Made by a program: the position numbers and the translations under genes. DNA of 64,000 nucleotides from Podarcis erhardii (lineage: Eukaryota), in assembly GCA_964252035.1 (NCBI GenBank), contig OZ176210.1; one strand, given 5' to 3'. Position 1 is the stretch's first letter, and each line of letters begins with the position of its first letter. Shown piece after piece: positions 1-64,000 of the stretch. The notes beneath the pieces were generated by a model, which made no database searches, was not told the origin of the DNA, and worked only from the letters and a program-made list of their open reading frames with translations.

Positions 1-57
1 GCACCACAACCCCAGAGTCATCTGCGACTGGACCTAATGGTCAGGGGTCCCTTTACC
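1..57 (+). mobile_element. Sauria SINE 3' end fragment
   Basis: ccccagagtc...ggacctaatggtcaggggtccctttacc matches the 3' end of the full copy at 12621-12972. Confidence 0.85.
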
Positions 58-367
58 CCCTAAGAGTGCATATGCGTGGACCAGTGTGTTCGCTTCTATT
101 AAACTGCCCAGCATCAGGATTCCAGCTTTTCCCACAGTTCATGACCTCTGCGGCCTTCTGTTGTGACCACAACCAATGACTTGTGGCCAAATGAGTCTGT
201 GTTTTTAAGTGCCACTAGCTTGTATCTCACAAAAGGGAGTGAATCAAAATAAAGAGGGATTTTTTTGCCTCTCTGGGTTCACGCCGCCTTTGTAGGCGAC
301 ACCAGATCTGAAGTTCTGCCTGCTTAAATTTCCCAAAACACGTCACTCCTTGACATGGCACCATTAC

Positions 368-571
368 CTTCAACAGTGATGTAGGATGTGGAGGTTTTGG
401 TTCCAGCTTTGGAGGTCACACGGCAGCAGTATTCCGAATCTTGCACTACAGCATCTTTAACCCAGCTTAGAAGGTGCAGTCTTCCATCAGCCAGAGCCTG
501 AGTCTGCTGGCTCACACACGCTTCCATTTTCTGCCCATTTTTTTCCCAAGCAAAGTATGCATCTCTGGGTC
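368..571 (-). CDS. SEMA4D: SEMA4D alternative C-terminal exon B (second half of Ig domain); isoform continues outside the window
   Basis: TTTTCCACAG|GA CCC...GAA G|GTAATG; 204 nt, phase 1-1; PRDAYFAWEKNGQKMEACVSQQTQALADGRLHLLSWVKDAVVQDSEYCCRVTSKAGTKTSTSYITVE; Ig Trp and YxC motif. Confidence 0.88.
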
Positions 572-736
572 CTGTGGAAAATGGTAGTTGGCTAATTATT
601 ATGACAGATGGTATGCCAAGTCCCTTTAAAGCGGGCATTGGGAACTGCAGGTGACGAGGCCTCACCTGGACTCCTCATTTGGCCCATGAGGCCATTTTCT
701 CCCACCAATCATTCACCTGATGTCACATGATATACA

Positions 737-1395
737 ACTACTACTAATTACATTTATATACCTCCCTATACCCAGGGGTCTCAGGGTGGTTCACAGAATA
801 AAAATCAATATATAAAACAGCAAAATATGTAATAAAAATAGAAACAACAACCCAATAGCCCCCCCCCAAAAAAAAACATTTTAAAAGGGCATAGGATGTC
901 AACCAAAGGCCTGGTTAAAAAGGAAGATTTCCTGGGAAGAGTGTTACACAGATGGGGAGCCACTGCAGAGTAGGCCCTTTTTCGTGTTGCCACCCTCCGG
1001 ACCTCTCATGGAGGAGGCAAACAAAGGAGGGCCTCAGAAGATGATCTCAGGGTCTGGGTAGGTTCATATGGAAAGAGGTAGTTCTTGAGGTATTGTGGTC
1101 CTGAGCCATTTAAGGCTTCATAGGTCAAAACTTTGAATCGGGCCCGGAAACTAATTGGTAGCCAGTGCAGTCAGACCAGGATCGGTGTAATATGCTCAAA
1201 CCGTCTTGCTCCGGTGAGCAACCTGGCAACTGAATTCCGCACTAACTGAAGTTTCTTAACTGTCTTCAGAGGCAGCCCTTTGCAGTAATCTGACCATGAG
1301 GTCACCAGAGCATAGTCAACAGTAGTTAGGCTATCCCTGTCCAGATAGGGGTGTAGCTGGGCCACCAGCCGAAGCTGATGGAAAGCACTCCGGGC
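737..1395 (-). mobile_element. L2 LINE 3' fragment
   Basis: Minus translation includes GLPLKTVKKLQLVRNSVARLLTGARRFEHITPIL, typical of the L2 ORF2 C-terminus; simple-repeat tail at left. Confidence 0.8.
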
Positions 1396-1752
1396 TAATA
1401 ATAATAATAATATAACAACAACTACTTTGTTATTTGTGCCCCACCCATCTGACTGGGTTGCTCCAGCCACTCTGGGCGGCTTGCAGCACATACAAAAACA
1501 TAATAAAACATTGAACATTAAAAACTTCCCAATACAGGGCTGCCTCCAGATGTTTTCTAAAAGTTGTATAGTTCTTTATCTATACATCTGATGGCAGGGC
1601 ATTCCACAGGGCGGGTGCCACCACTAAGAAGGCCCTCTGCCTGGTTCCCTGTAACCTCACTTCTCGCAGTGAGGGAACTGCCAGAAGGTCCTTAGAGTTG
1701 GACCTTGGGGTCCGGGCTAAACAATGGGGGTGGAGACGCTCCTTCAGGTATA
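1396..1752 (-). mobile_element. L2 LINE 3' fragment (second subfamily, recurs in the window)
   Basis: (AAT)n tail; LKERLHPHCLARTPRSNSKDLLAVPSLREVRLQGTRQRAFLVVAPALWNALP; same sequence at ~23 kb, 43.5 kb and 48.2 kb. Confidence 0.85.
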
Positions 1753-4700
1753 TATAGGCGCAAAGGAACAATGCTGACCCTTGGAGCACACTCCTTTGCA
1801 AGCGTAGCTTGTGTTCACTGTCTTTTTCAAATGTGGAAACAGCTGTGGAATTTTTCCAACTCTCCCTAGGAAATGGAAATGGAAGTGTTTTGCACTTTAG
1901 CAAAAACACCCTTTTTTGAACCTGGAAACTGATCTCTTTCTTCCTTTATAATGAGATGCAACACTTCTCCCTTCAAAGCACTGGTCTCTTTTCATGCACT
2001 TCTCTTTCATGTGACGCCTTTGTTCCAGCTTGTAAATTTTGCTGTGGCTAGCTATCCTTTTATTTGAGCCTTTTAATTGAGACCGTGGCAAGGCCCAATC
2101 CACAGGATGAGAACTGAGAGCATGGCAGGGCCAGCTCACAGCTGTACCAGGTTATATTGGGTCGACAATATTTTAGGGGTGTCAATGAAGCACACTGCAC
2201 AGATACATAGCAGAATGCCCTGACAACTTGGGAGTCATATGACTGTGTGTGATTCAAGTGTTGTCCGCCAGCACAATCTATGGCATTTGCAAGAGATCAT
2301 GGAGAGAACTTCTCAAATCACACGACATGGAGCAGCAAAGTATACGGAAGTGCTTTGAACACATAGGCCAAAGTACTCTGCAAACTCCTGCCTAATTTCC
2401 CGTTTATAGCAGTAGGTGGAACAAGAGGCTATTGGGGAGATGTGTGTTCATACAAGCAAAGGGTTAATACAATCTGCAGATTGGGGTGGGGGAAAGGGGG
2501 AAGAATATGAAGGAGCTGCTGGACCAAATCCACCCCTCTGCAATTCTAAAGACACTATTATCTCAATATTATTTCCAAAACGTCAGTCCTCTTGGAAGCC
2601 AGTCAAAACATATAATTCACACAACCCATTTCCCAAGCAGGCTACCCAAAAGAAACAATCTGTTCCGATACAGCCTGCAGATAACTTCAGCAACCTACAA
2701 TCTTTTTGGTGGCTTCCCAATCGTGGACAGGCAATCTGGGGGGGGGGGTGTGAAAGAATAAGTGCTAGCTGCGCTGCTTTGCTCCTTTTCCCGTGATCGT
2801 CTCAGGAAGCAAGACTTGTCTCTCTCCTCTGCTTCCTCGAGCACAAACTATAGATGTGTATTCATTTATTTTATGCAAAATGAAAATCTCGGTAGCAAGT
2901 CCTTTGCTGAATCCTCTTGGTTGCAGTTTGTGGAAGGAGATGCATCTTTCTTGGGGCTGTGCATGTACAAAGAATCCAATTCACAGCATCCCATAAAAAC
3001 CTACCCTTTCTGTTTGTAGGAATGGAATGCTACAAAACATCATTATCTTCCTGACACCTTCATCTGTTTTCTTTCTTTCTGATGGCCAAGGGAGCGCTTC
3101 AGTAAACCGATATCATTTGCTACCTCTCCCTGCAGTGGTCTCCCCATTCATTCCAGGGGAAGAGGGAGTTCAGCATGGCTCCTTCACAGGCATGAATGGG
3201 GCGGCAGAGATCCACAAGCATTGCTGAGTGCAAGCAACATCTCTCAACCTTTCTGAAGAAATCAAAGATCTCTGAAATATGCATAGTTTTTCCCATATCA
3301 GTGGGCTAAAAAGCAACTTCAAGTGCATTGCCGTTTTATGAAAGTGTTGTTCTACTTTAAAACATAAGAGCGCGCTTGTGGATGTACGAAAGGTGCAACT
3401 AATTCAGCATCTTGTTCCACAAAGAGGCCAGTGATAATAATAAATGCCAACCACGTGGCTCTAAGAAACTGACATGGAAGGCAGGAAGGAAATAGCCCTC
3501 TCTTGCTGCTCCTCTCCAGCCCATTTCAGTTCCTTGTATGCTTGCTCTATACTTGCTCTATAGCGTATCACAAAATGCTATTTGTATTTATTTTTTAAGT
3601 GGGTGCAATATGAAATGTGATGGGGGGATAGCAGCATCCAGAGCCGCTTCTGTGCTTTTAACAGGTGCTTACTCTGACGTAAAGATACACAATATATATA
3701 TATATATAGCTGTGGGCAGTTTCAGTGTAACAACACTGCTTCTGAAGCAAAGAATTAAGAGCATCCCAGGCCGAATGCTTGAAGCAGGGTTTTGAGCTCT
3801 GAGGCCAACTCTAAGGCAAGTTTCTGCTCTATAACCAACCCTTAGCATTTGTTTTTATCCTCTCTTCCATTTTATTTCTTAACTCCTTTTAGTGCTTCGT
3901 TTTGTTGTTTTAATTTATTGTTTTATCTCATTGTTTTATTGTTCTAACTGCCCTAAACTGTGAGGCTCCATGAAGCTGGGCTGAGCACTTTGCTAGGCAG
4001 TGCCAAACGCAAGGTCAAGCCAAAGTTTACAAGATACTAGTTATAAATTAAGGAAGAGAAACATCTTGATTGACGAGCGAGCCCAGGTGGCAGCTGCAGA
4101 GAGTCTCCAAAACCTTCCCTTCTGCTGGATGGCCCTGATGCCGGACTCGTAAATTCAAGGCCGCCACATTAGGAGATAATTGATTTCTGCAAACGGCCAA
4201 GGAATAATCATAATTATTATGGTACTTATTAGAAAGAACTGCAAAGATCTGGGAATCATGTCAGATTTGTTAATTAGCTCCTCAGAACACCGAAGGAGAC
4301 AGAGCAAAATCACACATTATTTTCTCCAAAAGGAGAAGGGTAAGAGGGAACTGAATGAGTTAATTCTAGATGAGGCCATTCCTCCGCCTTCCACTGTTCT
4401 GGATTGGTCAACTCATCTTAAAGGTCTCTGACAAGATTCCGAAAATATTAACTACCCAACAAGCCTGGCTCAAGAACTGGCCTTAGCTGAGAGATCTTCT
4501 AAGGCAAATATAACTGATATAACGACCCAGAGGCCACCTTCTGAGCTAACAACATCCCATACAATGCTATTAGGAGTCATTTCAACCACAGTTATGACTT
4601 CAGTAATTGTAATCCACAATTAAACCAGCAGCCCCAGTTTGGATCACAAGGGTCTCTACAGTCCGTCAAGGAAACAATCAAAACATTTTGAATACTTACG

Positions 4701-5094
4701 TTCCACTGTATCTCCTCCTCCTGTATGCTTGAAGGATCAAAGAAGTCAAAAGTTATAGGGTGTGTCAATTAAAAGGCACACAAAATAATTAGTACATTGG
4801 GATCGATAAAGGTATTCAGAAGAACATATACTGTCAGCATTTTATTTTTTGAAAGTACAGGAATGCATAAAAGGGAAGGAAGAAATAACCTATCTGGAAC
4901 TCGGAGCCTTTGTGTGTGTTTTCCAGTTTTGCAGGACACGTACCTTCTCTGTGAAAAAAGGCCGGCCTATAGCTATTTACACATGGAATCAGTATCTGAC
5001 CCAGGAGACAGCTGCCTCAGTGTAAAATTCTATGCAGCTCTGGTGAAAAACAAAAAAGTCAAGTGAGTTTGGCCACTTGGTGAGCCACTACTAA

Positions 5095-5259
5095 GAGCCT
5101 TCTATCAGAGTTCTGAGTCCATCTTCCACAATATTGTCTACACTGAGTGATGGTGGCTCTCTGGGACTTCAGACACGTTGCCTCTCTCTGCCAAGGACTG
5201 AACTTGGGAGCTTTTGCATGCAAAGAAGATGCTCTACTGCAGAACGTCAACCCTTCCCC
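5095..5259 (-). mobile_element. tRNA-derived SINE (Squam2-like), decayed
   Basis: Minus: gtagagcatcttctttgcatgcaaaagctcccaagttcagtcc...cagtgtagacaatat; tRNA-like head plus a body I recognise from squamate SINEs. Confidence 0.55.
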
Positions 5260-5655
5260 AGGCATAGCTCCCCTAAGGAACCCCCACACAGATGCAATTT
5301 GGATTTGCAAATCTATGCACAAGAATAATACAAGATTAAATCCCACTGGTCACAATGGGACATACCGCTGAGTAGATTTGTATAGGATTATGTTACATTT
5401 CTTCCATTCGCTCAAGGCTCTTAATGCAATTATATTTTGCAAGTACCCAGCTCCCTACTTATCAGATTTATCATCCCGTTTGCTTTTATTCACACAGTGC
5501 CATCAACGTAATTGGCATTTCACAAAGCCTCCTAAGTGGGGGAAAGGGGTAGATGACATGATTCACCCCCTGCTTCCCTTGGTTGAACACTACCTGAGGG
5601 TCTGTGCTGTTAAGGCACATTGGGGAAAGTTTCCTTCTCCCTAGGGGTAAACCTA

Positions 5656-6616
5656 GGGATGCAGGTGGCGCTGTGGTCTAAACCACTGAGCCTCTTGGGC
5701 TTGCCAATCAGAAGGCTGGCGGTTGGAATCTGCACAACAAGGTGAGCTATTGCTCTGTCCCAGCTTCTGCCAACTTAGCAGTTCTAAAGCACACCAGTGC
5801 AAGTAGATAAATAGGTACCTCTGCAGTGGGAAGGGGAAACTGTGTTTCTGTGCGCTCTGGTTTCCGTCACGGTGTCCCATTGTGCCAGAAGCTACTGTTA
5901 GATCCATCATGAGACCTCCGCCAGCTTCTAATCAGATACCAGCAGCCTTCAAGCAAGCAAACTTGCCTTATTATCGCTCCCTAGCATCCCACTGCCAGAG
6001 GATTGCCTCCTTCCATTCACCAGTTTGCCTCCTCCAAGTATAAGAAACGGGCAGTGCTGAATGTCACATCCATTGCCAGGTGTGTCCCGCTGGAAACAGA
6101 AAAGGGCTTTCCCCTTGGCCTGCCTTTATATCCACTCAGTTGCCAAGTGCTTTTGTGACATCACAAGAAACCCACAGCCAATGGCAAAAGCTGGGGAGGC
6201 ATCATCTTCATTGCTTTGAGCCTCACAATGGCGGGTGGACCTATCAGTCACTGTGTGCTTGTTTATTCAGGAAGCGGGTGGAGCTCTGGTCTAAACCACT
6301 GAGCCTCTTGGGCTTCCCAATCAGAAGGTTGGCGGTTCGAATCAGTGTGACGGGGTGAGCTCGCTTTGCTCTGTCCCAGCTCCTGCCAACCTAGCAGTTT
6401 GAACGTACGCCAGTGCAAGTGGATAAAGAGGTACCACTATGGCAGGAAGGCAAATGGTGTTCCAATGCACTCTGGTTTCTGTCACAGTGTCCCAATGTGC
6501 CAAAAACAGTTTAGTCCTGCTGGCCACGTGACCTGGAAGGCTGTCCACAGACAAATGCTGGCTCCCTCGGCCTGAAAGCGAGATGAGCGCCGCAACCCCA
6601 TAGTCGCCTTGGACTT
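5656..6616 (+). mobile_element. Composite element copy A: Sauria SINE 5' part + ~375-bp cargo + second Sauria SINE (tail lost)
   Basis: SINE heads at 5656 and ~6270 (A box tggcgctgtgg, B box ggttcgaatc); cargo ~5893-6269 matches the reverse complement of 33508-33883. Confidence 0.88.
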
Positions 6617-7178
6617 GGGAGTGCACCTTGCTGCCATTACAGGACAGACATTCCTTTCTCTGCAACAGTAACAACCCTGGGAAATCAAGACTTCTAAAAC
6701 ACACGTGGAGCCTACAAAAGTGTGTTCACTCTCCAACCACTGGAGGGGTCAGGTAAGAGCACTCCTCTCCTCTCCTCTTGATGCTAATTGTGTGGTGAAA
6801 GCAGCACAAAAAAACAGCCTCTCTGTGGCAGACGCTCTCTGCTGGGCCTGTGTTGTTTGAAAGTATTCGCCAGGTGACTCACCCACCCCTGTATGCCGTT
6901 CCAGGCTCACCTGGTATTGCTATGTTTCATCTTGTAACATGATGCAGGTGAGCACTTTAGGATGTTCCAGGCCAGGTCAGAATACCAGTTCCAGGAAAAG
7001 ACGTTTTTAGTGGCATCTCTGTTGTACCTATTTTCTCCCTCCACCCCACATCACCCCCTTTAAAGGAACATTATTAAAACCAGCCCCATTGTTGCAGGGC
7101 ATGACACTTTCTCTAGCTGAAGCTCTGGCAATATGGCTGAGGGAGGGGAAAGAGACTCAGGCTAAGGAGACTTGTGTA

Positions 7179-7414
7179 CAGTCATTCCAGATCTGTTCTG
7201 GAAGTCCGTTCAACTTCCAAAACGTTCGGAAACCAAAGCACGGCTTCTGATTGGCTGCAGGAAGCTCCAGAAGCCAACTGGAAGCCGCATAAGCCCCAAT
7301 TGGATGTTCGGCTTCCAAAAATAGTTCGCAAACCGGAACAGTCACTTCTGGGTTTGCGGTTTCGGGAGCCAAAACGTTCTGGAACTAAGCTGTTCAGAAA
7401 CCAAGGTACAATTG
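7179..7414. mobile_element. Tc1/mariner (Tigger-like) MITE, left end deleted
   Basis: TA-flanked; right end ccaaggtacaattg; body shared with 28793-29019 and 47358-47593. Confidence 0.75.
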
Positions 7415-8849
7415 TACTTGTGGCTGCTGCCACAAGTCCTTTGTGTGCCACAGCTCACCAACTAGACAAGAGACCTGCTAAGTAGATTCTCTCCCCCACA
7501 CCCATTCACCACCTTCATGCGACTGTGAAACATTCCTTTGGAGGTGCTGAGGAAAGCACATGCTAGCAAGCTAACCTACATGGTAAACCAGTGGACATTA
7601 ATTTCTTGGGAGTCGCCACCAAAGCCCAGTGGCCTCTGCCACTGCACAGCACAAAGCTGTCCTTAGAAGAAGAAACCAATTCACACAACCAAGTTCCCTC
7701 CAGGTGGTGAATTTCCTCCCACCTGCTGCTCCTAGGCCGACTTGGATTTTGGAAGCCTCAGAAATGTGTATCGTCAAGATTCATGGAGAACCTTGAATTC
7801 CATGTGGATCCAAGTCTAGGGAGACTGAAAAAATAAATTAATAAATGACTGTGTGTTGGGGAAACTGTTTAAACCTGTGTATTGTTCCAGGAATCTGCGA
7901 AGACTTGCGGAATACTGAATGCTTGAAGATTATCTACTTCCTGCTACTATTGGGCAATAGTCAATATCAGTTGTACCCACAGCAGACCTGTTGAAAACAA
8001 TGCCCTTAAATCGATTAATTTCAGAGGGTCTACTCTGAGTTTAACTAACAGGGTATTTATTATTATGATTCACATTAAAAGCTTCCTTGGGTTAGTAATA
8101 ACACTGGACTGAGCAGATGTGCAGATGAATGAGCCTTCTGCTGTAAAACTCGTGTTTCCCTAAAGTAACCCCCCTTGCCAAAACAAACCCAGTGTAGGTA
8201 ATATCAAAATCACCTAAGAAAAGCTTTGCAAGTCAGAATAAACTGAGAGGCGGCCAACGCCATCCTTCAAATTAATTTACTGCCTGTCCTATTTCTGGAG
8301 CTAATCTTAGATGAGGTCTCCCTGAAGGTCGCTGAAAATGAGATTATCAAGGATGGAAATCAAGTAGAGAGATGTGAGTAGCTACGAAGTACGACTGCCA
8401 GGTAAGCTGCCAGGAAGAATAAAGAGCTTAGAGAATTGCTGTTGGGCTGCGGAAATCTTCAATTGGGTACCAATTCAGTGACATTGGCTGTGATCACCAT
8501 TCTGGTGGCACACAAAGGAGCACAGGGGCCAGACCAATGGTCCACAGAGCTCAGCGTTGTCTAAAATGACCGTCAGCGGCCATCCAAGGTTTCTCCTGGT
8601 CCTACCTGGAGATTGAATGTGGGGTCTTCTGTAAGTGCCATCCCCCAGAGCTATAGCCCCTCCACACGTCAAAACAGAAGACATTTGGACCAACCTAATA
8701 AAAATGCGTCAGGTTCCACTGGTGCTTATCACAGTCCGTCAGGGGAAATAACTGAACCAAGACTACCTTATCACCAATTCCTAATAAAGTTGTAGACAGC
8801 AAGAGATTCTAATCACTACTATCTGTCCGTCTGTCATATACATCATATA

Positions 8850-9102
8850 CAGTGGTACCTCGCAAGACGAATGCCTCGCAAGACGAAAAACGCGCAAGAC
8901 GAAAGAGTTTTCCGTTTTTTGAGTCGTTCCGCAAGACGAATTTCCCTATGGGCTTGCTTCGCAAGACGAAACGTCTTGCGAGTTTGTTTCCTTTTTCTTA
9001 AAGCCGCTAATAGCCGCTAATAGCCGTGCTTCGCAAGACAAAAAAACCGCAAGACGAAGAGCCTCGCGGAACGGATTAATTTCGTCTTGCGAGGCACCAC
9101 TG
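8850..9102. mobile_element. Tc1/mariner MITE
   Basis: TA|CAGTGGTACCTCGCAAGACGAA...TTCGTCTTGCGAGGCACCACTG|TA. Confidence 0.92.
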
Positions 9103-9943
9103 TATTTTGTTTTCTGTCACAAAGGAAATCTGCTAGACGGAGGCTCCTGAAGGATGAAAAGTGTGTATGTGACCACAGTACAATTTAATCTCGGAAACGA
9201 ATGCAACATCTGGCACAATTCCCCCATGTTGAGCTTTGCTGCGAGCTCAACGCGTAAGGATTTGCAACGCTGTAACTTTGAAGATCCTTTCATGCAAAAC
9301 AAGCATTTGCTATGGCTTCTTGTCGCCTGGGTAGGAGGGAGATCTGGCAAGCCATGGCAGATCCCTTAAGTGGTGGGCAGGAAGTGTTTTCCCTGTGATC
9401 CTGCAAAGGCGCGCCCATATCCAGCTGATGTTTGGGATAATTCATGCAACTGGCTACAAGCTGTTGCTCAGAAACCCAGGGAAAGAACTGGAAGGAAGAA
9501 ATCAGGACCCAAGTTTTTTGAAGAGAGACTGCAATAAAGAGGGAAACGTTTTAAACTCTCGTTCAGCAAACCCTGTGACTCCGTGGGGAAGAGATGCACA
9601 AGCAAACATCATAATGAACTGGCACAGGAGGCTCTGTGCCTGGCCGTGGCTTGAGATAACTGAGGGACATTGAGGGGCTTCTGCTGTGTCAGCTCCTGCC
9701 AAATCCAGCATGGGGGGGAGATAGCCTGGGGTCAAGGTTGAATTTCTAATGAGAGATTCTTGGCTGTCCACCTCCAGATGTGTGATGACAGTCTCGGATT
9801 GCCAAGTGGGGAGGAAAACACTGTGCACAGCAGATGCTTGCTGGCCCTCTCGTTTATTGCACAGGAAATAATGAATGAGCCCAGGCATTAAAAATAGGCC
9901 CTGGCCTTGGTCTGTGAGGAATCAGGCACCGGATGAGATTGTA

Positions 9944-10194
9944 CAGTGGTGCCTCGCAAGACGAAATTAATCCGTTCCGTTAGGCTCTTTGTATAGCGGT
10001 TTTTTCGTCTTGCGAAGCAAGCCCATTGACAGCTTAGTGGATTAGCGCTATTAGCGGTTTAGCGGCTTATCAGCTTAGCGGATCAGCTGATAAGTGGCTT
10101 AACGGCTTAGGAAAAGGGGGGGAAAGGGGAGAAAACCCCTTTCGTCTAGCGGGTTTTCCGTCTTGCGAGGCGTTCGTCTTGCGGGGCACCACTG
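9944..10194. mobile_element. Tc1/mariner MITE (same family as 8850, opposite orientation)
   Basis: TA|CAGTGGTGCCTCGCAAGACG...CGTCTTGCGGGGCACCACTG|TA. Confidence 0.92.
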
Positions 10195-10232
10195 TATCTC
10201 TTTGAGATAGAACATGGCCAGTATTTCCAGTA

Positions 10233-10479
10233 CAGTGATACCTCGGGTTATATATGCTTCAGGTTACATAAACTTCAGGTTACAGACTATGCTAACCCAG
10301 AAATAGTACCTCGGGTTGAGAACTTTGCTTCAGGATGAGAACAGCAATCGTGCTCCGGCGGCGCGACAGCAGCGGGAGGCCCCATTAGCTAAAGTGGTGC
10401 TTCAGGTTAAGAGCAGTTTCAGGTTAAGAACGGAATTAAGCTCCAGAACGAATTAAGTTCTTAATCTGAGGTACCACTG
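10233..10479. mobile_element. Tc1/mariner MITE
   Basis: TA|CAGTGATACCTCGGGTT...TGAGGTACCACTG|TA; family shared with 14268-14509. Confidence 0.9.
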
Positions 10480-12620
10480 TACTAACTGCTGTTGCAGTTC
10501 TTCTGCTGCTCCCCACCCTCCTGATAAACAGCAAAAAGGTCCTCTCTCAGAATGAGGAATTGTGGGTATCGTATCTCAGAGACTGCCTTGTGAATGCCAT
10601 CGTGAGCTGCCACGGCGGGGAAACGCTCTCTTCCAGATCCTGCGCTCGGAATTCCTCACTCTGTGGAAGGGCCACCTCGGTCCCTCCTCATTGAGGAGGT
10701 GGGGTGTGTGTGTGGCAGAGACCCTTGCCTTGCTGTATAGCTGAAGGTGCCAGAAAAAAGGTGGAACTGGAGGCTAACAATGAGGCGAGCAAAGGGGTCA
10801 AACTTGCTGCCCACGGCCAAAGACAACGGTATCGTTCTGTGGACCCAGGCTTCCTTGTGCCCTTGGCAAAGAGCTGTATTGGCACCTCCAAAGCCGGGAG
10901 AGACCATGTACCAGAGACCATGTTTCCTTTTGTGCTCCACCAGTGACTTCCTCTGCAGCCACTGGGGTTGGGTCTTCTCTGCCCCTCCTCCCCATCCCCT
11001 TCGTCAGTCCTTCTGTCTGTCTGCTAAACTCCCTCCCTCTGCTGGCTGCTTTCCCTTCTGCCTCCATCCTCCCTCCCTTTTTCCTCTTTCTGCTACTCTT
11101 GCCCTCTCTTCCCTCCACCCACACTTCTAATAGTACCACTGGCCCCCTGGGGAGGGGGCCCCACAGGGCTGCTGCGATGGCCGACACCAGCGACTGGATT
11201 CTTTCACCAAGGCACCCAGAGGAGACTATGTGCCTTGCGCAGCCTCCCAGAGCAGCAGAGTGGCCTGGGGAGCTTGTGGAGGGGCTCCTGGCCACTCTAA
11301 GATTTTTTCACCCTTGGCAGGGGCCAACTTACCCGGCCCCTAGGTATGCCCTTGAATCTGCATTCTGATTGGGCCAGTCCTGGTCACCTTGTTCCAAATG
11401 GTTATTTATATTCCATGTCAGAAGGTTCCTTCTCTCCAGGAAGTCTCATATTTAGAGAAAGAAAAAGAACCAGATAACATGGAATTGGAGGTATGTAAGG
11501 CCCACACCAGACCTCCAGAGCCTTGATTTTTACAAGAAATGCCACAAGTCCACTATTTTGTCCATCTCACATTCCTAAGAGTAAGAGTTGCAAAATCAGA
11601 TTCTTACACCAGTTCAATGAATCCAGAATTCACAATCCTAGACAGGGACTGAAATGACGACTCCACACAAAGAAGCAAGAGAAAAAATGATCAGAGAAGT
11701 GGATTTAGGGGCTAAATTCTCTTTTGAGGCATCTGCCTTAACGAGCTGAAACTGATAATTAAAACAGTACAGAAGAGCTTTCTCGAAAACCAGGCAAAGT
11801 CAAGAAGTGACTAGTGTGAAGTCTAGGTCACTTGTACCTGCTGAAAAGTAGTTTTGTTTTAAGGTGCATTTCACAGGATGAGAAAAGCTTATGGCTACAT
11901 TTCTGCAAGCAAGAAGACGGCCACATCAGCAAGTATCAGAATATGCAGAAGTTCCATTTTAATCTCTGCCTCTTGCTATCCTTTTCGGAATTTTGGCTGA
12001 GAATCCTAGCTGATACTGTGTTTTCTGAGGAACACCCTATCTTAAAAGAAACAAAATGAAAAAGTAACCTGATTTTGCACAGTGAGCTACTTTGTTCAAT
12101 TGCTTGTTATTTTGGAAAGTAAAGCAGGAATCAGATCTCTCTTGACGATAAGCTGCTTTGTGAATGTTATAAACCACAAGCAAGCCGGGAAGAGTTGCCA
12201 CAGCCTCGTTCAGGAATGTGAAACTCCACAGATATATCAGGATAAGAAAACACAAGACTTGAGAAGCAAAGAACTCTGCTGGATCAGATGAAACGTCCAC
12301 CCACAGCCAGCTGCTGCTTCTGGAAGTGTGGAGAGATGGAGGCTACAAGCTTCCTCCATTTCTTCCCTAGCAACTGATATTTAAGGGCGTGCTGTACCCT
12401 TAGAGGACGCCACTGCTTATTTCCTTCCACTGTGAAGACTCTTTAACTCTTCCCTTGTGTTTCCAGTTCTTTTGATCAATTACTGACTTACAACAGGCCA
12501 ACATCTTGTCCAAGGTCTGCCAGGCTTACTGAGGAGCCTCTAGTGAGGGACTTTATCAAAAGCTCATTTGAAGTCTGTGGATATGGCATCTACTGAATTA
12601 CCTGCATCTACACATGCTTG

Positions 12621-12972
12621 GAGGGACGCAGGTGGCGCTGTGGGTTAAACTACAGAGCCTAGAACTTGCCAATCAGAAGGTTGGCGGTTCGAATCCCCGC
12701 GATGGGGTGAGCTCCCGTTGTTCGGTCCCTGCTCCTGCCAACCTAGCAGTTCGAAAGAGCATCAACGTGCAAGTACATAAATAGGTACCACTCCAGCGGG
12801 AAGGTAAACGGCGTTTCCGTGCACTGCTCTGGTTCGCCAGAAGCGACTTAGTCATGCTGGCCACATGACCCGGAAGCTGTACACTGGCTCCCTGGGCCAA
12901 TAAAGCGAGATGAGCGCCACAACCCCAGAGTAGGCCACGACCGGACCTAATGGTCAGGGGTCCCTTTACCTT
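12621..12972 (+). mobile_element. Full-length Sauria SINE inserted in a decayed CR1-like fragment
   Basis: tRNA-like head, (ACCTTT)-type tail, 12-bp TSD TACACATGCTTG at 12609-12620 and 12973-12984. Confidence 0.93.
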
Positions 12973-14267
12973 TACACATGCTTGATGTTCTCACAGAAAT
13001 CCAATGGCTGAAGAGGCAGAACTTCCTCGTGCATAAGTTACTCCAGTTTTTTTTCAGAAGTCTGCTGTCCCAACTCTTCATCCTGACTTACCCCCAATAA
13101 CCTAAAAAAGTCTTAAATTGCATACCTTCCAATTTTTGGCAGAGACTGATTTTACTATCAAATGAATTATTATTAGAATCTAGTTCTCCAAGGACTCTTT
13201 ACTATCTGGGTTCAGAGATTAGTTTTTTAGCCAGTCCACTGGACCAGGTTTTGGGGGTCCCTCAGACAAGTCTATGCAGCCTTTCTCCCTTCAGTTTGCC
13301 ATTGCTAATGTCTGCTCACTTGCCCAGACAACTAGCTGGCAGACAAGGCGTAGTGAGGAAAATGAGTGTCTGTTACAGATGCTTCCCAATCAACACACTT
13401 TGATTTTATTTTTGCTTTCTTACACTTCTACCCATCTTGTTGTTGTTGTTTTTTACGCTGACGTTAATTCTCAATGCAAATCATTTTGGAAAGAAAGGCA
13501 GGATGCAAACACTTCAAATAAAATAAAATAAAATAAAATAAAAACCTTAGTTGTTTTTATGCATGGGTTTATAAATAAAATGTGTATCATGCTCTTGGAC
13601 CCCAAGGTTCAAGAACACTTGGACTTGCTGACATCTTGTTGTATGTTAAGAGCAAGAACGCTGCAACAGCTGGTGGCAGAAAACATGCCCGTTTAGATTT
13701 ATCTAATCCATCATTAAACAAATTCACCTAAAATGTAGTTTTGAACAGAATCTGAACAAGTTTACAGAGGAAATCAGAATTTAAGAGCAGGTTTAGATAT
13801 TGCATTTCTCAATTCACGTCAGCAATGCAGGCTGTCAGCCTGTGCTTGTGTTTCTGCCTGCATTGTGCCTACACCAAGGAAGCCTGCTCCTCTTCTCTGG
13901 CTTCTGTAGTCACAGCAGCTGGAGAAAGCACTCAGAAAAGTCTGAAATTGCCGTAGTATCTTAACACGCCCTTGGCATACTTCTGAAATTGTGCTGCTTC
14001 AGAGCAAGACTGGATGTGTATCCTAAGCTACATTTTGCAATTCTTAAAGTTGTGAAATCCAGCTGATGAAGCAAGGGTTTTTGTTCTTCTAAACGAGACC
14101 TTGTAGAAATAATTAACTAGATCTCTGGGAAGATATGGGAGGGGAGGAGAAATACTTTTATTATCAGAAGAGGGAAGAAGGGAAGTACCAACCAAGCAAA
14201 GTTGTACCAAACTAAACATAGTACAAAAGCACATCTGATATTTGACGTCAATGGGCCAATTTCAGTA

Positions 14268-14509
14268 CAGTGGTACCTTGGGTTACGTACACTTCAGGTT
14301 ACAGACGCTTCAGGTTACAGACTCCGCTAACCCAGAAATAGTACCTCGGGTTAAGAACTTTGCTTCAGGATGAGAACAGAAATCGTGACCCGGCGGCGCG
14401 GCGGCAGCAGAAGGCCCCATTAGCTAAAGTGGTGCTTCAGGTTAAGAACAGTTTCAGGTTACGAACAGACCTCCGGAATGAATTAAGTATTTAACCCGAG
14501 GTACCACTG
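14268..14509. mobile_element. Tc1/mariner MITE
   Basis: TA|CAGTGGTACCTTGGGTTA...AACCCGAGGTACCACTG|TA. Confidence 0.92.
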
Positions 14510-14829
14510 TACTGTACCTACAAACTGAATCACAAGAAGGAGAATGGCATAGATGTTTCTTGCCGTGCAGATGCAGAAAAGAGTGTGATCCACACAATAT
14601 TCAACATTCCCATTGCCCAAGATAAGACTCACACAACCTACTTTCTTTGGTGTGATAGAATCTACAGGTGTTTTAAAAAAATATTTTTAGTAGAGTATAT
14701 TATTTTAACTTCCCTTGTGCAACGTCTCAACCCTTGCACAATCAAGAGTTTGCTAGACCCTTAAAAATGTAGTATAAACACCAACAATTAGGAAACACTT
14801 GCCTGCGAGCGCTCCAGTTGGAGAACAAC

Positions 14830-15075
14830 CTTTTCCAAAAGTGCCATGGGCTTTGAAAACACTCAAACTCAGGACGCAAGGGAGAAATGTGCTAAGAGGA
14901 AGGCACGCTTGGCAAATCCACACCGTGATCAACTCCCGCCCGGAAACCAATGTCCCCACTGTGGAAGGACGTGTGGATCCAGAATTGGCCTCCACAGTCA
15001 CTTACGGACTCACTGTTGAGACCGTGTTTATGGAAGGCAATCTTACTCGGCTACGAGGGGTCGCCAAAGAAGAGG
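14830..15075 (+). mobile_element. RTE-clade LINE 3' end
   Basis: FSKSAMGFENTQTQDAREKCAKRKARLANPHRDQLPPGNQCPHCGRTCGSRIGLHSHLRTHC* (C2H2-type RTE C-terminus), then short 3'UTR and GAA-type tail. Confidence 0.82.
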
Positions 15076-16124
15076 AGACCCTGGAAAATCCAGGAAAAGG
15101 TGAACCAGGCCGTGGAGAGTCCTGACTTGGGGAAACATCTAACGATTCTAACCATTCTGCAATACCAGTTCCACACACCATTACACATAGAAAGCATCAA
15201 GCAGAACTTCATCAATAGTGTCCATATGCTTATATTGTAGCAGGAAGTGGTAATATGATTGAATCACCACGAGCGAGCAAACAACTGCAAATAGAACCTG
15301 GGAGCTAGCAAGCAGCATTACGTTTGTAATCTGATCAGCTGGATAACCAGCAGGACTAAGTCATGGCGGCACCTGATGATCTATAATAAATCACATTAAG
15401 CAGCCCAAGGGCAGTTCTTACCAATGTACTTATTATGGTGCTAAGCCCTTTGGCCTAATTAGAAGACACACAACAGCTACAGGGATGCAACATTTTATTT
15501 ATTTCATCAGCTTGGTATATTAAGAGCAAGCCGAATTATGGGATAAATCTTCAACACAGATTCCAAGGTCACAAACAAGATGCATATAGAAATGACAGAA
15601 AATTTCATTTAACTAGATTGGAGTTTGAAGGGACAAGAGGTCATTGGAATTGTACATTCTATTCATTTAAAGAATTCGGTTTTATAGCTTTGTTTGGATT
15701 GCCATGTTGCAAAATTCTGATTTGTATTCCAAGCAAACAAAGGAAAATCACCTAAACCAGTGTTTCCCAAACTTGGATCTCTAGCTGTTTTCAGACTACA
15801 ATTCTCATCATTCCTGATCACAGGTCTTGCTAGCTACGGATGACTGGAGTTGGTGGTGAAAGAATGGTGAGATGGTTTATTTGGAAACTGCATGCCTATC
15901 CTGAAAAGTGTAGATCTGAAGAACTGTAAATAAAGAGCTGAATTATTTAAAGAACCAAAACTAAAGATCACATCCCACCAACCCATGATTTTTTTAAACA
16001 CAGATTGGGAGACATACATCAACACAGCATTGATTTCTAGATGGAAAACCAGTGCTTTAGCCTTAATATGGTTAACTCCAGCAGATGATATTTGACATAA
16101 GCCAGTTTATTAAAATTGTGAGTA

Positions 16125-16313
16125 CAGTGGACCCTCCAGATATGAACTTAATTCGTTCCAGGGGTCAGTTCGCACCCCGAAAATTATGTAAATAGAGGCA
16201 TGCTTCTGCACATACACACACGGCAAAACCTGGACGTATACACTTCCGGGTTTGCCATGGCCGTAACCCGAAGATTCTGTATCCAGAGGGATACGTAAGA
16301 AGAGGTCAGACTG
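16125..16313. mobile_element. Tc1/mariner MITE (decayed)
   Basis: TA|CAGTGGACCCTC...GAGGTCAGACTG|TA. Confidence 0.75.
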
Positions 16314-16801
16314 TACTTGTAAATACAAAATTCCTGAAAAACACGCTCTCAAATATACAGCACAAATAAACCAAAGTTTGGCAATATTTTTTGATCTGGA
16401 AAATGTTTCTGAAATGTCATTCAAGTTGCGGTAATGCTCCTATTTCCTGTAGCCACGTACGAAGGAAAAGACATTGGGGACTGATTCTAATGACTGACGT
16501 AAGAGAAGTTGTTAGAAGGGCTGATTTTAAACCTTGTGTGCACAACCTGCAGGATGCGTAAGGCCCTTCCAAGCAGACATCACTGATTTCTGCTGCCTGG
16601 GGAGACCCTACGCCCTCATTTTTTGCCACCAAACAATGCTGCCTGTGATGGGAGGAAGGACCGCAGTTTCCCACCCTCAACACAAACCTTTTTGATGCCC
16701 TGACCTCTCTTGCCATTCGACTTGTGCACAAAAGAAGTTAAAGCAAATGCGATTTGGTGAATGCAACCTGCAGGAATGGGTAACAGCATCCTCCGACTTA
16801 C

Positions 16802-17008
16802 CCGTAGCTTGGCAGAAGAGGAAGAAGGTGGTCTGGGCACCCACACGCCGGATCTGGTCACTTAGGAACGGTGGCATCAAGGTGACTGTGGCAAAATCTG
16901 CGCTAGACCAAACATCGGGCTGGGGACTGATGGATGGAGGACGCGAGTCACTTTCCATACAGGACAAAGAGGAGGAACCAGTAGGAGGGAAAGTTATGGG
17001 AGATGAAG
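16802..17008 (-). CDS. SEMA4D: SEMA4D alternative C-terminal exon A (linker + first half of a different Ig domain)
   Basis: Long polypyrimidine tract then CACAG|CT TCA TCT...ACG G|GTAAGT; 207 nt, phase 1-1; (A)SSPITFPPTGSSSLSCMESDSRPPSISPQPDVWSSADFATVTLMPPFLSDQIRRVGAQTTFFLFCQAT(G); resembles human isoform 2 (ASSPKPLPPPGSSSLSC...LLPPFLSDQ...FYLFCQATG, recalled). Confidence 0.88.
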
Positions 17009-17282
17009 CTGTGGCAGAGGAGGACAGAACAGGAAAAAGAAGAAGAAAAGGGCACTAAGGAAAAAAGTTCTAAGAACACGCCAAAGAAACAGTTTGCAAA
17101 GGAGGGAGAAATGAGCAGCAAACATTTAATCAAAAGAAAGTTCCTTCTTATTTCAGTTTTGAAATACAGGAAATCACACCTGTTCAAATCTTACAGCGAG
17201 AAAACCCTCTAAGGCTTCTGGTTTTTTAAAAGACAAGTTGTTATTGCTCAAGGACAAGGATGAAATACAATGAACTTCAATA

Positions 17283-17288
17283 TTTATT
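17283..17288 (-). terminator. SEMA4D: Candidate polyadenylation signal (AATAAA) of the membrane-isoform 3'UTR (~17265-18737)
   Basis: tttatt on + strand ~1450 nt past the stop and ~275 nt before the alternative exon acceptor; the cleavage site cannot be confirmed from sequence. Confidence 0.55.
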
Positions 17289-18737
17289 TCCTTATTTTTT
17301 CATATATACAGAATCAAAAATAGAAAAATAAAAGCAAAATGAACCATACAAAATCTAGAATAGTTTACACTAAGACCATCTAAGGTGTGTGCTGGGGAAA
17401 TATTTCAACAGGAACAAAGAAAAGAAAAGGACTTTGGGACATGTTGCCTACTCAGTCGTCCCTATTTCTAACCATATTTACATGAGACACAAAAGACAGC
17501 GAGAGACAAGGATTTTTTAAAACTGTACAGCACAAAGGAGTTTTACAGACAAATAGTGCCGTTGTTGAGTCCCAGGAGAGATTAAAGTGGTCGACCCTTT
17601 GGGCAGTTTTCTGCTCTTCTCTGGTTTCTTTTCTCCAGTTGCCTTTTTGGAAAACATTGGTGGAAGTTGTGAAGAAACAGTGAAAATATTTGGCAAAGTT
17701 GATTATGGGAGTGAGAGAGGCTGGAGCCCTATTGCTTCCCAACTGCGGGGAATAGTTACAAAATGCATGACATCCTCAACTGTCTCTTTTGAGAGGTCCA
17801 TCGCATGTTTGCCAAGGTCCGCATTGTATCTCTGAAATAGAAGCCTCTCACACTGCTGCGGTTCAATGACTACTGTTTGTCCACAATAATCCACTTTTTA
17901 AAACCTTAAAACAATTCCATAAAATCAGTTAATGTGGCAGTGTCCAACTACATCTTTTTAACATCTTTTTTCTAAAGCTAAACTCCCCACAACCCAAAAA
18001 TGAACATTAAGCTCTCAAAATGATTACCATATCAACGCCTCTAAAAAACAAAAGGGGGGGAGAGACATTTAACCGAAGCTTATCCCTGAGAACCTTATGC
18101 AACTCTAGAATACATCATATTCTAAAAAGGTACACAAACAGTTTTGGAAAGATCCAACATTTCTTTCACCAGCTAAAACTACCAGACAAATGCATTAAAA
18201 TCACTAGATGCAAAGAAATGTCCCAATCTGGACAAAAAGGCTATTATTTACCAATCTGATAAACTAAACATCATTTCCAATTTGGAATTAAACTGAAATT
18301 AGATTTTTAATGGCAGTTAAATACGTGCAGGCAGGAGCTACTGAAATCCTTTTTGGTATGGCTCTGCAACAAGAGTTAATTTTACCTTCTATGAAAAAGA
18401 GGGATTAATCAAAATAGTCAGTATGTGCAAGTGTTAAATTTTCCTTGGCTGGGGAGGAGGGGAAGGGCAGCTTAGAAGCTCACCGTGTGAAACCGTAACT
18501 GGCCATTTAAAATAAAAAAGAAACACATAAGAAATAAGTGTGTAACAGAACCGTTTTCAGAAAATGTGAGATCTCTCTCTGCTCTATCCAGGTGGGAAAT
18601 GACAATGTGTCACTTAAAAAAAGCTTAGAACACGTAGCCCTTTCTGGCCCAGTTATCACATCTAAAATGTTTTGTGTTCGGAAACAAACGATTCAGAATG
18701 ACAGTACTTTCATTAGGGAAGGTGGGTTTTTTCTCCT

Positions 18738-19657
18738 TTAATCCCCCTCAGCATCCGAGTCAGCAAATTTCAGTTCGCACTTGACATCAAAAGGTTTGTC
18801 CTTGACTTCCTTGTAAGACTGCGAATGGTCCTCATCGTGTTGAACATGGCCGTTTCCATAGTCGGCTTCAGTCTCGTATCCCGTGTCATGTGCCGGTTTT
18901 GGGTGCTCCCCGCTTTGGGTCAGGAGACTGCCTGGCTCCACCAGGGTCTCCTTCACGCTTTGCTCACAGTCAGAGAAATCAGCCTTGGGCTTCTTCTTCC
19001 CAAGCAACATAGCGGAACGAAACTTCAGGCACTGGTCCGGCAGAAACCCTTTGTAACAGTTGTAGGCAAACAGGCACAGGAAGAGCACGAAAAAGAAGAG
19101 AAAGAGAAACATCAAGAGGGAGTTATCGTTGGACCTCAGAAACATGGTCTTTGCAGAGACCTCGGGAGGCGAGTTCAAGAGCTCGACATCAGGTGCAGTG
19201 CTCATGAGGGTGGGGACAATGGGATTCGTCACTATCCTGGACGTTGTGACTGGAACCACCGGGGAGGTGGACATGTGAGCGGCCGGGTCTTGGATCGCGA
19301 CAGTCGGCATTTTGGCTGCTTCCACGTTGCGTTCCGTCGGTGTGGTTGGCTGGGTGGGGCTCATCGTGGTGTGCTGGACTTTCCTCAGTTCCAAAATATG
19401 TTTAGCCAACACTTGCGAGAACTTCTGGTTCTTCACTTTTTCTTCCGACAGGCACTGATAAACGCCGCTGTCGCCCTCCGACAAATTGAAGATCAGCAGC
19501 GCCTTCTCCAGCAGGCGGTACTTCGGACTTTCCACCTTGAGCACATCGTCCTTGAATTTCCAAACCACCTGGGCCAGGTTGGACTTCTGAGAACATTTTA
19601 GCTCTGCAGTGCTGCCATGCTTGAAAGTGTGCTGCAGATAATGCTCTCTTACTTTAT
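18738..19657 (-). CDS. SEMA4D: SEMA4D terminal coding exon, membrane isoform (Ig domain, S/T/P stalk, TM, cytoplasmic tail)
   Basis: GTTCCAG|AT AAA GTA; ...ELKCSQKSNLAQVVWKF...DSGVYQC...TM LLMFLFLFFFVLFLCLFAY...KCELKFADSDAEGD*; the 14 exons sum to 2571 nt = 856 aa + stop. Confidence 0.97.
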
Positions 19658-20462
19658 CTGGAACAGCAAAATAAATGTAAACGAGAACAGAAATGAGTTT
19701 TCTTTTCAGTGTGGGGAGCAGGCCAATTCAGCCATGCAGGCATATACAGGGGAAAAAACTACCAGCTCACAAGAAGTGTCACGCTAGCCTGAAACAACAA
19801 CACATATATACTCAACACAGGGTACAACTTACAATAGATGTGCATTTGGCTAGGATAAAGTGGTGGCATTCCTAAGTATCTCTGGAACTGCTTGCTAAAC
19901 TACTGTATTCCAAAGATGGAGAAATCTGTGCAATTAGCGTATGATTTGTGTACGGGGATGAGGGGAGTAACACATGAATGCTGCTTTAAGCCTTAAGTGT
20001 TAAAAGATGATGTTCTGTCATCACAGGAACAAAGACTGCGTACACAGGCTCATCCCAATAAAATGAGCACACGTGAAATTGCCAGGGGGAAAACCCCAAA
20101 CCAGCCCAGAAAGTGCAAAACCTCAAAAAAATGAATGATCCGAAGAGTCATAAACATTGCTGAAATGTTTAAGTGAAACTACCTTTTATCTGAAATACTG
20201 CTTTGCGTTTAAATTCTTTTGCAAGAAAACACAACCACCTGGTTCACACAACACAGTAAGCCAAACTATGGCTTTCTGAGACCATAGTAGCTTCCGAGTC
20301 TGGCAGCGTTCCATGTGTGCAATAGGGATTGCCAAACAGAGCTTTCAGTAACTCACACGTGGTGGACAAAGCCAGAAAGTATTTGACCATAAGAAGCTCT
20401 GAGTCTATGAAGCTTTGGATCATGTGCCCATTGCAAAGAAAATACTTGGGAGTTCTACTACA

Positions 20463-21380
20463 CCAGGCCTTTTTGGTGATGGCTCCCCACCTATGGAATG
20501 TTCTCCCCAGGGAAGCATGCCTGACACTATCACTGGCTACTTTTAGGCACCAGGCAAAAAACCTTTACAGTCAGGCTTTTGGTCTTTAGATAGTGTGGTC
20601 TCTTTTAGTAGACGTCAATGCCTTTTTATGTATATCACTGCTTTTAGCTTTTATTTGTTTTAACTCTGTACTGGTTTCAATTTTCGTATTCTAAGTTGCT
20701 TTTCAGCTTTCTCTTTCGTTAAAAAACTGACTAAAAGCCCAATAAATAAATAAAAAAGACCAGAATCTCTATTCAATGTATTCACACCATATTTTGTTCA
20801 TTAATATAGCAGCAATAGCAACAGCAACTCTTTGCAGAAAATGTGCTGTTACGGCAAGAAATCCCGCGTGTTGCAGCCAAACTGCTGACTGAGGTTGGTT
20901 ACAGGGAACACAGATACTCCCTCGTTTAAAACAACCGGATACTGGTCCATTTCCAGGCACAATTTAAATTGCTGTTTATGATCCTCAAAGCCATATGTGG
21001 CTTGGGCCCAGACCACCTGAAAGATCGTGTCTCCCTGTGTGAACCTGCCTGGGTGCTAAGACCCTTGGGCCTTCTCTCGGCCCCATCAGCATCACACCTA
21101 CTGGTAGCACAAGAGATAGCCTTTTCTGTGTCTCAAGGGAGGCTGGACTGTCTCTTTCTGCCAGTTTTCTTTCTGTCCTATTCAGACAGGCCTTTGGAAA
21201 GCAAGGAGCAAGTGATCAGTGGCGTGCTGTCAGCACAAACTGTTTTAACTGCTGATTCTAGCTGTGCCCTGATGTGTTTAAATTAATGTTTCTATTCTAT
21301 AATGTTTTTAAATGTAAGCCACCTTGAATCCCAACTTGGGAGAAAGGTGGCATATCAATATGTTGTTGATGATGATGATG
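20463..21380 (+). mobile_element. Two decayed L2 3' fragments (~20463-20760 and ~20961-21380)
   Basis: QAFLVMAPHLWNVLP and LKAICGLGPDHLKDRVS motifs; L2-type 3' ends. Confidence 0.65.
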
Positions 21381-21485
21381 ATATTCAAGGGTTTGAGGCA
21401 TCATCTCTGGGCATGCAAAACTTGTCATTTTGGAAGGCACACCCAAAAGTATTTTCAGTCAGAAACATTACATTAGACATTAAAA

Positions 21486-21708
21486 TGCTGGTACCTCGGT
21501 TTTCGAATGTAATCCGTTCCGGAAGACCATTCGAGTTCTGAAACGTTCGAAAACTGAAAACTCAGTACAGAAAACTCAATATGGAAGGAGTGTGGTATGT
21601 TTGACTTCTGAGGCGTGTTCGAAAACTGAAGCATTTACTTCCGGGTTTACGGCGTTCGAAAACCAAAACGTTCATCAACGGAGACGTTCGCTAACCAAGG
21701 TACCACTG
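21486..21708. mobile_element. Tc1/mariner MITE
   Basis: Left ...GGTACCTCGGTT, right AACCAAGGTACCACTG|TA. Confidence 0.8.
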
Positions 21709-22170
21709 TATTGATTTCATAAACCCCATGACAATTCAAGGGTATAAAAGACAATTTCCTCAAGTAATTACAATAACAGCTAACAGAGGGGTCACCAACA
21801 TGTGCCGACAGAGACCTTCTCTGAGTTCTGGCCCCCTGCCCCTCCGTCCCTCTGAGAGAAGCCTCCTTAAACAAACAGAAGACTTTTTTGAAGCCTAATT
21901 CGGGCATGGCATAGAGGAAAGGTTACAGCTAGGGAACAGTTGTAGCACATGTGAGGTGGCCATAGACTGAGAATTGGCCCTATTTGGGGGGGGGGGGGAG
22001 GCAAAAACAAGCCAAAAATAAAAAGATGTGGGGTTTTTTATTGTAACAAAAAACTACACATTAAATAGAAGTGTTAGATATCGCACCAAGCATTTTGTGG
22101 AGGAGCTCAGCCCAAATGTTTATTACACTTATTATTTCCCCACCTCTTTTGGAAAGAAAGAAAAGCTTAC

Positions 22171-22217
22171 CAGCAGTACAAGAAGAAGCATCGCCACTAA
22201 TATTCTGAATCCAGTCC
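22171..22217 (-). CDS. SEMA4D: SEMA4D coding exon 13 (end of PSI; branch point to the two alternative C-termini)
   Basis: 47 nt, TTTTGTAG|G GAC TGG...GCT G|GTAAG; DWIQNISGDASSCTA; phase 2 in, phase 1 out, fitting both neighbours. Confidence 0.92.
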
Positions 22218-22979
22218 CTACAAAAGTAAAGAGACAGTCAAAGAGTCAATACATTTACCATCGCCTACCCTCCCTACCCTCTGTGTGCAAATCTCTCCCC
22301 ACCTGCAAATTTGTTATCTGCCTCCCTCCAAATGCCTGGAAAGGCGGCACTGACAGGATTTGATAATATCCAAACAAGTGACGCAGGAGAGGGGGAGAGG
22401 AAGGAGCGCAGAAGCCGTCGGATCACCTTTTGCTGAAGGGCAGCATTCCACAAAGTGACAAACAGACCCTTTATTTAAATAAACAAGTTGTGTGTGTTTG
22501 CAACAGTTTGGAACACAGTTTGGGAAAGCCGCTGTTCAGGAAAAACACTTTTGGAAAAAACACTTCTCAGACATCGCAGTGATTTTGAGTCTGTTGACTC
22601 CAAATTTGTGCCGAAGCCCGGAAGCTTTCTTTACAGACCTTTAAATGGGAAAAAATCATTTAAAATATCTGCAATCTTCTAATACCAGGATATCTGGTTT
22701 TAATTGTGCCCATGGAGGTGAAAGAAAGAGCTAGAAAAAGAACAGCCCACAATTTTTTTCAGGCTAACAGCTGCTGTGGATTTGGCAGTGAAATGTTTCA
22801 TAGGGGAAGTTAGAATCACGCGTGTTATGTATTGACATCCCGATATCATGTGCGTGAGCATCGGGCTTCCCTTTCCTAAGCCACCCAGCAGCTTTCTAGA
22901 CGTTGGGAAGGAGGTGTCAGACTTTAATACTTCAATACTCCAATTAACCAGGAACATTCAGGGGACTAGCCTAGTCCCG

Positions 22980-23449
22980 TAGTAGTAGTAATATATTTCT
23001 ACCCTGCCCATCTGGCTGAGTTTCCCCAGCCACTCTGGGCGGCTCCCAACAGAATACTAAAAACACGATAAAACATCAAACTTTAAAAATTCCCCTAAAC
23101 AGGGCTGCTTTCAGAGGTCTTCTAAAAGTCAGATAGTTGTTTATTTCCCTGACATCTGATGGGAGAGTGTTCTACAGGGAGGGCGTCACCACCAAGAAGG
23201 CCCTCTGCCTGGTTCCCAGTAACCTCATTTCTCTCAGTGAGGGAACCGCCAGAAGGCCCTCAGAGCTGGACCTGGGTGTCTGGGCTGAACGATGGGGGTG
23301 GAGACGCTCCTTTAGGTATACCGGGCCGAGGCCATTTAGGGCTTTAAAGGTCAGCACCAACACTTTGAACTGTGCTCGGAAACGTACTGGGAGCCAATGA
23401 AGATCTTTCAGGACCAGTGTTACATGGTCTCAGCGACCACTTCCAGTCC
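22980..23449 (-). mobile_element. L2 LINE 3' fragment
   Basis: LTFKALNGLGPVYLKERLHPHRSAQTPRSSSEGLLAVPSLRE; (TAC)n tail. Confidence 0.87.
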
Positions 23450-23816
23450 ACTGACCGCACACCACTGGGTACAGAGGGATAACGTAGTGCTGCTGACAGC
23501 CTGACTGCTGTAATGGGAAACTGACACGTCCCACCTAATACGTAAGCTAGAGAGGAGTGGTGGAAAGCAGGCGATGATCTGACTTGCTAATACTGTGTAC
23601 TGCAGTTCTATTGGTAGGCAGCTCCTGTAGTGGCCTGGTATTCGTGCCCAGCTTCCTGAGGATGTTTAAGGAGGTTCTCTCGAGGGGAAGCCCTGGAATA
23701 ACATTATGAACAGCAGAACTGGGCCCTGAGATCATCAGTTGGGGTGCTTCCCCAAATTCCTTCTCAAACAGATACTTTTGTTCTGTTTGAGACCTCCAGG
23801 TATAGGGTGGTATATA

Positions 23817-24584
23817 CCGTATTTTTTGCTCCATAAAACACACTTTTTTTGTGTGTCTTATGAAGCGAATGCTCCGCGGCTCTCTTTAAAGCAGCAAAGC
23901 GGGACAGGAGCTGCTTACACGGGTGTAAAGCAAGCACAGCAGGAGCCGTGTAACCCTTCTGCCCCCACGCTCAGCCGCCCCACTGGGATGGGTGCGTGCA
24001 CACGCATACCACCCCCTTGGGATGATGCTCGTGTGGGCTATGTGCCGCCACACAAGACCCTCCCTCCGCCACTGGTCTTGCCAGGACAGTAGTACCTTCC
24101 TTTGCAGAAGTTTGAAATTTGAAGGGCGGCTGTGGTTTGGTCCTTGTGTTGTGTATGAAGGTATGAATTAGGTAGGTTTGACTTTAAATGGGAATTGAAT
24201 CAGATTTCTCCCTCATTCCTCCCTCATATGAAAGCCCCCAGAGCACTCTGCAATGAACAAAAAGGAGGAAAGTCCCACTTCTTTTGGCTTTATTAAAATA
24301 ATTGTGTAGGGCCAAACCATACAGTCCTTAGAACTAAGGGACTCAATGTGGGAAGCTCATATATTTCCATTGCTAGGGGGAAAAGTCTCTCTTCATTTGT
24401 AAATGACAGGGATGATGGCTCTTAATGCCACTGTTGACTGCTGTTCACTTTACATGGTTGAAATATTATTCTGATATACCGGTAGTTTATTAAATAGTTT
24501 AGTACAACATTTGATTCAAAATATTTTTTTTCTTGTTTTCCTTCTCTAAAAACTATGGAGCGAAAAATGGAGCGAAAAATAAGG
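23817..24584. mobile_element. pogo/Tigger-type non-autonomous DNA transposon
   Basis: TA|CCGTATTTTTTGCTCCATA...TATGGAGCGAAAAAT...GG|TA; the right TIR carries a short internal duplication. Confidence 0.7.
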
Positions 24585-26052
24585 TAAATTCAATAAAAAA
24601 GAATAATAAATAAAATACAGGCGGTGGTGGTGAGGGCAGGCCTTCCAGCAGTCAGCTGTGCTCCTCAGACAGGCTCACCTAGTGCCTACTTCAATGTCCT
24701 TTGGGTGCCAAATACCTTTTTCGTTTTCCCAGCCTTTGAAAAAGTGAAGCCATTGCTCTTAACAGCTATGGGCGTCCCTTTTAAAACCCGGCTGCAGACT
24801 GGAGCAAAATGGCCGCCATGCTGGTCCACGCTCCCAGTAAACCCACACTCAGCTGCCAGGCTAGAGAGTAGGGTGCCCCTATAGACAAAGGGACCGGCCG
24901 ACAAGTCTGCATTCCCACCATTTTCATCATCAGCCTCTTCCCACCGTTTCCTCTGGGGCCAGACAAAATGGGCGCTCCCATCTGGGAGAAGCTGTCATTA
25001 TCTTTGTTTTGGCTTTATGTGTGCCACCCGGAGTGTTTTTACCAAGTACAGCTTAAAAACTATGAAATAAATATATAAAAGCAACAAGAAGATGCGGTAA
25101 ACAATGATTATGAAGATAGTTATCTATTGCAATACCGGTATGCTCTGCAATGACAAAATATCTGTAACTATGGAGCTTCTGGTTGTTGTTTTAAGAACAG
25201 TAAGGTAGGTTTGCATGGTTGAAAGATGAACAGCTGGATATGCATCTAGCCAGGGGTGTTCTGACTTGGGCAATTTGTTCTTTCAGAGCCTATGTCTGTG
25301 AACTTGTTTTCTTACACTTATATTCCACCAGTCTTCCAGGCCTGCTACATTTCTTACATTTATATTCTAGGCCTGCTCAGCTTCAGCGAAGAGCCCTTCA
25401 TGGGACCATGTGTTTTTCATACGTAAAGTAAAAAAATGTGTAGGTTCTGTTCGTATACATTAATTATTATGTTGATTTTGAAAGGCAATTCAAAGTTGCA
25501 GCGTTTGGGCTGTGCATTCTCTGTGCTGCTTTTTAAGTAAAAGCCTATGCCCCCAAAAGCTTGAACTCTGCACAAATCTATTTTGCATTATTTACTCTGC
25601 CCCTCTTGATTATGCTAAGTGGCAAAGAACTCTGCACTCCATGGTTCAGTAGGAACTTTTTCAGAAATCACTTCTCCTTCTCCCTACAGATTTTTGAGAT
25701 TTCACCAAAGATTGCCCACACGCTAGAAATGTCTTGCGGTACCTGTTTACAACAAGAAAGGTGACTTGTGAAAATCCTGTGCATGTTTACTTCAATGCAA
25801 GTTCCACTGAGTTCAAATGATATTATTCCCAAGTAAACATGCATAGGCATAGAATTGCAAGAGGAACAAGGAAAGCAGCAGAGGATTCTTCTCAGGGTGC
25901 TGCATTTTGTACCAATTTCTGCTGACAATGTGCTCTTGCAATTATAGAATACAGAGGGGGGGGGGAGAGGGAGAGGGAGGGAGAGTTTTGCATTCCTTAG
26001 TTGACCCACGTAAATATATACATTCCCTCTACTTTGCAATACATCGGTGATA

Positions 26053-26300
26053 CAGTGGTACCTCTGGTTGTGAACGGGATCCGTTCCAGAGGCCCGTTCG
26101 CAACATGGAAAGGACGCAAACCACAGCGGCGCGTCTGCGCATGCGCAGGTTGCAATTTGCCACGTCTGCGCATGACGTCATTTTGTGCGTCTGCGCATGT
26201 GGCAAAACCCGGGAGTAACCCTTTCTGGTACTTCCAGGTCGCCGCGGGACGTAACCTGAAAGAACGTAACATGAAGCAGACGTAACATGAGGTGTGACTG
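26053..26300. mobile_element. Tc1/mariner MITE next to the exon 12 donor
   Basis: TA|CAGTGGTACCTCTGG...GAGGTGTGACTG|TA; inverse of 36630-36881. Confidence 0.88.
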
Positions 26301-26328
26301 TATTTAGCAAACATCTAAGTGCTTTTAC

Positions 26329-26501
26329 CTTTCGGTCTCCCTCTCTTTGAAGATACTGACACAGAGAGAGGCACGGGCATTCCAAGCACAGTACGGATCT
26401 CTTGCTAGGACGCAGTCCACACAGCTGGTGTATTTGTCACAAAACGCAACGGGAGACTGGACTACTCCAGCGTTGGACCCGGCATAGAGATATTGCTTCC
26501 C
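26329..26501 (-). CDS. SEMA4D: SEMA4D coding exon 12 (PSI domain)
   Basis: 173 nt, TTTCTGCAG|...AG|GTAAAA; [57 protein letters not shown](R). Confidence 0.96.
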
Positions 26502-26716
26502 CTGCAGAAAGAACATGGGGGGAAAGTTACAACTTTCTTTAGCATCTCGCAGGAACAGTGCCTTTGGGACAGTCCAGGACAGGTTACAAAACCCCCAGCA
26601 GAAATGACTGAATTCAACAGCTGCTTTCCCTCCACTCCACCCCAATGGCAGGGTTGGGTATTCTTGCTGTTCTGCAATCTCTCCTTCCCACAGCCCAAAT
26701 TCTTACTGAGTCCTAC

Positions 26717-26832
26717 CTTTTTCGAAGAAAGCAACAGAGTCTGAATGGGCTCAAAGTTTGGGAAGAGCTGCGTTTCTTCAATGATATGCATTCCGTTTTC
26801 GTAGCCAATGGCTTTGTGAAGGGCTCCTCGGT
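26717..26832 (-). CDS. SEMA4D: SEMA4D coding exon 11
   Basis: 116 nt, TGTTTCAG|...AAG|GTAGG; [38 protein letters not shown]. Confidence 0.97.
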
Positions 26833-28018
26833 CTGAAACAAAAGGGCCACACTTTGGTATATATAAAAATCAAAATACAAAACCAGCACACACAGACTAT
26901 AGTCTGATGTTTTCACCCCAAGGCTCCTGCTTCCTTCCCCTCATGCCTTTTATTGTGTTTTGCTACGCAGCTACCCAACCTTGAGCATTTTCATTCTCTA
27001 TCCAACTTTCATTTCATCCTTTAATTCCATTTCTTCTTCCAAACTGCAGTTGTTTCACCCTTTCTGAGCAGTTTGCTACCAGGACATGGGCTGGATTCTT
27101 ATACTTCAGCTGTAAACTTTTCTTTTTCCTTTTTGGTTAACCAAAAACCACCAACCTTTTTTAGACCAACCTTGGAATCCAGCGACATTTAAGGTACAAG
27201 CTCCCTCAGCCCCAGAGAGCATGGCAAAGAGCAAACCTAGGAGCTGTGTTCCATAAATATATGTGGACCCAAGGCTTGGGAACATTATGGACTACTCAAA
27301 GTGTAGACAAGCTAAGAGTGATGCATAAACGCTCGCCTGAGAGATGTCATACTTGGGTGAGGAAATTATCTTTCAACTTGTTCTTAAATCAACATAATGA
27401 TTTCATTACAATGCTGGTCTGATAGAGCCATTTATTTATTTTTAAAAGTACAATCCACCTTTCCTTGAAAAGAAAAATTAAGCCAACTAACAACTGGCAA
27501 TTAAACAATTCCTTTTTTTAAAAAAAGGGGGGGAAATCACAGAAACAATTACTACACAATTAAACAAAACCACATGCAAACAAAACTAAGGTAGCAACAC
27601 TAAGCATCCATCACCAAAATCTTTACTACATAAGAAGTGAGCAATTTTGAGGGAATTTCACAACAACGGTGCCATGACTGAAAAGGCCTTTTCTCTTGTA
27701 TCCAAGCTGCTGAAGCTCAGAGATCTGGGTGTAGAGGAAGGTTCATATGGGAAGAGGAAGTCATAAACGTTTTGAAGTCCTGGGCCATTTCGGAGCCTCA
27801 AAGGTTTAAAATGCAGGACTCTGATTTGCAAATATATGTGTTAGCAAACTAGTTGGCTGGAGTTCAGCCCCGATCTCACAGGCAATTTTTGCCAGTCTTA
27901 GAACCCAGGATGCTCTGAATTGCAACAAATATGCAGCTCACAAGACTAGCTCAATGAGCTGAAAAGCCACCTTATCATAGTGCAATGTTGTCCAGTTCTC
28001 AGAGTGCGGAAAACTCAC

Positions 28019-28241
28019 CTGTGCTGATGAACATGACATCATAGAAAGTGCCATTCAGGGCCTGGACTCGGTCTACCACAATCTGTGTATACTTCACATC
28101 TCTCTTCACCAGTCGGGGCCGGTCTCCAATTGGGGTCACAGAGTCATCCATCAGAGGATGGTCTTTGACAAACTGCAGGGTTTTGTCGGGTAAGTTGAGT
28201 GTAGTTGTGATATTGTCTGCTTTAGCCTCCTTGTTTATACA
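28019..28241 (-). CDS. SEMA4D: SEMA4D coding exon 10
   Basis: 223 nt, GGACAG|...G|GTGAG; [74 protein letters not shown](D). Confidence 0.97.
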
Positions 28242-28792
28242 CTGTCCCAAGAAAAATGTATGTCACATGATTAATGAGAGCTTTAAAAAGGAAGAGCAAC
28301 AGAATAAGCAAGATAGGGAAGCAGTTCTAAAACAGTTAAAGCATTGTTTAAAATAAAAACATTACAGCTGCTACCTTTTAAAATATGTATTTATTCACCG
28401 TGGGATAAGCCACATTCATATCTTTCTTTTAAGCAGAGGTGTGCTCATTCCATTGACAATCAAGAAATAAGCAAAGCATCTGCGAAGTTTGTGCAGTCTC
28501 CTTCCATGGAGGCCTCTGGTATTTGTCTCAAACATTATCTGATTGTATGAAGCAACAGCCATGTATGGCAAAAACATAACAAGGAGGTTCCCAGAAGTGG
28601 ATAAAATTGTCCTAAACCGTGCAAGTACTCTTTTGTGCAAGCTTTCACTTTATCTTAAAGTGGAAGAACATCTCTGTTCTCAGTGGCTAAAATATATCTT
28701 GATGATGGGATGCAAATATCTTTATAGGTAAATTGCATGTATTTTGTTCTTTTTGCTTGGTGCAGTTGTTTTGTGTACAGTGGTTTTGTGTA

Positions 28793-29019
28793 CAGTGGTA
28801 CCTTGGTACTCAAATGGCTTGGCTCCCGAACAGATCGGCTCCTGAACACTGCAAACCTGGAAGTGTGTTCTGGCTTGCGAACCTTTTTCAGAAGCCAAAC
28901 ATCTGATGCGGCTAAACGTCTCATGCAGCCAATCGGAAGCCGCGCCTTGGTTTACGAATGGTTTCAGGAGTCGAACAGACTCCTGGAATGGATTAAGTTC
29001 AAGAACCAAGGTACCACTG
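28793..29019. mobile_element. Tc1/mariner MITE
   Basis: TA|CAGTGGTACCTTGG...CCAAGGTACCACTG|TA. Confidence 0.92.
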
Positions 29020-29624
29020 TAGACTGCATTCAGATTTTACTATTCAGCACATTTTCTTGCTGGATTCTGAATTGCGTAAGTAGCTTCAGCCAACTGTTAC
29101 GTGTGAAGACCTCCTCACATGGTTCAAGTCACTCCTAACCATGCCTGGGACTCCCACCCCAAGGAACAATTTGCCTTGCGTGAATAGGATTGGCTCAAAA
29201 CATACGGACTATCATTTACACTGATAGCTTTGTGGGACTCATGCCATGCAAGTTGAGGTCCTGGAAGCATCCACACTGCACAGGAACATGTGAATGAGGC
29301 CGCTGGCAAGCACCCCAACACCTGCTGCTAAGGGACAGAGGAAGCTGCAAATCTAAAATAGCAACCAACTAAACTAGCCGACCCATATTCTCTATGGGTG
29401 TGTTTGCAAGGAGCTTCCTGTGGCAAACTGTAAAAGAGGAGTATGTCATGGGAGAAACCAATACCGGCATTGGGTTGTGTAGGCATCACACACCTGCTGT
29501 GCTGGTCCTCTCCATCTGCTAGGAAGGGATTAGCACAGCTTGGGGGGCCCAGAGGCATGTGGCACATGAACATTTGCTTATTATGAACAGGATCGTAACC
29601 AGTCCTCAGTTTATTCAGACTTAC

Positions 29625-29781
29625 CGCTCCAGGCCGGGGTTTAGGAATCTCTCCGTTGTATCGCAGCCATTTTGTGTGGGACTGCTCTACGGTCGCGATT
29701 TGCATGTACTTCCCTTTGGCAAAAACATCCTCCACTGTCGAGATGTTGTAGGCACAAACAGCTGATAGCCCGACGTTGTTC
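29625..29781 (-). CDS. SEMA4D: SEMA4D coding exon 9
   Basis: 157 nt, TTTTAAG|...GCG|GTAAGT; [52 protein letters not shown]. Confidence 0.97.
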
Positions 29782-29871
29782 CTTAAAACACACACCAAGG
29801 AAACCAAAATCAGCAACTTGTTTCACACTTCCTCAGAAACAAATACTTCCAAATGTTCAAGCGTTACTTAC

Positions 29872-30047
29872 AATTGTGGGGAGAAAACCCCGTAGATCAC
29901 TGGCTCCTTCGAACTTGGAGTCTTCAGGATGAAAACATCATTGACAACGTTGAAAAACAAATTTTTCTCTGGTACAGAGCAAAGCAACCTGGCCTTGAGA
30001 TAGGATGTCCATTTTTTCTGTAAAGTTCTGTGTCCACCTTGGTCCCC
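29872..30047 (-). CDS. SEMA4D: SEMA4D coding exon 8
   Basis: 176 nt, TTTTAAAG|...TT|GTAAGT; [58 protein letters not shown](L). Confidence 0.97.
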
Positions 30048-31243
30048 CTTTAAAAGAAAAATGCATTCAAAAGTAAGCCGATTCCTTTTCAAAAGTATAC
30101 AGAATTCTGCTACATTAGACTGAATAATTGCAACCAATATTTCAAGTATAGCTTATATGGACAAATTCGCCAAACAAGGTGGATTGAGATTAGCATTAAG
30201 AGGTTACTATTAGCACATATAACCTGTGAGAGATAGCTAAATTCAGTTCTACATTGTATTGTGTGTTGGCCCATCTAGTCTAGCTTCCAGTTCTTGCAGT
30301 GACCAGCCAGATGCCTTTGGGGAACCTGCAAGCAAGTCCCGAGTATAGAAGCACTGTCTGCACTTACAATACCTAGCAGCTAGCATGAAGAGGAATACTT
30401 TCTTCCACAGGTGAGGCAGAACACAGCCTTATCCTCCATGTCTAGCCCTCTTTTGAAAACATCCAAGTTGGTGGCCATCACCACCTCTTGTAGGACCAAA
30501 TCACACCCTTTAACCATGCACTGTGTGGCGAAGTCTCCACTCCCGGACATGAACTGCAGACTCTTAGGGCCTCAATACTCATGTGTCAGCTGGTTCAGCT
30601 GCAAATCAGCAGAGAGACTCCGAGATGAATGGTAAAGTTGATTCTTTTTTCCAAGGAAACATAATACAAACAAGAGAAACCTACAGTGAGACTGTCTGCA
30701 GGTAAAGCAGTTGCCAGAACTGATGATGTGGGCCTCCCACTTCCCCCTAAGTCTCTTCCCGATCCAGCTGTTTTCCTGGCAGTCTTAAACTCCGTCAGGG
30801 GACGGGACCCCTTGCATTTTTTGTTCTGCTACATGCAGAAGTCTCTAAGCCCTTGGAGACAAGGAGCTGAATACAGGACTGGCAGGCTCCCGTGAATCTG
30901 TTGCAGTCTCAACCCCACACCTCTTTCTCCGCTGCCTTGTCCTACGTCTGCAGTGCTTTCTGCCTCTCCTTCCTCTCTCTCACTCAAGCCTGTTGCTTGT
31001 TCACCATCCAACCATTCTGCCCCCCACTACAGCCTCTGATCTGTCTTCCATGTCCCACCACCACTCCTCTGGCTCTGAGCCTTCCTCCTCTGAGGTTCCT
31101 CTAGGGGGGGGGGGTTCTCCAGCTGCAGCTCCAACTATTCCTCATTGTCCGGCCAGTCCCTGACAACATGTTATATTCAAGGTCTGGGGAATGCTTCAAA
31201 ACCTATCCCAGTGAAGGGAGTATCACCGTTTTGGTTTATGGGT

Positions 31244-31600
31244 AAAGGTAAAAGGACCCCTGACCATTAAGTGTAGTCACAGACGACTCTGGGGTTGCGG
31301 CACATCATCTCACTTTACTGGCCAAGGGAGCCGGCGTTTGTCCGCAGACAGCTTCCGGGTCATGTGGCCAGCATGACTAAGCCGCTCCTGGCGAACCAGA
31401 GCAGCGCACGGAAACACTGTTTACCTTCCCGCTGGAGTGGTACCTATTTATCTACTTGCACTTTGACGTGCTTTTGAACTGCTAGGTTGGCAGGAGCAGG
31501 GACCAAGCAAAGGGTGCTCACCCTGTCGCGGGGATTCAAACCACAACCTTCTGATCGGCCAGCCCTAGCCTCTGTGGTTTAGACCACAGCACCACCTGCC
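31244..31600 (-). mobile_element. Sauria SINE
   Basis: ggtaaagg tail at left, tRNA-like head at right; TTATGGG on both sides (TSD). Confidence 0.9.
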
Positions 31601-32235
31601 TTATGGGAGGAACGCCCAAATCTACCCAATGTCAGCATTACAATGTCACCCCCAAAATAGAGCAAACGCCAGTTTGGAGACCAGCTAATGAGTGGGCTCC
31701 CTTCCACCACAGTGGAAAGAGCCATGCTTACCAATCTAAAAAAATGTAACCTTCATCCAGCAAAGAATGAATTTTAAATGCGAGCCTCTTATGGGTGAAA
31801 TATACATTAAGCATTAAAGCACCAACTGTGCTCTCCCAATTTTTGCCGTGTCTGCACTTTTCGAAAAAAGCAGATGTCTTAATATGAAATGCATTCGAGG
31901 TAAGCAAGGATTTTATTTTTCACCGAGGCGGTTTCAAAATAATGGTAGGCAATTTATTTTCCTATGTAACAAAAAATGCACATATTTTCCTCCTCCAATC
32001 TATATATAGCTCCACACAAATCGTTAAGAATGAGAACCCAGTCACTTGACTGCAATAGTGCTGGTTAAAAGCAATGACAGACAGCCAGCAGACAAGAGGA
32101 CCATCACAACCAGATTTACTTCAAGCTACTGAGATCTCATAAATCTTGCAGAGTGTATCAGGTTCTGTTGCTTAATTACATCCAATGAGTTTTTAAGCAT
32201 CTGGTTTTAAGATGCAACCTCACTGCCCCTGGAGA

Positions 32236-32236
<1 letters not shown>

Positions 32237-32286
<50 letters not shown>
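32237..32286. repeat. (ATCT)12 microsatellite
   Basis: Direct read. Confidence 0.98.
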
Positions 32287-33124
32287 GGCAGACAGCATGC
32301 TCAGTAAATGTTTCTGGAAATTTTGCAAACGTTTTAGAAATTTAACCTTGTTTCACATCAAGAGGTTTCCCCCCCAAAGCCAGGCAGCTACTATTATGTT
32401 TAAAAGGCATGAGAATGACAGAATTAGGGCTGGTTGCAATCGTTTTCTTCCAGGCTATGGCAGCTAGCCACCTGTCACATCACAGTCAAGCAAGAAATTT
32501 TCTTGGTGTGAGAAAAATGTTGGCTTTGTCTGGTACCCTTTAGAAATGCGTCTGGCATAGCTCAGGCATCCGGCTTCCCTTGAAATTACGATGGCTAGAA
32601 TTCAATCGACAGCTTATGAGTGATGCGTGAAGGGAATGAAGCGGGAGAGTATAAAGAGTTCTTGGTCTCTCTTATTTTAAAACTAAGAAAATTAATTTCC
32701 ACCATCATCTAATAACGGGAGCAACTTGGTTTCCCTTACTAACACAGAATCAACCAGTTTTTGAATGCAGAATGCAATCTCGAATCCTTTTTCTTCTTCT
32801 GAAGTCTCGCTAAAGCTATGTCCACACAGAAGAATCCAACAGTCAGGGATTGGAACTACAGTGCTCTGTTGGAAGCACTGCCAAAATCTTGAGGAAGGGA
32901 AAGACTCTCCTCCATGGAAAAAGCTCTGTGACAATTTCTGTGAAATAGGCAACACCTTCAAATGTGGCCCACTTTGTCCCGAGGCAAATTCCTTCCTGGC
33001 GCCAAATATCATCGACAGAGTAAAAAAGGTAAAAGCAGAGCTTTTTTCTAGGGGGACGCATACTCCTAAACATTTTGTGAATCTAAGTTTGGCCTCATTG
33101 AGGAGCAGTATTTGAATATGAGTG

Positions 33125-34124
33125 GGAAAATGGGTAAAAGGTAAAGGACCCCTGGACGGGAAAGTCCAGTCAAAGGTGACAATGTGGTTGCAGCACTCAT
33201 CTCGCTTTTCACGCCGAAGGAGCCCACGTTTGTCCACAGACAGCTTTCCGGGTCATGTGGCTAGCAAGACTAAACTGCTTCTGGCACAACGGGACAGCGT
33301 GACGGAAGTCAGAGAGCATGGAAACACTGTTTACCTTCCTGACGCAGCGGTGCCTATTTATCTACTTGCATTGGTGTGCTTTCGAACTGCTAGGTTGGCA
33401 GGAGCTGGGACAGAGCAACGGGAGCTCACTCCATCACAGGGATTCGAACTGCCAACCTTTCAATCGGCAAGCCCAAGAGGTTCAGTGGTTTAAACCACCC
33501 GTGTCCCGAATAAACAAGCACACAATCACTGATTGGTCCACCCACCATTGTGAGGCACAAAGCAATGAAGTTGATGCCTCCCCAGTTGCCATTGGCTGTG
33601 GGTTTCTTGTGATGTCACAAAAGCACTTGGCAACTGATTGGTTATAAAGTCAGGCCAAGGGAAAAGCCCTTTTCTGTTCCCAGCAGGACACACCTGGCAA
33701 TGGATGTGACATTCAGCACTGCCCAGGTTTCTTCCACTTGGAGGAGGCAAACTGGTGAATGGAAGGAGGCAATCCTCTGGCAGTGGGATGCTAGGGAGCG
33801 ATAATAAGGCAGGTTTGCTTGCTTGAAGGCTGCTGGTATCTGTGATTAGAAGCTGGTGGACGTCTCATGATGGACCTAACAGTAGCTTCTGGCACAACAG
33901 AACACCGTGATGGAAACCAGAGCGCATGGAAACGCCGTTTACCTTCCTGCCACAGTGGTACCTATTTATCTACTTGCAATGCCATGCTTTAATACTGCTA
34001 AGTTTGGCAGAAGCTGGAACAGAGCAATAGGAGCTCACCCTGTTGTGCAGATTCCAATCGCCAACCTTCTGTTCGGCAAGCCCAAGAGGCTCAGTGGTTT
34101 AGACCACATCACCACCCGCGTCCC
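33125..34124 (-). mobile_element. Composite element copy B: Sauria SINE 5' part + cargo + complete Sauria SINE, with TSD
   Basis: ATGAGTG at 33118-33124 and 34125-34131 flanks the whole 1000-bp unit; cargo at 33508-~33883. Confidence 0.9.
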
Positions 34125-34541
34125 ATGAGTGACAGAGTAACTCCATAGCAAGGCCATGCACTGCCTGTTTACCTTTGGGCAGGGCCATAACATGTAAGGT
34201 GAGCGAGTGGGATGTCCATTGCCAATTGTGCTGCTGGAAGCAGCCTATTAAAATACACTGGGCAGACCTGAGTGATAGCTGTTGTTCAGCCAGGTATGCC
34301 TCAAAAGTATCACCCCTTAAATTGGCTGCGACTGGCCAGTTCGAATTTAATTGGTAGAGAATCCCACTGCCAGAGCAGCTAGTGATCTCTCTGTAAGCCT
34401 GGACATCTGGAAATATAGACTGCACATCTGGACTACGGTGATTGGGGGGAAACTGCTAGCACACAAAACAGTCACAACGTTGTTTGCTCTCACCCCAAAA
34501 TTATTTGGAAACAAGGGGGAAATGGTTTAGCTCATTCTCAC

Positions 34542-34693
34542 CTTACAAACTCTGGCTATCCTTGGAATCATCAGCTTGCCAAGAAATTCATATTCCACAG
34601 AAACCTCAGTGAAAAAGAAATACACTTTGTCGTCATCCTCATCAGCACTGTTTGGATCAGCTCTTATCACATCGGCAAAAATGAAATTTGGTT
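34542..34693 (-). CDS. SEMA4D: SEMA4D coding exon 7
   Basis: 152 nt, CTCTAG|...AAG|GTGAG; [50 protein letters not shown]. Confidence 0.97.
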
Positions 34694-35454
34694 CTAGAGA
34701 AGTGAAATACAAAATTGCTTAATTTTAATAATTCCCCCACCTCTCAATATTTCCTGTTAATTACTTATTGTGGACACAGTAGCTGCTCCTTAGTCCTAAT
34801 ACTATATGATAACCTAGATCTTTGCTGCAGTAAACATTACCATTTCTGTATTTCACAAACTCTTCAAGAAAATTTGTATTAAAAAAGAGCTATTTTCACA
34901 AACTAAACATAGTGACATCAAGATCCAAACACACTTTTAAACTGAGAAATCTGCTCTACAATTCCTTGAATTTTTGGTGCAAGTATTTATACAGCCACAA
35001 GAACAACAACACTGCTCTTATGGAATAATCCTTGAAGGAATCCTGTTAGTTATTACAATTCAGCACTGACTTACAGGAAGGGGTTGTTAGTCCATATTCC
35101 ATTGTCATTTCCCCCCACCCCTCATCCCCTTTTAAGAGCATCTCAAAAGTCTCCTGATAATCGAAAATCAAATAAAGGATAAACCAAACCACAACACAGT
35201 TTCTTCAAGCTGCTTTAATGGATTTCATGAACTAAACCAAAGCTGTTTACAATTTCTGTTATTTCAAGATGCGTATAGTCTCCAACCCAGACAGAAGACT
35301 GAAACAACTGTGTATTTCTTGGGGAATGGCTGTAGAAAGAGATCTTTCTGGCTTTGGAAACGTACAAAAGGGGTACTATTTCGGTAAAGAGATTACTAGA
35401 CAGTACATTTTAGGCACATTCCAACAAATGTTTATTTCCCCCTCCAGATCTTAC

Positions 35455-35568
35455 CGTTAAGCCAAGGAATTGCATATTCTGTCCGTAAAGGATTTTGCAA
35501 CGAGTTCCTTGAAATAATTGGTTCACTTCCCAGGAAGTTGTAAGACGTTCCAGAGTAAAGATCCCCAT
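35455..35568 (-). CDS. SEMA4D: SEMA4D coding exon 6
   Basis: 114 nt, AAG acceptor, G|GTAAG donor; GDLYSGTSYNFLGSEPIISRNSLQNPLRTEYAIPWLN(E). Confidence 0.96.
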
Positions 35569-35649
35569 CTTTGCAGCAACAAAGGATTACATGGATTAAA
35601 AATATATAGTAGTATTTAGTAATATTTTTTCAAACTGAATGATGGCATA

Positions 35650-36001
35650 GGTAAAGGTAAAGCTCCCCTGACCATTAGGTCCGGTTGTGACCGACTCTGG
35701 GGTTGCGGCGCTCATCTCGCTTTACTGGCCAAGGGAGCCGGCGTACAGCTTCTGGGTCATGTGGCCAGCATGACTAAGCTGCTTCTGGCAAACCAGAGCA
35801 GCGCACGGAAACGCCGTTTACCTTCCCACCGGAGTGGTCCCTATTTATCTACTTGCACTTTGATGTGCATTCGAACTGCTAGGTTGGCAGGAACAGGGAC
35901 CGAGCTACGGGAGCTCATCCCGTTGCGGGGATTCGAACCACCGACCTTCTGATCGGCAAGTCCTAGGCTCTGTGGATTAGACCACAGCGCCACCCGCGTC
36001 C
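35650..36001 (-). mobile_element. Sauria SINE
   Basis: Full length, tail ggtaaaggtaaag, head ...gccacccgcgtcc. Confidence 0.92.
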
Positions 36002-36468
36002 GCTCCTCCTATTACATCTTCCATCCCCTCCCAACCTCTCCCTCCTGCCTGACACCTGCTTGCCGAAGGCCTGCACTATATGGCTATATTCCCAGCTGCC
36101 AGGCTCCAAAATACCTCTCCTCCCTCTCAATGAGCTAAGTCAAATTACCTGTTGTGTACAGTCCCCATTGTACCATTATTAAGATTTAATTCAAAAATTA
36201 CTCCACTGGATGGGCATTTAGTGCTGACCCAAATAACATTGGTTCAAACAGCTTTTAACCAAATTTGATAGTTTAAGAAGCAGAGGACACGATGGCTGAC
36301 ATCCAAAAGATTATGTGTCTGGTCATAATGGGAGGAGGAGCTTTTCACAAAACAATGGGGTAAATAGGAACGGCTCAAGAAAAAGGAACTCAAGATATTA
36401 GTACTAAGCATAGGATCTTCAGTTCTTCCTGTAACAGGATACAGAAACAGCAGGAGGTTTGTACTTAC

Positions 36469-36562
36469 CAACCATAACTGATGTATAACTTTGTGCCGGA
36501 TCAAATGGACACCTTCCTTTGCCATCATCGTTTCTACCCACAAGTTTAAACGATGTCAGGTT
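36469..36562 (-). CDS. SEMA4D: SEMA4D coding exon 5
   Basis: 94 nt, TTTTGTAG|...G|GTAAGT; NLTSFKLVGRNDDGKGRCPFDPAQSYTSVMV(D). Confidence 0.97.
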
Positions 36563-36629
36563 CTACAAAACAAATTAAAACCTCTTCTTTACTTTCCACA
36601 TGGAATGCAAACAACCACAACTCAGCATA

Positions 36630-36881
36630 CAGCCATACCTCGGGTTGAAGTAGCTTAGGGATGAATATTTTCGGGTTGCTCTCTGCGGCGACCCGGAAGT
36701 AAAGTGGCACGTTACTTCCGGATTTCACCGCTCGCGCATGCGCAGACGCTCAAAATGACATCACGCGCATGCGCGAAAGTGGCAAAACGCGACCCGCAAA
36801 CGCGCAGACGCATCTTACATTTACTTCAGGATGCAAACGGGGCTCCAGAATGGATCCCGTTCGTGTCCAGAGGTACCACTG
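36630..36881. mobile_element. Tc1/mariner MITE near the exon 5 acceptor
   Basis: TA|CAGCCATACCTCG...GAGGTACCACTG|TA. Confidence 0.88.
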
Positions 36882-38867
36882 TATAGCTCTGAATGCTTTG
36901 AACCTACCCTTTCAGTAATTAAGAGATACAGACTCATGCAACCACTTTCAGCTCTTTTTTTACATTATAAAGCCAACCTGGTGGAATAACCATGACGTTT
37001 CCAGATTTCAGCTTATTACATTCAGGCCCATGACTTAAGGAACAGATGGGTGAAATTCAACCTTTAGATACGCTGAGGCAATTTACAGGCCTGGTTCAGT
37101 ACCCAATGATTTCTACACATCAAAACGAAGCTGAAAATAGTTGTGAGAATCAGCCCTCTGTCCCTTTGTTACGCATAAGAAGTATGCACTTATAAAATAA
37201 ACGTGCAAAATATAATGCTTGTGATCTGGGGGGGGGGGGGAGAGACTTAAGTCTTTAAAGCCTGTGGCAGTTCCAATGAGATGAAATTAAGGTTGTGCTT
37301 ACTTAATGCTGGACTGTACATATTTTTAAACAAAATATTTATTTTTCAGTGGCATGATATTGTTATATGAATGAATTAATGAAACCATAAAGCGCAAAGT
37401 GCCAAAGATTATGATTTGGTGACATAGGAAAAGTTCATGTTTCTGTAACACAAAGTGTTTGCCTTTAAAAAATATATATATAACCTGGTGCTGTTAATTC
37501 TCCCATCGCACATACAGGCACATATGCATGAAAGTTGTCCCATGAAACATATGTGAGGATACCATGGGATTGTGGGGAATGACAAATGAGGACAAACGAG
37601 GAATGAAACAAACGAGGACTTCGGTGTGTTGTCCTGGTGTGCTAATACACACAGAGGAGCCAGCAGGAGGGAAGGAAAACATGGAGGTAGGAAGACAACA
37701 CAGTTTAGATAGCCAGACATACATTAGGAAAAGAACAGAGAGATCAAGCAAGCAGCAGAAATAAAGTAGATTGTGTCATGAAGAGTGACTGCACTTGGAC
37801 CATCTTCTATTGGCTGATTAAGCAGTTTTATGCACAACCCTTTCACCTGCAAATGCCTTTGTGCCTTCTATTGAGGTGTGCACCACTGAAACCAGGAAGT
37901 CACTAATCGGCCTAATTGTTTTCTGAAACTGTGTATTTAAATGTCAAAAGCTGCCCTGAGTGGTACATTTGCACAAGATGGGGAGAAATGAAATCAAATA
38001 AATAAAATAACCATAGTTTCAGAATTCGTACAAATTGGGAAACTATAGCTACCAGCTCTGATCTATTAAATCACAGTTATAAGTTAGTTTAATATTGTTC
38101 CGAAGGGGGTGCCACAGTGTCCGAATTAAATGGGAAAGTTCCTGGTTTAATCATGAACAGATACATGCACTGAGATATGGGCCGGTTGAGTTGGATAGAT
38201 ATACCTATGAAGAATTCCTGAGTGCCAAAAATGTCTCCAGGAAAATGAAAATGAGAAAAAGCCGGTGTATAGGTGGCAGCTGAGAGTAGAATAACCTTTC
38301 TCTTGCCAGAACGTGCCAGTATACTACCCAAAACAGTAAAGAACTATTCTGATGGAGGTTAAGCTTTTTAAAAGGATGAAATTGCATTAATGTAATTGGA
38401 AAGTGATTAATGTGTAAATAAGGAAGCTGGCTGTGGCAAGGCCAAGAAAGGACAAATTCTGGCAACGTTGCGGAAAAGATGATAGACAGACTTACAGATA
38501 AGGGAGACAAGAAAGGTCACAGTCTAACGTCAAAAATCCTGTTCTTGGGAACAAAGTAAGGTCCGAGTGAAAGGAGAACGATGGTAGAGTCAAGAGACAT
38601 GGAAGGTAGACAGAGGTGGATTTTTAAACACAAGGAGGACTTCATTCTGAAGTATTCAAGGCTATGGGGCTATGGCATAGCCAGGAGCTGACAGAGACAA
38701 GACAGGCAGAGAAGGGAATCAGAGTATTTAGGGAGAGACACAAAAGGGATGTCAGTCACACAGGAAAGTTTGAAAACTTATGTACATGTCCATGTTCTTT
38801 CATCACCCAGCTAAGGAAAACTGCTTCCGCAGTTGCCCCTAAAAGAAAATGTGTTCTTCCCGCTTAC

Positions 38868-38966
38868 CAGATGATCACAGATGGGCTGAAACGCATTAGT
38901 TCCACATACATAGAGTGAAGAATCATCCAGCTGTTGTAAGACACGGACGTAGTTAAGGCACTCTGT
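38868..38966 (-). CDS. SEMA4D: SEMA4D coding exon 4
   Basis: 99 nt, TTTACAG|...CTG|GTAAG; TECLNYVRVLQQLDDSSLYVCGTNAFQPICDHL. Confidence 0.97.
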
Positions 38967-39469
38967 CTGTAAAGGGGAAAAGGTGGAGGAAAATACAGAG
39001 ATTTTCAGAAAGTGCAATGAGAATAAGAAACCCTATTAGCAACTTGCATTGGCTTCAGACCTATACACACAAACAAGGTCAAGCCTTGGTTTTATTAGAA
39101 GAGGTATGAACGATCCTCACGGCTGTGCATGCAACTGCTTTACTCTTCTCTTGCACAAGTGAGCAAACCCAGGAAATATCCCATTAACTACAGTTTCCTG
39201 TTTCGTCTTGAATAGGAAACCGTGGTTGACGGCTTTGGAACAAGCCATTATAGTAAACCATGGTTTTAAGTTTGCTTAACATCCTGGCTTGTTCAGAAGC
39301 TGTAAACCATAGTTTCAGAGCTTTGGCAAAACGGAAAACCATGGTTAATGGAACACTTCTTGTTGTGTTTGCTAAAGGGGTTGTATGCAACAGGTTGCTC
39401 ATATTCTGGCTATGGACGTCTGAGCATGGCTGAAAGTTCACTCAAAACCCTGCTTGTTTTTCTCTAAAG

Positions 39470-39677
39470 CAGGGGTTCTCAAACTGGTCCACGGACCACG
39501 AGTGGGCCATGAACATACAGGTGTTTAGCAGAGTGTTTGTAAAAATACAATTTAAGATCATATAGCGTCTAGCACAGGACATTAAAATTCCAACGAGAAG
39601 CAGAAAAATAAGTGGTCCATCAAGACCCTCAGCCTTCCTCAAGTGGTCGGGGGTGGGGCAGAGTTCGGGAACCAATG
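39470..39677. mobile_element. hAT MITE 1 of a tandem stack
   Basis: CAGGGGTTCTCAAAC...GTTCGGGAACCAATG; CTCTAAAG on both sides. Confidence 0.85.
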
Positions 39678-39685
39678 CTCTAAAG

Positions 39686-40098
39686 CAGGGATGTCCAACA
39701 GGTTGATCGCGATCTACTGGTAGATCCCTGCGAGGTTTTGGTAGATCAAAGTCAATCTCCTTAGCATCAATAAAACTGACTCCTGCCCTGGCCCCTCGCC
39801 CTGCCCTCCAGTGTTATTTGATCTCTGAAAGGGAAGAAAGATCTTTCTCTGTGCTGCTGTTTTCATCCACAGCGATCTTTTTGTGAGTGACTTTACCCCT
39901 TTGTCCTTTGCCTTTAACCCCCCCCCCAAAGGTAAAAAAAGCTCAACAACTTTGAGCTGCCCCCCTAATGGGGCTTTTCTCTCCCCCCCAAAAAAAAGCT
40001 GAACTTTCGAGCTGAAACCCCCCAAAAACGCGGGTAGATCACTGCCAGTTTTTAATTCTGAAAGTAGATCGCAGTCTCTTGAGCGTTGGTCACCCCTG
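39686..40098. mobile_element. hAT MITE 2 of a tandem stack
   Basis: CAGGGATGTCCAAC...GTTGGTCACCCCTG; flanked by CTCTAAAG / CTCTAAGG. Confidence 0.88.
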
Positions 40099-40106
40099 CT
40101 CTAAGG

Positions 40107-41105
40107 CATACATGTTCAGCTGGTGGACCGTGATCGACAGGTAGATCGCCGGGGTGCTCCAGGTTGACTTTAGGATTTAAAAAAGGGATTGCCTGTGTTC
40201 TCCTGTTTGAGCGTGCATTGCCCTGGCCCCAGCACTCTGACCCATCGCTGTGGAAGCTTGCCTTCCATTATGCAGCTGCTTTGTGGATGAAGGAGTGATA
40301 ACTGCGGGTTGCTGTGATCAACTCTTGCCAATCCTTCTGAAAAGAAGCTCAACAACTCTTGCCAATCCTCCCTCCAAAAAAGCTCAACAACTCTGGTCTA
40401 TGCTCCCAAGAAAGCTTGACAACTCTTGGCAACGACGATGGGTAGATCACGGAAGACACAAGATCTACCCACCCGGGAAGAATGGCAGATGAAGGTGATG
40501 AACTTCATGGAATTGGCAGAAATGACTGGCAGAATCCGAAACCAGGGAGAAGAGTTGGTGGAAGAAGATTGGAAGAAATTTAAAGATTATCTACAGAAAT
40601 ATTGTAAAATTAAGGAATGCTAGAAAGATGTTGGAATGAAGTTACATGGGTTTAGCAGAAATGTTATAAAGAATTAAGTATAATAGATTGTAATTGGATT
40701 AAAGGAAAAAAATAATGTTAGAATTTGTTAAGTTAAATGATAGGACAGAAATTTGAGGAAGATGGAAAGGATTTGCTGAAATAATTAATCAAAGTGGAAT
40801 ACAAAAAAAGGGAGGTGTGAGGAGGTCGCTGAAACAAGTAATAGAAAGTTAATATCATTGAAAGTATTGGTTGTGTTTCTTCTTTTTAAATTGTTTTTGT
40901 TTTATTTTTGTTATGTATATGTAATATTTTTGTCTTTGTATTGTATTGTATGGTTTTGTTATGTTTAATTCTTTTTCTTTTTTCTTTCTGTAACTTTCAA
41001 AACTTTAATAAATATTACTTAAAAAAAAAAAGACAATGGGTAGATCACTGCTAGTTTTATTTTACTGGGAGTAGATCGCAGTCTCTAGAGAGTTGGACGG
41101 GCCTG
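40107..41105. mobile_element. hAT MITE 3 of a tandem stack (decayed left TIR; interrupted by L1)
   Basis: catacatgttcagc...gttggacgggcctg; body related to MITE 2 and 49871-50147; flanked by CTCTAAGG / ATCTAAAG. Confidence 0.72.
40451..41031 (+). mobile_element. L1-clade LINE 3' end
   Basis: KTQDLPTREEWQMKVMNFMELAEMTGRIRNQGEELVEEDWKKFKDYL; AATAAA + poly(A); 17-bp TSD GAC(G/A)ATGGGTAGATCAC at 40434-40450 and 41032-41048. Confidence 0.85.
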
Positions 41106-41515
41106 ATCTAAAGCAACAGCAACAAGGAGAAAAGCTAAATAAGCTCATCCATCAATGAACTGCTGCTTCCCATCATCTGTAACTTCAAATATGTTGCAGC
41201 ACAAAGCCAAGGCTGCTTGCAGTTATGGGAGAGGTTGGCTCTTTTTCATACTTGGTACTGCTGCATTTGAAGAAGGGAAGAAAGCAGCACTACCGTGCGG
41301 CAAACAATCAGCTCTACATTTTTTATCACGCATGTACACACAACCGTTCAGCATCATGACTTACAGGAACTAACACAGCAAAAGAGACACATTAACTCTC
41401 CTGAAGGTTTAATTAAAGGGGCATGGAAAATTAATCACTTCTGCAATACTACGAGGGGAAAAAAACTTTCTTGAAAGTCAAGCTGATAAAGAGACAAGCC
41501 GCAAACTCTTCTCAC

Positions 41516-41578
41516 CTGTTTGGATTTGCCCTTTTCTGCACATTTCGTCTTCTTGTCTTCTGTGACCTTCCAAAACAC
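41516..41578 (-). CDS. SEMA4D: SEMA4D coding exon 3
   Basis: 63 nt, CCTCCAG|...CAG|GTGAG; VFWKVTEDKKTKCAEKGKSKQ (absent from ORF track). Confidence 0.96.
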
Positions 41579-41872
41579 CTGGAGGAAAAGAGAACTAGGG
41601 TAAGAACAAATCAAAGGAACTTTTCAGTGCTCCCACAAAGAGCAATTATAATATTACGGCGTCCAAAGCCATCCCGGGGCAACTGCAAGCAGCTATATAC
41701 CTCTTTTTTAAAAAAAAAAAATCTGCTGTCTTGGAAATGGGACTTTTCCAAACACACCTGCAGTACTGGAGTTGGAGAACCTTAAGCACATATGTAAGAT
41801 TACAGTAGATTACTTCAAATGATTCATTATGCTTCCCATGAATTGGATTTGTGTAGGAACTGTTTACAATCT

Positions 41873-42521
41873 ATGGTGGTGCCTTGGTTCTCAAACGTGC
41901 TGGTTCTCAAACACCTTTGTTTCCAAATGCCAAAAACCCGGACGTAAGTGTTCTGGTTTTCAAACATTTTTCAGAAGCCGAACATCCAGTGAGGATGTCG
42001 GCTATTGTTTCCGGGGCCCCTACACCAATCTGAAGCTGTGCCCTGGTTTTCAAACATTTCAAAAGTCAAACAAACTTCCGGAATGGATTAAGTTTGGCAC
42101 TTTTCTTTTTGCTACTTATTTTGCGTTTTTATTTTTGAGGCTTTTTTGGTTAATTTGTTTTTGTGACTGTGTGGAACCCAGTTCAGCTACTGATTGATTG
42201 TGTAACTGCGGAAATGATTAACAGCCCCCCATCCAAACAATGACTATCATCACTGCAGGTATGAAAAATATTTAATTCTAATTTTTATCATCCACAATAC
42301 TGTCTTATCTATTTTATAGTACAGTACATTGATTATTGCTTTCGTTTTATGGATCAATGGTCTTGTTAGATAGTAAAATTCATGTTAAATTGCTGTTTTA
42401 GGGGTTGTTTTTAAAAGTCTGGAATGGATGAATCCATTTTGCATTACTTTCTATGGAAAAGCGCCCATTTGGAACAACAGACATCCAGAACGGATTACGT
42501 TTGAGAACCAAGGTACCCCAG
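41873..42521. mobile_element. Tc1/mariner non-autonomous element (~650 bp)
   Basis: Left ggtggtgccttggttctcaaac, right gtttgagaaccaaggtaccccag|TA. Confidence 0.8.
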
Positions 42522-42971
42522 TATAGGGCAAATGACAACCACTGCCCTTCCATCCAGCCATTTCCCAAACTGAGAAAACAATATAAGCAACAGGAAAGCA
42601 ATAATATAAAACAAACCTGTATATTAAAGACTATGCAGCTAGAAAATGGCTGACAGGTTTCACCTGGTAAAAGCTTTAAGCTCTCTAGCTTTAAGCATGA
42701 AAGTAGCAAGGGGATTGCATTTTGAAGCCCTACAACAATGCATATTCTGATGCACGCCTACAGTTAACAGAGGAATAAAACATATTACTTTGAGCATGCA
42801 TGTTTAAATTAATTAAATATTAATTAATTAATAATTTTATTATTTATACCCCACCCACCTGGCTGGGTTTCCCCAGCCACTCTCAGCACCTTCCAGCACA
42901 GCTAAAAACACAGTATGTTTGGGCTTGGGCTGCTGATCATGAATATTTAGTATACAAAACTGCATACTTAC

Positions 42972-43117
42972 CTCTTGCTTTTTTTCAGTAATGTTCAATG
43001 CATTTAGCGCAAAGATCACTTCTCTAGCTCCTACGTACAAAACATCCTTATCTTCACTTAGCAACAAAGTTGAGTAGTTAAATATTTCGGGCTCTTGAAA
43101 ATATACTAGATGAACTT
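42972..43117 (-). CDS. SEMA4D: SEMA4D coding exon 2 (Sema domain start)
   Basis: 146 nt, TTTTAACAG|...GAG|GTAAGT; (E)VHLVYFQEPEIFNYSTLLLSEDKDVLYVGAREVIFALNALNITEKKQE. Confidence 0.96.
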
Positions 43118-43510
43118 CTGTTAAAATACAATTAAAATTTCAAGGCAAACATTAATTCAAAATGCATTCATTTCAAGGCAAACTTTATTTACAATTGACT
43201 AAATAGTTGCTTGACTTCAAATCCTGGCCTAGATCCACTGATTTTGAGATCGTTAACTAAAGTGGCACAACCTAATGACTGGACATTAGTCGAATTGAAG
43301 GGAGAGAAAGCAATCCGAAAGCTTAAGCAAATGCAAATTCGCTGCCCTGGAGGCCAGGATTGTACAGATGGTCATTGGAATGTTTGAAATGGGGTTCTTC
43401 CTGAGTGGGAAACAATGAAAAAATTGAGGGGGCCCTACAGTCAAGTGATATGCAGAAGCCACAGAATGATAATGGCTATTATTAGGACCAACCTAAATGT
43501 CAAAATCTAT

Positions 43511-43700
43511 AATTGTTTATTGCCTTGACATCTGATGGGAGGGCGTTCCACTGGGTGGGTGCCACTATTGAGAAGGCCCTCTGCCTGGTTCCCTGTAACC
43601 TCACTTCTCTCAGTGAGGGAACCGCCAGAAGGCCCTCGGTGCTGGACTACAGTGTCCGGGCTGAATAATGGGGGTGGAGACGCTCTTTCAGCTATACTGG
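43511..43700 (-). mobile_element. L2 fragment
   Basis: Same sequence as the 23140-23320 part of the L2 at 22980. Confidence 0.82.
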
Positions 43701-44207
43701 TATCGCCAGATCGCGAAGTTTGCCGGGCAATACATCTCAGTGTTGAAAACTTGGCATTGACCAGCCTTACTATACAGGTGGGAGCTCAGGATTTGGGTTG
43801 GCCTGTGTGGTTGACCACTTGACCTCCCCCCCACAACCAACCATTCTATATGTGGCAGTGATGCTGTTGCTGAGGGGCAGGGAAGCAGCAGTCCACTGTG
43901 CCAACTGAAAGCAGTTACTCGAGTCAATCCAATAAATAATGGTTCCTTGTGAGGCACAGAGAAACATAGGAAAACAACGATTGGCAACTAACAATGAGGT
44001 AGTTGTTCTTGAAGGTCTCCTCATTAAATGCCAAGGAGCAACCAAAGGTGTAAATGCAAGGGTAGCAAAAAAAATTGTTGTTTACAGTACGATGCCAGAC
44101 TTCCAACTCTTGCTAGAAAGTTCTGAGTAGGTCTTCCACTCCCATTTATTTCACTGAGTTGCTGTGCCAATTATGTAGATATCAACACTATTTTGCATTA
44201 GCTATAC

Positions 44208-44345
44208 CAGGGTTTTCGGAACATGGGTATCCAGTTGTTTTTTGGACTGCAATTCCCATCATCCCTGACCATTGATCCTTCTAGCTAGGGATGATTGGAG
44301 TTGTAGTCCCCAAAACAGCGAGAAACCCAAGTTTGGGAAACCCTG
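44208..44345. mobile_element. Palindromic ~138-bp hAT MITE
   Basis: CAGGGTTTT...AAACCCTG; body shared with 59344-59480; partial copies near 15760, 49510 and 55090. Confidence 0.8.
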
Positions 44346-44475
44346 GGCTATATTGTATGACGACATTAAACAAGCCTTTAATCTACTGCTATGGAGGATT
44401 TTGTATCAGCAAAGTACAGAACTACTACTCATTTATTTTATGAATCTCTATCCTTACCGTAAGCTATGCTCTTAC

Positions 44476-44566
44476 CTTTGTGTTCCCAGGTAATCCGGGG
44501 CACTGGGCCAAACGCTGCTGCCATTCCAAGAAATAAACTCACAGCCCCGTATAGAAGAAAAGCCAT
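44476..44566 (-). CDS. SEMA4D: Semaphorin-4D coding exon 1 (signal peptide); full exon incl. 5'UTR is 44476-44865
   Basis: ATG in strong Kozak context (AACATGG) reads MAFLLYGAVSLFLGMAAAFGPVPRITWEHK, then G|GTAAG donor; in-frame stop upstream at 44648-44650; acceptor CCTTTTATTTCTGCAG ends at 44866. Confidence 0.93.
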
Positions 44567-44577
44567 GTTAAGTGTCC

Positions 44578-44835
44578 TTAGTCTATGAATGCAGATGGGC
44601 AACCGCAGCAGCAAAAGTTCATTTGGCAGAAGAAACGCCTTTGGAGTTCAGAGGGTCTGCGAAGACATGGGCATCTTCATACTAAACGCGTGAGCCGTTG
44701 GTTCCTTGCGAGGGTGCTTCCGAATGCCTGCTATCTGACAGATCACTTCCCCCAAGAGGCATGCACTGGCCACAGCAGAGAACGGAAAAGATTTCTAGAA
44801 GGAGTCTCAGCAAAACCTCTACTTCTTAAGCACAT
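44578..44835 (-). promoter_or_regulatory. Cluster of four uORFs in the SEMA4D 5'UTR
   Basis: ATG-initiated ORFs at 44743-44835 (30 aa), 44682-44762 (26 aa), 44648-44680 (10 aa, three ATGs), 44578-44622 (14 aa); presence is direct, function untested. Confidence 0.6.
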
Positions 44836-45648
44836 GCTTCTGATCCGTTGGGTTGGTGTATAAAGCTGCAGAAATAAAAGGCAGAAGGAAGGAAGTTGTC
44901 AGATTTTCACAGTAGCTAATGATTTCCAAGCTAGACTCTTTCCTTTGTTAAGAAACGTCCCCACAGCAAAGACTCTGGTTTTATAAAAGGAAACAGTGGC
45001 TCATTTTCAGAAATAGCCACAGGAAGCTATTAACAACCATAATTTTCCATGAGCTCTCATGATTTATATCTGTCATATCAATACTTGTAGACAAGCATTT
45101 TGGGGATATGGAAGGGAGATGTTGCATTTTCGAAGCTCAAGGTGTAGTTTAAATATTTTAACAAAAGACTAAAATGGAACTATATATTGCGGGCAGAGGT
45201 TTTGGCTGCAGGTAGCTCGAGACGTTTCTGTGCAACCCATGGGCTTTCTGTAGGAGTTGTATGAATCCCAGGATTTTGCTTCCAAACTATGAAGCATTCA
45301 GAGTCTTAGATTCCCAATTTCAGATACCATCTGGGGGAGAATCTTGAAGATCATGAAGTGAGCTTTGTGGCTAAAGTGAGAATTTGAACTGTGGCTCCCA
45401 TCTCTTCTAAAAAGAAAGGCAACTCTGAAAATTAATTGCCAAATGCGCTATAATCTACTGAATTCAATTTTTTGGTATATTTCACCGAATTAGCAAATTC
45501 AGTATATGACTCTAGACAGCTCTATGCATTTAGCTGAATGTTTTGCACACCCATTCTGTGCAGAAAATGGTACGGAACAGGCTTATGTTTGAATGCAGGC
45601 AAAACTGTCCCTATTTTCTAATTATTTCAACCAAGTACCTTTCAGTGG

Positions 45649-46171
45649 GAGGAAAGCAATGACAAACCTAGACAGCATCTTAAAAAGTAGAGACATCACC
45701 TTGCTAACAAAGGTCCGTATAGTAAAAGCTATGGTTTTCCCAGTAGTGATGTATGGAAGTGAGAGCTGGACCATAAAGAAGGCAGATCGCCGAAGAATTG
45801 ATGCTTTTGAATTATGGTGCTGGAGGAGACTCTTGAGAGTCCCATGGACTGCAAGAAGAACAAACCGATCCTTTCTTAAGGAAATCAGCCCTGAGTGCTC
45901 ACTGGAAGGACAGATCGTGAAGCTGAGGCTCCAAGACTTTGGCCACCTCATGAGAAGAGAAGACTCCCTGGAAAAGACCCTGATGTTGGGAAAGATGGAG
46001 GGCACAAGGAGAAGGGGACGACAGAGGACGAGATGGTTGGATAGTGTCTTCGAAGCTACAAACATGAGTCTGACCAAACTGCGGGAGGCAGTGGAAGACA
46101 GAAGTGCCTGGCGTGCTCTGGTCCATGGGGTCACGAAGAGTCGGACACGACTAAACGACTAAACAACAACA
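45649..46171 (+). mobile_element. BovB (RTE) LINE, 5'-truncated, young
   Basis: RKAMTNLDSILKSRDITLLTKVRIVKAMVFPVVMYGSESWTIKKADRRRIDAFELWCWRRLLRVPWTARR...; (CAA)n tail; 12-bp TSD ACCTTTCAGTGG at 45637-45648 and 46172-46183. Confidence 0.96.
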
Positions 46172-47357
46172 ACCTTTCAGTGGAACTCTAGGCATGAGAC
46201 CAACAGGAAGTCAGCACAGGTGCATAAATATATAGGATGGCAGCTTTAATGACTCAGCTAGATTTATTGTGTCTGGGCAAATTATGTAACTTCTTTGTTC
46301 GAGCTATTCCAGTTCAATTTCTCATTTTCTGTCTACATAAAAGGTGAGCCAGCAGAAGAATGTAACCATGGCAACTAATAAGCACCGAGGGATCCTGACA
46401 TCAAGACAGATGCTTACCAATACCTTACCTGGGCCTTGTATCTAATATATATAGGAGATTTACAGTTTCACTCTGAAGATCCTTCCACTGTGGTTCACTG
46501 GAGGTGAATACAGACCAGATGAACTTGGGACAGTTTGTTTTGTATTTTTTCCCCTCTTAAAAACCCTACCATTTTCTCTTCTGTGTTCTCTTCTTTTGTC
46601 ATGACCTGTGGCAGTCTTTTATGCATGGACGTATACCTATTTTGGACTGCGCTGAGCTCTGTATTTGCAATTCTGAGCTTATGAATAAAGGCTGACAAGT
46701 CATCACAGCTACTGAAAGCCACCCCTGGCTCTATCTAATATTCCACCAGGATAATCCTACTGAGTCCATCTGGGTGACCCATTTTAATAATACTTGATAA
46801 CTACTTAAGCTTCGCTATTTGCTTAGTTCTCAATTTATGAATATTTAGAACTGTAATTCCCAATCGTAACAATCGTACTTCCCATTATTTAGGGACATTC
46901 TTCTGCTTAGTAACTGCCAACCCTCATTTCCTTAAAATTCTGATCACTTGGAATTCTAGTAAATGGTCATTATCTTTTACACTCGGTGTTTCTGAGCAAA
47001 TATTAAGTTATTCAATGCATTATTTTCTAAAATAAGAGAATTGTTTGTTTTCGTGTGTGTGTTCCTTAAATAGTATATTGGAATAGCCATTTACTGTTAT
47101 TTGAAGCCAAAGACAAGTATTGCATATTTTATACAGCGTATCTTTTCATAGACTGCAGTCCTACTTCTTTAGATGCCAGAGGTGGTGCCGGAACTGTGCC
47201 TGTATACTTCTAAGAAGTATAAAGTCAATTTATTTTAATGACTATTTCAACTAATTAGTTTGCACCTTTGTTCAGGAAATAAGTGGCGTACTGATATGAT
47301 AAGGCACTGCACAGAGGCCAATTTATCATACAGCAGCAACTCAGAAAACTTCATATA

Positions 47358-47593
47358 CAGTTGTACCTTGGAAGTCAAACGGAATCTGTTCCACAAGTCC
47401 GTTCAACTTCCAAAACGTTTGGAAACCAAAGCACGGCTTCTGACTGGCTGCAGGAAGCTCCTGCCGCAGAAGCCCCATCAGATTTTCAGCTTCCAAAAAT
47501 AGTTCTCAAATCAAAACAGTCACTTCCGAGTTTGCGGCGTTCGGGAGCCAAAACGTTTGAGAACTAAGCTGTTCAAAAACCAAGGTACAACTG
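47358..47593. mobile_element. Tc1/mariner MITE
   Basis: TA|CAGTTGTACCTTGG...CCAAGGTACAACTG|TG. Confidence 0.88.
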
Positions 47594-48123
47594 TGATTCC
47601 TCTTTCCAAAATCATGACTAGAATGAAAGGAAAGAAGTCGCTCCTACCGTCGCTTGCAGAGACATGAAACAGTTGAATCTAGCTAAATGAAGGGCAAACA
47701 AACAAGCAAACCCAATGGCTAACTCTTCAGCAATAATCTTCTTTTTGTTTAGCTCAGTATGTTTTCCAGTGAAGGCGTTCCCCAACTTACTTTGCTTTCT
47801 GTTTTCTCTCTAGAGATTGATATCCGAGGATGGGAGGGTGACGAGGGACACCTAGAGTTAATACTACCTTCCAACCCACCCTGGAAGCAACCCCCCTGGA
47901 ATTATTTTGTTGTCTCTGTTGACTTCATAAGTATGAGTTTGGGTGGTATTTAGGGGTTGACTGTATGAGGTGGGCTGGATAACTTTTTGAGCCAAAGGGC
48001 TGCAACTCCACTTCTGGTGGCAGAGTGGCAGTTTCGCAGAGAGAACACTTGACCCAGCTCTGGTTTAGGCTGCAAACCAGCACCAGCAAATGAGAAGGAA
48101 AAGTGCTGATAAACGAGAGACCT

Positions 48124-48518
48124 CCATTGGCTCCCAGCACATTTCCGAGCACAATTCAAAGTGTTGGTGCTTAAAGCCCTAAACAGCCTCAGCCCAGTAT
48201 ACCTGAAGGAGTATCTCCACCCTCATTATTCAGCCTGGACACTGAGGTCCAGCTCCGAGGGCCTTCTGGCAGTTCCCTCCCTGCGAGAAGTGAGGTTACA
48301 GGGAACCAGGCAGAGGGCCTTCTTGGTGGTGGCGCCCTCCCTGTGGAACGCCCTCCCACTAGATGTCAAGGAAAGGCAGTCCTGTTTAGGGAAGTTTTTA
48401 ATGTTTGATGTTTTATAATGTTTTTAATATTCAGTTGGAAACCACCCAGAGTGGCTGGGGAAACCCAGCCAGATGGGTGGGGTATAAATAATAAAATTGT
48501 TGTTGTTGTTGTTGTTGC
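48124..48518 (+). mobile_element. L2 LINE 3' fragment
   Basis: LKALNSLSPVYLKEYLHPHYSAWTLRSSSEGLLAVPSLREVRLQGTRQRAFLVVAPSLWNALP; (TTG)n tail. Confidence 0.88.
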
Positions 48519-49870
48519 TGCTGTTAAGATGCATGTTGTGTGTTGGGAGGACAAAATGCATGCATAGGTAGACTGAGAGTGCTCATCCTTGATGCTGTTT
48601 CCATTTCTGCCCCAGACCAAGGGAGATAAACTTATTTCTTTTCCTCGCCCAAACTCTTTTTGAGGAAAGGACTGGTGGCCTCGAACCCTCAACTTGGGGT
48701 TTTATAGGTGGCATCAGCATCAATGAGGAAGATCTATGCAATGGGTGTAATGAGCACTTCATGCAGACAGGAATGGCTGTTGCCATCAACAAGGAGATAG
48801 GAGGAGATTGTGGACAGATGTCTAGTCTAGTGCCCTAATCTGTGAAATCACTCCATTCTGGTGGAAACTGATAGAACTACACAATTAAACAAAAGATTAC
48901 ATGTGTGAGGTTGGACACACAGACTTGCAATGAACATGAGGAAAGAAACCGAAAAGAATGAGCATTACTTGAAGTTCTATTTGCAACAAGCAGAGACATT
49001 TAGACGATCACTTAGAAAGACACCCAACAGAAGGATAATTTTATGACAGGAATTCTGTTACACTATATAATCACCTGCCTCACATAATTAGAAATCAGAC
49101 AGATGGATGGGGACTGTGTATATTTCTCTCTCAAAAATATGCTTTTTTTATTATTTCACACTGGTTCAATGGCAGCACTAATAATCTTTGTGCCGAGAGA
49201 AATTAGTATGTGTCACCAGAACATACAGCTGGTGCAGCCAGCAGCACTATGTTAAAAAACGATATAACAGCTTCCAAAGTTGGGGGGGGGGGACACAATC
49301 ACACAAGCCAGGCCTTCTTATTTTTAAAGGCACTTGCTAAAGTCAATTTATGACATAATGTTATGTTTAAAAATACCGTCCTGTGGCTTGAACAAAATAC
49401 TAATCGATGGCAGATATGCAATGGCCACCATTAGGGAAACTTACATTGGTTTCATGCAGGAGTAGCTCAAGAGCTCAGCTGAAAGAATGCAAGAGAAGCC
49501 CATCTGTTTCAGGGATGGGCGTCCCTGTTATTGCACTCCAACTCCCAACAGCCCCAGCTACCATGGCCAGGGGTCAGGAATGATGGGAGTTGTAGTTCAA
49601 CAACATCTGGAGGGCTGAAGGTTCTCCATTCTTGGTCTGCCTATTTAAGGATCCTGTTTTCTACAGAGGTCAAGAGGCCTTTGGAAAGTCCACAAGCCAA
49701 GGTGGGGCTCTCCTCAGCAGCTGGAATTTCCAACTTCTGAACTGGAGTTCCAGTTAGCCATCGTAGCTACTTAGTCACTGGTAGACTTATCCTCCATGAG
49801 TTGGTCTAATCCTCCTTTACAGCCATCTAAGTCAATGGCTGTCACCACTGTGGTGGTGAACTCCCTAAGC

Positions 49871-50147
49871 CAGGCATGTCCAACCAGCAGATCACGATCT
49901 ACTGGTAGATTCCCAGCTGATCCTGGTCAATCATGGGATCCTTATCGATCATGGGATTAAATAAAGTTTACTGAAAATTAACAAATAAAAGCTGAAGAAC
50001 TCTGGGCAACCCGACCCCAAAAAAGCTCAACAACTCTGGGCAATCCACCCACCCTACGCACGCTCCTCCTCCCTCCAATGAGTAGATCACTGCCAGTTTT
50101 TTAATACTGGGAGTAGATCACAATCTCTTGGGAGTTGGACGTGCCTG
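49871..50147. mobile_element. hAT MITE (family of the 39686 element)
   Basis: CAGGCATGTCCAAC...GTTGGACGTGCCTG; TSD CCCTAAGC / CCCTAAGA; another partial copy at ~52850-52995. Confidence 0.87.
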
Positions 50148-50151
50148 CCCT

Positions 50152-50408
50152 AAGAAGAAGAAGAAGAAGAGTTTGGATTTGATATCCTGCTTTATCACTA
50201 CCCAAAGGAGTCTCAAAGCGGCTAACGTTCTCCTTTCTCTTCCTCCCCCACAACAAACACTCTGTGAGGTGAGTGGGGCTGAGAGACTTCAAAGAAGTGT
50301 GACTGGCCCAAAGTCACCCAGCAGCTGCATGTAGAGGAGCAGAGATGCGAACCCGGTTCCCCAGATTACGAGTCCACCGCTCTTAACCACTACACCACAC
50401 TGGCTCTC
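50152..50408 (-). mobile_element. tRNA-derived SINE (Squam3-like)
   Basis: Minus head gagagccagtgtggtgtagtggttaagagc...ccgggttcgc; (CTT)n tail. Confidence 0.8.
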
Positions 50409-50744
50409 CATTAATGCTTTGGGTGGAAGTAGTTGTTTTGTTCTGTGCATTCTGAATCTATGACCAATCAATCTCATGGGATGAACTCTGCTTCAGCTAT
50501 TATGGGAAAGCAAGAAAAAAACGCCCACATTCTCAATGCCAAACCCCTTTCATATTTAGCTCTATCACACATGCAATACAGTTTACAACTGGGATCTTGA
50601 CACCACCAAAAGAGTATGCAAGCCTCGCCATTCTGCACTGGAAGCTGATTCTACCCAATCCCTGGGAGAAGCAGCAGCAGATATTGGCTTTTCTACATGT
50701 TAGCATTCTGCGTGCAAGGAATTTTCGAAACAGAGATGGGGTGG

Positions 50745-51070
50745 GGGGTGGCGCTGTGGGTTAAACCACAGAGCCTAGGACTTGCCGATCAGAAGGTCAG
50801 CGGTTTGAATCCCCACGATGGAGTGAGCTCCCATTGCTCGGTCCCAGCTCCTGCCAACTAGCAGTTTGAAAGCACATCAAAGTGCAAGTAGATAAATAGG
50901 TACCACTCCGGTGGGAAGGTAAACGTGCGCTGCTCTGGTTCGCCAGAAGCGGCTTAGTCATGCTGGCCACATGACCCGGAAGCTATACGTCGGCTCCCTT
51001 GGCCAGTATAATGAGATGAGTACCACAACCGCAGAGTCGTCCACGACTGGACCTAATGGTCAGGGGTCCC
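50745..51070 (+). mobile_element. Sauria SINE
   Basis: gtggcgctgtgggttaaaccac...ggacctaatggtcaggggtccc. Confidence 0.92.
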
Positions 51071-51811
51071 CATAAAAAAAATGCAACACTCCTCCCACCT
51101 GCATTCGTAACTGGCCCCAGTCTGAGGAACCTTGCAGGGCCTATGCTTGGCCTGTAGGTGTGCTCTGGCTTCGAGAAACATGGCCGTGCACGATTTGCAG
51201 CTAGCCAATCAACGAACAGAACCCGATTCCAACAGATTTACCCTTTTGCCTATGCAGCATAAGTAAACAATACGATTTAAGCATTCAATCCAACAGTTGG
51301 CTGCTGCTTAATAAAATCCACCCGACAAACCATTTCTCTGCCAAGAGCTCGTTTTATGTGCCCCTTGGGGATGCGGAAGTACCATTTCTCAGGTATGCGC
51401 ACCAAGCCCTACTGATGCGATCTGGGGCAGAGAGCCAAGAATATGTATGCGCTTCACATCCAGTTCCACTTGGCTGCTAAGGAAAAGGTCTTTTGCCTGC
51501 TACAGTTATGCGAATACAGATAATAAGAGAACCTGGAATGCTCCCATCACGCCTTAAACGCACTGTTATTTTACTGAAAGGGTCTTTTGTGGAAAAGGGT
51601 GTGTCTCAATATGCATCCCATTTCCAGTGCTTGTTTCCAATTAAGTAGCAACATTCGCTTGCAAACGAAGCATGCTGAATTGGGTGAGTATGAAACAAAT
51701 GTAAATAAAGATTAAGGCTGTTAATTATTTAAAGCTTCTGTTTAGACACAAGCCCCATATAAAAATCTATCTACATAAGCATCATTCCAAATGCAGCAAA
51801 TAGTTAAAAAC

Positions 51812-51842
<31 letters not shown>

Positions 51843-52142
51843 TCATTTAATTTCTATATTTTTAAGGGGGGAAATCTCAAGGCACTTTACAACCTACATT
51901 AGAACATGCATGTGTTTGTAAAAATGTTGCTGATTCATAACTGGTACAACTACACATCTCCATGTATTTTCAAGCACTTTCGGCCAAAATATTTTATATA
52001 CCACCTTTCAAGTCCAGTTCTCAGGGAAACTTACAGATATCAAACAGTATCACATGTATAAACAACCTATAACATAATTTGCCAATAGTAGTCGGAGCTG
52101 TAACAGAACCTAATTTATCAACCACTTAGAGCCTGTGTGAAC

Positions 52143-52588
52143 TGTTAGAGTTCCTGCTCCATGATTGCAGTCATGGGATTGTTGTCTATCACATGACGGT
52201 ATATGTTTTGACTCCACAAAGTGGGAAGTGATGGAGACAGGATGTTTGTGTTACTGTGTTCCGTGAAGTGGGACTATTGTCCTTTGTTCTTTCTCGCTTT
52301 GCTGTCTGATGCTAGAGAGAGAGAGGGAGCCATGTTGCAGTGCTCCGTGTGTTTATATGTAAATAAAGTAGATTAGCCAAAATGCTGAGTTGCTGAGGTC
52401 TGTTACGCAACAGCGCAAACTCTGCAGATCCCTAAGTGTGCTGGTGTCTGTTGGCATCCGTCGCTGTGATGTTTGGGCAGAAGAAAGCTTTTGAAGCTCC
52501 TGAACGAGCGACCAGGAGGGAGGGAACATGCCAGTCGGGCATGTATCTCTACCAGGGTCCTACTCGAGTATAAGTTGAGCTCCTGACA
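52143..52588 (+). mobile_element. Solo LTR (446 bp)
   Basis: TGTTAG...CTGACA ends; 5-bp TSD TGAAC at 52138-52142 and 52589-52593; internal AATAAA at ~52362. Confidence 0.85.
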
Positions 52589-53772
52589 TGAACATCATTT
52601 TAATCTGGTGGTTTAGAAGTTATCAGATTATGTGCCAGTTCATATGGGCTTACATGGAATGGACTTCAAACAGGGCACCAGTACAGAGAAGGTACCGCTA
52701 CTGGTAACCAACTATCTTACTTTTGAAGGCTTCTAAATAAGACTTTAACAGCCAGATAGGTTCGTATGGGAGCATTTGGTCTTTCTAATACACTTTTTAG
52801 GGATTTATAGATCAACAAAAATCAGTGAGTTTCAACATTTGCCATATTTAGGGCAGGTTCGCCCTGACAAAAAAAGCTCAACAACGTTTGGCTGATCCTC
52901 CCCCCAAAAACTCTGGTCAGTCCAATGGGTAGAACACTGCCTGTTTTTTTATAGTGGGAGTAGAACGCAATCTCTTGGAAGTTGGGCGTGCCTGCCCTAG
53001 AGTATGCCCTAATTCTGAGATGGTAGCCCTCTGTCTATGCTGTATGGCCACAGGTAGCCCACTGAGGTTTTAAAGACCTGACTCATTTTTGAATGGAAAA
53101 ACATTCATGCATTTTGAAGAGTCTATGACTGAACGCTCCTCCAAATAATGGATAGCCCAGACACAGCTTTACCATCCCAGTGAGAACCAGGTCTTGTGTT
53201 AGATCGATTCCTCTCTCTTTCTCTCCCAGAGGGCAAAAATGAAGATAGATTTACGGCAACCTTTTCCAATAATCAGTTGCTTATTCCAGTATTAAACTTC
53301 CATCTGTTAAATACTTCTCTTCACCCCTGTGCTGCTTAACATCAAAGCCTTAATCCACATGACAGTGTTGAGACAAGGGTCTGCTCCAAAGCCTGGAACC
53401 TGCAGAAGCTCCATAGTCTGCCCACCCCAAGCCAACAGTCTTGGCAACACGCGTCAATGAAGTTTAATAGAATCTGCCCAATAGCTGGCTATGTCTAGCG
53501 CTGCTGGTTCAACAGCTGAGAAAAGTCAACTGCCTTGAAAACCACCCTTTTATTAAAAAGATCTTGTTTGCTGTTGTGGGCCACCATCTGTTCTTGAGTT
53601 GACGCTCCATTGCTACACAGACATTGCTATGCAGACATGGCTGATTGAACATGTAACCAAAAAGGAGTGGGCAAGTGAGGAGGTGGCAGAAAAGTGAAGC
53701 AGTAGCCACATGCAATGAGAAAGATTGTGTATGCATGGAGGTGATGTGCCTATCATCCAAAATAACCTAAAG

Positions 53773-54754
53773 CAGTGTTTCCCAACCGGTGTTCCGCGGC
53801 ACACTAGTGTGCCGCGAGACGTTGCCTGGTGTGCCGCGGGAAAAATTAAAAAATTCGAAAGATATCCGGAGAGGCGGCCTTCGGGCGAGTTTTAATTTTA
53901 ATTTTCCTTCTCCCACTTAATGCCCCACGCTCGCCCGAGCAGCTTGCAGTCCTCGGTAACCACGGCGACCCGAGGGAGGGGAGGGAACAGGGAAGTCGAG
54001 GGCGGCGGCGAGCCGCGATGACGTCAGTGGGCCGCGCCGCCTCACCCTGGCACGGTGTGAGAGCCCCGGCTAGTGGCGCGAGCTTCGGAATAAGTGGGAT
54101 CCGCGTGCGTGAGACCGAGATCGCGGGTAAGGAGCTCAGCCCTGGGCAGGAGGAAGCGGGGGCCACATCCCCACAGAGAGCGAGCCTCCCCCGGCCCACC
54201 ACTCCGGGCAGGTCCACTCGCATGAGGGGGCGGCGATGGCGACGGCCGGCAGCTTGCCTGCAATGCCATCCCTCGAGCAGGCGAGGAGCCCGGAGGCTAC
54301 CAGATGCGAGTCCTCTTTCCCACCCTGCTCGGGAGTCCAGAGCACTTGGTCGCATTCAGGATCTAGAGTGGGGAAGCGGGGCTTGTGTCTGGGCTGGACA
54401 CATTGGGCTGCCTGTGCCGCTCGACCTGCGGGGAGAAATCAGGGTGGGAGTCACGACCGTGAGGCAGGGCTGCCAAGTGTGGCAGAAGAGGACACGGCAG
54501 TCGCACCTGTCCTTAGGTAGGAGCTTCTTCCGTGTCGACCTGCTGCCCTAAAGTCTTTGCTTTTTTCTTGGCTTTTTGGCGGTTGGCACAGAAGGAAGGC
54601 AAGGGGGAGGGGAAAAAATTGAAACTTACACTTTCGTGCGTCCCTCCCGGCGTGACGCTGCGCGCTGACGTCACGGGGCTGTAATGGTGGTGTGCCTCGA
54701 GATTTTTTTCATGAAACAAGTGTGCCTTTGCCCAAAAAAGGTTGGGAAACACTG
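53773..54754. mobile_element. Non-autonomous hAT (Charlie-like) element with GC-rich cargo
   Basis: TIRs CAGTGTTTCCCAACC / GGTTGGGAAACACTG; TSD ACCTAAAG / ACCTAGAG. Confidence 0.92.
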
Positions 54755-54789
54755 ACCTAGAGATGGTCCAGGCCAACCTTCACTACCCT

Positions 54790-55087
54790 GGTAAAGGTAA
54801 AAGTAAAGGGACCCCCGACCATTAGGTCCAGTCGTGGCCGACTCTGGGGTTGCGGTTCTCATCTTGCTTTATTGGCCGAGGGAGCCGGCGTACAGCTTCC
54901 AAGTCATGTGGCCAGCATGACTAAGCTGCTTCTGGTGAACCAGAGCAGCGCACGGAAACGCCGTTTACCTTCCCGCCGGAGTGGTACCTATTTATCTACT
55001 TGCACTTTGACGTGCTTTCGAAGTGCTGATCTTCTGATCGGCAAGTCCTAGGCTCTGTGGTTTAACCCACAGCGCCACCCGTGTCCC
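54790..55087 (-). mobile_element. Sauria SINE with internal deletion
   Basis: Tail ggtaaaggtaaaagtaaagg, head ...cgccacccgtgtccc; ACCCTGGTA near both ends. Confidence 0.9.
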
Positions 55088-57540
55088 TCCACCACCCTGG
55101 TACCTCTAAATATTTTGGACTACAACTCCCATCAGCCCAACCAGCATGGTCAATGGTTAGAGATGTTAGGAGTGGCCTGGAGGGCAAGTGTCTGGTGAAG
55201 GCTGCCCAGTGTATGAACAATGCAAAAGTATTGTTTAGCCGCAAGGAGATGCAGGTGTAGACTCTGAAAGTGGCACTACAACCATTTCTGCCGGGAAGTC
55301 GTTCTGCATGCTACTTCAAAACCATCCAACTATCTTTTTCTATCAATCCAAGGGAAATAGCAGTGGACAACTGTTGCAATTAGCCGGTAGTAATTTAGAG
55401 GCAGTGGCAGACAACTGCCATTGTGGATTCAATATTTGCTAAACAAGACCACTGGCCTTTAGCCATTCACAAAAACAAAGCCTTAGCCTTCTTAAGAGTT
55501 AACGGAGTGTTTCAACAATCATTCCTTAAGCAGCAGGGTTCAACATGCTGTGAGGGCAATGGAAGAAGCTAGATAATAGACAGAGAAAACAACATTCTCT
55601 CAAACCTATTTACAGAGTGCAAAGTCCTGCAACAAGGGCCTCAGAGTTCTTGGGGAGATGCCTGTCAAGAACGGTTAAGAGGTCTCAAGTTAAGCATCTC
55701 ATCCTGACAGACATTAGTTGCGGAGAAATATTCTTTAAGTCATTCATTACTGTGCAAGTACTACAGCCTTTCCAGACAAGTGACTATGCAGGCTATTTTA
55801 CCAAATGAAACTCCAGCTCTATAATTGTTTAATTATATGGTTGTCAAAGCCACAAATAGCTTGTTTGAGGAGTACAAAGTTCAATACACACAGACAGAGA
55901 AGTTTTCATGATGTTTAGCTGAACGGCTTCCGTTGGCAGAAAGGAGAGCAGTATTTTTCATCTGTCACATGAAATTACTGTTCATTTTCTGAGGAAAGTT
56001 CCCCTACCTCTCCCTTACCTGGTTCATTCCAGACATTCAAATTGTACTAGTTTGCTTTCCTGCAACTTTAAAGACACTGATTCCCAGAAGTAAAAAACAA
56101 AACAAAAATGTGTTCTTGTTTTTTGTAAAAAAAACACCACTTTTGCCATGCCATGCTGGGTACACACACAGGTGAATTGAGGTACCTAAGAATATTTTGG
56201 TTTGCCATACAACGGGCTGGTCAGGATTCACAAGTGAAACATGCCCTGATCATGGAGTGGGGGGGGGGTGGTCCTTAAGTGACCTACCTAAACAATTTAT
56301 TTTTATTGCTGGGTTTAAAAAAAAGACCACAACTAAAAGTTGTAATAGAAAACATCAAGGAAGGTAGGTTCTATTAGTTATAATATGCAATTGTATTAGA
56401 AGTAATATAAATTCTATTCGTATTAGAAATAATGTGCCACTTTAACATGTAAAGAAACAAGTTTTTCATTGCTAGAGAAAAAAGGTCAGAAATTAGCATC
56501 CATATAATGCCAATGACATTAGTTTACTGATCATTCTGAAAGGGAAAGGTGTTCCCCAATCCTATCCCCATTTTCCTCCCTTCCAAATCAGACTTTGTAC
56601 TGTGGCAATAAATTGTCTTGTGCCCAAATTTTTCAACCCAACTGCACAAAAAGCCATTCCATGATAAACCGAAAATACAAGCACATAAGAAGTTTTCTGC
56701 AGTGACAAAAGATACCCAGTTTATCAGAAAATTCAGCTAACCAGGCCATTCTACTTTGAAACTATGCTCTACTGCTGTTTGTCTGTTTATTCCATAAAAT
56801 CTATATATCACTTCATTATAGAAAAAACCCTCAAAGAGGTTCACACAAAAAATGTTATCTTCTCTAACCAGTATTATATTATTGCTCGGTTGTTTTAATG
56901 TAAACTGATATGCATTAGTTATGTAAAATGCAGGCAACCTTTAAGATCTATGCAAATAATTTGTTATCTGTAGTTAAATTGTAAAAGTCAAGTAAAAAAA
57001 TTTCAGAAAAGAAAAGACAAGTCAGTTTCTGCACTATGGACTACTTGGATTTGGGGGGGGGTGTATATAAAGCAGAAGAATCCATAAAGTGCTTGTCCCA
57101 TAAAATTAACATCACAGAGCCCAATTGAGGTTCATTATTGTATCGCTACCACAGCAACAAAAACATTTCTAACACAAAGATTTGCTTATTTTTAAAGAGA
57201 GAAGTAAAGGACTGTTATGATTCTTGAAATAATAAAAAGGGGGTTTTGAGTCATACATTTCACAGCGCTATCCATGCGCCAATGAACACTTTTAAAGATA
57301 TGCAAACAAAAAACGGGGGGGGGGGGGAATGTAGAACACTAGAGCCACCAGGGGGGGAAATGAACAGAATAAGAAGCTGGCTAGAATCCACTCTGTAAAT
57401 CAGTAAACTTAACAGCAAATTAAGCTGCAAGATTCACTGTGCTAAGGGTCAAGTTGTTGGAAGAATCTGGATCTAAGTTTCTTTCTACCGGGCAAAGATC
57501 ACTAGCAACCAAATTTGGGGTGGGGTGAAAGTGATATAAG

Positions 57541-57720
57541 GGACGTGGGTGGCGCTGTGAGTTAAACCACAGAGCCTAGGACTAGCCGATCAAAAGGTCA
57601 GCAGTTCGAATCCCCACGACGGGGTGAGCTCGGTGCTTGGTCCCTGCTCCTGCCAACCTAGCAGAAAGCACATCAAAGTGCAAGTAGATAAATAGGTACC
57701 GCTCCGGCGGGAAGGTAAAA
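57541..57720 (+). mobile_element. Sauria SINE 5' half
   Basis: gggacgtgggtggcgctgtgag...gttcgaatccc...gggaaggtaaa. Confidence 0.9.
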
Positions 57721-58437
57721 AGAATCCCCACTGAAAGCTCCTAACCATCAATTAACCATCAATTAACTTAGTTTGACAGATCTGTGTGTAGTATTAACAC
57801 ACACAAAGGGTGGAGGATGGAAGTGAAATTGAAAAAAATGATATAATACAGTACCTGTCACCATTTGGAATTTTTTTTCTGTTTTCCTTCCCAGGAATTA
57901 ACTCTTTCAAGTATCTGATTTCTTTATGGCATAGTAATGAGGTCCAGCAAGGTAGCCCAGAAATCTTCAGTACTGTTAAAGAAAACCAAAAATTATTATT
58001 ATTTAATAACTTTTCTTAGTCACTTTTGTGCCACAGCAACTCAAAGCAAGTTACAATATTAAAAACAAACACGGACGTCCATTAAAACCAGCATTATAGA
58101 AACAACCTAAAATATAATTCTTTTTTGTTGTTGTTGAAAAACTAGACTAAAACACCAACACACAAAAATTGTAGGTTATGAAAAGGGAAACAATCCCCCT
58201 GTCTCTCTCCCAAAAGAGGTAGTAACAACAACAACAACAACAACATATTTATACCCTGCCCATCTGGTAATCATTGTAGAGCAACCTAAGACGTTTCTGT
58301 GCCAATACTAGGCCTAAAAACCGATTGAATTTGATCTAGAAAATTCATGTAAGAGAGCCTAGTATGACAACATCTGGAGGGCCTCAGGTTCCCCACCTAG
58401 CTATGCAGAACCTGGAAATATGAGTGATACACAAATA

Positions 58438-59223
58438 TACCAAAACAAACAAGATGAATTTTAACAGGGAGAAATGAAAAGTATTGCACTTGGGCAAAAA
58501 AAATGAGAGGCACAAATACAAGATGGGTGACACCTGGCTTGAGAGCAGTACATGTGAAAAGGATCTAGGAGTCTTGGTTGACCACAAACTTGACATGAGC
58601 CAACAGTGTGACGCGGCAGCTAAAAAAGCCAATGCAATTCTGGGCTGCCTCAGTAGGAGTATAGCATCTAGATCAAGGGAAGTAATAGTGCCACTGTATT
58701 CTGCTCTGGTCAGACCTCACCTGGAGTACTGTGTCCAGTTCTGGGCACCACAGTTCAAGAAGGACACTGACAAACTGTCCAGAGGAGGGCAACCAAAATG
58801 GTCAAAGGCCTGGAAACGATGCCTTACGAGGAATGGCTAAGGGAGCTGGGCATGTTTAGCCTGGAGAAGAGGAGGTTAAGGGGTGATATGATAGCCATGT
58901 TCAAATATATAAAAGGATGTCACATAGAGGAGGGAGAAAGGTTGTTTTCTGCTGCTCCAGAGAAGCGGACACGGAGCAATGGATCCAAAGTACAAGAAAG
59001 AAGATTCCACCTAAACATTAGGAAGAACTTCCTGACAGTAAGAGCTGTTCGACAGTGGAATTTGCTGCCAAGGAGTGTGGTGGAGTCTCCTTCTTTGGAG
59101 GTCTTTAAGCAGAGGCTTGACAACCATATGTCAGGAGTGCTCTGATGGTGTTTCCTGCTTGGCAGGGGGTTGGACTCGATGGCCCTTGTGGTCTCTTCCA
59201 ACTCTATGATTCTATGATTCTAT
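58438..59223 (+). mobile_element. CR1 LINE 3' fragment
   Basis: [31 protein letters not shown]...[18 protein letters not shown]...[14 protein letters not shown]; (ATTCTATG)n tail; stop and frameshift present. Confidence 0.96.
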
Positions 59224-59343
59224 AATGCAGCCTGTATTGGCTCTGGCAGGGTCCCAGTCTACATGCAGATCATCAGGAGGCACGATGGGTTCAATTCACA
59301 ATGTGCAGGGATGTGAACCGCCCTGAGACTTATGGGTATAGGG

Positions 59344-59480
59344 CAGTGATGGCCAAACTTGGCCCTCCAGCTGTTTTGGTACTACAATTCCCATCATCCC
59401 TGACCACTGGGTCCTGTTAGCTAAGCATGATGGGAGTTGTAGTCCCAAAACAGCTGGAGGGCCAAGTTTGGCCATCACTG
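59344..59480. mobile_element. Palindromic 137-bp hAT MITE
   Basis: CAGTGATGGCCAAACTTGGCCCTCCAGCTGTTTTGG... and its perfect inverse; TSD GTATAGGG / ATATAGGG. Confidence 0.93.
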
Positions 59481-61110
59481 ATATAGGGTTATATACAAAT
59501 TTAATGAATAAATAATAAATATTCTGCACATGTGAACAACCCCCTACCCTCAATGAAGCCCCACACTGGTGCAACTTGACAATCTTTTTTAATTCAGGGT
59601 TTTTGGGTATTCAAGTTCTGAGATTAGATACGTATTTGTAATTTTTAAGGCTCCAAAATGGCAGTATTTGTATGCAGCCGACCACTAATTTGTCATTGGT
59701 ACCACACACAAACCATTCCTGGTATAAAAGCTGAAGCATGACACAGCCGAGCGGGTAGGCCGTACCGTTTGATATTTACATTCAACGTTAGTAGCCTCGT
59801 AAATCTGAGAAGTCTACCATTGTGACAAGATATAGCTGCCAAATGTTTAGTACTTATATGAAATGAGAGGCGGGCAAGAAAGAAGTATGATGAAATCTTG
59901 CGCCCAATAAAAGCGATAGCAATTCCTCTACCAAGTCAAATTAATTCCAGTTGGAAGTTTATTTCAAGTGGGAGAAATTCCAGGCAAAGTGGAATCGTCA
60001 GCCGCCACTGTGGTGATCTAATGTAGCAAAAGCAATATTAAGTGCAGGGTGCTTTTTCTGCCAAGCTGCTTTTAGGGAAAGGCAAATGCTTAATTCACAC
60101 TTTAACATCCCCCCCCCCTCCCCCAGCCTTGGTGGCTTTTAAACAGATTTAAAAGGGGGTGAGTGGAATCAAAGCACTTTTGCAGCTATTACACAGGTAT
60201 CTCAGCTTTTGAAATAATCACACCGTTAAATATTTCAAGGCTTTCTGGATAGTCAACAATAGTATCGAGTTGCATTAATTCATGACAGGGCTGGTTATAA
60301 ATGGCATGAAACAGCTGTTGCCCAGAGGATTTAACTCTGTAGTGTTATAGAGAACTCAAAGAACAAAGAAGACGAAAAAGAAGCGGGAGAAGGAATGCAG
60401 GAAAGCTTTTCAGAAGGTAAATGTCTTGCTAAGAAACTTTGCCCTAGTTACTCTTTTGGGTCCCATCAAATGCAACCAGTAATTTAGAAACCAAGAGAAG
60501 GTGCTTCCCTCTCTAAGACTGCAATCTTATACCCGGCTGCAATCTTATACCCGCTTTCCTGTGAACACGATAAAACTTACTCCAAGTAGACATGCATATC
60601 GCACTGTAAATTATGAATAAATTTTGAAGTGTCTATGTGCACGCGAGCGCGCGCGCGCACACACACACAGGTGCTAGCATTATCTGAAAATGTTAAATGT
60701 TACGCTGCTTCTGTTGCTGTTTGACGCTATAATCAGCAGTTTATACCTCCAACGTCTGATTTGCAAGACAAAGCTCTACTTACAATGGAAGTTTACAGTC
60801 TGCAGATTACTGAAAGATTACTCTTGCTTCTGAGACTCTTGCTCAGCAACGCTACTGAAAAGTTATAGCTCAAAAGACAATTCTTTTGAATTTTGAGCAA
60901 AGAGCTCAAACTGGTTTCACCAAAATACAAGATCTTTTTGCATTCTGCAATACATTTGCTGTTCAGTCGTACTTTTACAAACACTCGTTCACTCTTGCCA
61001 CAAAACTACTATATATATATATACATATATATGCTTTCGTAGATTTTCACGGGTACAGGAATGCAGGTTTTGGTGTCCTCGGGTGTCTTCCCGTGTAAAA
61101 GTTGGGGTGT

Positions 61111-61157
61111 CTAGGCGACGTTTCGACGAGGTCTCACTCGTCATCTTCAGGCTGGTG
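61111..61157 (-). ncRNA. Minimal type I hammerhead ribozyme-like motif in the PLE 3' end
   Basis: Minus strand: CCAGC-CUGAAGA-U-GACGAG(UGAGAC)CUCGUC-GAAA-CGUC^GCCUAG; conserved core boxes, perfect 6-bp stem II, palindromic ACGU replacing stem III; stem I is weak. Confidence 0.72.
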
Positions 61158-62270
61158 CTTTCGGCTTCTTGTTACTGGAACAGAGCAGGATCTCAGTGTT
61201 TGAGTTCCTATAAATACTGTAGAGGGGGTGTGGTGTATAGCCTCCAATGTTCTGGGCAGAGAGGAAGTTCCCAGGCTAGTGTGCCTTTTCTTCTTTTGTT
61301 CCTTAATTACTTGAGAGATATCTTGAGTGATTTCTTGAGTGATATCCTGAGTACCACTTAGGTGGGTCATTAGGTGTGGATTAGTTGCTAAAGTCTTTGT
61401 GTCTTGACCTCTTGAACTTTGTGAAGAGTTTTCCTGAGAAGATGGCTGTACTGTACTTAGTTGTGCTCTGGCTTGGCTTCGTGTATAGGGGCGAGCTGTG
61501 GTTTTGTGGCTTGTGTCAGCCAGATCTGTGTAGGGATTGCAGGGGGGTGCAGCATCCGGAGGTGCCACCATGGATTGGCTACTGGATGGTGTCTGTAATT
61601 CATCTGTGGAGAGGGTCTGGGTTTGGGTCTGGTATGGTTGATTGGTGTTGGCGTTCTGTGTGCCTCTGGATCTGGTGTCAGTTTTTGTGGGGAGGGCTAA
61701 TTTCCAGATGTCTGGCAAGCGGGATGTGTCGTCACGCTTGTTCATGTTGTGAGGGTGTTTCTCTATCTCGATGGCTTCCATGATTATTCTCTTGTGGTGA
61801 TGTTCCGTGTTAAAGAGCAATTTGGAATCTGCAAAATTAATTTCGTGTCCTGTTTCTTTCATGTGTTGGAAAAGAGAGGAAGTTTTTTCTTCTTTTTTGA
61901 CGGCATTCTTGTGTTCTGCGATACGTGCATTTATTCGTCTGTTTGTTTGTCCAATGTACGTGGCTGGGCAGACTTTGCAGGGTATTTCATAGATCCCTTG
62001 GTTTTCCAACTGGATTTTATCCTTGGGGTTTCTGAGGATATTGGCTATTTTTTGGTTGGTGCAAAAGGCTGTTTTGATATTGTGTTTATGGAGGATTTTG
62101 CTAATTTTATCTGTAGTGCCCTTGATATAAGGAAGGAGGGCCATGCCATTGTTTTCTTCTGTGTCTTGGTTTTTGGGGGGTGTTTCCTTTTGGATTAGCT
62201 TCGTAATCCTGTTTTGCTGGTATCCATTGGCAATTAACACGTTTGAGAGATTCTGTAACTCAGTTGTCAA
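61134..62270 (-). CDS. Inverted duplicate of the PLE ORF 3' part (linker, GIY-YIG, low-complexity tail)
   Basis: 378-aa ORF nearly identical to the + copy; ends ...RKHQPEDDE*. Confidence 0.9.
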   Translation of the reverse strand: MTTELQNLSNVLIANGYQQNRITKLIQKETPPKNQDTEENNGMALLPYIKGTTDKISKILHKHNIKTAFCTNQKIANILRNPKDKIQLENQGIYEIPCKVCPATYIGQTNRRINARIAEHKNAVKKEEKTSSLFQHMKETGHEINFADSKLLFNTEHHHKRIIMEAIEIEKHPHNMNKRDDTSRLPDIWKLALPTKTDTRSRGTQNANTNQPYQTQTQTLSTDELQTPSSSQSMVAPPDAAPPCNPYTDLADTSHKTTARPYTRSQARAQLSTVQPSSQENSSQSSRGQDTKTLATNPHLMTHLSGTQDITQEITQDISQVIKEQKKKRHTSLGTSSLPRTLEAIHHTPSTVFIGTQTLRSCSVPVTRSRKHQPEDDE

Positions 62271-64000
62271 AACCTACATCCTAATGACCTACTTGTGAGC
62301 TTCGATGTTGTATCTCTCTTCACACAAGTGCCCATTAATGAAGCCTTGACAGCTATTCAAAACAAATACAATCCCCCCGAATACATCTTGGACCTGACCA
62401 ACCACTGCCTAACCAACACGTACTTCATCCACAATGGACAAAGATACAAACAGATAGAAGGAGCACCTATGGGATCACCCCTCTCACCGGTCATCGCAAA
62501 CCTGTACATGGAACACTTTGAAACCAATGCTTTAGACAAGTCAGAACACAAACCCAAACTTTGGCTCAGATATGTTGACGACACCTTTGTAATTTGGCCA
62601 CACGGGAAGGAAAAACTGGATAGCTTCCTCACACATCTCAACAACTTACACCCCAAAATACAATTCACTATGGAAATAGAAGCCAACAACCAACTTCCCT
62701 TCCTTGACGTCCTAATCTACAAAAAACCTGATGGCTCCCTAGGACACACTATCTACCGGAAAAAAACACACACCAACCGCTACTTACATGCACAATCACA
62801 CCACCACCCTGCACAAATAAACTCCGTAGCCAAGACTCTCATCTCCAGAACCAAACGCCTGGCTGACAAAGACCACTTGACAACTGAGTTACAGAATCTC
62901 TCAAACGTGTTAATTGCCAATGGATACCAGCAAAACAGGATTACGACGCTAATCCAAAAGGAAACACCCCCCAAAAACCAAGACACAGAAGAAAACAATG
63001 GCATGGCCCTCCTTCCTTATATCAAGGGCACTACAGATAAAATTAGCAAAATCCTCCATAAACACAATATCAAAACAGCCTTTTGCACCAACCAAAAAAT
63101 AGCCAATATCCTCAGAAACCCCAAGGATAAAATCCAGTTGGAAAACCAAGGGATCTATGAAATACCCTGCAAAGTCTGCCCAGCCACGTACATTGGACAA
63201 ACAAACAGACGAATAAATGCACGTATCGCAGAACACAAGAATGCCGTCAAAAAAGAAGAAAAAACTTCCTCTCTTTTCCAACACATGAAAGAAACAGGAC
63301 ACGAAATTAATTTTGCAGATTCCAAATTGCTCTTTAACATGGAACATCACCACAAGAGAATAATCATGGAAGCCATCGAGATAGAGAAACACCCTCACAA
63401 CATGAACAAGCGTGACGACACATCCCGCTTGCCAGACATCTGGAAATTAGCCCTCCCCACAAAAACTGACACCAGATCCAGAGGCACACAGAACGCCAAC
63501 ACCAATCAACCACACCAGACCCAAACCCAGACCCTCTCCACAGATGAATTACAGACACCATCCAGTAGCCAATCCATGGTGGCACCTCCGGATGCTGCAC
63601 CCCCCTGCAATCCCTACACAGATCTGGCTGACACAAGCCACAAAACCACAGCTCGCCCCTATACACGAAGCCAAGCCAGAGCACAACTAAGTACAGTACA
63701 GCCATCTTCTCAGGAAAACTCTTCACAAAGTTCAAGAGGTCAAGACACAAAGACTTTAGCAACTAATCCACACCTAATGACCCACCTAAGTGGTACTCAG
63801 GATATCACTCAAGAAATCACTCAAGATATCTCTCAAGTAATTAAGGAACAAAAGAAGAAAAGGCACACTAGCCTGGGAACTTCCTCTCTGCCCAGAACAT
63901 TGGAGGCTATACACCACACCCCCTCTACAGTATTTATAGGAACTCAAACACTGAGATCCTGCTCTGTTCCAGTAACAAGAAGCCGAAAGCACCAGCCTGA
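62271..64000 (+). CDS. PLE reverse transcriptase + GIY-YIG endonuclease ORF (5'-truncated, runs off the window)
   Basis: Open frame with LVSFDVVSLFTQVP, GAPMGSPLSPVIANLYME, LWLRYVDDTF (62571), FLDV, GIYEIPCKVCPATYIGQT (~63150); probably missing from the ORF track because no stop falls in the window. Confidence 0.93.

What the first reader, a model, noticed from the sequence alone, without database searches (positions are those of the whole stretch)
33118..34131. SINE-cargo-SINE composite that moves as one ~1 kb unit (second copy at 5656-6616)
Seen: the same three-part structure occurs twice, 27 kb apart and in opposite orientations. It is a Sauria SINE 5' ~240 bp, ~375 bp of non-SINE sequence, then a second Sauria SINE. 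The junctions are the same, and the cargo looks about 90% or more identical by eye. Copy B has a complete tail, and one 7-bp duplication (ATGAGTG) flanks the whole 1000 bp. Established: Sauria SINEs are Pol III-transcribed and mobilised through a BovB-like 3' tail; a young BovB is present at 45649. Inference: this is a dimeric SINE family that transposes a captured sequence, using the first SINE's promoter and the second SINE's tail. Two copies in 64 kb suggest a high copy number. I do not recall a description of it.
Basis: partly seen in the sequence, partly recalled or inferred. Interest (0 to 1): 0.72.

Follow-up and report, generated by a model that had tools for sequence, protein, structure and literature searches.

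The report
Two-SINE composite retroposon with cargo
Two 1-kb copies of a lizard mobile element built from a truncated SINE, 377 bp of unrelated DNA and a complete SINE are real, one was clearly inserted as a single piece, and read data suggest on the order of a hundred copies per genome, so it is a modest new variant of known composite retroposons.

Summary
Copy B is 33125-34124, with its SINEs on the minus strand. Copy A is 5656-~6610 on the plus strand. Both have the same three parts and the same two junctions: a Sauria/Squam1 SINE head of about 240 bp, 377 bp of non-SINE cargo, then a full SINE starting at its own first base. Their flanks are unrelated.

Copy B went in as one unit. An exact 7-bp duplication (ATGAGTG) brackets the whole 1000 bp. 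It is nested inside the 10-bp duplication of an older, unrelated retroposon.

Summed contig depth over the cargo is roughly 50-300 times the single-copy flank in three related species. So the cargo is mid-repetitive, not high-copy; the SINE itself reaches 10^4-10^5. Copy B's orthologous junction is present in two other species, so the insertion is old.

Not shown:
- that most cargo copies carry both SINE arms;
- that transcription starts from the left SINE, whose B box carries a C-to-G change at a conserved position and whose cargo contains a T4 run;
- where the cargo came from;
- whether the unit is absent from Repbase or Dfam.

A rival model, repeated template-switch chimeras, is not excluded. 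I class this as a new variant of a known kind, of moderate interest.

The parts
34125..34131 (.). Copy B target-site duplication, the copy next to the L head (ATGAGTG).
   Evidence: Exact 7-mer also at 33118-33124. It abuts the first base of the SINE head.
33885..34124 (-). Copy B, module L: Sauria/Squam1 SINE positions 1 to about 240, cut off at CCAGAAGC.
   Evidence: Aligned with five free SINEs of the window and with R. Junction located.
34049..34059 (-). B box of L in copy B, reading GATTGGAATCT. G replaces the conserved C.
   Evidence: The same change is in copy A at 5721-5731. No other hit in the window.
33508..33884 (-). Copy B cargo: 377 bp of non-SINE, non-coding DNA.
   Evidence: Only two copies in the window. 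No similarity to SINE, BovB or X. No Rfam or Pfam match. Summed contig depth 16,000-31,000 against about 90-108 in the unique flank.
33619..33622 (-). T4 run in the sense strand of the cargo, shared with copy A (6151-6154). It is a potential Pol III stop.
33125..33507 (-). Copy B, module R: a full-length SINE from its own first base to the CCTTTACCTTTTACC-type tail.
   Evidence: B box AGTTCGAATCC at 33440-33450 (read).
33118..33124 (.). Copy B target-site duplication, the copy next to the R tail (ATGAGTG).
33024..33117 (-). Older unrelated retroposon fragment X with an ACCTTT-like tail. Copy B inserted into its 5' end.
   Evidence: Outer 10-bp duplication GACAGAGTAA at 33014-33023 and 34131-34140. 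Summed depth about 8x10^5. No similarity to SINE or BovB.
5656..5892 (+). Copy A, module L (SINE head, 237 bp).
5893..6268 (+). Copy A cargo (376 bp).
   Evidence: 95.2% identical to copy B's cargo. Same junctions.
6269..6610 (+). Copy A, module R: SINE from its first base. The tail is missing or unrecognisable and no target-site duplication was found.
   Evidence: B box GGTTCGAATCA at 6334-6344.
45649..46171 (+). 5'-truncated BovB LINE 3' end, an example of the presumed mobilising partner.
   Evidence: Sequence read. (CAA)n tail. 12-bp duplication ACCTTTCAGTGG at 45637-45648 and 46172-46183. Its 3' region aligns with the SINE's LINE-derived region.

Best explanation
This is an old, middle-repetitive, non-autonomous composite retroposon. 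Its RNA begins at the first base of a 3'-truncated Sauria/Squam1 SINE (L). It runs through 377 nt of unrelated sequence and ends in the BovB-related 3' region and ACCTTT-type tail of a complete Sauria/Squam1 SINE (R).

A BovB (RTE-clade) reverse transcriptase recognises R's 3' end and copies the whole roughly 1-kb RNA into a nicked target. This leaves one target-site duplication around the unit.

Shown: the shared architecture, the insertion of copy B as one unit, the repetition of the cargo in several species, and the age.

Inferred: BovB as the driver, a single master lineage, and Pol III initiation in L. The Pol III step is probably inefficient, which would fit about 10^2 copies against about 10^5 for the parent SINE.

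The founding locus was probably a full SINE sitting 377 bp downstream of a damaged SINE, or a one-off chimera.
For: - The architecture and both internal junctions are identical in two copies with unrelated flanks.
- Copy B is bracketed by an exact 7-bp duplication that abuts the first base of L and follows the tail of R. It is nested in the 10-bp duplication of an older element X. This order of events can only arise if the 1-kb unit entered in a single step.
- L and R are the same SINE subfamily. They share the ACTGAGCCTCTTGGG variant and a 17-bp segment that the five free SINEs of the window lack.
- L_A and L_B share 6 derived sites, including the B-box change. So L plus cargo descend from one ancestor.
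- R carries the LINE-derived block that aligns to the BovB 3' end in this window, and an ACCTTT-type tail. Nakatsuka and Ohshima 2026 (PMC13295347) describe this tail for BovB-dependent Sauria SINEs.
- Summed contig depth over the cargo is 13,000-31,000 against 60-108 in the unique flanks in three species. Two extra paralogous cargo contigs about 10% diverged are listed.
- Contigs from two other species, 1.4% and 7.4% diverged in the flank, bridge the L-head/flank junction of copy B.
Against: - Only two copies could be inspected. The read tool returned contigs, not reads, so depth is a rough proxy, and the arms of the other cargo copies were not seen.
- L's B box has a C-to-G change at a position that, from my knowledge of tRNA-gene promoters, matters for TFIIIC binding.
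- A T4 run sits in the cargo.
- Copy A has no duplication and no recognisable tail.
- R differs more between the copies than L does: 81.1% against 87.3% identity, and 30 against 17 private changes on the same 228 sites, p about 0.08. A simple master-gene model does not predict this.
- Two copies in one 64-kb window is unexpected for about 100-300 copies in about 1.5 Gb: about 0.01 copies are expected per window.
- No RNA evidence.
Confidence: 0.58

Rival explanations
1. Recurrent template-switch chimeras. A tail-less RNA 'L-cargo' (about 617 nt, ending at ...TTGTTTATTC) cannot be reverse-transcribed on its own. BovB reverse transcriptase starts on an ordinary Sauria SINE RNA, reaches its 5' end and jumps to the 3' end of the L-cargo RNA. 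Each insertion is then L-cargo joined to a different R. The junctions are identical because they are RNA ends.
For: - R always starts at its own first base.
- R_A is no closer to R_B (80.5%) than either is to L (80-82%), while L_A and L_B are 87.3% identical.
- R_A and R_B share only 2 derived sites against 6 for the L pair. The R modules carry more private changes.
- After removing CpG-type changes, divergence is 11.1% in R, 5.9% in L and 4.0% in the cargo.
- Template switching onto small RNAs is documented for several LINE clades, and for a lizard SINE, in PMC4476161.
- Unchecked notes of this scan report other Sauria-SINE chimeras in this genome.
Against: - The R excess is weak statistically, p about 0.08 on shared sites.
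- A fresh R in a single master would also lack shared derived sites.
- About 10^2 events with one dedicated partner RNA would be unusual.
- The L-cargo RNA would still have to pass the internal T4 run.
- Only two copies were seen.
Confidence: 0.2
2. The cargo belongs mainly to some other repeat family of about 10^2 copies. The SINE-cargo-SINE arrangement is rare, perhaps only a few copies. Copy A would then be either the source locus or a DNA-level (repair-mediated) copy made nearby.
For: - The arms of the other cargo copies were not observed.
- The two copies lie only 27 kb apart, and copy A lacks a duplication and a tail.
- An unchecked note of this scan (s1-263199) describes repair-mediated copying of a SINE plus adjacent DNA from 18 kb away in this genome.
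Against: - Depth is even across the whole 377 bp and drops to single copy nowhere inside it.
- Copy B has a clean duplication around the entire unit.
- The tail regions of A and B differ, so B is not a transcript copy of present-day A.
- A and B differ by 5-19% depending on the part, which is not the uniform figure expected of a recent local copy.
Confidence: 0.14
3. Segmental or tandem-inverted duplication of a locus where two SINEs happened to flank 377 bp of unique DNA.
For: The two copies share a chromosome region and lie in inverted orientation.
Against: - Similarity ends exactly at the first base of L, and the flanks do not align.
- Copy B has its own 7-bp duplication, nested in an older insertion.
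- The cargo is multi-copy genome-wide in three species.
Confidence: 0.03

Closest known systems
Sauria / Squam1 SINE (Piskurek 2006; Kosushkin 2006), the BovB-dependent tRNA-derived SINE of squamates
   Same: Both SINE modules are this family: the tRNA-related head, the body, the BovB-derived 3' block and the ACCTTT-type tail (PMC13295347, PMC10702118).
   Different: The mobile unit is 1 kb, not about 350 bp. It contains two SINE modules, one of them truncated, plus 377 bp of foreign DNA.
Dimeric and complex SINEs (Alu, B1-dID, Dip/B1 multimers)
   Same: In both, a left monomer would provide the start and a right monomer the 3' end, and the unit amplifies as a whole.
   Different: The monomers here are not adjacent; a 377-bp unrelated spacer separates them. 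The left one is truncated and has a damaged B box. Vassetzky et al. [quoted passage not shown]
SVA / LAVA / PVA composite non-autonomous retrotransposons of hominoids, including SVA_F1, which carries a captured MAST2 fragment (papers listed; details from my own knowledge)
   Same: They are composites of SINE pieces and unrelated sequence. A LINE moves them in trans as one unit with one duplication. Copy numbers are 10^2-10^3, and they can carry captured gene-derived sequence.
   Different: SVA is a Pol II, polyadenylated, L1-driven element with a VNTR. This unit has a tRNA-type SINE head, no VNTR, no poly(A), and an RTE/BovB-type tail.
U6/L1-type chimeric retrocopies made by template switching (PMC4476161)
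   Same: A small RNA is joined by its 3' end to the 5' side of a LINE- or SINE-primed cDNA, inside one duplication. This has been reported for lizard LINEs and AnolisSINE2.
   Different: Those are independent one-off events with variable partners. Here the 5' partner is itself a SINE-headed 617-nt sequence, and the structure is repeated about 10^2 times.

Membership tests
Sauria/Squam1 SINE (for modules L and R) | tRNA-related head with A and B boxes | tested here: met
   The heads align to five free SINEs. R_A has GGTTCGAATCA and R_B has AGTTCGAATCC. L has the head, but its B box is changed to G[G/A]TTGGAATCT. ARAGORN and Rfam call no tRNA, as expected for a derived head.
Sauria/Squam1 SINE (for modules L and R) | BovB-derived 3' region and (ACCTTT)n-type tail | tested here: met
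   Met for R of copy B (tail type as in PMC13295347). Not met for R of copy A, whose tail is lost. Not applicable to L, which is truncated.
Dimeric SINE | Two SINE monomers joined directly or by a short linker | tested here: not met
   A 377-bp non-SINE spacer with no similarity to the SINE separates them. L is only positions 1 to about 240.
Dimeric SINE | Transcribed as one Pol III unit from the left monomer | not testable with these tools
   Both copies start at L's first base. Against that, L's B box is altered and a T4 run lies in the cargo. Only contigs were available, with no raw RNA reads.
Composite non-autonomous retrotransposon (SVA-like in logic) | Unrelated modules that insert together inside one target-site duplication | tested here: met
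   Copy B has ATGAGTG at 33118-33124 and 34125-34131, nested in the outer GACAGAGTAA pair. Copy A has no duplication.
Composite non-autonomous retrotransposon (SVA-like in logic) | Many dispersed copies with the same architecture | tested here: inconclusive
   Cargo depth is about 50-300 times the single-copy level in three species, and two further paralogous contigs were listed. Their SINE arms could not be seen.
Composite non-autonomous retrotransposon (SVA itself) | VNTR, Alu-like and SINE-R parts, poly(A), L1-type target site | tested here: not met
   None of these is present in the sequence.
Template-switch chimeric retrocopy | The 3' partner varies from copy to copy while the 5' partner is constant | tested here: inconclusive
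   R is more divergent than L between the two copies, but only at p about 0.08. A decision needs many copies.
Segmental duplication | Homology continues into the flanks | tested here: not met
   The flanks do not align. The flank blastn finds only self hits.

The most novel reading that the evidence does not exclude
BovB has a dedicated hitch-hiker. A tail-less, SINE-headed 617-nt RNA (L-cargo) is copied into the genome again and again by template switching from the 5' end of ordinary Squam1 SINE RNAs. This gives about 10^2 L-cargo-R chimeras, each with a different R. It would be a U6/L1-like pathway turned into a family-forming mechanism in an RTE-clade system.
Probability: 0.2. Interest if true: 0.65.

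Novelty: new variant of a known kind. Interest (0 to 1): 0.42.

Why it matters
If a genome-wide census confirms it, this would be the first composite, dimer-like family built on the Sauria/Squam1 SINE. It would also be an example of an RTE-clade (BovB) machinery moving a 1-kb non-autonomous RNA that carries foreign sequence. Composite elements of this kind are so far best known from L1-driven SVA and LAVA in apes. A specialist survey of 56 squamate genomes reported no true dimeric Squam SINEs (PMC10702118).

It would also offer two practical things. The units would be long, low-homoplasy insertion markers for lizard phylogeny. The family would also be a natural test of whether such units arise from a master gene or from repeated template switching.

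The biological impact is otherwise modest. The family looks old, at least about 25-30 My for copy B by a rough clock. The cargo's promoter-like motifs are not conserved between the two copies.

Tried and rejected
- Rfam scan of 32900-34400 at E<=1: no match.
- ARAGORN on the whole window: no tRNA call.
- Pfam on the cargo ORFs: nothing credible. The longest ORF is broken by indels between the copies, so the cargo is taken as non-coding.
- Protein word search with the 74-aa cargo ORF, tried as a way to reach other copies through called ORFs: no candidates.
- Exact 22-mer of the cargo against JGI metagenome contigs: none.
- Scan's own index by sequence: blank.
- Local alignment of the cargo in both orientations against five SINEs, with shuffles: not significant. 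So the cargo is not a decayed SINE body.
- An LTR, MITE or simple-insertion reading of the cargo is rejected. R is complete from its first base, rather than continuing where L stops.
- A promoter-capture reading is left as speculation. Copy B has three CCAAT boxes plus TATAAA on the antisense strand, but copy A keeps only one CCAAT.
- Search for a target-site duplication for copy A: nothing of 7 bp or more.
- A single-event reading of 'composite plus X' is rejected because it leaves the inner 7-bp repeat unexplained.
- All sequencing runs offered were Logan contigs. True read depth, RNA ends and strandedness could not be obtained.

Full report
**What is there.**
I read both stretches and aligned them. 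The two copies are 86% identical over about 960 bp and lie in opposite orientation.

Aligned against five free SINEs of the window, the SINE sense strand is the minus strand for copy B and the plus strand for copy A. In that sense each copy has three parts:
- **L:** a Sauria/Squam1 SINE from its first base to about position 240. It ends at CCAGAAGC.
- **Cargo:** 377 bp in B and 376 bp in A.
- **R:** a SINE that starts again at its own first base.

In copy B, R runs through the BovB-related block into a CCTTTACCTTTTACC-type tail.

Exact coordinates:
- Copy B: L 33885-34124, cargo 33508-33884, R 33125-33507.
- Copy A: L 5656-5892, cargo 5893-6268, R 6269-~6610.

Both internal junctions are letter-identical in the two copies. 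The cargo occurs nowhere else in the window.

**Was it inserted as a unit?**
For copy B, yes. ATGAGTG lies at 33118-33124, just beyond R's tail, and at 34125-34131, touching L's first base.

Immediately outside is a second, longer direct repeat. GACAGAGTAA lies at 33014-23 and at 34131-40, sharing one G with the inner repeat. Between the left outer repeat and the left inner repeat lie about 100 bp (33024-33117) of another element, X. X has an ACCTTT-like tail and, by depth, about 10^4 genomic copies.

The only order of events that yields both repeats is this:
- X inserted first and made the 10-bp duplication.
- The whole L-cargo-R unit then inserted into X's extreme 5' end and made the 7-bp duplication.

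Two independent SINE insertions, or a segmental duplication, cannot produce this pattern.

Copy A has no duplication of 7 bp or more. Its tail is lost after about 6610, so it says nothing either way.

**Is it a family?**
The only read resource was Logan contigs, with no raw reads. Depth there is summed k-mer depth of all contigs at least 80% alike, so it is only a rough proxy.

- In the same-species run X1 the unique flanks sit at 89-108. The five cargo bins sit at 16,000-31,000.
- At position 33584 the total is about 12,500.
- The SINE bins reach 10^6 to 3x10^7.
- Two other species give the same picture: X4, with flanks 1.4-3% diverged, and X12, with flanks about 5-9% diverged.

I read this as about 50-300 cargo copy-equivalents per genome, spread evenly along the 377 bp. 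That compares with 10^4-10^5 for the SINE. Published Squam1 counts in lacertids are 65,000-131,000 (PMC10670947).

Two listed contigs from X1 (33606-33797 and 33646-33821) are about 10% diverged and of single-copy depth. They are further paralogues.

What I could not see is whether those other copies carry L and R. The tool showed only the longest pieces.

**Age.**
A contig from X4 (34095-34650, 8 differences) spans copy B's L-head/flank junction. So does one from X15 (34097-34514, 31 differences in 418 nt). A third, 346-nt X15 contig spans the cargo/L junction at 5.8% divergence. So insertion B predates those species splits.

The clock used in PMC13295347 is 0.0013 substitutions per site per My. 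With it, 7.4% divergence is roughly 28 My. This is an inference and only rough.

**How it probably works.**
R carries what a BovB-dependent SINE needs at its 3' end. The block AGAGTCGG.CACGAC in the free SINEs aligns to the 3' end of the BovB fragment at 45649-46171. R of copy B keeps a diverged form of the block and the ACCTTT-type tail. Nakatsuka and Ohshima 2026 describe exactly this tail for Sauria SINEs, and (CAA)n for BovB.

Both copies begin at the SINE's first base. This is what an internal Pol III promoter in L would give. I therefore favour one RNA that runs from L's first base to R's tail and is reverse-transcribed by BovB at the target.

The weak points are three:
- L's B box reads G[G/A]TTGGAATCT in both copies. 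These are the only two such sites in the window. The change is C to G at the position equivalent to tRNA C56. From my own knowledge of tRNA-gene promoters, this position matters for TFIIIC binding.
- The cargo has a sense-strand T4 run shared by both copies, at B 33619-22 and A 6151-54.
- There is no RNA evidence. Run X15 behaves like RNA-seq. Its depth jumps from about 5 to 122-141 at 34532, where a Sema-domain exon lies on the minus strand. Its cargo depth (5.3) equals the intron background. So there is no sign of separate cargo transcripts, although a poly(A) library would miss Pol III RNA anyway.

An inefficient promoter and a leaky stop would fit a family about a thousand times rarer than its parent SINE.

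**An unresolved wrinkle.**
The three parts differ unequally between the copies.

| Part | Identity | Divergence after removing CpG-type transitions |
|---|---|---|
| Cargo | 95.2% | 4.0% |
| L | 87.3% | 5.9% |
| R | 81.1% | 11.1% |

L and R have the same composition, so CpG decay does not explain why R diverges more than L.

Over the 228 sites shared by all four SINE heads:
- L_A and L_B share 6 derived states. R_A and R_B share only 2.
- R_A is no closer to R_B (80.5%) than to either L (80-82%).
- Private changes number 17 in the two L modules and 30 in the two R modules, p about 0.08.

One reading is a single master whose R was a fresh copy, plus later gene conversion or noise.

The other reading is a U6/L1-like pathway. 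Reverse transcription starts on any Squam1 RNA and jumps from its 5' end onto a tail-less L-cargo RNA. Each copy then has its own R, and the junctions are fixed because they are RNA ends.

Template switching is documented for several LINE clades and for a lizard SINE (PMC4476161). Unchecked notes of this scan list other Sauria-SINE chimeras in this genome. Two copies cannot decide this. A tree of R modules from all copies would.

**What the cargo is.**
This is unknown.
- It has no Rfam match.
- It has no credible protein domain, and its ORFs are broken between the copies.
- It has no relatives in the window.
- On the strand antisense to the SINEs, copy B shows three CTGATTGG (CCAAT) boxes and a TATAAA. 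Copy A keeps only one CCAAT. I treat 'captured promoter' as speculation.

**Clustering.**
With about 100-300 copies in about 1.5 Gb (contig letters), a 64-kb window should hold about 0.004-0.013 copies. Two in one window is unlikely, about 10^-5 to 10^-4 per window.

Regional preference, an underestimated copy number, or a local DNA-level origin of copy A remain possible. An unchecked note (s1-263199) reports repair-mediated copying between sister SINEs 18 kb apart in this genome.

**Comparison and novelty.**
- The modules are ordinary Sauria/Squam1 SINEs.
- The unit fails the definition of a dimeric SINE, because of the 377-bp foreign spacer and the truncated left arm.
- In logic it resembles SVA/LAVA-type composites, but it shares none of their parts or their L1/poly(A) biology.

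[quoted passage not shown] My literature searches found no description of such a composite. I could not query Repbase, Dfam or any lizard assembly, so 'undescribed' is not established.

**Verdict.**
This is a new variant of a known kind, of moderate interest.

The scan did not report this unit before on other DNA.

Noticed in passing
window 33014-33124: About 100 bp of an unidentified high-copy repeat (X). Summed depth is about 8x10^5 against about 90 for unique DNA. It has an ACCTTT-like tail and its own 10-bp duplication, GACAGAGTAA, at 33014-23 and 34131-40. It is not similar to the Sauria SINE or to the BovB 3' end. It may be the 3' end of another BovB-dependent SINE.
   Followed up: partly
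window 45637-46183: A 5'-truncated BovB 3' end (45649-46171) with a (CAA)n tail and a perfect 12-bp duplication, ACCTTTCAGTGG. The duplication starts with A preceded by T, and TTT lies 11-13 nt upstream. This matches the 'Tn-TA' signature described in PMC13295347.
   Followed up: partly
window 34527-34712 (minus strand): An ORF with semaphorin Sema-domain motifs ([10 protein letters not shown]..., ARVCK). The RNA-like run X15 rises from depth about 5 to 122-141 at 34532. So copy B sits about 400 bp from an exon of the SEMA4D-like gene, in the same orientation as the gene. Copy A is antisense to it.
   Followed up: partly
window 12623-12975, 31238-31603, 35653-36001, 50746-51069, 54796-55090: The free Sauria SINEs of the window belong to another subfamily than the composite's arms. 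They have CAGAGC--CTAGG in place of CTGAGCCTCTTGGG. They lack a 17-bp segment. Their LINE-derived block is closer to BovB.
   Followed up: partly
window 61147-62270 and 62877-64000: A perfect 1124-bp inverted repeat (100% complementary, 606-bp spacer) running to the end of the window. It lies in the region another note assigns to a Penelope-like element. It could be a head-to-head pair or an assembly effect.
   Followed up: no
window 40049-40108, 41032-41115, 50074-50157, 52921-53004: Four copies of another short dispersed repeat, 70-89% alike. Not identified.
   Followed up: no
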